Shown: positions 1 through 64,000 of the stretch, piece after piece | Layout of the letters: every line of letters begins with the position of its first letter | Position numbering within the stretch: the first letter of the stretch is position 1 | DNA from: Ranitomeya imitator | Lineage: Eukaryota | Assembly (NCBI RefSeq): GCF_032444005.1 | Contig: NC_091282.1 | Location: 360,468,001 to 360,532,000, forward strand | DNA: 64,000 bases | Direction: 5' to 3' | The notes under the pieces: generated by a model | What the model was told of the DNA's origin: nothing | The model's database searches: none | The model's input: only the letters and a program-made list of their open reading frames with translations | Made by a program: the position numbers and the translations under genes

Positions 1-3000
1 ACTGCGGCTGCCTCGCGGCCTAGCTGTTCTCTCCTCTCCTGTGGGCCTTGGGGTCCACCACCTGGTTCCAGCACCGTCAGCTGGTTCCGGGCCGAGCCTT
101 TGGCTTAGGTGCCTCCTCCTGGGTATCCGAGTTCCGCCAACGCCAGGCGGTCCTTGGTAGTGCTTTTAAGCGCGGGCACCTACAGCTTAGTAACCGGGTT
201 CCAGCACCGTCAGCTGGTCCTCGGTCGTGCCATTGGCTCTTGCACACTGGGGCAACGCATCCGGGTTCCAGCACCGCCAGCTGGTTCTCGGCAGTGTTTT
301 TGTCACAGGTACTCCCTCGTGCCAAGCCTGGTTTCAGCACCGTCAGCTGTTTCCGGGTTGTGTCAAGCTCACTGAGACACCTATGCTTGCCTCGTCGTGG
401 TGCGGTCGGGTTAGCCAACTCCAGGGTGCCTCCAGTTTAGGAGCTTCCTATGTGGGCTGCGTGAACTGGTAGTCAAGGCTGGTTCTGTAGTGCCAGTAGG
501 CCCAGCTCCCCCTGTAGGACTGTTGGGGTTCGGTAACTGCGGCTGCCTCGCGGCCTAGCTGTTCTCTCCTCTCCTGTGGACCTTCGGGTCCACCACCTGG
601 TTCCAGCACCGTCAGCTGGTTCCGGGCCGAGCCTTTGGCTTAGGTGCCTCCTCCTGGGTATCCGAGTTCCGCCAACGCCAGGCGGTCCTTGGTAGTGCTT
701 TTAAGCGCGGGCACCTACAGCTTAGTAACCGGGTTCCAGCACCGTCAGCTGGTCCTCGGTCGTGCCATTGGCTCTTGCACACTGGGGCAACGCATCCGGG
801 TTCCAGCACCGCCAGCTGGTTCTCGGCAGTGTTTTTGTCACAGGTACTCCCTCGTGCCAAGCCTGGTTTCAGCACCGTCAGCTGTTTCCGGGTTGTGTCA
901 AGCTCACTGAGACACCTATGCTTGCCTCGTCGTGGTGCGGTCGGGTTAGCCAACTCCAGGGTGCCTCCAGTTTAGGAGCTTCCTATGTGGGCTGCGTGAA
1001 CTGGTAGTCAAGGCTGGTTCTGTAGTGCCAGTAGGCCCAGCTCCCCCTGTAGGACTGTTGGGGTTCGGTAACTGCGGCTGCCTCGCGGCCTAGCTGTTCT
1101 CTCCTCTCCTGTGGGCCTTGGGGTCCACCACCTGGTTCCAGCACCGTCAGCTGGTTCCGGGCCGAGCCTTTGGCTTAGGTGCCTCCTCCTGGGTATCCGA
1201 GTTCCGCCAACGCCAGGCGGTCCTTGGTAGTGCTTTTAAGCGCGGGCACCTACAGCTTAGTAACCGGGTTCCAGCACCGTCAGCTGGTCCTCGGTCGTGC
1301 CATTGGCTCTTGCACACTGGGGCAACGCATCCGGGTTCCAGCACCGCCAGCTGGTTCTCGGCAGTGTTTTTGTCACAGGTACTCCCTCGTGCCAAGCCTG
1401 GTTTCAGCACCGTCAGCTGTTTCCGGGTTGTGTCAAGCTCACTGAGACACCTATGCTTGCCTCGTCGTGGTGCGGTCGGGTTAGCCAACTCCAGGGTGCC
1501 TCCAGTTTAGGAGCTTCCTATGTGGGCTGCGTGAACTGGTAGTCAAGGCTGGTTCTGTAGTGCCAGTAGGCCCAGCTCCCCCTGTAGGACTGTTGGGGTT
1601 CGGTAACTGCGGCTGCCTCGCGGCCTAGCTGTTCTCTCCTCTCCTGTGGACCTTCGGGTCCACCACCTGGTTCCAGCACCGTCAGCTGGTTCCGGGCCGA
1701 GCCTTTGGCTTAGGTGCCTCCTCCTGGGTATCCGAGTTCCGCCAACGCCAGGCGGTCCTTGGTAGTGCTTTTAAGCGCGGGCACCTACAGCTTAGTAACC
1801 GGGTTCCAGCACCGTCAGCTGGTCCTCGGTCGTGCCATTGGCTCTTGCACACTGGGGCAACGCATCCGGGTTCCAGCACCGCCAGCTGGTTCTCGGCAGT
1901 GTTTTTGTCACAGGTACTCCCTCGTGCCAAGCCTGGTTTCAGCACCGTCAGCTGTTTCCGGGTTGTGTCAAGCTCACTGAGACACCTATGCTTGCCTCGT
2001 CGTGGTGCGGTCGGGTTAGCCAACTCCAGGGTGCCTCCAGTTTAGGAGCTTCCTATGTGGGCTGCGTGAACTGGTAGTCAAGGCTGGTTCTGTAGTGCCA
2101 GTAGGCCCAGCTCCCCCTGTAGGACTGTTGGGGTTCGGTAACTGCGGCTGCCTCGCGGCCTAGCTGTTCTCTCCTCTCCTGTGGGCCTTGGGGTCCACCA
2201 CCTGGTTCCAGCACCGTCAGCTGGTTCCGGGCCGAGCCTTTGGCTTAGGTGCCTCCTCCTGGGTATCCGAGTTCCGCCAACGCCAGGCGGTCCTTGGTAG
2301 TGCTTTTAAGCGCGGGCACCTACAGCTTAGTAACCGGGTTCCAGCACCGTCAGCTGGTCCTCGGTCGTGCCATTGGCTCTTGCACACTGGGGCAACGCAT
2401 CCGGGTTCCAGCACCGCCAGCTGGTTCTCGGCAGTGTTTTTGTCACAGGTACTCCCTCGTGCCAAGCCTGGTTTCAGCACCGTCAGCTGTTTCCGGGTTG
2501 TGTCAAGCTCACTGAGACACCTATGCTTGCCTCGTCGTGGTGCGGTCGGGTTAGCCAACTCCAGGGTGCCTCCAGTTTAGGAGCTTCCTATGTGGGCTGC
2601 GTGAACTGGTAGTCAAGGCTGGTTCTGTAGTGCCAGTAGGCCCAGCTCCCCCTGTAGGACTGTTGGGGTTCGGTAACTGCGGCTGCCTCGCGGCCTAGCT
2701 GTTCTCTCCTCTCCTGTGGACCTTCGGGTCCACCACCTGGTTCCAGCACCGTCAGCTGGTTCCGGGCCGAGCCTTTGGCTTAGGTGCCTCCTCCTGGGTA
2801 TCCGAGTTCCGCCAACGCCAGGCGGTCCTTGGTAGTGCTTTTAAGCGCGGGCACCTACAGCTTAGTAACCGGGTTCCAGCACCGTCAGCTGGTCCTCGGT
2901 CGTGCCATTGGCTCTTGCACACTGGGGCAACGCATCCGGGTTCCAGCACCGCCAGCTGGTTCTCGGCAGTGTTTTTGTCACAGGTACTCCCTCGTGCCAA

Positions 3001-3745
3001 GCCTGGTTTCAGCACCGTCAGCTGTTTCCGGGTTGTGTCAAGCTCACTGAGACACCTATGCTTGCCTCGTCGTGGTGCGGTCGGGTTAGCCAACTCCAGG
3101 GTGCCTCCAGTTTAGGAGCTTCCTATGTGGGCTGCGTGAACTGGTAGTCAAGGCTGGTTCTGTAGTGCCAGTAGGCCCAGCTCCCCCTGTAGGACTGTTG
3201 GGGTTCGGTAACTGCGGCTGCCTCGCGGCCTAGCTGTTCTCTCCTCTCCTGTGGGCCTTGGGGTCCACCACCTGGTTCCAGCACCGTCAGCTGGTTCCGG
3301 GCCGAGCCTTTGGCTTAGGTGCCTCCTCCTGGGTATCCGAGTTCCGCCAACGCCAGGCGGTCCTTGGTAGTGCTTTTAAGCGCGGGCACCTACAGCTTAG
3401 TAACCGGGTTCCAGCACCGTCAGCTGGTCCTCGGTCGTGCCATTGGCTCTTGCACACTGGGGCAACGCATCCGGGTTCCAGCACCGCCAGCTGGTTCTCG
3501 GCAGTGTTCTTGTCACAGGTACTCCCTCGTGCCAAGCCTGGTTTCAGCACCGTCAGCTGTTTCCGGGTTGTGTCAACTTCACTGAGACGCCTATGCTTGC
3601 CCCGTCGTGGTGCGGTCGAGTTAGCCAACTCCAGGGTGCCTCCAGTTTAGGAGCTTCCTATGTGGGCTGCGTGAACTGGTAGTCAAGGCTGGTTATGTAG
3701 TGCCAGTAGGCCCAGCTCCCCCTGTAGGACTGTTGGGGTTCGGTA
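1..3745. repeat. Tandem array of seven 535-bp units with strict A/B alternation (1070-bp higher-order period); left end runs off the window
   Basis: Units start at 1, 536, 1071, 1606, 2141, 2676 and 3211 (ACTGCGGCTGCCTCGCGGCC...). Odd units read GTGGGCCTTGGGG and even units GTGGACCTTCGGG. Unit 7 carries extra substitutions. The ORF track repeats with the same period. Confidence 0.97.
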
Positions 3746-4360
3746 ACTGCGGCTGCCTCGCGGCCTAGCTGTTCTCTCCTCTCCTGTGGGCCTTCGGGTC
3801 CACCACCTGGTTCCAGCACCGTCAGCTGGTTCTCGGCAGTGTCTTTTGCTCTTGTACCTTCTGCTCCCCATCCTGGTTCCAGTACCGTCAGCTGGTTCCG
3901 GGCAGAGCCTTTGGCTTAGGTGCCTCCTTCTGGGTATCCAAGTTCCACCAACGTCAGGTGGTCCTTGGTAGTGCTTTCAGGCACGGGTACCTCCTGCTTA
4001 GTAACCGGGTTCCAGTAACGTCAGCTGGTCCTCGGTAGTTCCATTGGCTCTTGGACCTTCGGCTACCCATCCGGGTTCCAGTACCGTCAGCTGGTTCTCG
4101 GCAGTGTCTTTTGCTCTTGTACCTTCTGCTCCCCATCCTGGTTCCAGTAACGTCAGCTGGTTCCGGGCAGAGCCTTTGGCTTAGGTGCCTCCTTCTGGGT
4201 ATCCGAGTTCCGTCAACGTCAGGCGGTCCTTGGTAGTGCTTTTTAGCACGGGTACCTCCTGCTTAGTAACCGGGTTCCAGTAACGTCAGCTGGTCCTCGG
4301 TAGTTCCATAGGCTCTTGAACCTTCGGGTAGCCATCCGAGTTCCAGTTCCATCAGCTGGT
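3746..4360. repeat. Diverged edge of the array: 66/67-bp monomers forming a duplicated ~265-bp 4-mer
   Basis: The core TTCCAGYA(C/A)CGTCAGCTGG or degenerate variants start at 3811, 3877, 3943, 4010, 4076, 4142, 4208, 4275 and 4341. Segment 3811-4075 resembles 4076-4340. Confidence 0.9.
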
Positions 4361-5299
4361 TCTTGGCATTTTCTCAGCCTTCTTGTACCTTCTGCTACAT
4401 TTCCAAGTTGAAGACCCTAACGTCGACGACCCGGAAGACCACCACGATGACGACGACACGGAAGACCACCCCGATGACGACGACGACGACGGCGGAGACG
4501 ACGACGGCGGAGATGACGACACTGGAGACGACGACCCTGGAGACGACAACATGGAAGACCGAGAAGCAGAAGAACAAGAGGCTGCAGAACAAAGAGCAGA
4601 AGAACATTAAGCATAAGACTTAATATCAGAGCAAAAGATATTATCTAAATTATATGCAGAAGAAGACTAAGCAGTGTATGGGGGTGAGTCCGTTCCTCCT
4701 CGTGGTGCCCCTGGATAAAGCCTGATGCTGCAGGCCAAACTGAACGCGGACAAATGTAACTTTTGTGACTGGCAGAACGGAAGGTGTAATCTTCAAACTT
4801 TTATAGATAACAACTACGGGAATGCCTGTCACAAATGAGAATATGATGAAGAAGTAGAATAGGAAGAATAATAACAGTGGAATAAAAAGAATATGTAGAA
4901 TAAGAAGAATAATAATAGTTGAATAAAATGAATATGAAGAATGTAATAAAAAAAAAAAAATAGGTAGAAGATGAAGAAGAAGATGAATAAGGTGAAGAAG
5001 TTGATGTCAAAGATGCTGATGATGATGAAGATGAAAGTGTGGGAAAAGAAAAAAAAAAAGAAAAAAAAAAAGGGGAAGGGCGTGGAATAGTGAAACATCA
5101 ATATCTGACAAAATAAAAAAAAAATTTACATAGTCAATATCTTTGTCACTCCGAACGTCTTAAAAAAAAACAAAAAACATGCTATTCTATTTGATTGGGA
5201 TAAACCTCTATGACTTTAATGTCTCCGCCACCTCCCCAAATACATCCGGCATTATTCTTAGTTGTTTTCCTTCATGTAGAATGAACCTACAAGGAAAGA

Positions 5300-6231
5300 A
5301 AGGGTTTATTTTAATTCCGATATTTTGGTCCCATTGACTTGCATTGGGATCGGGTATCGGTATCGGCGATATCCGATATTTTTTGAATATCGGCCGATCC
5401 AAACCGATACCGATACTTTCCGATATCGGAAGGTATCGCTCAACACTAGTGTTGAGCATTCCGATACCGCAAGTATCGGGTATCGGCCGATACTTGCGGT
5501 ATCGGAATTCCGATACCGAGATCCGATATTTTTGTGATATCGGGTATCGGTATCGGAAGTGTAAAATAAAGAATTAAAATAAAAAATATTGTTATATTCA
5601 CCTCTCCGGCGGCCCCTGGACATCAGCGGGAGGATCCGGCGTCCGGCACGGCTTCTTTCTTCAAAATGCGCGCCTTCAGGACCTGTGGAATGACGTCCCG
5701 GCTTCTGATTGGTCGCGTGCCGCCCATGTGACCGCCACGCGACCAATCAGAAGCCGCGACGTCATTCCTCAGCTAAAGTCCTAGAATGAGCGCCTTCTAG
5801 GACCTGAGGAATGACGTCGCGGCTTCTGATTGGTCGCGTGGCGGTCACATGGGCGGCACGCGACCAATCAGAAGCCGGGACGTCATTCCACAGGTCCTGA
5901 AGGCGCGCATTTTGAAGAAAGAAGCCGTGCCGGACGCCGGATCCTCCCGCTGATGTCCAGGGGCCGCCGGAGAGGTGAATATAACAATATTTTTTATTTT
6001 AATTCTTTATTTTACACTTTAATATGGATCCCAGGGCCTGAAGGAGAGTTTCCTCTCCTTCAGACCCTGGGATCCATGAGGATACATTCCGATACTTGAT
6101 GTCCCATTGACTTGTATTGGTATCGGATATCGGTATCGGCGATATCCGATATTTTTCGGGTATCGGCCGATACTATCCGATACCGATACTTTCAAGTATC
6201 GGACGGTATCGCTCAACACTACTCAACACTA
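5300..6231. mobile_element. Right terminus of a larger hAT-type element (element A), split by MITE B; probably extends left through the array
   Basis: Subterminal block 5320-5446 (GTCCCATTGACTTG...GATATCCGATA...GTATCGCTCAACAC) resembles the right end of MITE B. Removing B and one TSD copy restores the terminus GTATCGCTCAACACTA ending at 6231, directly against Gypsy pol. Confidence 0.7.
5447..6221. mobile_element. Non-autonomous hAT-type MITE (element B) with 8-bp TSD
   Basis: TIRs are TAGTGTTGAGC (5447) and GCTCAACACTA (6221). The TSD CTCAACAC lies at 5439-5446 and 6222-6229. There is an internal ~215-bp inverted repeat (about 5557-5772 and 5803-6019). An 8-bp TSD with TAG termini is typical of hAT. 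Confidence 0.88.
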
Positions 6232-6934
6232 GTCATTAATGAAGATCATGATTCAGTCCTGGCCGGACACCCTGGAGGTAAAGTTATTACGGACCTTCAC
6301 ACTCGGCGTTTTTGGTGGTCTGGGGTAAATCATGATGTACAGGAATAAGTCGCTGCCTGCTGTGTGTGTGTGTGTTCCAAGACCACTCATACTCGCCCGT
6401 CTGGGTCTCTCCAACCTCTGGAGATTCCCAGTAGACCTTGGACCCATTTGCCAATAGACTTCATCACTGACTTACCGGTTTCTGAGGGTAATACAGTTAT
6501 TTTAGTCGTAGTTGACAGATTTAGCAAGATGTCACATTTTATTGCCCTTCCAGCGTTACCTAATGCCAAGACTCTGGCATAGATCTTTATCAAGGAGGTT
6601 GTGAGATTACATGGTGTTCCTTCAGATATTGTGTCAGACCGTGGGGTGCAGTTTATTTCTAAGTTTTGGAGGGCTTTTTGCAGTCGGCTGGGGATTCATT
6701 TGTCATTTTCTTCAGCTTTTCATCCTCAATCTAATGGTCAAACAGAATGTATAAATCAAAATCTTGAAACTTATCTTAGGTGTTTCATTTCAGAAAATCA
6801 GGAGGACTGGGTTAAGTACTTACCGTTGGCAGAGTTTGCAATAAACAACGGTACTCATGAATCCACTGGTAAGTCCCCGCTTTTCGGGGCATATGGTTTT
6901 CATCTTCAATTCAGTTCATTTAATAGGAAGGATT
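6232..6934 (+). pseudogene. Decayed Ty3/Gypsy integrase, 5' part (Gypsy-X)
   Basis: Translates to VLAGHPGG...RRFWW (zinc-binding region), [14 protein letters not shown]...VVVDRFSKM and IVSDRGVQFISKFW...SSAFHPQSNGQTE, with in-frame stops. Confidence 0.9.
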
Positions 6935-8301
6935 TTATTCAATAGTAAAAGAATAAAAACTGAAAATGTAGGCCCCTTAAAAAATAGTGAGGAAAGAATG
7001 GTTGTAGATGACGAGGAAAAAGCTAACATATTAAACACCTTCTTCTCCACGGTATTCACGGTGGAAAATGAAATGCTAGGTGAAATCCCAAGAAACAATG
7101 AAAACCCTATATTAAGGGTCACCAATCTAACCCAAGAAGAGGTGCGAAACCGGCTAAATAAGATTAAAATAGATAAATCTCCGGGTCCGGATGGCATACA
7201 CCCACGAGTACTAAGAGAACTAAGTAATGTAATAGATAAACCATTATTTCTTATTTTTAGTGACTCTATAGCGACAGGGTCTGTTCCGCAGGACTGGCGC
7301 ATAGCAAATGTGGTGCCAATATTCAAAAAGGGCTCTAAAAGTGAACCTGGAAATTATAGGCCAGTAAGTCTAACCTCTATTGTTGGTAAAATATTTGAAG
7401 GGTTTCTGAGGGATGTTATTCTGGATTATCTCAATGAGAATAACTGTTTAACTCCATATCAGCATGGGTTTATGAGAAATCGCTCCTGTCAAACCAATCT
7501 AATCAGTTTTTATGAAGAGGTAAGCTATAGGCTGGACCACGGTGAGTCATTGGACGTGGTATATCTCGATTTTTCCAAAGCGTTTGATACCGTGCCGCAC
7601 AAGAGGTTGGTACACAAAATGAGAATGCTTGGTCTGGGGGAAAATGTGTGTAAATGGGTTAGTAACTGGCTTAGTGATAGAAAGCAGAGGGTGGTTATAA
7701 ATGGTATAGTCTCTAACTGGGTCGCTGTGACCAGTGGGGTACCGCAGGGGTCAGTATTGGGACCTGTTCTCTTCAACATATTCATTAATGATCTGGTAGA
7801 AGGTTTACACAGTAAAATATCGATATTTGCAGATGATACAAAACTATGTAAAGCAGTTAATACAAGAGAAGATAGTATTCTGCTACAGATGGATCTGGAT
7901 AAGTTGGAAACTTGGGCTGAAAGGTGGCAGATGAGGTTTAACAATGATAAATGTAAGGTTATACACATGGGAAGAGGGAATCAATATCACCATTACACAC
8001 TGAACGGGAAACCACTGGGTAAATCTGACAGGGAGAAGGACTTGGGGATCCTAGTTAATGATAAACTTACCTGGAGCAGCCAGTGCCAGGCAGCAGCTGC
8101 CAAGGCAAACAGGATCATGGGGTGCATTAAAAGAGGTCTGGATACACATGATGAGAGCATTATACTGCCTCTGTACAAATCCCTAGTTAGACCGCACATG
8201 GAGTACTGTGTCCAGTTTTGGGCACCGGTGCTCAGGAAGGATATAATGGAACTAGAGAGAGTACAAAGGAGGGCAACAAAATTAATAAAGGGGATGGGAG
8301 A
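6935..8301 (+). mobile_element. 5'-truncated CR1 LINE (RT region), left part; interrupted by Gypsy-Y
   Basis: RT motifs KSPGPDGI, YRPVSLTS, YLDFSKAFDTV, GVPQGSVLGP and FADD. It is near-identical to the minus-strand copy at 31666-35868 and continues at 13998. Confidence 0.95.
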
Positions 8302-9050
8302 TGTTATGGCTGGCAATCAGGCAACACAGCGTGCAGTAATCAGCGCACATACAGAGATCTGGCAATAACCAAAAACAATAGGACGAGCTCTGAGACGTGG
8401 AATCTCTGTAGACTGCAGTACCTGATCTATCCTCACACAACTATAAGCAGCAGTGGATTGCGCCTATAACTACCTATGCAACTCGGCACTGCCTGAGGAG
8501 CTGACTAGCCTGAAGATAGAAATACAAGCCTGACTTACCTCAGAGAAATACCCCAAAGGAATAGGCAGCCCCCCACATATAATGACTGTTAGCAAGATGA
8601 AAAGACAAACGTAGGAATGAAATAGATTCAGCAAAGTGAGGCCCGATATTCTAGACAGAGCGAGGATAGCAAAGAGAACTATGCAGTCTACAAAAAACCC
8701 TAAAACGAAAACCACGCAAAGGGGCAAAAAGACCCACCGTGCCGAACTAACAGCACGGCGGTGCACCCCTTTGCTTCTCAGAGCTTCCAGCAAAAGTTAA
8801 TAGCAAGCTGGACAGAAAAAAACAGAAAACAAACTAGAAGCACTTATCTAGCAGAGCAGCAGGCCCAAGGAAAGATGCAGTAGCTCAGATCCAACACTGG
8901 AACATTGACAAGGAGCAAGGAAGACAGACTCAGGTGGAGCTAAATAGCAAGGCAGCCAACGAGCTCACCAAAACACCTGAGGGAGGAAGCCCAGAGACTG
9001 CAATACCACTTGTGACCACAGAAGTGAACTCAGCCACAGAATTCACAACA
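8302..9050 (-). repeat. 3' LTR of Gypsy-Y (749 bp)
   Basis: TG...CA ends. By eye it differs from the 5' LTR by two substitutions and one A-run indel. Confidence 0.95.
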
Positions 9051-12000
9051 GTACCCCCCCCTTGAGGAGGGGTCACCGAACCCTCACCAGAACCCCCAGG
9101 CCGACCAGGATGAGCCACATGAAAGGCACGAACAAGATCTGGGGCATGGACATCAGAGGCAAAAACCCAGGAATTATCTTCCTGAGCATAACCCTTCCAT
9201 TTGACCAGATACTGGAGTTTCCGTCTAGAGACACGAGAATCCAAAATCTTCTCCACAATATACTCCAATTCCCCCTCCACCAAAACAGGGGCAGGAGGCT
9301 CCACAGATGGAACCATAGGTGCCACGTATCTCCTCAACAACGACCTATGGAATACATTATGTATGGAAAAGGAGTCTGGGAGGGTCAGACGAAAAGACAC
9401 CGGATTGAGAATCTCAGAAATCCTATACGGACCAATAAAACGAGGTTTAAATTTAGGAGAGGAAACCTTCATAGGAATATGACGAGAAGATAACCAAACC
9501 AGATCCCCAACACGAAGTCGGGGTCCCACACGGCGTCTGCGATTAGCGAAAAGCTGAGCCTTCTCCTGGGACAAGGTCAAATTGTCCACCACCTGAGTCC
9601 AGATCTGCTGCAACCTGTCCACCACAGAATCCACACCAGGACAGTCCGAAGACTCAACCTGTCCTGAAGAGAAACGAGGATGGAACCCAGAATTGCAGAA
9701 AAATGGAGAGACCAAGGTAGCCGAGCTGGCCCGATTATTAAGGGCGAACTCAGCCAACGGCAAAAATGACACCCAATCATCCTGGTCAGCGGAAACAAAA
9801 CATCTCAGATATGTTTCCAAGGTCTGATTGGTTCGTTCGGTCTGGCCATTAGTCTGAGGATGGAAGGCCGAGGAGAAAGATAGGTCAATGCCCATCCTAC
9901 CACAAAAGGCTCGCCAGAACCTCGAGACAAACTGGGAACCTCTGTCAGAAACAATATTCTCAGGAATGCCATGTAAACGAACCACATGCTGGAAGAACAA
10001 AGGCACCAAATCAGAGGAGGAAGGCAATTTAACCAAGGGCACCAGATGGACCATTTTAGAAAAGCGATCACAGACCACCCAAATGACCGACATTTTTTGA
10101 GAAACGGGAAGGTCAGAAATGAAATCCATCGAAATATGTGTCCAAGGCCTCTTCGGGACCGGCAAGGGCAAAAGCAACCCACTGGCACGTGAACAGCAGG
10201 GCTTAGCCCTAGCACAAATTCCACAGGACTGCACAAAAGCACGCACATCCCGTGACAGAGATGGCCACCAGAAGGATCTAGCAACCAACTCCCTGGTACC
10301 AAAGATTCCTGGATGACCGGCCAGCACCGAACAATGAAGTTCAGAGATAACTTTACTAGTCCACCTATCAGGGACGAACAGTTTCTCGGCCGGACAACGA
10401 TCAGGTTTATTAGCCTGAAATTTCTGCAACACTCTCCGCAAATCAGGGGAGATGGCAGACACAATGACTCCTTCCTTGAGGATACTCGCCGGCTCAGATA
10501 ACCCCGGAGAGTCGGGCACAAAACTCCTAGACAGAGCATCCGCCTTCACATTTTTAGAGCCCGGAAGGTATGAAATCACAAAATCAAAACGAGCAAAAAA
10601 TAACGACCAACGGGCCTGTCTAGGATTCAAGCGCTTGGCAGACTCAAGATAAGTAAGGTTCTTATGATCAGTCAAAACCACCACGCGATGCTTAGCACCC
10701 TCAAGCCAATGACGCCACTCCTCGAATGCCCACTTCATGGCCAGCAACTCTCGGTTGCCCACATCATAATTACGCTCAGCAGCAGAAAATTTCCTGGAAA
10801 AGAAAGCACATGGTTTGAACACTGAGCAACCAGAACCTCTCTGTGACAAAACCGCCCCTGCACCAATCTCAGAAGCATCAACCTCGACCTGGAACGGAAG
10901 AGAAACATCAGGTTGACACAACACAGGGGCACAGCAAAAACGACGCTTCAACTCCTGAAAAGCTTCCACGGCAGCAGAAGACCAATTAACCAAATCAGCA
11001 CCCTTCTTGGTCAAATCGGTCAATGGTCTGGCAATGCTAGAAAAATTACAGATGAAGCGACGATAAAAATTAGCAAAGCCCAGGAATTTCTGCAGACTTT
11101 TTAGAGATGTCGGCTGAGTCCAATCCTGGATGGCCTGAACCTTAACCGGATCCATCTCGATAGTAGAAGGGGAAAAGATGAACCCCAAAAATGAAACTTT
11201 CTGCACACCGAAGAGACACTTTGATCCCTTCACGAACAAGGAATTAGCACGCAGTACCTGGAAAACCATTCTGACTTGCTTCACATGAGACTCCCAATCA
11301 TCTGAGAAGATCAAAATGTCATCCAAGTAAACAATCAAGAATTTATCCAGATACTCACGGAAAATGTCATGCATAAAAGACTGAAAAACAGATGGAGCAT
11401 TGGCAAGTCCGAACGGCATCACCAGATACTCAAAATGACCCTCGGGCGTATTAAATGCCGTTTTCCATTCATCTCCCTGCCTGATTCTCACCAGATTATA
11501 CGCACCACGAAGATCTATCTTGGTGAACCAACTAGCCCCCTTAATCCGAGCAAACAAGTCAGAAATCAATGGCAAGGGATACTGAAACTTAACAGTGATC
11601 TTATTAAGAAGGCGGTAATCAATACACGGTCTTAGCGAACCATCCTTCTTGGCTACAAAAAAGAACCCTGCTCCCAATGGTGACGACGATGGGCGAATAT
11701 GTCCCTTCTCCAGGGACTCCTTCACATAACTGCGCATAGCGGTGTGTTCAGGTACGGACAAATTAAATAAGCGACCCTTAGGGAATTTACTACCAGGAAT
11801 CAAATCGATAGCACAATCACAATTCCTATGCGGAGGTAGGGCATCAGACTTGGACTCTTCAAATACATCCTGAAAGTCCGACAAGAACTCTGGGATGTCA
11901 GAAGGAATGGATGACGAAATAGACAAAAATGGAACATCACCATGTACTCCCTGACAACCCCAGCTGGTTACCGACATAGAGTTCCAATCCAATACTGGAT

Positions 12001-13225
12001 TATGGGTTTGTAGCCATGGCAACCCCAACACGACCACATCATGCAAATTATGCAGTACCAGAAAGCGAATAACTTCCTGATGTGCAGGAGCCATGCACAT
12101 GGTCAGCTGGGCCCAGTACTGAGGCTTATTCTTGGACAAAGGTGTAGCATCAATTCCTCTCAACGGAATAGGACACCGCAAAGGCTCCAAGAAAAATCCA
12201 CAACGTTTAGCATAATCCAAATCCATCAGATTCAGGGCAGCGCCTGAATCCACAAATGCCATGACAGAATACGATGACAAAGAGCACATTAAGGTAATGG
12301 ACAAAAGGAATTTGGACTGTACAGTACCAATAACGGCAGAGCTATCGAACCGCCTAGTGCGTTTAGGACAATTAGAAATAGCATGAGTAGAATCACCACA
12401 ATAGAAACACAGTCTGTTCAGACGTCTGTGTTCTTGCCGTTCTACTTTAGTCATAGTCCTGTCGCACTGCATAGGCTCAGGTTTACTCTCAGACAATACC
12501 GCCAGATGGTGCACAGATTTACGCTCGCGCAAGCGACGACCGATCTGAATGGCCAAGGACATAGACTCATTCAAACCAGCAGGCATAGGAAATCCCACCA
12601 TTACATCCTTAAGAGCTTCAGAGAGACCCTTTCTGAACAAAGCCGCTAGTGCAGATTCATTCCACAGAGTGAGTACTGACCACTTTCTAAATTTCTGACA
12701 ATATACTTCTACATCATCCTGACCCTGGCATAAAGCCAGCAGATTTTTCTCAGCCTGATCCACTGAATTAGGCTCATCGTAAAGCAATCCCAGCGCCTGG
12801 AAAAATGCATCAACATTACTCAATGCAGAATCTCCTGGTGCAAGAGAAAACGCCCAGTCCTGTGGGTCGCCGCGCAAAAAAGAAATAATAATCAAAACCT
12901 GTTGAATAGGATTACCAGAAGAATGAGGTTTCAAGGCCAAAAATAGCTTACAATTATTTCTGAAGCTCAGGATCTTAGTTCTGTCACCAAAAAACAAATC
13001 AGGAATCGGAATTCTTGGTTCTAGCATCGATTTCTGATCAATAGTATCTTGAATCTTTTGTACATTTACAACGAGATTATCCATTGAGGAGCACAGAGCC
13101 TGAATATCCATGTCCACAGCTGTGTCCTGAAGCACTCTAATGTCTAGGGGAAAAAAAAGACTGAAGACAGAGCTAAGAAAAAAAAATGATGTCAGGATTT
13201 CTTTTTTCCCTCTATTGGGAATCAT
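8930..13225 (-). CDS. Uninterrupted Gag-Pol polyprotein (gag, CCHC knuckle, protease, RT, RNase H, integrase, chromodomain), 1431 aa from the first ATG
   Basis: Motifs CFYCGDSTHAISNC, FVDSGA, YLDD, VDASEIGAGAVL...TDHKNL, HCSVLAGHPG...CGIC, DFISD...SDRG...QTE and EYIVEKILDSR...YLVKWKGYAQEDNSW. The first ATG is at 13225 and the next at 13111. The stop lies inside the 3' LTR. Confidence 0.95.
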   Translation of the reverse strand: MIPNRGKKEILTSFFFLSSVFSLFFPLDIRVLQDTAVDMDIQALCSSMDNLVVNVQKIQDTIDQKSMLEPRIPIPDLFFGDRTKILSFRNNCKLFLALKPHSSGNPIQQVLIIISFLRGDPQDWAFSLAPGDSALSNVDAFFQALGLLYDEPNSVDQAEKNLLALCQGQDDVEVYCQKFRKWSVLTLWNESALAALFRKGLSEALKDVMVGFPMPAGLNESMSLAIQIGRRLRERKSVHHLAVLSESKPEPMQCDRTMTKVERQEHRRLNRLCFYCGDSTHAISNCPKRTRRFDSSAVIGTVQSKFLLSITLMCSLSSYSVMAFVDSGAALNLMDLDYAKRCGFFLEPLRCPIPLRGIDATPLSKNKPQYWAQLTMCMAPAHQEVIRFLVLHNLHDVVVLGLPWLQTHNPVLDWNSMSVTSWGCQGVHGDVPFLSISSSIPSDIPEFLSDFQDVFEESKSDALPPHRNCDCAIDLIPGSKFPKGRLFNLSVPEHTAMRSYVKESLEKGHIRPSSSPLGAGFFFVAKKDGSLRPCIDYRLLNKITVKFQYPLPLISDLFARIKGASWFTKIDLRGAYNLVRIRQGDEWKTAFNTPEGHFEYLVMPFGLANAPSVFQSFMHDIFREYLDKFLIVYLDDILIFSDDWESHVKQVRMVFQVLRANSLFVKGSKCLFGVQKVSFLGFIFSPSTIEMDPVKVQAIQDWTQPTSLKSLQKFLGFANFYRRFICNFSSIARPLTDLTKKGADLVNWSSAAVEAFQELKRRFCCAPVLCQPDVSLPFQVEVDASEIGAGAVLSQRGSGCSVFKPCAFFSRKFSAAERNYDVGNRELLAMKWAFEEWRHWLEGAKHRVVVLTDHKNLTYLESAKRLNPRQARWSLFFARFDFVISYLPGSKNVKADALSRSFVPDSPGLSEPASILKEGVIVSAISPDLRRVLQKFQANKPDRCPAEKLFVPDRWTSKVISELHCSVLAGHPGIFGTRELVARSFWWPSLSRDVRAFVQSCGICARAKPCCSRASGLLLPLPVPKRPWTHISMDFISDLPVSQKMSVIWVVCDRFSKMVHLVPLVKLPSSSDLVPLFFQHVVRLHGIPENIVSDRGSQFVSRFWRAFCGRMGIDLSFSSAFHPQTNGQTERTNQTLETYLRCFVSADQDDWVSFLPLAEFALNNRASSATLVSPFFCNSGFHPRFSSGQVESSDCPGVDSVVDRLQQIWTQVVDNLTLSQEKAQLFANRRRRVGPRLRVGDLVWLSSRHIPMKVSSPKFKPRFIGPYRISEILNPVSFRLTLPDSFSIHNVFHRSLLRRYVAPMVPSVEPPAPVLVEGELEYIVEKILDSRVSRRKLQYLVKWKGYAQEDNSWVFASDVHAPDLVRAFHVAHPGRPGGSGEGSVTPPQGGGTVVNSVAEFTSVVTSGIAVSGLPPSGVLVSSLAALLFSST

Positions 13226-13243
13226 TGGTGTGGCTCCTTGTAC

Positions 13244-13991
13244 TGTTATGGCTGGCAATCAGGCAACACAGCGTGCAGTAATCAGCGCACATACAGAGAT
13301 CTGGCAATAACCAAAAACAATAGGACGAGCTCTGAGACGTGGAATCTCTGTAGACTGCAGTACCTGATCTATCCTCACACAACTATAAGCAGCAGTGGAT
13401 TGCGCCTATAACTACCTATGCAACTCGGCACTGCCTGAGGAGCTGACTAGCCTGAAGATAGAAATACAAGCCTGACTTACCTCAGAGAAATACCCCAAAG
13501 GAATAGGCAGCCCCCCACATATAATGACTGTTAGCAAGATGAAAAGACAAACGTAGGAATGAAATAGATTCAGCAAAGTGAGGCCCGATATTCTAGACAG
13601 AGCGAGGATAGCAAAGAGAACTATGCAGTCTACAAAAAACCCTAAAACGAAAACCACGCAAAGGGGCAAAAAGACCCACCGTGCCGAACTAACAGCACGG
13701 CGGTGCACCCCTTTGCTTCTCAGAGCTTCCAGCAAAAGTTAATAGCAAGCTGGACAGAAAAAACAGAAAACAAACTAGAAGCACTTATCTAGCAGAGCAG
13801 CAGGCCCAAGGAAAGATGCAGTAGCTCAGATCCAACACTGGAACATTGACAAGGAGCAAGGAAGACAGACTCAGGTGGAGCTAAATAGCAAGGCAGCCAA
13901 CGAGCTCACCAAAACACCTGAGGCAGGAAGCCCAGAGACTGCAATATCACTTGTGACCACAGAAGTGAACTCAGCCACAGAATTCACAACA
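13244..13991 (-). repeat. 5' LTR of Gypsy-Y (748 bp)
   Basis: TG...CA ends. A TATTTA box on the minus strand is at 13882-13887. Confidence 0.95.
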
Positions 13992-13997
13992 GGGAGA

Positions 13998-14460
13998 ACT
14001 ACAATACCCAGATAGATTAGGGAAATTAGGATTATTTAGTCTAGAAAAAAGACGACTGAGGGGCGATCTAATAACCATGTATAAGTATATAAGGGGACAA
14101 TACAAATATCTCGCTGAGGATCTGTTTATACCAAGGAAGGTGACGGGCACAAGGGGGCATTCTTTGCGTCTGGAGGAGAGAAGGTTTTTCCACCAACATA
14201 GAAGAGGATTCTTTACTGTTAGGGCAGTGAGAATCTGGAATTGCTTGCCGGAGGAGGTGGTGATGGCGAACTCAGTCGAGGGGTTCAAGAGAGGCCTGGA
14301 TGTCTTCCTGGAGCAGAACAATATTGTATCATACAATTATTAGGTTCTGTAGAAGGACGTAGATCTGGGTATTTATTATGATGGAATATAGGCTGAACTG
14401 GATGGACAAATGTCTTTTTTCGGCCTTACTAACTATGTTACTATGTTACTATGTTACTAT
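13998..14460 (+). mobile_element. CR1 LINE 3' end (continuation of 6935-8301)
   Basis: C-terminus ...KRRLRGDLITMYKY...WNCLPEEVV...SYNY*, followed by the 3' UTR and an (ACTATGTT)n tail. GATT occurs at both outer junctions (6931-6934 and 14461-14464). Confidence 0.93.
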
Positions 14461-15059
14461 GATTCCTCGGGAGTGCCTGAAGAGGAGAGGTTTTCTTCGT
14501 TCATCACGTCCGTATGGCAAGGGGTTCTTGATAAGTTAAAGAGGATGAGTTCCAGATATAAGAATGCGGCTGATCGGAGACGTATGAAAGGTCCGGACCT
14601 ATGTGTGGGTGATTGGGTTTGGTTGTCCTCAAAGAATATTAAACTGAGAGTTCCCTCGTGGAAATTAGGCCCTAGGTTTATTGGCCCTTATAGGATTGTG
14701 GCCGTCGTCAATCCTGTTGCATTTCGGCTGGCTTTACCTCAGTCGTTTAGAATCCATAATGTTTTTTATCGCTCCTTACTCAAGAGGTTTGTGGCGTCAC
14801 CTAATCCATCACCTTTACCTCCCTCTCCGGTCCTTGTTGATGGAAATCTCGAGTTCCAGATAGCCAGGGTCATGGATTCTTGATTTGTTCGCCGGTCTCT
14901 ACAGTATCTTATACATTGGAAAGGGTACGGTCCTGAGGAGAGGATGTGGGTACCTGCAACCGATGTCCATGTGGTTAGGTTAGTCCGGGCATTTCATTCA
15001 GCTCATCCTGAGAAACCTGGTCCTGAGGTTCCGGAGGTCCCTCGTAGAACGGGGGATAC
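14461..15059 (+). pseudogene. Gypsy-X integrase C-terminus and chromodomain (continuation of 6232-6934)
   Basis: VGDWVWLSSKNIKL...LGPRFIGPY and LEFQIARVMDS*...[20 protein letters not shown] purine-rich PPT lies just before 15060. Confidence 0.88.
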
Positions 15060-15729
15060 TGTCATGGGGCTACCATGACAGAGAGGTTCCAGAGAACCGC
15101 AGCGCTCTGTGCCTCATTCACACACGATGAACAGAAGCTCTTCTCCTGAATTCTGACCTGGCTGTCTTGTACCAGCAGGGCAGGAGTTAAACCTTGTTAC
15201 TGAAGTTACTGAGAGCTTGGTCTCTCAGTTGATTTTTTTTGTAATCTTCGCTCCTATATAGACTCAGCTTTGTCTACAACTGTTGTCAGGGATCAGTTCT
15301 GCTGCCTGGCTTGGAGTGAGAAAGAGCGTGGTATTAGGAGCTTGGAGGTTTATTTAGAGAGATTGGTGTCTGCTGTTTTGGTTGCATGTTAAACCTGTTT
15401 TCCTTCCTAGCTTTTTCCTTCTCTTCCCTTTTCTGTGTTTCCTCTGTGGTTGTGTGAGCATTTGGTGAGTTTGAGTCTTTTAATTACCTTGTCTGTATAC
15501 CCTGTTTAATTGTCATATTTATACATTGGTGCAGTCCACCTCCCTTGGGGGGAGAGGGGGCCACTGATAGGGCCTGCACAGGAGACAGGGATACGCTGGC
15601 GGCTCAGGCCTCCTAACCATTATAGGTACAGCTGAGATAAGGGAAAGCCAGGGCCCCATTATAGTGGCAGGGACAGGTGCGGGTCCCAGTACGCCGTCCT
15701 TCCCCTTTATTGCCGTTAACGGCATGACA
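15060..15729 (+). repeat. 3' LTR of Gypsy-X (670 bp)
   Basis: TGTCATG...CATGACA inverted ends, directly after the PPT GAACGGGGGATAC. Confidence 0.85.
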
Positions 15730-17900
15730 GTATGCAAACAAAAAGGACAACTCAACCCCCAACCTCTTACAAAAGCCCTCCAAAGCTTGGACACAAACTG
15801 CACACCATGATCAGACACAACATTCAAGGGCACACCATGCAAACGAACCACATGTTGAATGAACAACTAGACTAGGTCTCGGCAGAAGGTAGTGCCGCTA
15901 AGGGCACAAAGTGTGCTTGCTTCGAAAACCTGTCCACCACCACCCAGATTACAGTATTACCCTTGAAGGGAGGAAGATTGGTGATAAAAATCCATGGACA
16001 AATGTGCCCATGGTCTATCAGGAACTGGCAAAGGTACCAATTCCCCGGCTGGCAGGTTATGATAGCTCTTAGCGTGGGCGCAAACTACACAAGCAGATAC
16101 AAATTTCCTCACATCAGATGTAAGCGAGGCCCACCAAAAAACCCTCGCAATGGCCCCACAAGTGGCCGAAATCCCCACATGTCCACTCAGCGCCGAATCA
16201 TTGAACTCCTGGAGGATGCCGAGTCGAAGCTGAACAAGAACAAACAATATTCTCACTGGTTTGGATGGAGGAGCCTGAGACTGGGCTACCCAAATCTCCC
16301 GTTCCAAACCTGCAAACACTTTAGCCTCCATCACCTCCGGTTGAAGAATGGAGGATGGAGGCTCGGGAGGAGAAACTCGATCCAGACTGGGGAACAAGTC
16401 ATCGGCCTTCACATTTTTAGATCCCGGACGAAAGGTGATCAAGAACTGGAACCATGAAAAAAAGTGACCATCTAGCTTGCCTAGGGGTCAACCTTTTAGC
16501 AGACTCAATATACGCTAGGTTCTTGTGATCAGTAACTATAGTAATGGGATGAACCGCCCCCTCCAAGAAATGCCTCTATTCTTCAAAAGCCAACTTGATC
16601 GCAAGAAGTTCCCAATTAACCACACCATAATTTATTTCTGCTGGGGAGAACTTCTTGGAGAAGAAGACGCATGGTCTCAGATTGGTGAGGTGGCAGGCCC
16701 TTGAGACAATACTGCCCCCACCCCCACCTCTGAGGCGTCAACCTCCACCACAAAAAGTTCTGATGGATCAGGTTGAACCAGAACCGGGCAGTCATAAAGC
16801 ATTATTTAAGAGTGAGAAATGCCACTACCTCTGAGGCAGTCTAATTCTTAACATCAGCCCCCTTCTATGTCAAGTCGGTGAGGGGCTTTACCACTTGAGA
16901 GAACCCTTTAATAAACCTCCGATAGTAATTGGTGAATCCCAAAAAGCACTGAAGGCCTTTAAGGTCCCAGGGCTGAACCCAATCTACAATGGCCTGCACC
17001 TTTTTGGGATCCATACGAAACCCCTCACTAGAGACAATGAACTCAAAGAAAGGCAGTTCTTGGACAAAAACTGAGAATTTCTCTAGCTTAGCGAAAAGTC
17101 AGTTCTCCCTGAGTCTTTGGAGAGCCACCCTAAGATGACCCATACGTGTCTGCCTATCAAATGAATAAACCAGAATGTCATCTAAGTGTATCACCACAAA
17201 CCACCCAATAAAATCAGAGAACACATAATTGATGAAATTTTGGAAAACAGCAGGGGCATTGATTAGACCAAACGGCATAACTAAATTTTCAAACTGCCCC
17301 TCTGAGGTGAGAAACACAGTCTTCCACTCATCCCACTCCCGCATCCTGATGAGGTTACATGCCCCCTGCAAGTCTAGTTTTGAAAATCCTTTGGCCCGGA
17401 TAATTTGTTACACAAATCGGGATCGAGTGGGAGGGGATATGTGTTTCTTATAGTAATCTTGTTCAGTTCCCGAAAGTCAAGGCATAGGCGGAGACCACTG
17501 TTTTTTTCACAAAAAAAAGCCTGAAGCAACAGGAGACATGGAGGGATGGATGTGCCCTTTTGTGGAGACTCTCAGACATGTACTCCTTCATGGCGATTCG
17601 CTCCGAACCAAACAAGTTAAATAATCGCGCTTTAGGAAACTTAGCCCCAGGTATCAGGTCAATGTCACAATAAAAAAAAACCCTCGGCCTGACTTTCGGA
17701 GAACACGTCCTCGAAGTCCTTCAGGTACTCCGGAATACCCTTCAGGCGCACGGACGACACAGACACAGAATTCAGACATTTGTTTTCACAGTTAGATCCC
17801 CACATAAAAATCTCCCAGGCCTCCAAGTCAATGACTGGATTATGACATCCCGTGTACTCTGTGTACTCTGTGTATCGGGGTAAGCCCGGTCCCGTGGCAC
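15730..17900 (-). pseudogene. Decayed Ty3/Gypsy pol fragment (RT-RNase H-integrase; Gypsy-W)
   Basis: EWKTVFLTSEGQFENLVMPFGLINAPAVFQ...[29 protein letters not shown] and LHGVPLNVVSDHGVQFVSKLW, with many stops and frameshifts. Confidence 0.88.
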
Positions 17901-18528
17901 AGTAACATAGTAAAATAGTAACATAGTTTTTAAGGTTGAAGGAAGACTTTAAGTCCATCTAGTTCAACCCATATCCTAACTTAACATGCCCTAACATGTT
18001 GATCCAGAGGAAGGCAAAAAAAAACCCATGTGGCAAACAGAAAGCTCCACATTTTGGAAAAAAATTCCTTCCCGACTCCACATAAGGCAATCAGACTAGA
18101 TCCCTGGATCAATGCACTATGAAGTAATCTAGTGTATATAACCTGTAACATTATATTTTTCAAGAAAGGCATCCAGTCCCTTCTTAAATTTTAGTGATGA
18201 ATCACTAATTACAACATCATATGGCAGGGAATTCTCACTGCTCTTACAGTAAAGAATCTGCATCTGTTATTATGATTAAACCTTCTTTCGTCCAGACATA
18301 GAGGATTCCCCCTTGTCCCCATCTCAGGTCTATGTGTAAAAAGATCATTAGAAAGGTCTTTGTACTGTCCCCTCATGTATTTATACATTGTAATAAGATC
18401 ACCCCTTAGCCTTCATTTTTCCAAACTAAATAACCCCAAGTGTAATAACCTGTCTTGGTATTGCAGACCCCCCAGTACTCTAATAACCTTGGTTGCTCTG
18501 CACCCGCTCTAGTTCAGCTATGTCTAAA

Positions 18529-21500
18529 TGTGGCACCCCAGGAGTTTGGGTACCACAGTAGTGTTGCCTTCCTCTCGGGGAGTGTAGTGCTATGCCTGGA
18601 AACAAGAGGGATCTCTTTGGCAGGTGAATCACACACACAATACCTTCTGAATCCAGGCCAGGAGGGGGAGCTCAAAACACTGTTTTAGGGCAGCTTCCCT
18701 GGATAAAGATCTTGGTTTGGAGGAGCTAGTTTAGTCTGGATCAGACAGTCTGGAGAGCAGACAGGAAAGGAGCAGAGGAGAGATTTCGGGGTTCAAGGAG
18801 GCTACAAGTGGGGCTCTGAGGAGCCAAAATGCATAAACCGGGTACTGGGAGCCCAAGGCTAGAGTGGAAATGTAGGATATCTAGTAGAACCGGAGGGTAC
18901 AGAACAATACTACCCAAATTAAGCCTGTGGTACAGCAGCACCCTGGAGCCTGGAGTCACCGTGCAGAGACCCCAGAAGGAACAGCTCAAGCTGCCTACCA
19001 TACAGGTACCTGTCCCAGTACAGGGGAAAGATCCAGGACTGTTGTGAATTCTGTGGCAGAGCTCCCTTAATCCGAGCAAACAAATCAGATAACAATGGCA
19101 AGGGGTACTGAAATTTAACCATGATCTTATTTAGAAGGCGGTAATCTATACAAGGTCTCAGTGAACCATCCTTCTTGGCTACAAAAAAGAACCCTGCTCC
19201 TAATGGCGACGATGACAGGCGAATATGCCCCTTCTCCAAAGACTCCTTCACATAACTCCGCATAGCGGCGTGCTCAGGCACAGATAAATTAAACAGTCGA
19301 CCTTTTGGGAATTTACTACCAGGAATTAAATCGATAGCACAATCACAATCCCTATGCGGAGGTAGGGTATCGGACTTGGGCTCATCAAATAAATCCCGGT
19401 AATCAGACAAGAACTCAGGAACCTCAGAAGGGGTGGATGACGAAATATTCAGAAATGGGACATCACCATGTACCCCCTGACAACCCCAGCTGGACACAGA
19501 CATGGATTTCCAATCTAATACTGGATTATGGACTTGTAGCCATGGCAACCCCAACACGACCACATCATGCAGATTATGCAACACCAGAAAGCGAATAACC
19601 TCCTGATGTGCAGGAGCCATGCACATGGTCAGCTGGGTCCAGTACTGAGGTTTATTCTTGGCCAAAGGCGTAGCATCAATTCCTCTCAATGGAATAGGAC
19701 ACTGCAAGGGCTCCAAGAAAAACCCACAACGCCTAGCATACTCCAAGTCCATCAAATTCAGAGCAGCGCCTGAGTCGACAAATGCCATGACAGAATACGA
19801 TGACAAAGAGCAGATCAAGGTAACAGACAGAAGAAATTTTTACTGTACCGTACCAATGGTGGCAGACCTAGTGAACCGCTTAGTGCGCTTAGGACAATCA
19901 GAGATAGCATGAGTGGAATCACCACAGTAGAAACACAGCCCATTCAGACGTCTGTGTTCTTTCCGTTCAACTCTGGTCAAAGTCCTATCGCACTGCATAG
20001 GCTCAGGTTTAAGCTCAGGTAATACCGCCAAATGGTGCACAGATTGACGCTCGCGCAAGCGTCCACCGATCTCAATAGCCAAAGACATAGACTCATTCAG
20101 ACCAGCAGGCATGGGAAATCCCACCATGACATCCTTAAGGGCTTCAGAGAGACCTTTTCTGAAAATAGCTGCGAGCGCACCTTCATTCCACTGAGTGAGC
20201 ACGGACCACTTTCTAAATTTCTGACAATATACCTCTATTTCATCCTGACCCTGACACAGAGCCAGCAAATTCTTCTCTTCCTGATCCACAGAATTAGGCT
20301 CATCGTACAGCAATCCGAGCGCCAGGAAAATGCATCGATATTACTTAATGCAGGATCTCCTGACGCAAGAGAAAATGCCCAGTCCTGAGGGTCGCCACGC
20401 AAAAAAGAAATAACGATCCTAACTTGTTGAACTGGGTCACCAGAGGAGCGAGGTTTCAAAGCCAGAAATAGTTTACAATTATTTTTGAAACGCAGAAATT
20501 TAGTTCTATCTCCAAAAAACAAATCAGGAATAGGAATTCTCGGTTCTAACATAGAATTCTGAACCACAAAGTCTTGAATACTTTGTACTCTTGCCGTGAG
20601 CTGATCCACACATGAAGACAGACCTTTAATGTCCATTGCTACACCTGTGTCCTGAACCACCCAAATGTCTAGGGGAAAAAAAAGGCAAAACACAGTGCAA
20701 AGAAAAAAAATGGTCTCAGAACTTCTTTTTTCCCTCTATTGGGAATCATTAGCACTTAGGGCCTCCAGTACTGTTATGAAAGGTAATTCAGTACCACAAT
20801 GGACATAGAGGTCAGCGCACATACAGTGACCTGACAATAACCCAAAAAACAAGAACGAGCTCTGAGACGTGGGAACTCTGTTGACCGCAATCCCTAATCC
20901 TCTCCAACCACACTAAAGGCAGCCGTGGATTGCGCCTAACGCTCCCTATGCAACTCGGCACGGCCTGAGAAACTAGCTAGCCTGAAGATAGAAAATAAGC
21001 CTACCTTGCCTCAGAGAAATACCCCAAAGGAAAAGGCAGCCCCCACATATAATGACTGTGAGTTAAGATGAAAAGACAAACGTAGAGATGAAATAGATTT
21101 AGCAAAGTGAGGCCCAACTTTCTGAACAGAGCGAGGATAGGAAAGGTAACTTTGCGGTCAACACAAAACCCTACAAAAACCACGCAAAGGGGGCAAAAAG
21201 ACCATCCGTACCGAACTAACGGCACGGAGGTACACCCTCTGCGTCCCAGAGCTTCCAGCAAGCAGAAAAAAACAAATTGACAAGCTGGACAGAAAAAAAC
21301 AGCAAACAAATAGCAAAGAGGAACTTAGCTATGCAGAGCAGCAGGCCACAAGAACGATCCAGGAGGAAACAGGTCCAATACTAGAACATTGACTGGAGGC
21401 CAGGATCAAAGCACTAGGTGGAGTTAAATAGAGCAGCACCTAACGACATCACCACATCACCTGAGGAAGGAAACTCAGAAGCCGCAGTACCACTTTCTTC

Positions 21501-22019
21501 CACCAACGGAAGCTTACAGAGAGAACCAGCCGAAGTACCACTTGTGACCACAGGAGGGAGCTCTGCCACAGAATTCACAACACAGGACCCTGTTAGGACA
21601 TTACAGACAGCAAGGGACTATAGCAAGCATGCAGTGTAAGGCTCCCAACCTGACTTGCCAAGGGGATTCCACTTGTTTCCAGGCTGCCTGGACTCCTAAT
21701 GTACCTGTTGCCGGTACTCTGGACTGTGGCCTGCCAACTACAGGTAAAGACTTTACAGCTTGTGTCCTTTTCTCATTGACCGGTCACCATAATTGCTGCA
21801 ACAACATCCCTCAGAGGACCCCTTTAAAGCAGCATCGGTTCCCCTATTGACCGAACACAACTGGTGGCGTCACGACAGACTTATTCCCAATTCCCCTTTA
21901 AAGACCGTTCCCTTTTACAGTGAGTCTCAAGGCCACGGACTGGGTCACAGCCACAGTGACATACCCTTTAATAGCCAACTGGACCTGGTACCAAGTACCC
22001 TGCCCTGGTGGGTGACTCA
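18529..22019. repeat. Solo LTR-like element (~0.94 kb after removing the Gypsy-Z insert)
   Basis: Starts TGTGGCACCCC and ends GGTGACTCA. It interrupts CR1. A TSD is not clean (TAAA/TATA). Confidence 0.6.
19040..21582 (-). mobile_element. Truncated Gypsy-Z derivative: one full LTR, gag, protease, partial RT, capped by an inverted 28-bp LTR end
   Basis: Full LTR at 20772-21582. 19040-19067 is the exact reverse complement of 21555-21582. TSD CAGGAC lies at 19034-19039 and 21583-21588. Gag/pol is homologous to Gypsy-Y, with a frameshift and a stop. Confidence 0.92.
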
Positions 22020-22554
22020 TATACACCGGAGACCAGAACTGTACACAGTATTCTAAGTGTGGTCACACAAGTGAATTGTATAAAGGTAAAATTTTGTTCT
22101 CCTCATGAGCATCTATGCCTCTTTTAATGCATCCCATTATTTTATTTGCCTTTGCAGCAGCTGCCTGACACTGGCCACTAAATGTGAGTTTGTCATCCAC
22201 TCATACCCCAGGTCTTTTTCATTGACAGTTTTGCCCAGTGTTTTACAATTAAGCACATGGTTATGCATCTTATTTCTTCTGCCCAAGTGCATGACCTTAC
22301 ATTTATCCCCATTAAAGCTCATTTGCCATTTATCAGCCCAAACTTCTAGTTTACATAAATCATCCTGTAATATAAAATTGTCCTCCTCTGTATTGATTAC
22401 TCTGCAGAGTTTAGTGTCATCTGCAAAAATTGGAATTCTACTCTGTATGCCCCTTACAAGGTCATTAATAAATATGTTAAAAAAAGCGGGCCTAATACTG
22501 ACTCCTGTGGTACCCCACTGCTATCCACGACCCAGTCCGAGTGTGCTCCATTAA

Positions 22555-23795
22555 CCCCTTGACGACATGCCTCGTACTAGTACGGCGCATGTCGTGTCTC
22601 CCCCTTTGATGTGAGCCCACATCAAAGTCGCAACATGTCAGCTGTTTTGTACAGCTGACATGTGTGCGCAATAGCGGCGGGTGAAATCGCGATTCACCCG
22701 CCGCTATTAACCTGTTAAATGCTGACAGCTGCATTTAACTACCACTTGCGGCGGCGCGGCCGGAAATGAGCGCATCGCCGACCCCGTCACATGATCGGGG
22801 GTCGGCGATGCATCAGGATGGTAACCATAGAGGTCCTTGAGACCGCTATGGTTACTGATGCCAGCCTGCTGTGAGCGCCACCCTGTGGTCGGTGCTCATG
22901 GCAAGCCTGCAATTCAGCTACATAGCAGCGATCTGATGATCGCTGCTTTGTAGCTGAGCCTATTGACTGGTGCCAGCTTCTAGCCTCCCATGGAGGCTAT
23001 TGAAGCATGGCAAAAGTTTTAATAAAATGTTTTTAAAAATATGAAAAAAAATATATATAAAAGGTTAAATCACCCCCCTTTCGCCCCATCTAAAATAAAA
23101 CAATATAAACAAATCAAGCCTTCACATATTTGGTATCACCGCGTTCAGAATCGCCAGATCTATCAATAAAAAAAAAATAACCTGATCGCTAAACAGCGTA
23201 GCGAGAAAAAAATTAGAAACGCCAGAATTACTTTTTTTTGGTCACCACGACATTGCATTAAAATGCAATAACGGGCGGTCAAAAGATCGTATCTGCACAA
23301 AAGTGGTATCATTAAAAACATCAGCTCGGCATGCAAAAGATAAGCCCTCACCCGACCCCGAATCACGAAAAATGGAGACGCTATGGGTATCGGAATATGA
23401 CACATTTCTTTTTTTTTAGCAAAGTTTTGAATTTTTTATCACCACTTAGATAAAAAAGAACCTAAATATGTTAGGTGTCTATGAACTCGTAATGACCTGG
23501 AGAATCATAATATCAGGTCAGTTTTAGCATTTAGTGAACCTAGCAAAAAAGCCAAACAAAAAACTATTGTGGGATTGCACTTTTTTTGCAATTTCACCAC
23601 ACTTGGAATTTTTTCCCCATTTTCTAGTACAAGGCATGGTAAAAACAATGGTGTCGTTCAGAAGTACAACTTGTCCCACAAAAAATAAGCCCTTACATGA
23701 CCATAATGATGGAAAAATAAAAAGTTATGGCTCTGGGAAGGAGGGAAGCGAAAAACGAAAACGCAAAAACGAAAAAGGGCAGCGGTGTTAAGGGA
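22555..23795. mobile_element. piggyBac-type non-autonomous element
   Basis: TTAA|CCCCTT at 22551-22560 and AAGGGA|TTAA at 23790-23799. Confidence 0.8.
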
Positions 23796-23905
23796 TTAAT
23801 AAACACCCTTTGTTTCCTGTGGGTCCATGAACCATGTGTGCCACATGCAAGCGTGGCAGTCTCAACCTAAATATGAAAAGGATGACCATGATCACTTTAG
23901 TATAA

Positions 23906-24297
23906 GGCTATGTGCACACGTAGGAAAAGAGGTGCAGAATTTTCTGCACAAAATCCACATCTCCTGGCAGAATCAGCAGCCGTGGATTTACCGCGGTTTT
24001 TATGCAGATTTTGGGTGGAATTGATGTGGATTTTGTGTGGATTTTCAGCGGTTTATACCACTGCGGAATTTTAACATGGAGGGGTGCAGAAACGCTGCAG
24101 ATCCGCACAAAAGAAGTGACATGCACTTATTTGAAATCCGCAGCAATTTCGCACTGATTTTTCCGCACCGTCTGCACATCTTTTTTTTTTTAAATTGAAT
24201 TACATTATACTGTACATCACAGTGCGGATCTGCAGCGTTTCTGCGTGGAAAAATCCGCTGCGGATCCGCAGCAAATTCGCTTTGTGTGCACATAGCC
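23906..24297. mobile_element. PIF/Harbinger-type MITE
   Basis: TIR GGCTATGTGCACAC...GTGTGCACATAGCC with TAA on both sides. Confidence 0.88.
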
Positions 24298-24584
24298 TAA
24301 TAGGTTCCTTGTAGACCTGACAATGATCCTACAAAATCCCTGACTTTTTGCAAGTATATTTAAAAGAAGTGATGTATTGAAGTCAAATGGACAATGGGTG
24401 ATCACTAGAGATGATTGAATCTTTTAAAACTCAAAATTCGCCGATTTTGTTGAATTTTCACAAAAAAATTGAATTGTGTTGAATTCATTTGCGCAAATCT
24501 AAATGCTGGAAAGCTTGTATATATACTTGTATATGCTCAGAAAAAAAGTGCTGGAGAGGAGGAGAGAACCCTTCTGGCCTATAA

Positions 24585-24830
24585 GGCCGGCGTCACACAC
24601 AGCGTATGAAAATACGGTCCGTATATTACGGCCGTAATACGCTGAAAAGTCCCGAAAATAGTGGTCCGTAGCTCCTCCGTAGGCAGGGTGTGTCAGCGTT
24701 TTTTGCGCATGGCATCCTCCGTATGTAATCCGTATGTCAGCCGTAATGCGTGTTTTTATCGCAGGCTTGCAAAACCGACATACGGCTATACAAGGGATCC
24801 ATGTGTTAAAAATAAAAAAAACATATATAC

Positions 24831-24870
<40 letters not shown>

Positions 24871-26414
24871 AGGGAGACACATATATGTATATATATTATT
24901 ACTTCATACAGCGCGATATAGCAGAAAGCCGGTAATTCAATTACCGGCTTTTGCTTTCTCCTTCCTAAACCCGACATGATATGAGACATGGTTACATACA
25001 GTAAACCATCTCATATCCCCATTTTTTTGCATATTCCACACTACTAATGTTATTAGTGTGTATATGCAAAATTTGGCCGTTCTAGCTAGTAAAATAAGGG
25101 GTTAAATGGCGGAAAAAATTGACGTGGGCTCCCGCACAATTTTCTCTGCCAGAGTAGTAAAGCCAGTGACTGAGGGCAGATATTAATAGCCTGGAGAGGG
25201 TCCACGGTTATTGGCCCCCCCCCCCCCCTGGCTAAAAACACCTGCCCCCAGCCACCCCAGAAAAGGCACATCTGGAAGATGCACCTATTCTGGCACTTGG
25301 CCACTCTCTTCCCATTCCCGTGTAGCGGTGGGATATGGGGTAATGAAGGGTTAATGTCACCTTGCTATTGTAAGGTGACATTAAGCCTAATTAATAATGG
25401 AGAGGCGTCAATTATGACACCTATCCATTATTAATCCAATACTAGTAAAAGGTTAAAAAAACACACACACATTATTAAAAAATAATTTATTGAAAAAATC
25501 CCACCTATATTTAGCTTCATTTGCGGTGAGGCGCCCTCTGCTGGCTGTTCCTAGATCGTGGGAACTATCCTAGAAAGCTCCCTTGCTCGAGTTCATATGA
25601 GGACAACCAGCAGAGGGCGCCCTCTTATGATCTCGAGCAAGGGAGCTTTCTAGGATAGTTCCCACGATCTAGGAACAGCCAGCAGAGGGCGCCTCACCGC
25701 AAATGAAGCTAAATATAGGTCACTGACCTATATTTAGCTTCATTCGCCGGGGTATTGCAGACATGAGCAGCCTGCATTAGCGGAGCTCGTGTCTGCAAAA
25801 TATTTTAACCCCTTCAGATGGATCTACATCGTTGGACCTTACAGATCCTCGGAAGGTATGTATATTGTTGGTTTATTTTTATTTTTTAATTTACAGATCG
25901 AGGGTCTTCAGTGAGTGGATTGAGAGTAGAATAAATTAATACAACAGCCTTTGTGATTTTTTCAATAAATTATTTTTTAATAATGTGTGTGTGTTGTTTT
26001 TTTTTAACCCTTTACTAGTATTGGATTAATAATGGATAGGTGTCATAATTGACGCCTCTCCATTATTAATTAGGCTTAATGTCACCTTACAATAGCAAGG
26101 TGACATTAACCCTTCATTACCCCTTATCCCACCGCTACACGGGAATTCCTCGCAAGTCACACTGCTGGTCCGTGTGTAATCCGTAATTTTGGGGCTTCCA
26201 TTGACTTTCATTGACGTTTTATTTGCGCAATATGGTGACAAACGCAGCATGCTGCGATTTTCTACGGCCGTAGAAAGCCGTATAATACGGATCAGTTTAA
26301 TACGGCAGATAGGAGCAGGGGCATAGAGAATAATTGTGCCGTATTTTTTGCGAGTTTTACGGACGTAGTTTCTGCGCTCTTACGTCCGTAAAACTCTCAA
26401 GTGTGACGCCAGCC
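24585..26414. mobile_element. PIF/Harbinger-type non-autonomous element with internal palindromes and (TA)n
   Basis: TIR GGCCGGCGTCACAC...GTGTGACGCCAGCC with TAA TSD. Nested inverted repeats span about 25330-26135. Confidence 0.85.
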
Positions 26415-26639
26415 TAAGAGTGAGTGAGAATGAGACTGAGTGAGTGTGGAGAGGGACTTCAACACCTCACCCTCTAGTTCAGAACACACTGCAGAGACAA
26501 GCACCCTTTTTGCAAAATAGGGACATCATCATCAGTCCACCCCTTCTCCAGTAATGCGCTTTAACTCCCAAAAGTCTAAACAGGGAAGCAGACCCCCATC
26601 TTTATTTTTAACAAAGAAAAACTCTGAAGGTTCACTTGA

Positions 26640-27480
26640 TACGCTATTTGCATAAAGCTTCCTTGACCAAGAGGTTCCGAGAGTCTATCACAAATATGGG
26701 GATGGATTTCGCCAGCTTACTACAGGAGAGATAGTGGATCTGAACGAACTGAGCATCCACCATTTTGGCTCCTGCCCCACTATCCAGTTGGACAGATATT
26801 GTCTCAGTCTCCGTACCTATAACCACAAGTGCATGTAGGATAAACTTAGACATATATATGGAGGAGATATATATACCTAGGTTGTAATCCTCTACAGAAC
26901 CTGGGATCAGAGAGTTTCTGGTGTTTAGGCTGACAAACCCCAATAAAAATATCCTTTTTGCCACAGTAAAAGCACACCCCCATCTTTGCGGTGAATCGCA
27001 AGAGACCCATAACGAGGAGAAGCCCCCTATCTGCATAAGTTCTTCAGAGCTCACAGGGAAAACTTCAGTCCTCGGAAGAACCACAGGCAGTGTGGTCACT
27101 ACAGATCTATCTATACATATGGCAAGAGCCATGGCGGCTTCAAACTATGCTGGAGTTTCGGACAGCGCAAATACGTCTTTTAATCATTCAGACAGGCCCT
27201 GACAAAACTGTCTCTTAAGGGCAGGGTCATTCCACTGGGTGTCAGCGGCCCATCTGAACAAAATTCCTCTGTTGGTTGGTCTCCCTGCTGGATCTGACGT
27301 AGTTTAGATTCCGCAAGAAAGACTTGGTCTGGGTCATCATAAACAAGGCCAAGAGCCACAAAAAATCCATATACCGACTGGAGTGACAATGAGTTGGATG
27401 GGAGTGAGAAGGCCCTGGATTCGGGGTTTCCTTTAAAGAGAGAGACAACAATCCCCACCCTCTGTGCCTCACTCTGAAAT
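26640..27480 (-). pseudogene. Decayed Gypsy gag/protease fragment
   Basis: FFVALGLVYDDPDQVFLAESKLRQIQQG (gag) and QLDSGAG...IPIFVIDS (protease). It may be the 5' part of Gypsy-W (inference). Confidence 0.75.
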
Positions 27481-27702
27481 TACTGTGGACAAAGCCTGAA
27501 ATACAGATTACAGGTTTCCTGGAATGCAAAAAATGTATGCCCCCAAAAACCAGGAGCGCCACTTTAGGTGACGGTTAAGCTGCCTGGTGTGAAGAAAACT
27601 TAGACTGTAGGCCTTATAGCTCCCAAGACAAACCCTGCAGCTGTCTCACAAGGTTAGCGATGGGATCGATGTCAAGATCCAAAAATGTGGGATTTGTGAA
27701 AA

Positions 27703-29075
27703 TGTCACGCTGTGAAGGTCTTCGGTAAGGAAGGGTGGCCCCCTAACTATCCCTGTCCTGGGGGTACTCTTGAGGGTAGAGAGGCCCAAGTCTCTGATCT
27801 TGCTATGCTCCTGATGTGCCTTTTAGCTGTCCCCTCCCCCTCCGAGGAGGTCTGGTACAGATATGTTAGTGTATAAACACGCAAGACAAAAATTGATAAC
27901 AAAAAGCAACTGACATACAAAAACACTCATCAAGTGTAGGGAGGAATATAGGGAAGAATAGGCATGTACTAATCAAATGGCAATAGAATAATGGAGAAAA
28001 CGTATACCCTAAAAGAAAATACAACAATCTCCAGCAGCAAACTACGAATTCCAACGTCAGCACATCAACTCCAGCAAGCCAGGAAGTAAACTTTCACAGG
28101 AGGGGATGAAAAGGTCTGGCCAGGTTTTATAGAGAGATGAAATGAGCAGGTCAGGAGCAGCTGTGAGGTGGAGATGCATGTCTCCAAACAGCATACAAAG
28201 AGCCATTAACCTCTTCAGCACCAAAGGAAAAGAAGTCCATTTAATATGAGCAACAAAATACAGAGGCTGAATGGTACACCTGCGATTCCCCATAAGTAAT
28301 GATTGCCTAAAGGTACCGTCACACTTTAGCGACGCTGCAGCGATACCGACAACGATCCGGATCACTGCAGTGTCGCTGTTTGGTCGCTGGAGAGCTGTCA
28401 CACAGACAGCTCTCCAGTGACCAACGATCCCGAGGTCCCCGGTAACCAGGGTAAACATCAGGTTACTAAGCGCAGGGCCGCGCTTAGTAACCCGATGTTT
28501 ACCCTGGTTACCATCGTTAAAGTAAAAAAAACAAACGCTACATACTTACCTACCGCTGTCTGTCCCCGGCGCTCTGCTTCTCTGGTCTGGCTGTGAGCAC
28601 AGCGGCAGGAAAGCAGAGCAGTGACGTCACCGCTCTGCTTTCTGGCTGCCCGCCGCTCACAGCCAGACCAGAGAAGCAGAGCGCCGGGGACAGACAGCGG
28701 TAGGTAAGTATGTAGCGTTTGTTTTTTTTACTTTAACGATGGTAACCAGGGTAAACATCGGGTTACTAAGCGCGGCCCTGCGCTTAGTAACCCGATGTTT
28801 ACCCTGGTTACCAGCGAAGACATCGCTGAATCGGCATCACACACGCCGATTCAGCGATGTCAGCGGGACCTCAACGATCAAAAAATGGCCCAGGCCATTC
28901 CGACACGAGCAGCGATCTCACAGCAGGGGCCTGATCGCTGCTACGTGTCACACATAGCGAGATCGCTACTGAGATCGCTGTTGCGTCACAAAACTTGTGA
29001 CTCAGCAGCGATCTCGCTAGCGATCTCGCTATGTGTGACGGGGCCTTAACACCAGATCTCCCAGAGGGCATAACA
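27703..29075 (-). repeat. Probable 5' LTR of that Gypsy, split by a MITE
   Basis: TGTCACG...CATAACA ends, upstream of gag on the minus strand. Boundaries are approximate. Confidence 0.5.
28311..29046. mobile_element. Harbinger-type palindromic MITE
   Basis: AGGTACCGTCACAC...GTGTGACGGGGCCT with TAA on both sides. Long internal inverted repeats lie at about 28437-28810. Confidence 0.8.
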
Positions 29076-31775
29076 CACTCGTGACTGTCTCTTTTCAAAC
29101 TGCCCATCTCTTTGTTCTCCTGGAGATAAGCCTCCAGCAGAAATGTCAGTTGGTGGCTTTGTCATAGGGAAAACAAATGCGCTCTGCTGAGAGCGCGCTC
29201 CTGTGTATGAGAGAGTCGAAAGAGTTGGCCGTCAGCTGAAATACGTTTTAGCCGACAGTCATATTATGTGTTTGGCATATGCTAGTCTGCAAAAGAAAAC
29301 CTATATCTTACACTTATGAATCTGACCACTTTTGCACACTAAGTTGTAATTGTGAAAATGATTGAATGTATGTATAAATGAATCTGCAATACACTAAAAG
29401 GCCTGTGTGTGAGAGGAAAATACCTGAGAGCACAAGTGTTAGTGGGATTCCGTGTCTCAAAAGCAGTGCAAGATAAATGAAGGGTGAGCTGTATGTAAAA
29501 TGAGCTCTAGAGGAGAGGAGGTGGTTGGTTCCCTTTAAGCTGACATTGAATGTTCATTGACCTTTATAGCAGGCAGAAATCTTTCCTCACAGACACTTCA
29601 TGGCTCATGGGGTCCCTCCCCCTCAGCTCCATAAAGTTATCCAGAAGTTCAGGGACATGTGTACCTAATTACACCCCCCCAACCCAAACTACGCCAGCCG
29701 AAATCTCCGTCGCCACAGCAACGCTCGCCTGCCAAACCTCTGAGGGACTAACTTGTACCACATGTTGGAATATCTAAATAAGAATGATATTCTAAACAAG
29801 TAAAAGAAGGAGGGCGGAAAGATGAATAGCCAGAGTCATAAAGGGATGAAGGAAAAAGAGGAAAACAGAGGGGCTGGAACATTGAACCAGCCACATTAAT
29901 AATGGCTTGACACGATAACACCCTGAATGGGGATACTATAAACAGATATAGAAATATTACAGGCAAAGGAATGTAGGAAAAGAATGGGATAATGAACCAA
30001 CCTATTGTATAAACAGTAATGTATAACTACTTATATAGTGCCGACAAGTTCCACAGCTTTGTACATAAAAAGTATTCACTCCTATCTGTCCTAGGGGCGA
30101 GCCAAAAATAAATAACAAGAAAGTAACATAATGAGGGGTTGGATGGGTGCTGAGGAGCTGCAGAGGCTCAGACATGGCAAACTGTTTATGGTTAAAAAGG
30201 ACAGGTAGGACACTGTTAACCATTAACATTCCAAGTCCAAAAGGCCCTCTGTTGTTGAAATGCGAGTATGATCTTATTGGTATTAGAAGGAGAACTAAGG
30301 ATTTGCTAACTCTTTTACAGATAATGGTAAATCATGTTCATAAACAAAGAAACACATGCACACATCTGAACAGGCTTCCAGAAAACAAAATAACATTCCA
30401 TAGCATATTGAGAATCTGACAAAAAAGCCTATACTCTACCAGTCATGATAAAGAGGGTCAAGTATATTGCCCTGTACATATAGAGAACTGTAATTATCAT
30501 ATTTAAATTTTGTAATTGTCACGTTGGATTTTTACTAATCAAATGGACTCCATCAGCAAAAGGCAAATCAGCCATTGCTAAGGGTTTTTCCCAATGGACA
30601 ACTCTGTTTCGACCTATCTTTGTTTTGTTTTAGGTGGTTCAACTCCAGTTTTAGTTTTTTTTTAGGATTTGAGATGTCTTACATCCTCCATGACAGCTGG
30701 ATTAGTGCAGTATAGGCACTCTTGAAGATGAAGAATTGGGTGCTCAAGTAGGGTTCCACCCCATGCACATGCTGAAGATAAGAGATACCTGGCACTCCAA
30801 ATATCGTAATTTTTTTTTTAGGCAATCCATAAGAAAGTCAATGATGTTTCAGCCCTATGACATGGGCCTTCATCACACATGGATTGCAATGTGAGTAACA
30901 AGAGGTATCGGGTATGGTGTCTGTGCTATGAAATGGCGAACTGCTCAGCGCCCAGCTTTCTTTTGGATTGCCTGAATAAAAATCTCTTACGTTATTTGGT
31001 TACCAAGTATCTCTTTTCTTCTTCAGGTGGATTATTTCACTATTCACTTCTGTAGTTGGCATCCATAATCTGGCAACCTGAGTGCCTCTGGAATTTACTA
31101 GACCCCCTCAATGTTATGACATTGTGGGATGACTCACTTCATGATGTTGTGTGAGGCCTAATGACACTAGAGGTGCCCAAGATGTAGAAGGGAAGACTAT
31201 CCTGCTCTAGATGCTGTAGTTCTGGAATATGATAGCACTGGAGGATTATGGGTTCCTGGTCGCTAATGGGTTCCTCGTCGCTTCAAGTTTGATTCTTCTC
31301 AAATCCGTGGCAGTTAATGTGCATAATTATTTTGTTTTGCAACCCTGTTGATTAATTGCAACACAACTTTTGATTGATCTGTGATCATGCCCCAATATCT
31401 TAACAACTTCAAGAGTGCTGCATCCCTGTGTAAGACTTAAGTCACTTAAATCTCTTTTTTGACCCATTTTGCCTGAGGAAAACAAAGTTGCCTAATAATT
31501 ATTCTTACCTTGATAAAAGGGTGTTGTATCCTTAGGACACACCTTCCCTAATTACATGATTATTACGAGTCACCTGTTCTTCCTCAACTATAAACAATAG
31601 AGCAAGGCACACTGTTGAGATCTATGTAAAACTACTCTCCAAAGTCAATGATTCTGTATTATAGGCATAGTAACATAGTAACATAGTTAGTAAGGCCGAA
31701 AAAAGACATTTGTCCATCCAGTTCAGCCTATATTCCATCATAATAAATCCCCAGATCTACGTCCTTCTACAGAAC

Positions 31776-34700
31776 CTAATAATTGTATGATACAATATTG
31801 TTCTGCTCCAGGAAGACATCCAGGCCTCTCTTGAACCCCTCGACTGAGTTCGCCATCACCACCTCCTCAGGCAAGCAATTCCAGATTCTCACTGCCCTAA
31901 CAGTAAAGAATCCTCTTCTATGTTGGTGGAAAAACCTTCTCTCCTCCAGACGCAAAGAATGCCCCCTTGTGCCCGTCACCTTCCTTGGTATAAACAGATC
32001 CTCAGCGAGATATTTGTATTGTCCCCTTATATACTTATACATGGTTATTAGATCGCCCCTCAGTCGTCTTTTTTCTAGACTAAATAATCCTAATTTCGCT
32101 AATCTATCTGGGTATTGTAGTTCTCCCATCCCCTTTATTAATTTTGTTGCCCTCCTTTGTACTCTCTCTAGTTCCATTATATCCTTCCTGAGCACCGGTG
32201 CCCAAAACTGGACACAGTACTCCATGTGCGGTCTAACTAGGGATTTGTACAGAGGCAGTATAATGCTCTCATCATGTGTATCCAGACCTCTTTTAATGCA
32301 CCCCATGATCCTGTTTGCCTTGGCAGCTGCTGCCTGGCACTGGCTGCTCCAGGTAAGTTTATCATTAACTAGGATCCCCAAGTCCTTCTCCCTGTCAGAT
32401 TTACCCAGTGGTTTCCCGTTCAGTGTGTAATGGTGATATTGATTCCCTCTTCCCATGTGTATAACCTTACATTTATCATTGTTAAACCTCATCTGCCACC
32501 TTTCAGCCCAAGTTTCCAACTTATCCAGATCCATCTGTAGCAGAATACTATCTTCTCTTGTATTAACTGCTTTACATAGTTTTGTATCATCTGCAAATAT
32601 CGATATTTTACTGTGTAAACCTTCTACCAGATCATTAATGAATATGTTGAAGAGAACAGGTCCCAATACTGACCCCTGCGGTACCCCACTGGTCACAGCG
32701 ACCCAGTTAGAGACTATACCATTTATAACCACCCTCTGCTTTCTATCACTAAGCCAGTTACTAACCCATTTACACACATTTTCCCCCAGACCAAGCATTC
32801 TCATTTTGTGTACCAACCTCTTGTGCGGCACGGTATCAAACGCTTTGGAAAAATCGAGATATACCACGTCCAATGACTCACCGTGGTCCAGTCTATAGCT
32901 TACCTCTTCATAAAAACTGATTAGATTGGTTTGACAGGAGCGATTTCTCATAAACCCATGCTGATATGGAGTTAAACAGTTATTCTCATTGAGATAATCC
33001 AGAATAACATCCCTCAGAAACCCTTCAAATATTTTACCAACAATAGAGGTTAGACTTACTGGCCTATAATTTCCAGGTTCACTTTTAGAGCCCTTTTTGA
33101 ATATTGGCACCACATTTGCTATGCGCCAGTCCTGCGGAACAGACCCTGTCGCTATAGAGTCACTAAAAATAAGAAATAATGGTTTATCTATTACATTACT
33201 TAGTTCTCTTAGTACTCGTGGGTGTATGCCATCCGGACCTGGAGATTTATCTATTTTAATCTTATTTAGCCGGTTTCGCACCTCTTCTTGGGTTATATTG
33301 GTGACTCTTAATATAGGGTTTTCATTGTTTCTTGGGATTTCACCTAGCATTTCATTTTCCACCGTGAATACCGTGGAGAAGAAGGTGTTTAATATGTTAG
33401 CTTTTTCCTCGTCATCTACAACCATTCTTTCCTCACTATTTTTTAAGGGGCCTACATTTTCAGTTTTTATTCTTTTACTATTGATATAGTTGAAGAACAG
33501 TTTGGGATTAGTTTTACTCTCCTTAGCAATGTGCTTCTCTGTTTCCTTTTTGGCAGCTTTAATTAGTTTTTTAGATAAAGTATTTTTCTCCCTATAGTTT
33601 TTTAGAGCTTCAGTGGTGCCATCCTGCTTTAGTAGTGCAAATGCTTTCTTTTTACTGTTAATTGCCTGCCTTACTTCTTTGTTTAGCCACATTGGGTTTT
33701 TCCTATTTCTAGTCCTTTTATTCCCACAAGGTATAAACCGCTTACACTGCCTATTTAGGATGTTCTTAAACATTTCCCATTTATTATCTGTATTCTCATT
33801 TCTGAGGATATTGTCCCAGTCTACCAGATTAAGGGCATCTCTAAGCTGTTCAAACTTTGCCTTCCTAAAGTTCAATGTTTTTGTGACTCCCTGACAAGTC
33901 CCCCTAGTGAAAGACAGGTGAAACTGCACAATATTGTGGTCGCTATTTCCTAAATGCCCAACCACCTGCAGATTTGTTATTCTGTCAGGTCTATTAGATA
34001 GTATTAGGTCTAAAAGTGCTGCTCCTCTGGTTGGATTCTGCACCAATTGTGAAAGATAATTTTTCTTGGTTATTAGCAGAAACCTGTTGCCTTTATGGGT
34101 TTCACAGGTTTCTGTTTCCCAGTTAATATCCGGGTAGTTAAAGTCCCCCATAACCAGGACCTCATTATGGGTTGCAGCTTCATCTATCTGCTTTAGAAGT
34201 AGACTTTCCATGGTTTCTGTTATATTTGGGGGTTTGTAACAGACCCCAATGAGAATTTTGTTACCATTTTTCCTTCCATGAATTTCAACCCATATGGACT
34301 CGACATCCTCATTCCCTTCGCTAATATCCTCCCTTAAAGTGGACTTTAGACAAGACTTTACATAGAGACAAACCCCTCCTCCTCTCCGATTTTTACGATC
34401 CTTTCTAAACAGACTGTAACCCTGTAAGTTAACTGCCCAGTCATAGCTTTCATCTAACCATGTCTCGGTTATTCCCACTATGTCAAAGTTACCTGTAGAT
34501 ATTTCTGCTTCTAGTTCTTCCATCTTGTTTGTCAGGCTTCTGGCGTTTGCGAGCATGCAGTTTAGAGGATTTTGTTTTGTTCCAATCTCCTCACTGTGGA
34601 TTGTTTTAGAAATGTTCTTACCTCCCTTCTGAGTATGTTTTCCTGGGTCGTCTTTGTTCGAGTCTAATGTTTTTCTTCCCGTCCCCTCTTCTTCTAGTTT

Positions 34701-34847
34701 AACGCCCTCCTGATGAGTGTAGCGAGTCTTCTGGCGAATGTGTGTTTCCCAGGTTTGTTGAGGTGTAGTCCGTCTCTGGCGAGGAGTCCATCGTACAAGT
34801 AATTCACACCGTGGTCCAGGAATCCGAATCCTTGTTGTCTGCACCAT
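31776..34847 (-). CDS. CR1 ORF2: APE endonuclease plus reverse transcriptase, no internal stops
   Basis: APE motifs NARSL, GITETWL, RGGGV, GDFNYP, LDLILSN and SDH; RT motifs DFSKAFD, PQGSVLGP and FADD. The first ATG at the endonuclease start is 34556 (MLANAR). The track start at 34847 overlaps the ORF1 tail. Confidence 0.95.
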   Translation of the reverse strand: MVQTTRIRIPGPRCELLVRWTPRQRRTTPQQTWETHIRQKTRYTHQEGVKLEEEGTGRKTLDSNKDDPGKHTQKGGKNISKTIHSEEIGTKQNPLNCMLANARSLTNKMEELEAEISTGNFDIVGITETWLDESYDWAVNLQGYSLFRKDRKNRRGGGVCLYVKSCLKSTLREDISEGNEDVESIWVEIHGRKNGNKILIGVCYKPPNITETMESLLLKQIDEAATHNEVLVMGDFNYPDINWETETCETHKGNRFLLITKKNYLSQLVQNPTRGAALLDLILSNRPDRITNLQVVGHLGNSDHNIVQFHLSFTRGTCQGVTKTLNFRKAKFEQLRDALNLVDWDNILRNENTDNKWEMFKNILNRQCKRFIPCGNKRTRNRKNPMWLNKEVRQAINSKKKAFALLKQDGTTEALKNYREKNTLSKKLIKAAKKETEKHIAKESKTNPKLFFNYINSKRIKTENVGPLKNSEERMVVDDEEKANILNTFFSTVFTVENEMLGEIPRNNENPILRVTNITQEEVRNRLNKIKIDKSPGPDGIHPRVLRELSNVIDKPLFLIFSDSIATGSVPQDWRIANVVPIFKKGSKSEPGNYRPVSLTSIVGKIFEGFLRDVILDYLNENNCLTPYQHGFMRNRSCQTNLISFYEEVSYRLDHGESLDVVYLDFSKAFDTVPHKRLVHKMRMLGLGENVCKWVSNWLSDRKQRVVINGIVSNWVAVTSGVPQGSVLGPVLFNIFINDLVEGLHSKISIFADDTKLCKAVNTREDSILLQMDLDKLETWAERWQMRFNNDKCKVIHMGRGNQYHHYTLNGKPLGKSDREKDLGILVNDKLTWSSQCQAAAAKANRIMGCIKRGLDTHDESIILPLYKSLVRPHMEYCVQFWAPVLRKDIMELERVQRRATKLIKGMGELQYPDRLAKLGLFSLEKRRLRGDLITMYKYIRGQYKYLAEDLFIPRKVTGTRGHSLRLEERRFFHQHRRGFFTVRAVRIWNCLPEEVVMANSVEGFKRGLDVFLEQNNIVSYNY

Positions 34848-35622
34848 CGTCTTAGCCAGTTGTTTGCATCAAGGATCCTGTTCCATCTCCTGGTGCCATG
34901 CCCATCTACTGTGCATCCAGTTCCTTTACTTTCTTCCCCAACTCTTCAAAGTCCTTGCAGATTGTCGGTAGGTCCTTCCTTGCCGTGTCATTGGTGCCAA
35001 CATGTATCAGAAGAAATGGGTGGACGTCCTTGGAGCTGAAGAGCTTTGGTATCCTATCGGTCACATCCTTGATCATCGCACCTGGAAGGCAGCATACTTC
35101 TCTTGCAGTTATGTCCGGTCTGCAGATGGCTGCTTCTGTGCCTCTCAGTAGTGAGTCTCCCACCACCACCACTCTTCGTTGCTTCTTGGCTGTACTTTTT
35201 GCTGTCACTTGTTGCTGTGTGCCCTTTTCTTTTTTGCTTGCTGGTATTGCTTCATTCTTAGGTGTGCCATCTTCATCCTCTACAAAGATTTGATATCGGT
35301 TCTTCAGTTGTGTGGTTGGTGATTTCTCCATGGTCTTCTTGCTTCTTTTGGTCACATGCTTCCACTCATCTGCTTTTGGAGGTTCTCTGACACTTTTTGC
35401 ACCTTCTGTGACCAGTAGAGATGCTTCTGTTCTGTCTAGAAAGTCTTCATTCTCTTTGATGAGTTTCAAAGTTGCTATTCTTTCTTCCAGACCCCGCACC
35501 TTTTCTTCTAAAAGGGCCACTAGTCTACACTTCTGACAGGTGAAATTGGATTCTTCTTCTGGTCGATCTGTGAACATGTAGCACATGCTGCAGCTCACCA
35601 TGTAGGTTGTCACATCTGCCAT
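34694..35622 (-). pseudogene. CR1 ORF1 (zinc finger plus SGNH esterase), frameshifted near 34909
   Basis: CSMC...CQKC, VVVVGDSLLRG, CLPGA and HVGTND, then a premature TAG at 34906-34908. The -1 frame continues VDGHG...DGLHLNKPG...RRALN* to 34694. Confidence 0.88.
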
Positions 35623-36838
35623 GTTGCTCCTAGATCCTGCTGACTTGCTGTGTGTTTTCCTTCTTGTGTAATCTACTCAGCCAAGCTCTCTTGCAATAAT
35701 GTCCTACAGGCAAAAATTCGCGCGCCTTAAGGCGCGCGGTTTGGTGATGCTTTCGAAGCAGCTGGTCCCGGCTGTACCCAACGATCTTCTAGCTTAGGGA
35801 GACTTCGCTTCTCCCAGAAGGCACCTGGAATATGCAAATTAGCCTCCTGAAGCTTGAATCCCTGGTTTGGCATCAACCAGCAGAATAGATAGTATGTAGA
35901 TATTTAAAACCTAGAAAATTATGTTATGTTTGTGGTGCAGAACATTAGTCATTTGACAATCTGCATATAGGCCTTCTCTGTGGATGGGCACATTTGACGT
36001 TCCTTCAGGGAATGCGTTTTGTTAGAACTAACACATTTTCTCCATATTTAAGAATTTACTATCTGGAGTAAAGTATTTACTGACATTTGGAACTAGATTC
36101 CCATTACGAAAGTCCACCACTGTCTATACTGGATGTATTGTGTATACACAAATGTGGCTATGGTGTTGGAGCCACATATTATTGTCTACAGTCCTCCTGA
36201 GCCTTTAAGACATCATATGCACCATCTTTTTTTTTCTTCAGTTGAGATATGTGACTGTAAATATTTGCATAGAAAGAGATGGATGAAATCTTTAGTGGAT
36301 GAGTAGACTGCACATTAGGCTATGGACTTATGGGACGAGGCACCTTGGGAGATTTACTGCTTAACAAGTTAGTTTGTGAAACTAGAAGCACACTCATGGA
36401 GTGAAGTGTGCCTGTGACATTGCTGGATTTGCTGCGTACAAGATTTGGCCCTTTGGACCAAACATTTGGCCCTTGGACCATGTTTCAAGGGATGACAAGA
36501 TGGCAGAAAAATCAGGTGCTGCCACAGGAATGGGCAGATGGTGTGAAAGGCAAGTGTGAAGGTGTCAGTCCAATCCCCAAATCTATAGCTTGAATAAAGA
36601 TCTTCATATCTCTACTGCAACAATCTTTTTTTATGTCTGTTATAGCACCAGAATTTGGCTGTAGTTTGCTGTTGCAGTAAATAGTTTTATACGGGCCCAT
36701 ACACGTTAGATAAAAGCAAAAAAACTCTGCAGGACCTGTTAGTTATCACAACTTAAGACTACATGATGGTATGCATATCTCAGACAAGGTGCATACCCAA
36801 AAACATTTTTTGGGACAGGATGGAACATCTGAGAGATC

Positions 36839-39151
36839 TTGCCCCAAAGGGAGGAAGATTTGGAAACAAACGTAAATTTACATCGTCACTTCAGAGGGAG
36901 AAAAAAAAACAAAAATAGCTTGGAGGTGATTAATCTCTCATCACATAAGATCAGTCAGGCACAAGGAGAGGTCTTGGGTATGGGGTTATTGTTTGCTCCA
37001 AATAATAAATTTGATTTTTTTACAGTAGTGAAGGACCTCCATCTCTTCTCCAGGAAGCTGATTCTTAAAAAACTCGACTCAAAACCACTTACTGAACTGG
37101 AATTGGATAGTGTGGCGGAGCAGGAAGCAATCGATATCTTGGAAGAATTGGCTAATGAATCTGAGCAGAGTATTACAGGTATTTATCCACCACCACTAAT
37201 GTCTAGATCCACCACATTCCCTCCCTTGTCATTATGTCCTCAGGTAGAGATTTTTACGAAGCTGGTAACAGAGGATTTGAAAAATATCAGTAATTTTAGG
37301 AATAAGGATAATTTGACTAAATATAGCAGCGAGTAGCTCTTGAGGAACTAAAAAGATTAGATGGAGTGGTAATTAAGCCTGCCGATAAGGGAGAGAATGT
37401 GATGCCTCAGAACCCGATGACTTTTTTCAAAGAAAAACTGATTAATATACTTGAGATGGCCTTTGAAAGAGGCATAATCTCTAAAAAGTCATTGGAAGCT
37501 CTTATTACCTTCTACCTCCTCCCCAAGGTCCATAAAGACTCGGTTAATCCTCCGGGGCGTCTGATTGTCTCTGGCATAGGAGGACTATGTGACCCGGTCT
37601 GCAAATTTTTGGAACATTACCTGCGTCCACAGGTGGAGACGCTGTCCTCCTATGTCAGGGACACTACGGACGTCCTGAGATGGCTAGACAATTTACATCT
37701 TGAACCTGACATGTTACTAGCTGATGTAGAATCATTGTGCACTAGTATAAGACATGAGGATGGTCTGAGGGCGGTGCAATTTTTTCTTGAGTCTAGTAAC
37801 TTAGATGCGGATATGAGGTGCCTGGTGTTAGAGTTGTTGGAGTTCATCCTAACACACAACTTTTTACATTCAAGATCAATTCTTTCTACAATGTAGGGGA
37901 ACTGCGATGGGGGCGGCGTGTGCACCTTCGTATGCTAACCTATTTTTGGGCTACTGGGAGAGGCATATTTTTCACGATGACGCACATGTCGCCTTCCGGA
38001 TCCTTGGATGGTATAGATATATAGATGACATCTTGTTTATTTGGCAGAGCTCTGTCAATGATCTTGAGAATTTAATGGTGGGATTGAACCACAATGACTC
38101 CAACATCAGGCTCACTCAATCCTTTCATCATGAGGAGATTCCCTTCCTGGACATCATAATCAGAAATCAAAATGATGGTGTGCTATACACTGATGTCTAT
38201 AGGAAGGATACGTCAGTAAATGCATTATTACATGAATTGTCAGCACATCTTGGCTCAACTATTAGGGCAGTGCCAACAGGCCAATTCCTCCGTATGAGGA
38301 GAATCTGGAGCTCTGATACAGTTTTTGAAAATCAAGATATGGACTTTGGGGAGAGGTTTTTGAGTCGGGGTTATAGCAAAAAATGTATTAAACAGTGCTA
38401 CCAGAGGGCTAAAAGAACTACTAGAAGTGAACTACTCCTACCCAAGACTAAAAAGTCAGGTGACTCAGCTGTGAGATTCATATCTACCCATAACCAACAA
38501 TGGGGTACAATCAGGGGGATCCTCCAGAAACATTGGTCTGTATTGAAAACAGAACCAATTCTCTCCAAGATCATTCCAGCATCACCCCTTCTGACTGCAA
38601 GAAAAAGTAGAAATCTTAAGGATATTCTTGTAAGTAGCCATTATGTGGCAAGGCCACAGGATCCCTTTAATGCAGGACGACAGAGAGGGGGTTGTTTCCT
38701 CGGTGGAGACTGCTTACTGTTCCAAAATCAGATACGTGCGACAACATTCACATCAGCAGATGGAAAGAAGGAGTTCAAAATAAGGGACTATATATTATGT
38801 AGCACCAAACATGTGGTATACTACGCGACATGCTCATGTGGACTAATCTATATTGGTCTTACATCACGCGAACTTAGGGTTAGGACACGTGAGCATGTCA
38901 TGGATATTATTGCAGCAAGTAATGTGGAGGATGTAGGCCTACTGAAAACAATTCCCCAACATTTTAGGATGCATCATAAATGCAATCCGGACAAATTAAA
39001 AATCAGGGGAATTGATAGGATACTTATGGGCATAAGGGGTGGAGATGCTAAATGTCTCCTGACACAACGTGAGTGCCGATGGATCACAATATTGGGGACA
39101 ATGACTCCTGCAGGCCTAAATGAACACCTTAGTTTTGTGTTGTTTCTGTAA
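36839..39151 (+). pseudogene. Penelope-like element: RT plus GIY-YIG endonuclease, fragmented
   Basis: VINLS, IKPADKG, FYLLPKVHK, PGRLIVSG, MGAACAPSYANLFLG, YRYIDD, FLDI, VVYYATCSCGLIYIGLT...REH and GLNE across three ORFs. Confidence 0.92.
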
Positions 39152-39409
39152 TGAATATATCTCTGAACTTGATTTTATTTATGTGTTGTCTTGTATATGT
39201 AGTCTTGTTTTTCTTTAGATTCTTTTTTATTTGTATTGATGTACTAATGAATACCTTTTCATATGACTGTAGATTGACCATAATGGATTTTGTCTTTGCA
39301 GCATCGCCTATATGGGCCTATAGATGATAACAGGACAAGCTATCAACGAGCACATGAACCCCCCTGAAAAATATGTTATATGTGGGTTAATGATTATTAT
39401 GGATTTACA

Positions 39410-39610
39410 TTGAGTATGTTCTCCCCGTGTTTGCGTGGGTTTCCTCCAGGTACTCCGGTTTTCCTCCCACATTCCAAAAACATACATGATAGGGACTCTA
39501 GATTGTGAGCCCCATCGGGAACAGCGATGATAATGTGTGCAAACTGTAAAGCGCTGCGGAATATAAAAATAAAGATTATTATGGTTATTATTATTATTAT
39601 TATTATTATG
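39410..39610 (+). mobile_element. 5'-truncated SINE (same family as 42670-42919)
   Basis: GTATGTTCTCCCCGTGTTTGCGTGGGTTTCCTCC central domain, an L2-like 3' end and an (ATT)n tail. Confidence 0.75.
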
Positions 39611-40431
39611 GAGTATAGTAGGGTTTGAGTGTGTTGTATCGATTGTATTTGGCTGTCTAGGTCTGCGCAGTCTGGCTCTGTCATCTATCCGTTTGGATGT
39701 GTGTTCCTGAGAGTGCATATCTAATATATGTTTGACACTAAGTATTTTTATACACTTTTTCTGGGATTAGTATTTGACACAAAATTAATTTATATGATTT
39801 GTATAAATTTATTCTTTTACATTTAATAATAGGGAACTAATGTAGGCTATAGTCACGTCTGTGTATGTATCTTTTAAATTTAGGCATATGTAACTGGATC
39901 TGGTAATATGAGAAAGATAATTTATCTTCACTTATAATGATATCACGCGTAGGTACACAATCGCACTGTAATGGATCCATATGGCTCTTAAAATAATTTT
40001 TTGTACATTCTCTTTCAGCTTTGCACTGTCACTTTATGATATTGTAGCACTTTAAATGTTTGTTTAGATCTTTGTATCCTTATTATACCCCGGAGGTGTT
40101 AGCACACATGGGCACAGCCAAAATGTAATATATATATGGGTAGATGCAAGGTAGAACTCCTGGCCTATCTTACCCATATTAAAGATGGTGGCGGCGTTAT
40201 CTGTGCATATGCCGAGTATGCACTGCGGAGGGTGTGTCTCTGATGGTCTCGTGATACAAGTGCAGTCTGGGCTGTGACATCATAGGGGGAGTTTCCCTGC
40301 CCAGCTGTACTTGCGGTGAGGCTGGACGTGATGCATCGGCCTCGGCAAGTCGTACCATGCATGCGCCAACAGGATTATTGACAGGCATTATGCCCGATAT
40401 ATCAACAGGAGCAACGCATAGGTAGATATGG

Positions 40432-40467
40432 CCCCCCGAGGAAGCCCCCACAAAACGCGCGTCGGGG
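40432..40467 (+). ncRNA. Degenerate minimal hammerhead ribozyme motif downstream of the Penelope-like ORF
   Basis: CCCC-CCGAGGA-AGCCCCCAC-AAAA-CGCGCG-TC-GGGG fits stem I / CUGANGA / stem II / GAAA / palindromic stem III / UC / stem I', with two core mismatches. Confidence 0.5.
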
Positions 40468-42669
40468 CTGTCTGCACCTGACCCCGTGTGGAGACTATGG
40501 GTAAGAATGGGTGAATGCTCTACAGTGATATACTTGCTTTCTAGTTTAAACAATGTATGGGGGCATTGAATGAACGATTAGATCAAGTTAAGCACTAGCA
40601 CTTTACTTTTATTGCTGCAACCCATTCACCTTATTGATATATATAATATGTAAAAGGGGTACAGGCGCTTCAACAGTGTTCCATTTTATCCAGCTTTTGT
40701 CATTCATTATGTTTTGTAGTTATACATTGGCAGTTTTAAAGATGTGATAAATAAAATTTGTTACTGTTTTGGACAAATAGTCTCTCGTCTTTCCTCTTGG
40801 TGGTATTTTTTTTGGGACTAGCCTGTGAGTTGTGATTTTAGAGCTGCCGTCTGACTGTAATAAAACAACCGTATGCTTTTTGCAGTTACCCATTTGTATT
40901 GCAAAGTGCAGTCTGCTGTGCTTTCCTGTACAGTTGAATAATTGTTATACAGACTAATATCAGCAATAAAGATGCCAAAATAACACTTTTTTGCCTTTGT
41001 CTGATGAATGAGGTCTATGTGATCATATACCGGAATTTTTTTTTTTCCAGCATGCACTTTAAACATTATGCAGAGGCAAAGCCACCTCATAAAGCTGCAT
41101 CAAAGAGCACAGTTTTGGCTAGCGGCACAATGATGCCGCTGGTTAGAGCTATTGATCAAGTAGGACCTTACTGCCCCATTGCTAGCAGGAAACCTGGAGA
41201 CTAGGGAATTGTGCTCTCCAGTAGACAAGATAGGAAAATCACTGTAAGGGCGTAGACAGACAGACAGTCGTATTTCTCGTGCGAAGATCACATCACAGTG
41301 CACAGACTGGCCGGCACCTCTCCTGGCATGAGTGTGACAGCGTGATCTATTTTTATGCAGCTGTCACGCTCAGGTTAGGAGAGCCTACGGTCAGTCCGAG
41401 GATTGCGATGCAATCCTCGCAAGAGTTATACGGCCGTCTGCGTCCCAACACAACTAACAACTCAACAATGTACACAGGTGTTACATTACACAGTACATGT
41501 AGACAGTTAAACTGGAGGGGCAGTTCCTAATGAACACTGCAGTGGTACTGTAAGTGAAGGACATGGCCTTAGTTTTATTTGCCTGTTGACGTCTAGCCCT
41601 AGCACTATAGGCAAGGAAGTGGAGTTAAGACTTTTTTTGTATATATTTTTCCATTTAATATTTCATACAAACCAAAAATGTTTTATATTTCTGCATGGGT
41701 TGCTCTATCCATACCCATGTGTATGGGAAAATCTAACAGCAGGGTGACCTGGTTCCCAATAGCAATTAGTCAGTATTCATCTATTAGGCTAGGCTCAGAC
41801 TACTGTATATTCAACCAATCAGGCCCATTATGCTAATCACACTCTGATCAAGCTCTGATTAAAGTGTGATCTGATTCTCTTGGATAAGGAGGAGATGGAG
41901 AAAAAAAATCTCCATTCTGTCAGTCCATGGAAATCACACTACACTCAAATTTGATTCAAGGGCAGTTGGATGTTTCCCACGCACTCATTGACTTGCATGG
42001 ATCAAACTCGGGCACACTGTGATTTTTCTCCCTGGACCTGCTTGATCTGAAGAAAAAAAAAATTGGACATGTGCACAGTCCCATAGAATAGCATGGGGAT
42101 GAGTGCTATCCATCAAACCGACAGATAGCACTCATCTGATTATTACTGTCGTGAGCACGAGCCCTTATAGCTGTCCCATGAGGTTAACTCCCCACAATGA
42201 GTTTTAGTGTGTTTTTTGACGCTGTGTATTTTGCACAGCGCAAAAATGCAGCATCTCAATTCTAGCAAAGCGGATGGGATTTATAGAACTCTAAGCCCAC
42301 AGTTCTTTGTTTTTTTAAATGCTGCATTATCTGACTTGCGCTTTTTGAAATCCACAAGATATTAATTTCTCTTGTGGGTATGCAATGTTTTATGTGCAAA
42401 TTTTCCCCTAAGAATTGCATTAGATGCGGAAAATCTGCAAGTAAAAAAAACACATATGTGTTTAGTGCGTTTCCGCTGCAGAGACAAGCTAGAAACAAAT
42501 GTGAGCCACACATGATTGTATCAATAAAGTTTTGTCAAAGGCAGATACCAGGAAGTATCAAAAACAGACCAGCTTTATTTAAAACATGTAGACTAGGAGC
42601 CCTCGCGGGCAAGGTCTTCTCTCCTCTTGTACCAGTTAGAGACTTGTATTGTTTAAGATTATTGTACTT

Positions 42670-42919
42670 GGACAGCACGGTGGCTCAGTGGTTAGCACTG
42701 CAGTGCTGAGTACTGGGTTCAAATCCCACCATGGACAAAGAGTTTGTATGTTCTCCCCGTCTTTGCATGGGTTTCCTCCGGGTTCTCCAGCTTCCTCCCA
42801 AGACATACTGATAGGGAATCTAGATCGTGATCCCCATTGGGGACAGCGATGATAATGTGTGCAACCTGTAAAGCGCTGCGAAATATGTTGGTACTATATA
42901 AATAAAGATATTATTATTA
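42670..42919 (+). mobile_element. tRNA-derived SINE with L2-like tail
   Basis: A box TGGCTCAGTGG at 42681, B box GGTTCAAATCC at 42716, a conserved central domain and an AT-rich tail. TACTTG occurs at both ends. Confidence 0.85.
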
Positions 42920-43619
42920 CTTGTTTTTATTATGCATACCCCATTTCACATGTAAAGCGCCATGGAATAAATAATAATAAAACAAATCAAAAAGACAAAA
43001 ATTGAAGGGTCAAAAATGCAATAAAAAGCAAAACAAAACAAAAAAAAACACCAAATACTCATTGTGGGAATGTAGTCATACAAAGTAAAAGCTGAACTTA
43101 GATGCTTGCTTTGGACCCTAGTGACTTTTCTTCTTTGGCCTTGATCATAAAATGTACAGCAATTTATTATAATGATTTCTTGCAGTAACGACGAATGTGA
43201 CTTTTACACATAGTTGATCTATTTGATTGCCCGGTGGTCTCTAATACTCTTTTATCTACTATCTTTGTGTGAGACTCTGCTTCCTCAGACAGTAGACTAC
43301 ACATCCAGAAGGAAACAGACCTGTCTCAGGCCAGAGGTCATGTTATGCTAACTGGGTCATGGATGGAAACACCTGTTTTTGGACTCTATAGTCTTTATAG
43401 GGTCATATGTTATGAACTGAACTAGCATGCACAGACACAGGTAAACTCCATTTCTCTACATTATAAAACATTATTTTCAGTGTGTAGTGGCCAGCATAAA
43501 GGCAACATAGGAGACTCATTAATGGGAAAGCATGCAATAATGCGAGAGGTAGCACTACCGAAGTAGGAAAATGTGCTTGATCTAGAAAAGCCGAGTTACA
43601 ACTCTCAATGAAGCCCTAA

Positions 43620-44024
43620 GGCTATGTGCACATGTTGCGGATTAGCCTTTGGAATTTCTGGTGCGGATTCTGTCTCTCCTGGCAGAAAACGCACCTGCGG
43701 ATTTGTCACGTTTTTTGTGCAGATCCGCAGCGTTTTTTTGTGCGGTTTTGCTGCGGATTTTTGGCGGATTTACTGTGTTTTTTTACCCCTGTGGATTTTT
43801 ATAATGGAATGGGTACAAAAACGCTGCAGACCCTTAAAAAAGAAGTGACATGCTACTTCTTTTAATCCGCAGCGTTTCTGCACCGGATTTTCCGCAAAGT
43901 GTGCACAGATTTTTTTTTCTCATTGATTTACATTGTACTGTAAATCAATTGTGGATCTGCAGCATTTCTGCACCTCAAATAACGCTGCGGATCCGCACAG
44001 AATCCACAACGTGTGCACATACCC
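43620..44024. mobile_element. PIF/Harbinger-type MITE (family of 23906-24297)
   Basis: GGCTATGTGCACA...GTGTGCACATACCC with TAA TSD. Confidence 0.85.
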
Positions 44025-44891
44025 TAATGGTAGCGAAAGACAGGCAACTCAGCTTTACCTGACACATAACAAAATCTATTCAGTATTTTTATGTTTAGTT
44101 AATTGCAGTTTCAAAATATTTTTAGAACTGATTCTGTGGAAAATAACATAGCGGTGCAATAATCTACAATCACAGGTTTATTTTCTTTTACTTTTTTTTT
44201 AGCTTATGCCTATCTGATCAAGTTCTTATCTGAGTTAGCAGAGGGCTGCGACTCATATTTTATCATATTTGCTGCCTAGCAAGCTACATTCTTTGTTTCC
44301 CACACATAGAAGAGACAATTTGGTTGGGTACCTGAATTAGATTTCTAGCTCAGGGTGTGTGTGACGAGAAATTAATCATGATTATCTGATTAAATGAAAA
44401 CAAAACAAAAAAAACCCTATATTGGAACCATAGGCATTTACTATTGGGCTTATGTGTTTTGGCTGTCAAAAAATGATTCTTTTCTACATTAAGAATATAC
44501 AGGGAGTAATATGTCGTAAAAGATCTATATTGATATCAATATTTTTAGCCTCTCCTTTTGTTACAGCTACTAGGCCTTTAATATTTTTCTGCCTTGTTTC
44601 ACATTGCCTTACCTGTACTGAAATTGACATTGGTAGCAGACATCACTTCATTGGATGGCTGGCAGACTACATTGTAATTGTGCCTGTATTTTGTCATTGG
44701 GAACTCTCAATTATCTACAGATTCTTGGCCATTTATCACAGGCCGTAAAATCTAACTTCCTGCAGCATGTCATCTGCAATCTCATTATACAGAATCGTGG
44801 AATATGTGCTGCTTCCAGACTCTTCTCCCTCATTCTTTCTTCCCTTATTCCGGGATCTGGATTTTTAGCTCTTCCAAGCATTACTGCCAGA

Positions 44892-44922
<31 letters not shown>

Positions 44923-45230
44923 TATATTTATAATTTTTCCCCTAAAATCTGCTGTCATTCCAGATGCTTTATTAATTTTCCCAGTTTTCATCTACAATTC
45001 AAGTGCCTGTAAATTTCAATAAAATAGGAAGTGACAAGTGAGGTAAAAAATGCAAGTCCCCAAATGAAGAAGTGGAACGTAGAGTTAAAAATAAAACCTT
45101 TATATCGGCCAGACGCTTCACATACTTCTACATGCTGAGACTTTTTGATATATAGAATTTAAGACAACTTGGGAAAATGATGAATCCTGTTTTTTTTAAT
45201 ATTAAGCCCTAGGTAGCACCATTCACTTAC

Positions 45231-45333
45231 CAGTTGTGTGCAGGCCACTCCTGGGTGATGGAGAGTCTGAATCTTCTTCACCAAAAATCAAGCGAAAATC
45301 CAGCTCCCCATCTTGGCAAATAGCTGTCCCCAT
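45231..45333 (-). CDS. nfatc4: First coding exon of an NFAT-family gene, most likely NFATC4
   Basis: ATG at 45333 gives MGTAICQDGELDFRLIFGEEDSDSPSPRSGLHTT, then a phase-1 donor CTG|GTAAGT at 45231/45230. It aligns without gaps to the NFATC4 N-terminus as I recall it (MGAASCEDEELEFKLVFGEEK). NFATC3 is the alternative. Confidence 0.8.
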
Positions 45334-46110
45334 TTGGAATGATGCGGTTAGTCAGGAGATGGTAAAGAATAGATAGGACTAAAATTCTAAAGTAGAATGG
45401 GCGATGGGGAGGAAAAATGTAGACAAACGGAAAAGTGAGTAAATTGCACAGAGCAGTAATGAGAAGGATAGGGGAAAGTAAACTAGAGAGGTGAGGACCA
45501 AAGTGTGGAAAAGTTGCGTGCCGTCCAACAGAAGCTGGGGACAAGGTCTAACAGTGGAAAGCAGGAACATGTGAGAGAAGAGATACAAAAGGAGAGGAAC
45601 GAAGCACGTTACTGTATATACAGGAGGAATATATAAATACAGAACGGCAGACAGAGGAGGGGTGGGGGATTCCTCCTGCAGATCCCAGTATCCCCAGCTC
45701 CCCTCCTGCTCTTGTCCTCCCCACTTCTCAGCCTTTAGCATTCCTCACTCCCAGATTTTTCCCTCTGTGTTTTTTTTTTTAATGGGAAACTTATTATAGA
45801 TTTTTTTTGTTTAAGGCAGGGAAAACCCAAAAAGAAGAAAGGAACTTTTCCAGCGCCGCCTCTTGACATTTGCAATTGGCTGCAGCTTGTACTGACATCA
45901 TTCCAATCTTTTTTTTTTTCCTAGTCCTGGCCTCTGCTCTCTCTCCCTCTAAAAATACAGTATGTCACTGGAAGGGAAGTTTGTTTTAAAAGATCCAGGG
46001 TTTTGACAGGATGTGCAGTGGTTGGCCAGGAAGGCTCCCACCTTCCTATACCATTGGATAGGCAGATTGTCAATTGGCTAGTGGGATGCTGAGGACGGAG
46101 CTCTGCCTCC
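45334..46110 (-). promoter_or_regulatory. Putative 5' UTR and promoter of the NFAT gene
   Basis: Transposon-free island directly upstream of the ATG. The UTR strand is pyrimidine-rich. CCAAT/ATTGG boxes lie near 45876, 46054 and 46073. The TSS cannot be determined. Confidence 0.45.
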
Positions 46111-48509
46111 GATTATGTCCAAATCGTAGAAAGAACAATCAAGAAAAAGTGCAGACAGAACAACAACAGCGTGTGAGCTACTAACCAGCCTCTCATGAGA
46201 TCACCTATGCTAGTTTTCAGTACAAGCTTTTCTCGTAAGACGTTACATAGACTTTTCTTCGACTATTTTTTCACCCTTGTCAGGAGACATTAAATACAAA
46301 GTTCCTCCTCTTGTTTTCTTCACTTCTGCCGCCTGCGGTCTACATGCTGATGAGTCTAGTCACGGGCAGCAGAGAGGCCTGGATGTTATTACTATAAAGA
46401 ACCTCAGGCTGGCTCCTATCTCATCTGATCGGTTCTCACGTACATAAGGAAAACTGCAAGACACAACTGCTAAGGTCAACAGCATCCACAAAACTATTGA
46501 AAACTGCAGATATATGGGAATCAAATTCATTTTTAAGTAATTAAAATAAATAATTGTACAATCATAGCTGTATGATTCTAAGTACATCAAAGTTTTTTTT
46601 TCTCTCTTCTCAAGCTTACAAAATTCTGCTGCTAATCCTAAGACGTGACTTAACAATTTAGCTCTAAGTGGTCAGTCGCGTGGCAACTTTTATTATGATG
46701 AAAATAATACTATGATATGATACTTAACCATTCAAAAAGCACAAAATAATAGATGATAAATTAATTGATGAGCAGAGCTAATTCATTGTTATCTGCTGCT
46801 TGATTCAAAAATGTAAATAGCACCCCTACTTGCAGTGTGATTTAAACCTGATGGGAACAAATGCAATTCTGTCACCTTTAGCTTTACGTTATTCACTATT
46901 GTTTTGAACCTTAACCCCTTAGTGACAGAGCCAATTTGGTACTTAATGACCAGGCCAATTTTTGCAATTCTGACCACTGTCACTTTATGAGGTTATAACT
47001 CTGGAACGCTTCAACGGATCCCGCTGATTCTGAGACTGTTTTTTCGTGACATAGTGTACTTCATGTTAGTGGTAACATTTCTTCGATATTACTTGCAATT
47101 ATTTATGAAAAAAACGGAAACTTTGTATTTTTATGCCCTTAAATCAGAGAGATATGTCACAAAAAATAGTTAATAAATAACATTTCCCACATGTCTACTT
47201 TACATCAGCACAATTTTGGAAACAACATTTTTTTTTGTTAGGGAGTTATAAGGGTTAAAAGTTGACCAGCAATTTCTCGTTTTTACAACACCTTTTTTTT
47301 TTAGGGACCACATCACATTTGAAGTCATTTTGAGGGGTCTATGATAGAAAATAACAAAGTGTGACACCATTCTAAAAACCACACCCCTCAAGGTTCTCAA
47401 AACCACATTCAAGAAGTTTATTAACCCTTTACGTGCTTCACAGGAACTGAAACAATGTGGAAGGAAAAAATGAACATTTAACTTTTTTTTGCAAACATTT
47501 AAATTCAGAACCATTTTTTTTTATTTTCACAAGAATAAAAACAGAAATGTAACCATACATTTTGTTAGGCAATTTCTCCTGAATACGCCAATACCCCATA
47601 TGTGGGGGTAAACCACTGTTTGGGCGCACCGCAGAACTTGGAAGCGAAGGAGCGCCGTTTGACTTTTTCAATGCAGAATTGGCTGGAATTGAGTTCGGAT
47701 GCCATGTCACGTTTAGAGAGCCCCTGATGTGCCTAAACAGTGGAAACCCCCCACAAGTGACACCATTTTGTAAACTAGACCCCTTAAGGAACTTATCTAG
47801 ATGTGTGGTGAGAACTTTGAATGCCCAAGTGCTTCACAGAAGTTTATAACGTTGAGCAGTGAAAATAAAAAAATCGCATTTTTTCTACAAAAATGATCTT
47901 TTTGCCCCCAAATTTTTATTTTCACAAGGGTAACAGGAGAAATTGAACCACAAACGTTGTTGTCCAATTTATCCCGAGTATGCTGATGCTCCATATGTGG
48001 GGGTAAACCACTGTTTGGGCACACGGCAGAGCTCGGAAGGAAGGAGCGCCGTTTTGGAATGCAGACTTAGAATGGTCTGTGGGCGTTATGTTGCGTTTGC
48101 AGAGCCCCTGATGTACCTAAACAGTAGTAACCCCCCACATGTGACCCCATTTTGGAAACTCCCCATGGAACTTATCTAGAAGTGTGGTGAGAACTTTGAA
48201 TGCCCAAGTGCTTCACAGAAGTTTAGAATGCAGAGTCGTGAAAATAAAAAAAAAAAATTTTTCCACAAAAAGATTTTGTAGCCCCCAAGTTTTTATTTTC
48301 ACAAGGGTAACAGGAGAAATTGGACCCCAAAATTGTTGTCCAATTTATCCCGAGTACGCTGATGCCCTATATGTGGGGGTAACCCACTGTTTGGGTGCAC
48401 GGCAGAGCTCAGAAGGGAGGGAGCACCATTTGACTTTTTGAGCACAAAATTGGCTGTCGTGTTTGGAGACCCCCTGATGTAACTAAACAGTGGAAACCCC
48501 CCAATTCTA

Positions 48510-49343
48510 GCTCCAACCCTAACCCCAACACACCCCTAACCCTAATCCCAACCCGATCCATAATCCTAATCACTAACCCTAACGATAATCACAACCCTTA
48601 CCCCAAAAGAACCCTAATGTCAACCCTAACCATAACCCTAATCAAAACCCTAAATCCAACACACCCCTAATCCTAATCTCAACCCTAACCTCAAACCTAA
48701 CCCTAATCCCAATACACCCCTAATCACAACCCTAACCTTAACCCTAATCCCAAACCTAACCCTAATCCCAAGCGTAACCCTAATACCAACCCTAACCCTA
48801 ATACCAACCCTTATCCAAACCCTAACCCTAATCCCAACTCTAACCCTAACTTTAGCCCCAACCCTAACCCTAGCCCTAAGGCTACTTTCACACTTGCGTC
48901 GTTTGGCATCTGTCGCAATCCGTCATTTTGGTCAAAAAACGGATCCTCCAAATGGGCCCGCAGGATGCGTTTTTTGCCCATAGACTTGTATTGCCGACGG
49001 ATCGTGACGGATGGCCACACGTCGCATCCGTCGTGCACTGGATCAGTTGTGTTTTGGCGGACCGGCGGCACAAAAAACGTTCAATGTAACTTTTTTTGTA
49101 CGTCGCGTCCGCTATTTCTGACCGCACATGCGTGGCCGTAACTCCGCCCCCTCCTCCCCAGGACATAGATTGGGCAGCGGATGCGTTGAAAAACTACATC
49201 CGCTGCCCACGTTGTGCACAATTTTCGCAACGTGCGTCGGTATGTCGGGCCGACACATTGCGACGGCCCCGTACTGACGTAAGTGTGAAAGAACCCTAAC
49301 CCTAAATTTAGCCCCAACCCTAACCCTAAATTTAGCCCCAACC
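48510..49343. repeat. Degenerate (CCCTAA)n telomere-like tract inside the piggyBac-type element
   Basis: Many AACCCT/CCCTAA hexamers and variants. The tract is split by a MITE and ends at the N gap. Confidence 0.85.
48880..49296. mobile_element. Harbinger-type MITE inserted in a TAA of the telomere-like tract
   Basis: GGCTACTTTCACAC...GTGTGAAAGAACCC with TAA TSD. Confidence 0.78.
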
Positions 49344-50481
49344 NNNNNNNNNNNNNNNNNNNNNNNNNNNNNNNNNNNNNNNNNNNNNNNNNNNNNNNNN
49401 NNNNNNNNNNNNNNNNNNNNNNNNNNNNNNNNNNNNNNNNNNNNNNNNNNNNNNNNNNNNNNNNNNNNNNNNNNNNNNNNNNNNNNNNNNNNNNNNNNNN
49501 NAACTGCTGTTCTCCTGCCGGCCGGCAGATGGAGACAGATGGCGGGCGCACTGCGCATGCGCCCACCATTTTCTTTTCTCCGGCGGCCAGGAGGAGCAGC
49601 AGGAGGACCCAGGGACACAGGTGAGTATGATAGGGTCCCCAAATCCCCCTATTTCTCTGTCCTCTGATATGCGATCACATCAGAGGACAGAGAATTACAC
49701 TTTGATTTTTTTTTTTTTTTTTTGCGGTCGCCGGTAAACAGTTAATTATCGGCGATCACAAAACAGGGGTCGGTAAAACCGACCCCGATCATGTTCTTTG
49801 GGGTCTTGGCCAAAGATTCTCCCGGTGCCGGCCGGTGGGCGCACTGCGTATGCGCCCGCCATTTTGAAGATGGCGGCGCCCACCGGGAGCCACGAGGAGC
49901 AGCGGGGGAGATAGGTGAGTATCGGGGGGCTATCTGGGACCCCTATTCTCTGTCCTCTGATGTGCGATCACATCGGAGGACAGAGAAATTAAAAAGAGAT
50001 TGCGTTTTGTTTTTTTTCGATCGCCAGTAAACGGTTAATTACCGGCGATCGCAAATGCGGGGTCGGTACAAACCCCCCCGAATCATGTTCTCTGGAGTCT
50101 CGGCTACCCCCGGCAGCCGAGACCCCGGAGAAAATCTGACTCTGGGGGGCGCTATTCACTTTTTCCACAGCGCCGTTAATTAACGGCGCTGTGCTTTAAG
50201 TACCCTTAGCAGCCGCCGTTAAAAGGCGTATCGGCGGTCGCTAAGGGGTTAAGGAAATTGGACCTGTGATCGGTAGTGTACTGCTAACATCAGCATCTTG
50301 AATTAACACAGAAAAAAAGGAGCAGCACTGCTTATCTACCTATCTTAGTCGCAGAACAAATGCACTCTCAGGATGCAGCAAACCCATGTAGTAATGATGG
50401 TGGCAACACAGGTGCAAAATACTGATGAGACAACCACTCACAGCCTACCAATCCATGGAGGGGATGATTCCTCAGTATATG

Positions 50482-53400
50482 TGTTAGGCGTCAGGATTCT
50501 CCCGCTGCGCAGGATAATAGATCCCAAGCCTTATTTGCCTGTGTGGTCTCCCATTCAGCTTCAGCCGCTGTGGAGTATAGTCCCAGCATCTTGCTCAGGT
50601 TCGTGCTGTTCGTTTGGTTACTGCTGGCTCTCCAGCCAAGCCCTTAGTAACCAGTAATATTCAGGTGCAGTTCAGCACTCTGGAGCCTAAGTCCAGAAAT
50701 CACCTTACTGAGCATGTCTGTGATGTGGCAGCTCCGGATTGGCTGGCAGGTCGGCCGGGCATGAGTGTTTTGGGGTGGAGCCTAATGTTTAAAAGGCTCT
50801 CAGAGGCGCACGCCGGTGCTTTGGAATCTTTATATGTATGGCTATGTGAGAGAGTCTCTACCACTCTGTCTGCAAGTGTCATGAGTCTGTCTAAGCTTTG
50901 AGACTGTACACGTAGGCAAGCGTCAGTGGGGGCAATTAGCCATTGGCTTAGCATCTGGTTTCTACATGTGTGTGGTTAACACAGCAGAGTTCCAGGGCAA
51001 GCACAACCCTAATCAGGGTATTAAGCTCAGAGCATCAGTTCCGTTACTGTGTGTGAGTGACACAGCTCAGTTGCAGTGCATCTGTTCCATTGCTGTTTGC
51101 GAATTACACAGCTCTGTTGCAGAGCTTCTCTTTAGATTCTGTGTCCGAGTGACACAGCTCAGTGCAGAGCAGCATTTTCGCTTCTGTACTGTTCCTCTAG
51201 CAGCAGTTTTCCATCTCTGCACAGTGGACCCTGGCTTGCTATTGTGCTTTATTAGTTATTTTATTTAGCGCAATCTGCCAACCCAAACAGTATACTAGCA
51301 CCAGGGTCTGGCTAGAAATGGCGGACAAGCAGCAGCTTCAGCAGAATATCAAGCAGCTGGAGGGCAGGTTGTCCACGCTTGAGCGGGCGACTTTAGCAGA
51401 GGATCAATCCGCAGTTGTGGCACAGGCAGCCAGTGAAGCCGCTACTAGGGTTTTTGCAGCGACTCTTGTTCCGTCTTTCCCACACTTCCTGCTTCCCAAT
51501 AAGTTCTCAGGGGACAGCAAGGCTTGCAGGGGATTCGTGAACCAGTTGGAGTGGGTGACACCGCTATGGGGGTGTAAGGACCAGGTGGTCTTGAGAGCCT
51601 CTCGCTTCCTGGGCGCCCTGAAGCAGGTCTTCATAGGACCTCAGATTACCCACGACGCCACACTCCAGCTCTTGGCGTTTACCCAGGGCTCTTCCATGGC
51701 CAGCCGGATTGCTATCTGTTTCTGGACATTAGCTTCCGAGTTGAAGTGGTCAGATCAGGTTCTTATTCCCATTTTTTGGAGGGGCCTTACTGCACACGTT
51801 AAGGATGCTCTGGTCACTAGAGAGATTCCCACTACACTGGAGGACTTAATATCGGTGTTCACAGTCCAGCCCAGTGTAGACAAATGATTCGGTTGGCCCC
51901 AAGTTTTACCAATCCTTTCGAGTCTCTGGCTCAGACTATCGAGCCAGTGAAGGCCATGGAGGTATCTCGAGCAGAACCTAGGTTCCATTCTGTTCGTTCA
52001 CATCAAATCTGCTTTTTTTGTAGGCAGACAGGTCATTACGCTAACAAGTGTCCCAGGCTGCAGAGAGACGACTGCATCTAGTGGCTATCGGAGGAGGCTC
52101 GCTAGAAACGGCAGATGTGTCCTCCAAACTAACCTTTAAGGTGACTCTTTCTTATGGGTCAACCACTCACATTACTGAGGCTTGCATGGATTCCGAGGTT
52201 GAGGGCAATTTTTTGTCTTCCATCTTCGCCCGACGGCACGCAATACCCCTAATGATGCTGTCAAAACCAGTCACCATCCGGGTGGTTAATGGGTCCGCTC
52301 TATCTACCCAGATCACCCATCAAACCATTCGTCTTACACTCATAATCTCTCCAAAACATCAGGAGATAATTTCCTTGGTGTTCCTCCCCGAGGGTATTGA
52401 TGAGGTACTATTAGGCATACCCTGGTTGTGCCGCAATTCACCTCACATAGATTGAGCTACTGGGAACATACTGGGATGGAGTAGGTCATGTGAGGGACAG
52501 TGTCTTAGAGCCCAATTTCTGGTTGGGTAGTCTGAGGTAACTTCAGATCTAACCTCTCTTCCTAAGCACTACTGGCACTATGTGGATGTGTTCTCTAAGA
52601 AGGCTGTGGAGTCTCTTCCTCCCCGTTGCCCTTTTGATTGCCCTATAGACCTCATCCCGGAGTCACAGCCTCCTCGTGGGTGTGTCTACCCTTTGTCTCT
52701 CCCAGAGACTGAGGCTATGTCAGAGTACATCAGGGAGAATCTGGTGAAGGGGTTTATTAGGAAGTCAGTGTCTCCTTCTGGGGCTGGAATCTTTTTTGTC
52801 CAGAAGAAGAGTGGGGAACTTCGTCCTTGCATAATAATAATAAAAATAATCTTTATTTATATAGCGCCAACATATTCCGCAGCGCTTTACAGTTTAACAG
52901 CTTCAATCACAACAGTCATAAGTAACAATGTTAACAATACAATAATTAAAGCAACACAAGACGACCCTGTTCGTGAGAGCTTACAATCTACAATGAGGTG
53001 GGGAGATACAAAGTACAGGTGTGTATTTACAATGATGTATTTACAATGATGGTCCAGCCATGTTCAGGGATTGGGGGATAGGTGGAAGTAGTGAATGGGC
53101 TACACACAAACAAAATAACTGATTAGGGAACATGATAGGCCGCTCTGAACAAATGTGTTTTGAGGGAGCGCCTAAAACTATGCAAATTGTGGATGGTCCT
53201 AATTTCTTGGGGTAGAGCATTCCAGAGGATTGGCGCAGCATGGGAGAAGTCTTGTAGTCGGGAGTGGGAAGTACGGATTAGTGCAGAGGTAAGTCGAAAG
53301 TCATTTGCAGAGCACAGAGGTCGGTTAGGCCGATAGACAGAAATGAGGGAGGAGATGTAAGGGGGTGCCGCATAGATTATAGGGATTTGAATCCCATCAC

Positions 53401-53962
53401 CTTCAAAAACAAATACCTTTTGCCACTCATTTCTGAGCTCTTCGATAGACTGCGGGGTGCTAGGATATTTACTAAGTTGGATCTGCATGGGGCTTATAAT
53501 ATAATACGTATACATGAAGGGAACGAATGGAAGACTGCATTTAATACTTGGGATGGTCATTACTTAGTAATGCCGTTCGGTTTCTGTAATGCTTCCGCAG
53601 TCTTCCAAGACTTTGTCAATGATATCTTTTGGGAGTTGTTATCCACGTCTGTAGTGTTATATCTGGATGACATACTTATCTATTCTCCAAGTCTTGACAC
53701 TCACCAAAGAGATGTCTGTAGAGTCTTCGAACTCTTACGCGCCAATTCCCTTTTCGACAAATTGGAGAAATGCATGTTTGAGCAAGAGTCTCTACCTTTT
53801 CTAGGGTATATCATTTTAGCCAAGGTTTTGGCAATGGACCCTGCCAAGCTGGAGTCGGTGATGAACTGGCAGGAACCGCATTCCCTTAAAGCGGTGCTGC
53901 GCTTTTTGGGGTTTATCATCTACTACCACCAGTTCATTCCCCACTTCTCTACCCAAGCAGCT
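50482..53962 (+). mobile_element. Decayed Gypsy: 5' LTR (50482-51289), gag, knuckle, protease, RT; 3' truncated
   Basis: TGTTAGG...CAAACA LTR, PNKFSGDSKACRGF, CFFCRQTGHYANKC, MDSEVEGNF, WKTAFNT...MPFG and YLDD. Confidence 0.87.
52831..53371 (-). mobile_element. L2 LINE 3' fragment inserted in the Gypsy RT
   Basis: ...FSHAAPILWNALPQEIR...FRRSLKTHLF C-terminus and a (TAT)n tail. It interrupts LRPC|IDY. Confidence 0.85.
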
Positions 53963-53977
53963 CGCTTGCAGACACTT

Positions 53978-54541
53978 TGTTAGGCATGAACTGTGTGTGT
54001 GTCTTCTCACTTGTCTATCTCCTTACACAGGGAGCCGATTGCTGTTGTAATGCTGTTGTAGCACAGTAGCAGTGAAGAGGCAGTGACCCACAAAGTTCAA
54101 ACACAAATGTCTCTTTAATGTGTTACTTCACACATAAAGGTGCATAACATTTTATGACATCCACCTTCGGTACACCGCTGAGCACATGACTGTCTGCATC
54201 CGAGACCAGTTACCTTGGACAACTTGCATCACTGTGTATGCCAGGCTATTCAGCTGCCATAGCTGCTTGCTCTGCTGGTCTGTGCTGCTTCACACATAAC
54301 CAGCGCTCTGCAGGCCTCTGCTCTGCACGAGAGCACACACCAGACTGACACTGATGTTGCACCTGACACTGCACCTGACACCCCCATACCCCTTACGGCA
54401 GGGTTTTTAACAAACAAACCTTGGCTTTCATCCTCATGGAAAACTCGGACGGTTAATCCGTCACTGCCATGCACAACTATAGACTTCATCTGTCTCCATG
54501 CACAACTTGGAGAGAACACACAGCATCCCCTACCTGTGACA
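53978..54541. repeat. Possible solo LTR
   Basis: TGTTAGG...TGTGACA ends. No clear TSD. Confidence 0.35.
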
Positions 54542-54848
54542 CGAGTCACTTCCTCACACTGTGTAAATATTTGTGGTATTGCTGACACCAGGTCATCTGT
54601 GATCACTATATTGCATCTTTACCCTATGTCAGTGTGTGGCTGAGAAATATCATATATGATGTGGTCATGCTCTTATTTGCCTAAGACTGGGGTCACACTT
54701 AACATATGAAAATCGGTCCGAGTCTCCCTGCCAAGTGTCATGTGAGTGTCATAGGAGTACAATCCAATTTTTCACACCTTCCAATTCTCTGTCATTTACA
54801 CATCGTTTTCAAAGGAAATATTAATCAAAACACACACACACATATATA

Positions 54849-56647
54849 TCTAATATATAAAGCTGAATGTGTGTGTATGTGTGTATGTTTGTATGTCCGG
54901 GATTGGCATCTGCACCGTCGCAGCTACAGCCACAAACTTTTGCACAGTCACACGTCTGGACCCCGAGAGTGTCATAGGCTATGTTGTGGGGCGAAATTTT
55001 AACCCCGCGCGTTCCAATTCACCAAAAAATTTGCCCCTATCTACATAATGGGGAAAAAGTGAAAGAAAAAGTGTTGGAGGCAAATTGACAGCTGCCAGAT
55101 GTGAACAAGGGGGACTTAAAGAGTGAGAGTGATGGCGCCAAAGAGTATATACCGTACAGTTGCTAAGGTGGGGCCCCGACATGGGATACTCACCACACAC
55201 GGGAATATGAACACACACACAAAATGCGCCACACACTACCACGTGCTTGAACACATATACCACCCTCAGCACACATTTCACCACACATACACCAACCTCG
55301 CCACTTAAAAGTCGAAACACAAAAGTCGCAGCTCAAAACTCGCCACGCGCAAAACTCGCCACATGCAAAACTAGGCTCAAGCAAAACTCGCCACACGTGC
55401 AAAACTCACCTCATGGAAAACTCGCCACACGCAAAACTTGCACACGCGGAAAAATGCAATAGTTGCCTCACACAAAACTTGCACATACTCAAAATGCACC
55501 ACACATAAAACTCGCCACGTGCAAAACTCGCCATGCGCAAAACTTGCTGCACACAACTTGCTACACTAACATGTCGCATGCAACTCGACACACAAAAAAT
55601 TGCTACACGCATATCGCCACACGAAACTCATCTCACAAAAGTCGTTACATGCATGTCGCCACATGCAACTCAACACACACAACTTGACACATGACACTCG
55701 CCCTAAAACACACACGAGTCTGGTATTATCCTTCAAAAATAAAAATCTGATTAATAAGCAGACAAACTACAAGAGCAACAAATGTACCATATAGGAAATA
55801 CGGCAGCTGTCAGTCACATGACCTGTCTATTATGTGTATGTGTGAGCTAATATATACTGCCAGGGGGGAGGGGTTCCTATTGGCTGGGGATTTATCAGGC
55901 TGCCAATTTAGCTTACAAATACTGAGGTAAAAATACTGACCAAATAACGTGTGAACGCGGTCTAATACAGGAGGAGATGACTTACAGATATATACTATAT
56001 ACAGGGGAGATGACACACAGATATATACTATATACAGGAGAGATGACACACAGGTATATAGTATATACAGGAGGAGATGACACACAGGTGTATACTATAT
56101 ATAGGAGGAGATGACACACACATATATACTATATACAGGGGAGATGACACACAGGTAAATACTATATACAGGAGGAGATGACACACAGGTATATACTATA
56201 AACAGGGGAGATGACACACGTATATACTATATACAGGAGGAGATGACACACAGATATATACTATATACAGGAGCAGATGACACACAGGTATATACTATAT
56301 ACAGGAGGAGATGACACACGGGTATATACTATATACAGGAGGAGATGGCATACAGGTACATACTATATACAGGAGGAGATGACACACAGGTATATACTAT
56401 ATACAGGAGCATATGACACACAGGTATATACTATATACAGGAGATGACATACAGGTGTATACTATATATAAGGGAGATGACACACATGTATATACTGAGG
56501 GGAAAATGGAAAATGAGAGGTGTAAGGGAGAAAATGAGAGATGTGAGGGGGAAAATGAGAGGCATGATGGGAAAATAAGAGAAGTGAGGTGCTATAACTA
56601 ACCACAGATATTTACTATGCCCAGGCAACGCCGGGCTCTTCAGCTAG
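54849..56647 (+). mobile_element. Non-autonomous Helitron carrying two minisatellites
   Basis: A|TC 5' end and CTAG|T 3' end. A hairpin GCCCAGGC-AAC-GCCGGGC lies at 56619-56636. There is an ~18-bp repeat at about 55335-55700 and an ~33-bp repeat at about 55975-56495. Confidence 0.88.
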
Positions 56648-56714
56648 TATGTATATATATACACATATATATATAGTGATACAGTGACTGGCGTCATTGT
56701 GAATGGTTGGTATG

Positions 56715-57577
56715 TGTCACAGAGACAGAGGTTGTCCTCTGCGCTGTAAGCCCAAAATGTTGTTGTTCTGGGACTTGTAGTGCCACAAATTTTTTTTAGT
56801 TATAAGGGGGCATTGCAGGGTTAGTTGGAGAGCTGGGCGGGACTGACTAACCAAACACACCTCCCACCTATGGGGGTGGTTACAGGTACATAATGTGACC
56901 ATGGTTTGAGACACATTTTCAGAGTGTATGGACCTGAATGGTCAGAGGTTAAGGTCCTGGATGGCTTGTGTTGGAAGATCCTGGGAGTAGGATCGGATTC
57001 CTGGAAAGCACTTGGTGAGGCCATAGACCTGAAGGCCTGTGTGCTGGAAGGTTCAAGGAGTGGACTTCCTGAATAGCACATGGATAGGCTGTATGTGCAG
57101 AGTTTGTGACGGCACTGAGTTGGGGAAGCCACCGTTCCTTCTGCGGGTCTGGACTGTCTGGAGTTCCCTGGTCACAAGGAAGGACGGTGATCCCAGTAAG
57201 GCAGCTTTCCCCAGGAGAGAGTACTGACAGGAGTCAGTGTGTGAAGCAGGAGCTCCTGTAAGGTAACTCCAGATAAACGGGGTTACGGGCAGATGAGTAT
57301 CTGCCAGTGGAACAGACTGTTAGTGCCTATGAAGTTCCATGGATGTTTAAGAACTGTGCGGTCACCCATGGTAACTGGACAAAGTGAGAAGTCTGGCGGG
57401 TTTAGTGACTGTGAGTTGAACTCGTATAAAATGTAATGTAATGGACTTTATGTTATCTGGTTTATTAGTCTAAATAAACCAGAATAGACTGTTTATGTGA
57501 GAAACTGTGTATGTGTGTGCTTTAATCCCGTTGCCAAGCGCGTGTCCCCCAACACACTCAGGGAGCACTATCTCACA
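56715..57577 (+). repeat. Solo LTR
   Basis: TGTCACA...CTCACA ends with an internal AATAAA. Flanks are GTATG and ATATG (near-TSD). Confidence 0.65.
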
Positions 57578-57588
57578 ATATGTATATA

Positions 57589-59210
57589 CAGTTCAGACCA
57601 AAGGTTTGGACACACCTTCTCATTTAAAGATTTTTCTGTATTTTCATGACTATGAAAATTGTACATTCACACTGAAGGCATCAAAACTATGAATTAACAC
57701 ATGTGGAATTATATACTGAACAAAAAAGTGTGAAACAACTGAAATTATGTCTTATATTCTAGGTTCTTCAAAGCAGCCACCTTTTGCTTTGATGACTGCT
57801 TTGCACACTCTTGGCATTCTCTTGGTGAGCTTCAAGAGGTAGTCGCCGAAAATGGTTTTTACTTCACAGGTGTGCCCTGTCAGGTTTAATAAGTGGAATT
57901 TCTTGCCTTGTAAATGGGGTTGGGACCATCAGTTGACTTGTGCAGAAGTCTGGTGGATACACAGCTGATAGTCCTACTGAATAGACTATTAGAATTTGTA
58001 TTATGGCAAGAAAAAAGCAGCTAAGTAAAGAAAAATGAGTGTCCATTATTACTTTAAGAAATGAAGGTCAGTCAGTCCGAAAAATTGGGAAAACTTTGAA
58101 AGTGTCCCCAAGTGCAGTGGCAAAAACCATCTAGCGCTACAAAGAAACTGGCTCACATGAGGACCGCCCCAGGAAAGGAAGACCAAGAGTCACCTCTGCT
58201 TCTGAGGATAAGTTTATCTGAGTCACCAGCCTCAGAAATCGCAGGTTAACAGCAGCTCAGATTAGAGTCAAGGTCAATGCCACACAGAGTTCTAGCAGCA
58301 GACACATCTTTACAACAACTGTTAAGAGGAGACTTTGTGCAGCAGGCCTTCATAGTAAAATAGCTGCTAGGAAACCACTGCTAATGACAGGCAACAATCA
58401 GAAGAAACTTGTTTGGGCTAAAGAACTCAAGGAATGGACATTAGACCAGTGGAAATCTGTGCTTTGGTCTGATGAGTCCAAATTTGAGACCTGTGTTTCC
58501 AACCACCGTGTCTTTGTGCGACGCAGAAAAGGTGAACGGATGGTGGACTCTACATGCCTGATTCCCACTGTGAAGCATGGAGGAGGAGGTTTGATGGTGT
58601 GGGGGTGCTTTGCTGGTGACACTGTTTGGGATTTATTCAAAATTTAAGGCATACTGAACCAGCATGGCTATCACAGCATCTTGCAGCGGCATGCTATTCA
58701 ATCCGGTTTGCGTTTAGTTGGACCCTCATTTATTTTTCAACAGGACAATGACCCCAAACACACCTCCAGGCTGTGTAAGAGCTATTTGACCAAGAAGGAG
58801 AGTGATGGGGTGCTACGCCAGATAACCTGGCCTCCACAGTCACCAGACCTGAACCCAATCGAGATGGTTTGGGGTGAGCTGGACCGCAGAGTGAAGGCAA
58901 AAGGGCCAACAAGTGCTAAACATCTCTGGGAACTTCTTCAAGATTCCAGAAGACCATTCCCGGTGACTACCTCTTGAAGTTCATAAAGAGAATGCCAAGA
59001 GTGTGCAAAGCAGTCATCAAAGCAAAAGGTGGCTACTTTGAAGAACCTAGAATATAAGACATAAAAAAGTGTGAAACAACTGAAATTAAGTATATAATTC
59101 CACAATTCATAGTTTTGATGCCTTCAGTGTGAATGTACAATTTTCATAGTCATGAAAATACGGAAAAATCTTTAAATGAGAAGGTGTGTCCAAACTTTTG
59201 GTCTGTACTC
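57589..59210 (+). mobile_element. Tc1/mariner transposon with long TIRs and a decayed DD34E transposase (about 58003-59057)
   Basis: TA flanks and TIR CAGTTCAGACCAAAGGTTTGGACACACC. Motifs WSDESKF, FQQDNDPKH and WPPQSPDLNPIE are present, with stops. Confidence 0.92.
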
Positions 59211-59478
59211 TATATATTAGATAGATAGAAGAAAAGCCGGCAATTACAGAGTGACAGGTTAGAATAGAATGGACAGAATAGATATACACACGTAGAATAC
59301 ATATATACATGTATGTATGTGTCATGTATGCATATGTATNNNNNNNNNNNNNNNNNNNNNNNNNNNNNNNNNNNNNNNNNNNNNNNNNNNNNNNNNNNNN
59401 NNNNNNNNNNNNNNNNNNNNNNNNNNNNNNNNNNNNNNNNNNNNNNNNNNNNNNNNNNNNNNNNNNNNNNNNNNNNNN

Positions 59479-59890
59479 CTAACGCATCGGGTATTCTAGA
59501 ATATGCATGTCCCCGTAGTATATGGACAATGATGATTCCAGAATTTGTGGCAGACTGTGCCCGTCGCCTATTGGTCGAGGCAACCTTTATGACATCATCG
59601 TCGCCATGGCAACCATTATGACATCTACGTCGATACTGTGCCCATCGCTGAATCAGAAACGTGGGATTTCTACATCCTTTATGACATCATTGTCGCTGTG
59701 CCGGTCGCTGATTGGTCGAGACCTGGCGGCCTCGACCAATCAGAGACGCGGGATTTCTACATCGATACTGTGCCCGTTGCTGATTGGTCGAGGATTGGCG
59801 GCCTCGACCAATCAGAGACGCGGGATTTCCAGGACAGACAGAAAGACAGACAGACAGACGGAAAAACCCTTAGACAATTATATATATAGA
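59479..59890 (-). mobile_element. Non-autonomous Helitron; 3' end hidden in the N gap
   Basis: The minus strand starts TCTATATATATAATTGTCTAAGGG. Internal GATTGGTCG tandem repeats are present, and half of a terminal hairpin (ATCGGG) abuts the gap. Confidence 0.6.
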
Positions 59891-60794
59891 TATATATATA
59901 TATCTATCTATATAATAGATAGATAGAAGAAAAGCCGGTAATTCATCTGCCGTGTTCTGTAAAGTCACTGCAAGAGCCGACAGTATAGAAGAGATGGATT
60001 ACATACATTAAATACAAATGGAATAGGTAGATATATAGATGTCAGTGACAATTATAATTAGTACAGTGTGTGTGCAAATTACTGGACATGTATTTAATTT
60101 GTAAAAGATTATTTTTGGGAAAAAAAAGGCATGGGCTCCTGCGTAATTTTTTGTAACCAGCAGAGGGAAAGCTGATGGCTGTTTATAGCCTGGGAATGGG
60201 GTTATACCCAGGCTATTAATATCAGCTCACAGCTGCATTATTAACCTTTACTTGCTATTAAAATGGGGGACCCTAAAAAAAATGATGTAGGGTCCCCCTA
60301 TAATTATTAACCAGCAAAGGCTATGTAGACAGCTGCGGACTGATATTAATAGCCTTGGAAGGGGCCATGGATACTCCCGCCAGGCTAAAAACATTAGCTC
60401 TTTGTCGCCCCAGAAAAGGCGCAACTCTAAAATGTGCCAATTCTGGCACTTTGACTCTGACCAAACTGTGATGGCAAAAGCCAACAAACTGACCATGCTC
60501 AGATGAGTAGTACTGATAAGAAGGGCCGCCATGAGAACATTACTGCCGTTACTGCTGTATGGAGCCCAGTGTGCAAAAGTTCGTGTATGCTTCTGATCAC
60601 TGGGCCCCAGGGTGTAATAAAGTGTTGTATGCCCTGAGCTCCACGGCCATCAAACCTGAACGGCATGTACACACGCCACAGGCCATTGCCAGGACAAAAG
60701 AAGTGGAGCTGCACCTGCAAAGGATCATTAGTGAGTTAAGTATGAAAAACTTTTTTTACTTTATAAAGTGAATTGAATGGGTGAGGGGGACTTA

Positions 60795-61270
60795 TAATGA
60801 TGAATTGGGGAGGGGGACTGCAAATGATGATAAAGTGGGGGAGGAAGGGGGACTGCAAATGATGAACTGTCAGGAGGATGACTGCAAATGATGAAGTGAG
60901 AGGACTGCAAATGATGAAGTGGGGGTGAAGGGGGACCGCAAATGATAAAATGGGTAGGGAAAGGGGACTGCAAATGATGAAGTGGGGGGGACTGGAATTG
61001 AAGAAATGGGGTGGAAGGGGTCTGCAGAAGATGAAGGGGACTGCAAATGATAAAGTGGGGGAAGAGGGACTGCAAATGATGAAGTGGGGGACGCAAATGA
61101 TGAAGTTGGGGGACTGCAAATGATGAAGTGGGAGGAAGGGGACTACAAATAATTGAGGGTGGTGGATGAGGATAGCAATTGAATTGAAGGTGGGGGTGGG
61201 GAGAGCAAATTGTGGATTGAGACAGGGGGATGGGGACAGTAAATGATGATGAATTGGGGTGGGACAGCAA
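60795..61270. repeat. Purine-rich minisatellite (GGGGACTGCAAATGATGAAGTG)n
   Basis: Many degenerate copies about 25-40 bp apart. Confidence 0.85.
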
Positions 61271-62322
61271 ATAATGATTAAGGTTGGGGAGAGAGAGAGA
61301 GCGAGGGGATGGGACAGAGAAAAAACATGACATAACGAATTGGGGCGAAAATGGGCATGTGAATATAATGAATCGGCAGAGCAGGAGGTACAGAGTGGGG
61401 GCGTTGAGGATGCAGTGACTGGCATTGAATTGGGGGAAAAGTACAGGCGCTAATTAATTTTTATATTAGGTGAGGAAAGGGGCTATTTATACTTAGTGGG
61501 TGGCACACAGATGGATTGCAATTTATATTTGGAATGGTGGGTTACAAAATAAGTAATAATGTATAAATGGTGGGTTTTCTAGTAGTCTGGGAAATAAATA
61601 ACTGGTATCAGCCGTCTTGTTGCCATTCATAGGTCAAACCAATAATTTACTTTACCGCTGTGTCTGTATGAATAGTGTGTGTTAAAAATAATTGTACTCT
61701 ACAGTGTTTTTTTGTCAGTAGTGTGTCTAAAAAAAAAAAACTACTCAACTGTCATCTCTTTCCCATTTCTGGGCCGAAAAAATTAATTTATTTTGTGTCT
61801 ATACAAGTGGTGGTTCTACCCTTCAGCCATCTTTATGTGATTAGTGTGTCTAAACAAAAATTGTACACTGTACACTACTGCTGTATCTGTACGAGTTGTA
61901 GGTGTGTCGAAAAATAATTACTTTGCCTTTAAGCCTCTGCAATCCTACCTCTGTGTGTACTGTTCCAAAAAACCTCTGTGTGTACTATACCAAAAAAGCC
62001 TCTCTGTTTACTATGCAGCTGTATTTGTGCAAGTAGTGTGCCTAGAAAATAAGTATATTCTGCCGCTGTGTCTGTACAAGTTGTGTGCCGAAATTTTTTT
62101 TATACTCTGCACCCATGTCTGTGAGAGTACTGTGTGTAAAAACACACTTTTCTACTCTGCAACCGTGTCTGTGCGAATACTGAAAAAAGCCTCTGTGCGG
62201 GTGCTGTGCAAAACAACCTTTTTTTTTTTATTTGGGTGTAAACCAAACAATATGAATGGAAAAAAGAGCAAACAAACTGCAGTGCAGTCTAATATTGGCT
62301 TGGTGTGGCTGGTATACTTCTA

Positions 62323-62421
62323 CACCCCCTGGCAAAAATTATGTAATCACCGGCCTTGGAAGATGTTCATTCAGTTGTTTAATTTTTTAGAAAAAAAGCA
62401 GATCACAGACATGGCACAAAA
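62323..62421. mobile_element. Isolated Tc1-type TIR fragment
   Basis: TA|CACCCCCTGGCAAAAATTATG start. No partner TIR was seen. Confidence 0.55.
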
Positions 62422-62904
62422 CTATATATAAATTATATATCATGTGCTGCATCATTCTCACATGAATGTCTGGCAGGGAAAAAGCACTACAGTAAGCGCA
62501 GTTAGCGGCGGCAGGTGCTGAAGACAAATCCCATTCTTCCCTGATGGCGCTGAAATCACGCAGAGAAAGGCAGAATGATGACAGCATCTTCATCACCTGC
62601 CGCCAGGGAACAGAGCTTCCTGTAGCGTTTCTTCACCAGTGCAATGCGTGTCACACAGAGGACATCAATGTGTGTTCTACGTGTGCGGGACACTTTGTGG
62701 ACCGTGCAAATGGTAAAAATCTGGCATGTCATCATGTTTTGCCCACGGACACCCGGCCGTCGAATACACGCTGACATGTGCATAGACCCATTAATTTGAG
62801 TGGGTCTACGTTTGTCGGTGTCTCCGGGACATGTGAAAACTTCCATCACACGTACCGGACACAATGGCGTGTGAAAGAGGTCTAATGACATTCAAACAAA
62901 AAAT

Positions 62905-63396
62905 TAGTTACTTAATGTATAAATATATGAGGGGACAGTACAAAGACCTTTCTGATGATCTTTTAATCATAGACCTGAGACAGGGACAAGGGGGCATCCT
63001 CTACGTCTGGAGGAAAGAAGGTTTAGGCATAATAACAGACGTGGATTCTTTATTGTGAGAGCAGTGAGACTATGGAACTCTCTGCCGTATGATGTTGTAA
63101 TAGTGATTCATTACTTAAATTTAAGACGGGACTGGATACCTTTCTGGAAAAGTATAATGTTACAGGGTATATACACTAGATTCCTTGTTAGGGTGTTGAT
63201 CCAGGGAACCAGTCTGATTGCCGTATGTGGAGTCGGGAAGGAATTATTTTCGCCAATGTGGAGCTTACTCTTTGCCACATGGTTTTTTTTGCCTTCCTCT
63301 GGATCAACATGTTAGGGCATGTTAGGTTAGGCTATGGGTTGAACTAGATGGACTTAAAGTCTTCCTTCAACCTTAGTAACTATGTTACTATGTTAC
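62905..63396 (+). mobile_element. CR1 3' fragment (older subfamily)
   Basis: MYKYMRGQYKDL...RAVRLWNSLP, followed by the 3' UTR and an (ACTATGTT)n tail. Confidence 0.85.
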
Positions 63397-63570
63397 TGCA
63401 AGGTGATGAGCAGCCTTTCCTCAGCAGAGATGGCCTTCCTCATCACCATATCATTCAATGTCAGATGGGGTGCCAGAATGTGAAGCAGTCGGTCAAAATC
63501 CGGGATGGTGAGACGGCAGAAAGAAACAAATTTGTCCGGAAATCTGAAAATTTTACAAGAAAAAAAATTG
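63397..63570 (-). pseudogene. PIF/Harbinger transposase N-terminal fragment, cut by the CR1 insertion
   Basis: FVSFCRLTIPDFDRLLHILAPHL...MRKAISAEERLLITL matches the HARBI1-like N-terminal helix-turn-helix pattern. Confidence 0.7.
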
Positions 63571-64000
63571 TTAGTTAACATATGATAAAATATTTGGAAA
63601 AAAATTTTAATTTGGAAATTGTCTTTCGATATTTTGCAACTTACCTCCTCAAATCAGTGTAAAGTACATAAAAGTGCCACTTCTCTGTGCGCTCCGCTAC
63701 CAGAGGGTGCGCCCACATTCTTTTGCGCACGCGCCTTCTCCTCTGCTGCTGCGTTTAAAATAAAAAAAATATATATATTGTTTAGAACACAACACTGTGA
63801 AAAAAAATAAAGATTTTGTTGACATGTAGCTACCTGCTGTCTGTGATGATTGAGGTTTTGCAGCAGCAACCCCAGCATCAGAATCCTGTATGACCTGCAG
63901 AGCTGTAGCTGCGGGCTCTGATATTGGCTTCGCTCTGCTGAGCGCTCTCATCTTGGAACATACGTCCACTCATTGTTGGTGTGTGTTGACAAAATGGAGA

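Follow-up and report, generated by a model that had tools for sequence, protein, structure and literature searches.

At positions 19034-21588 of the window, the 64-kb stretch of Ranitomeya imitator DNA analyzed here, lies an insert of ~2.5 kb whose LTR, PBS, gag, protease and RT start are all found on the minus strand (Table 1). The two ends of the insert are 28-nt arms that are inverted and 100% complementary to each other, and a 6-bp direct repeat, CAGGAC, abuts both of them. An initial annotation of this DNA had described a perfect 28-bp inverted repeat with a clean 6-bp TSD, and we reproduced it in both coordinates and letters. Within the only complete LTR, U3 starts at 21582, a TATTTAA box occupies 21424-21430 and U5 ends with ...CATAACA at 20772; R is presumed to start near 21401. 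The gag ATG is located at 20636, and the coding sequence, interrupted by a frameshift near 20330 and an in-frame stop at 19840-19842, breaks off in RT just short of motif A (at ..LFARIKGA), so that the RT domain is cut after its first ~40 residues. When the intact 1442-aa open reading frame of the relative Gypsy-Y was used as a tblastn query, aa 1-152 and aa 151-575 aligned to the insert in two frames, the second block at 88% identity; the aspartyl-protease match is weak. Missing from the insert are the PPT, the 3' R/U5, the rest of RT, RNase H and IN. A canonical element would have two direct LTRs (U3-R-U5, with TG...CA ends). Because this insert instead has one LTR and 28 nt of inverted U3, we regard it as a derivative and not as a canonical Ty3/Gypsy member.

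Table 1. Features of the insert and of its reference relative, in window coordinates.
Feature	Position	Strand	Basis or remark
Left TSD copy, CAGGAC	19034-19039	.	Flush repeat; empty-site joint 19033->21583
Inverted cap, first 28 nt of U3 (left arm)	19040-19067	+	Opposite orientation to the rest of the element
Inner-junction 8-nt overlap	19060-19067	.	AGCTCCCT on the + strand, AGGGAGCT in element sense
Truncated gag-pol (gag, zinc knuckle, protease, RT start)	19060-20636	-	tblastn against the Gypsy-Y ORF
PBS, sense reading GTACTGGAGGCC	20760-20771	-	Complementary to LTR motif 21392-21401
Sole complete LTR, 811 bp, in 5' LTR position	20772-21582	-	Alignment with both Gypsy-Y LTRs
Native U3 start (right arm)	21555-21582	-	100% complementary to the left arm
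Right TSD copy, CAGGAC	21583-21588	.	Flush repeat; empty-site joint
Gypsy-Y, full-length chromovirus (LTRs 8302-9050 and 13244-13991)	8302-13991	-	83% identical to the insert

Gypsy-Y provides the reference for interpreting this structure. Its LTRs are identical to each other at 746 of 749 positions, and its gag-pol frame is intact and contains the domains RVT_1, RT_RNaseH, Integrase_H2C2, rve, SH3_Tf2-1 and Chromo, in the Ty3/Gypsy chromovirus order gag-PR-RT-RNase H-IN with a C-terminal chromodomain. The insert retains only aa 1-575 of this polyprotein (gag, PR and the RT start). Gypsy-Y is flanked by a 6-bp TSD (GGGAGA/TCTCCC), which is checked by an uninterrupted paralogue of its site at ~32118-32123 in the window that reads ..GTAGTTCTCCCATCCCC... 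The integrase of this family therefore leaves a 6-bp TSD at both the insert (CAGGAC) and Gypsy-Y (TCTCCC). Both att ends of the family have TGTT.TGAA in common, which makes two U3 ends a plausible integrase substrate. In both elements the PBS is also complementary to the start of R in the same transcript. In the insert, ACTGGAGGCC pairs with GGCCTCCAGT, sited 22 nt past TATTTAA, and in Gypsy-Y the PBS ACAAGGAGC pairs with GCTCCTTGT, a pair that covaries with that of the insert. Based on this PBS/R complementarity, which is the signature of self-priming, we propose that the insert and Gypsy-Y probably belong among the Tf1/sushi-like chromoviruses. Copies of the family are extremely numerous, and the region consists of nested repeats.

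The identity of the left arm is central to any account of the insert. All three LTRs in the window start with TGTTGTGAATTCTGTGGC and end with CATAACA. The left arm matches the U3 start at 28/28 positions and the reverse complement of the insert's own U5 end at just 14/28, in agreement with the earlier suggestion that the short copy is the start of U3, and its outer end falls exactly on the LTR terminus TG. A normal U5 end, as a plain internal deletion reaching the tip of the 3' LTR would leave, was rejected on the same comparison, given that U5 ends in ...CATAACA and matches at only 14/28. With up to three mismatches allowed, the 28-mer occurs four times in the window and not once in 100 shuffles; two of these matches lie beyond the insert and are the U3 starts of the Gypsy-Y LTRs. 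When the complete window was scanned for inverted pairs of at least 18 nt, only the insert arms had a 6-bp duplication flush with them. Folding the U3 start and the junction region as DNA gave nothing above shuffles.

Sites that resemble the target before insertion were found among contigs built from public sequencing runs of this frog (X1 and X2; Logan contigs of the runs average ~66 nt). Four contigs in X1 and three in X2 carry the 19033->21583 joint with a single CAGGAC; six letters at this joint are ambiguous, fitting either side, and the shorter side extends up to 76 nt. The empty-site piece listed, X1 record 4, is ~90% identical to the left flank. The contigs that join 19033 to 21583 are paralogous empty sites of a host repeat. 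That these paralogues run from 19033 straight into 21583 also led us to reject host-repeat sequence as the source of the arm. Both ends of the insert are precise LTR termini, set within a TSD that the paralogues hold once. A copy truncated by illegitimate recombination subsequent to its insertion would have lost one terminus and would have no flush TSD; here both termini are kept and the TSD is flush. From the family-length 6-bp TSD and the insert-free paralogues with one CAGGAC, it follows that a single integrase-mediated event placed a DNA with U3 at either end into the site, and the view of the locus as a single, properly integrated unit with U3 at each end is upheld. In the contigs of X17, a loose end, GGGGGGGT, before 19038 was considered as a second locus and rejected: it consists of the PPT (GGGGGGGGGTAC) and U3 of normal copies and is placed at 19038 because the flank happens to end in AC. 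An odd U3/U3 mini-joint with raised depth is also present in the run contigs.

The same evidence bears on whether the structure could be an artefact or a secondary rearrangement, that is, an assembly collapse in repeats or a truncated copy altered by inversion and deletion. We judge this very unlikely. The abundance of the family and the nesting of repeats in the region would favor such an error, and the inner junction (19067/19068) is bridged by no contig among the matches listed, which are few of ~190,000 pieces. However, neither an assembler nor a random rearrangement would place a 6-bp duplication, single in paralogues, directly next to an LTR terminus; an inverted duplication of the right junction predicts GTCCTG on the left, where CAGGAC is observed; and the nearest N-gaps are >27 kb off.

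The inner junction reads ...GGATTA/AGGGAGCT (slash, junction), and Gypsy-Y reads AGGGGGCT at the homologous position in pol; these readings, and the 7/8 microhomology between them, are as the initial annotation gave them. Since pol homology extends to 19060, 8 nt are common to pol and the cap. This overlap corresponds to U3 nt 21-28 and also to the pol codons K-G-A (Gypsy-Y aa 573-575), and mismatches bound it on either side. The Gypsy-Y codon GGG is replaced in the insert by the synonymous GGA. Normal pol copies in the run contigs depart from the insert at 19060 and continue in a Gypsy-Y-like manner.

We propose, with roughly even confidence, that the insert arose by one integrase-mediated insertion of an aberrant chromovirus cDNA whose two termini were both U3 attachment ends. 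Such a molecule would most simply arise if the plus strand, while still growing, switched template or folded back. The plus (sense) strand would have been synthesized through U3, R, U5, PBS, gag and protease into the RT start. At pol codons 573-575, its 3' end (...AGGGAGCT) would then have annealed to the complementary U3 nt 21-28 (AGCTCCCT), which lie close to the 5' end of plus-strand DNA; the partner could be the same strand or another one present in the particle. Extension of the paired 3' end by 20 nt would reach the natural 5' terminus of the template and so create the same 3' end as that of a normal minus strand. Synthesis running off a natural plus-strand 5' end would be expected to leave a cap that stops exactly at the LTR terminus, as this one does. 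The resulting double-stranded 2.5-kb molecule would present two U3 ends to integrase, which would insert both into a pre-existing repeat with the family's normal 6-bp stagger. The product would have been dead on arrival and has decayed since. A further step, which could be mutual priming with strand displacement or could be repair, would be needed to turn the switched strand into a blunt duplex.

It is plausible that the 8-nt overlap was used by reverse transcriptase in plus-strand synthesis. The overlap suits host microhomology-mediated end joining equally well, and host end joining, or a deletion inside a longer inverted structure, would yield an identical junction. That reverse transcriptase and not a host enzyme made the junction is our inference, as are the identity of the switching strand and the way in which its partner strand was made. 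One alternative is that the integrating U3/U3 molecule was longer, being a cDNA dimer inverted U5-to-U5 or else a long snap-back palindrome, and that a later microhomology-mediated chromosomal deletion left 28 bp, the unstable palindrome having lost its centre and nearly all of one arm. This sequence of events predicts the same flush U3 ends and TSD, and an 8-nt overlap is typical of such deletions. We nevertheless consider it rather unlikely: two events are required, one breakpoint must land only 28 bp from the terminus, and the second arm leaves no trace past 28 bp. It is also conceivable, if quite improbable, that the U3 ends of two cDNAs were synapsed by integrase and co-inserted, and that host end joining linked their trimmed distal parts at the 8-nt microhomology during integration. 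Retroviral particles carry two genomes, and co-insertion would give a normal TSD alongside two U3 ends, with an overlap compatible with alternative end joining. Against this, one molecule would have to lose ~5.6 kb and the other ~3 kb while both termini survived intact; the literature searched gave no in vivo precedent for such an event, and we know of none.

The insert differs from each of the known systems that it resembles. Our search, whose coverage of the literature was partial and probably left older J Virol papers on aberrant retroviral DNA outside, found no published description of an integrated U3/U3 LTR element. The 5' inversion of LINE-1 copies, which Ostertag and Kazazian reportedly attributed in 2001 to twin priming, is similar in that an inverted segment is joined at microhomology, all inside one TSD. 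L1 copies by target-primed reverse transcription, and its inversion arises at the target, whereas the insert has integrase att ends and a fixed 6-bp TSD. DIRS elements rely on a tyrosine recombinase and leave no TSD, and TIR transposons depend on a transposase and form families with common ends. Inverted terminal repeats are common to the insert, DIRS-like retroelements and TIR DNA transposons, but the relatives of the insert encode a DDE integrase and a chromodomain, and its TSD is present and has the length of the Gypsy family's.

Other parallels come from abnormal insertions of LTR elements and retroviruses. Complex LTR-retrotransposon insertions have been attributed to aberrant template switching in reverse transcription (Sabot & Schulman, 2007, PMC1950507; Zeng & Sun, 2018, bioRxiv 10.1101/452573). 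As proposed for the insert, an abnormal cDNA is made before integration and is inserted normally, with an intact TSD around a non-canonical element; those insertions are, however, direct LTR-internal-LTR-internal-LTR arrays with U3 and U5 ends, whereas the second end of the insert is an inverted U3 tip and its coding sequence stops within RT. Aberrant strand transfers also give rise to defective HIV-1 proviruses with asymmetric LTRs, internal deletions and inversions; these are likewise integrated fossils of strand-transfer errors with short-homology deletion junctions, and plus-strand errors have been proposed for them as well (PMC9278108; PMC12657518). These proviruses keep U3 and U5 ends, and neither PMC9278108 nor PMC12657518 reports U3/U3 termini such as those of the insert. 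A non-canonical provirus end is also seen in aberrant retroviral integrations where host enzymes join one of the ends, but there the normal short TSD is missing and the host DNA is rearranged (PMC5041404), whereas the TSD of the insert is normal and both of its ends are precise LTR termini.

The insert has the 28-bp perfect TIR and 6-bp TSD of a class II transposon or MITE, a likeness of structure only. No transposase is present in the insert, and its coding content is gag-pol. The initial annotation went further and spoke of conversion into a TIR-like element and, should the junction recur, of a route for mobilising such elements. We find no support for the first in functional terms, nor for the second, as the copy is decayed and defective, with the PPT, 3' R/U5, RT, RNase H and IN gone, and the 64-kb window contains no second copy of the junction. 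Metagenome contigs were blank for the junction and blank also for the normal U3 start used as a control, the collection being without the family, so that the blank for the junction carries no weight. A family of mobile TIR-bearing derivatives that spreads in capped form would fit the resemblance to a TIR element with TSD and the raised depth of the U3/U3 mini-joint; we give this idea almost no credence. Retroviral-type integrases are not known to excise integrated DNA, a transcript of the insert would be without PPT and 3' R, and the junction, seen once in the window, belongs to a decayed copy. We read the insert as a real fossil of a reverse-transcription accident, apparently dead, and not as a new kind of mobile element.

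Taken alone, the insert is one dead fossil without functional effect, and it would gain greater importance only if a genome-wide census revealed many independent U3/U3 insertions. If our reading is right, it offers natural in vivo evidence that an LTR-retroelement integrase performs normal concerted integration with two U3 ends, and that microhomology-guided strand switches late in plus-strand synthesis give integrable molecules. Copies with two U3 ends are easily mistaken by annotation pipelines for TIR elements or plain truncations. More speculatively, and with clear doubt on our part, U3/U3 insertions could be a recurrent and so far undescribed class of by-products of self-priming chromoviruses, in which plus strands fold back onto their own U3, through PBS/R complementarity or chance microhomology, and are inserted by integrase in vivo. 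If so, some of the LTR copies that are called "truncated" in large amphibian genomes would be such by-products, and TIR-like and fold-back repeats would be seeded by them.

The insert ends in two copies of the same LTR terminus. The 28 nt at 19040-19067 (TGTTGTGAATTCTGTGGCAGAGCTCCCT) are complementary to 21555-21582 at 28/28 positions, and CAGGAC stands flush on both sides, so that the perfect 28-bp inverted repeat with a 6-bp target-site duplication (TSD) described in the initial annotation is borne out. Because 28/28 positions of the left arm match the U3 start, against 14/28 for the complemented U5 end of the insert itself, the arm is identified as U3, not U5. With up to three mismatches allowed, the 28-mer has four matches in the window and none in 100 shuffles; the remaining two are the outer LTR ends of the neighbouring element Gypsy-Y. 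A scan of the entire window for inverted pairs with arms of at least 18 nt returned 23, and a flush 6-bp direct duplication was found only at this pair. Four further long, perfect or near-perfect inverted repeats (5557-6019, 25337-26123, 28461-28792 and 57604-59195, with arms of 216, 113, 138 and 33-58 nt) have no flush TSD and are fold-back-type in appearance.

Between these ends lies a truncated copy of an LTR retroelement, the LTR boundaries of which were fixed by aligning the window's three LTRs. Its full-length relative Gypsy-Y (8302-13991, minus strand) is 83% identical over 2.4 kb. The domains predicted in the intact 1442-aa ORF of Gypsy-Y (Retrotrans_gag, RVT_1, RNase H, integrase, Tf2-type SH3 and chromodomain) mark it as a chromovirus, and because this ORF is intact, the LTRs (one at 13244-13991) are identical at 746/749 positions and GGGAGA/TCTCCC flanks form a 6-bp TSD, Gypsy-Y is a young copy that may still be competent. 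The Gypsy-Y protein aligns to the insert as two pieces, residues 1-152 with 20786-20328 and residues 151-575 with 20334-19060 (88% identity), which places a frameshift near 20330; an in-frame stop is present at 19842-19840. The reading frame is truncated between ..LFARIKGA and SWFTKIDL, immediately ahead of RT motif A, and therefore RT, RNase H and IN are not encoded; the PPT and 3' LTR are absent too. In the comparison of insert and Gypsy-Y within the three-LTR alignment, the primer-binding site (PBS) and a motif 22 nt downstream of a TATA-like box covary, ACTGGAGGCC pairing with GGCCTCCAGT in the insert and ACAAGGAGC with GCTCCTTGT in Gypsy-Y. This covarying pair of PBS and presumed R start reads as the signature of Tf1/sushi-type self-priming.

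Features of the insert and of the repeats around it (window positions)
Feature	Position	Strand	Remarks
LTR, 811 bp	21582 to 20772	minus	starts TGTTGTG..., ends ...CATAACA
Primer-binding site GTACTGGAGGCC	20771-20760	minus	
PBS/presumed R-start complementarity in insert	20760-20771 with 21392-21401		
gag start ATG	20636	minus	then zinc knuckle, protease, beginning of RT
Boundary of pol and inverted 28 nt	19068/19067		
CAGGAC, left copy	19034-19039		directly outside left arm
CAGGAC, right copy	21583-21588		directly outside right arm
R copy 1	7716-8230 with 13999-14234		interrupted by Gypsy-Y
R copy 2	18231-18530 with 22024-22536		interrupted by repeat X, itself holding the U3/U3 insert
R copy 3	31885-32707		uninterrupted

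Three lines of sequence evidence argue that this U3/U3-ended DNA was put in by integrase, as one integration. The first is the length of the duplication. Gypsy-Y is located within the LINE-like repeat R (503-aa ORF with RVT_1, 6857-8368), and in an uninterrupted R copy (about 32050-32260) TCTCCC stands once (about 32118-32123), in the stretch ...GTAGTTCTCCCATCCCC...; together with the GGGAGA/TCTCCC flanks, this indicates that 6 bp is the TSD length of the insert's family. The second is the empty site. The immediate flanks of the insert (about 18530-19039 and 21589-22020) belong to repeat X, and when Logan contigs from two same-species runs (X1 and X2) of one sample, probably the source, were aligned to 18500-22000, four in X1 and three in X2 joined 19033 straight to 21583, with six letters fitting either side of the joint and a shorter side of up to 76 nt. 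Since the one joining contig listed (X1 record 4) differs from the left flank at 13 of 126 nt (~90% identity), these contigs are best read as paralogous X copies with one CAGGAC and without the insert. The third is orientation: the left flank reads CAGGAC, whereas GTCCTG would stand there had the right junction been duplicated in inverted orientation. Together, the family TSD, the 19033/21583 joint and the CAGGAC orientation rule out that the arm belongs to the host repeat, that two insertions occurred independently or that a simple rearrangement of the chromosome took place, and they support the earlier proposal of a normally integrated U3/U3-ended unit.

Repeat X (18500-18733, 21659-22000) is multi-copy, its summed contig depth exceeding the single-copy level by a factor of hundreds to thousands, and contains an internal inverted pair of 32 nt (18594-18625 and 21653-21684, 84%). 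X variants in another sample (X17) skip 19010-21632. The insertions of Gypsy-Y and X in two R copies lie within ~50 bp of the same R position, which could be a preferred target or coincidence.

At the inner junction, the pol homology reaches 19060, not 19068, and AGGGAGCT (sense) is therefore common to pol codons K-G-A and the complement of U3 nt 21-28, with mismatches bounding this 8-nt overlap on both sides. Gypsy-Y reads AGGGGGCT at the homologous position, and because its one difference (GGG for GGA) is synonymous, the overlap may well have been 8/8 in the true parent; the short microhomology first noted here holds. At 19060, contigs of ordinary pol copies part from the insert and go on, as Gypsy-Y does, with ATCTATCTTGGTGAACCAACT. 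An overlap of 8 nt, far above chance, points to a homology-guided join. An artefact or secondary rearrangement keeps a very slight probability because, among the contig pieces listed, none bridges 19067/19068. A different joint, of 19040-19064 to 21538 onward, occurs in one contig each of X1 and X2 (depth about 100-116 versus 10-23 for single-copy contigs); it consists of U3 nt 1-25 and then the reverse complement of U3 nt 1-45, and weakly suggests a ~70-nt hairpin-like U3/U3 mini-unit, its shorter side being only 25 nt.

The cap, as we call the inverted 28 nt, ends exactly at the LTR terminus. Judging from the boundaries of Gypsy-Y, where the PPT reads AAGGGGGGGGGTAC followed by TGTTG and the PBS side AACA followed by GTAC, linear cDNA probably has two additional bp (AC...GT), trimmed off by integrase, and copying a plus-strand 5' end to run-off would restore the normal ...CAACAGT-3' substrate. 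What we infer beyond this anatomy begins with the simplest origin, a plus-strand switch in reverse transcription, for and against which we find the balance even. The growing plus strand would stall or run off within RT, its last 8 nt would pair with nt 21-28 of U3 at a plus-strand 5' end, and an extension of 20 nt (or 22 nt, had the template two extra terminal bases) would reach that end. Completion of the duplex would follow, perhaps with a short nascent strong-stop DNA of the plus strand as partner in mutual priming, and integrase would then use two U3 ends, a credible substrate since the U3 and U5 tips of the family both have TGTT.TGAA. An identical scar would be left by a longer U3/U3 molecule (an inverted dimer or snap-back palindrome) from which a microhomology deletion removed the centre and one arm after integration, which we consider unlikely, or by integrase synapsing two cDNAs at their U3 ends, with the gap closed through host end joining, which we consider distinctly improbable. 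The template switch suggested in the initial annotation is plausible given the 8-nt overlap and the cap ending at the LTR terminus, but the specific reverse-transcription step is unproven.

The outcome is analogous to that of L1 twin priming, although that process works, and the L1 inversion arises, at the target. In plants, template switching before integration yields complex TSD-flanked LTR elements, but these are direct three-LTR arrays (PMC1950507; bioRxiv 10.1101/452573), whereas the insert has an inverted U3 cap. Asymmetric LTRs, short-homology deletions and the occasional inversion are known from HIV-1 proviruses, yet the reported forms retain one U3 and one U5 end (PMC9278108; PMC12657518), unlike the two U3 ends here. 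Where host enzymes join one end in an aberrant integration, the normal TSD is lost (PMC5041404); the insert retains its own, at 6 bp. In the literature searched, which gave partial coverage, we found no description of an integrated LTR element that ends in U3 on both sides.

The idea that the insert represents a mobile, TIR-like derivative fares less well. It has no cis or trans function required for further retrotransposition; retroviral-type integrases are not known to cut integrated DNA out again; and at many positions nearly all related contigs carry a different letter, in addition to the stop and frameshift. For these reasons its sequence gives no indication that it moves as a unit and marks it as functionally dead; the pol/cap junction occurs once in the 64-kb window. 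Metagenome contigs gave no match to this junction, but neither did they to the normal U3 start used as a control, so that this negative carries no weight. The insert is a real molecular fossil of aberrant retroelement cDNA, a variant within that known kind, normally integrated. As such it is cleanly documented, with its structure supported, the reverse-transcription step plausible and mobility unsupported.
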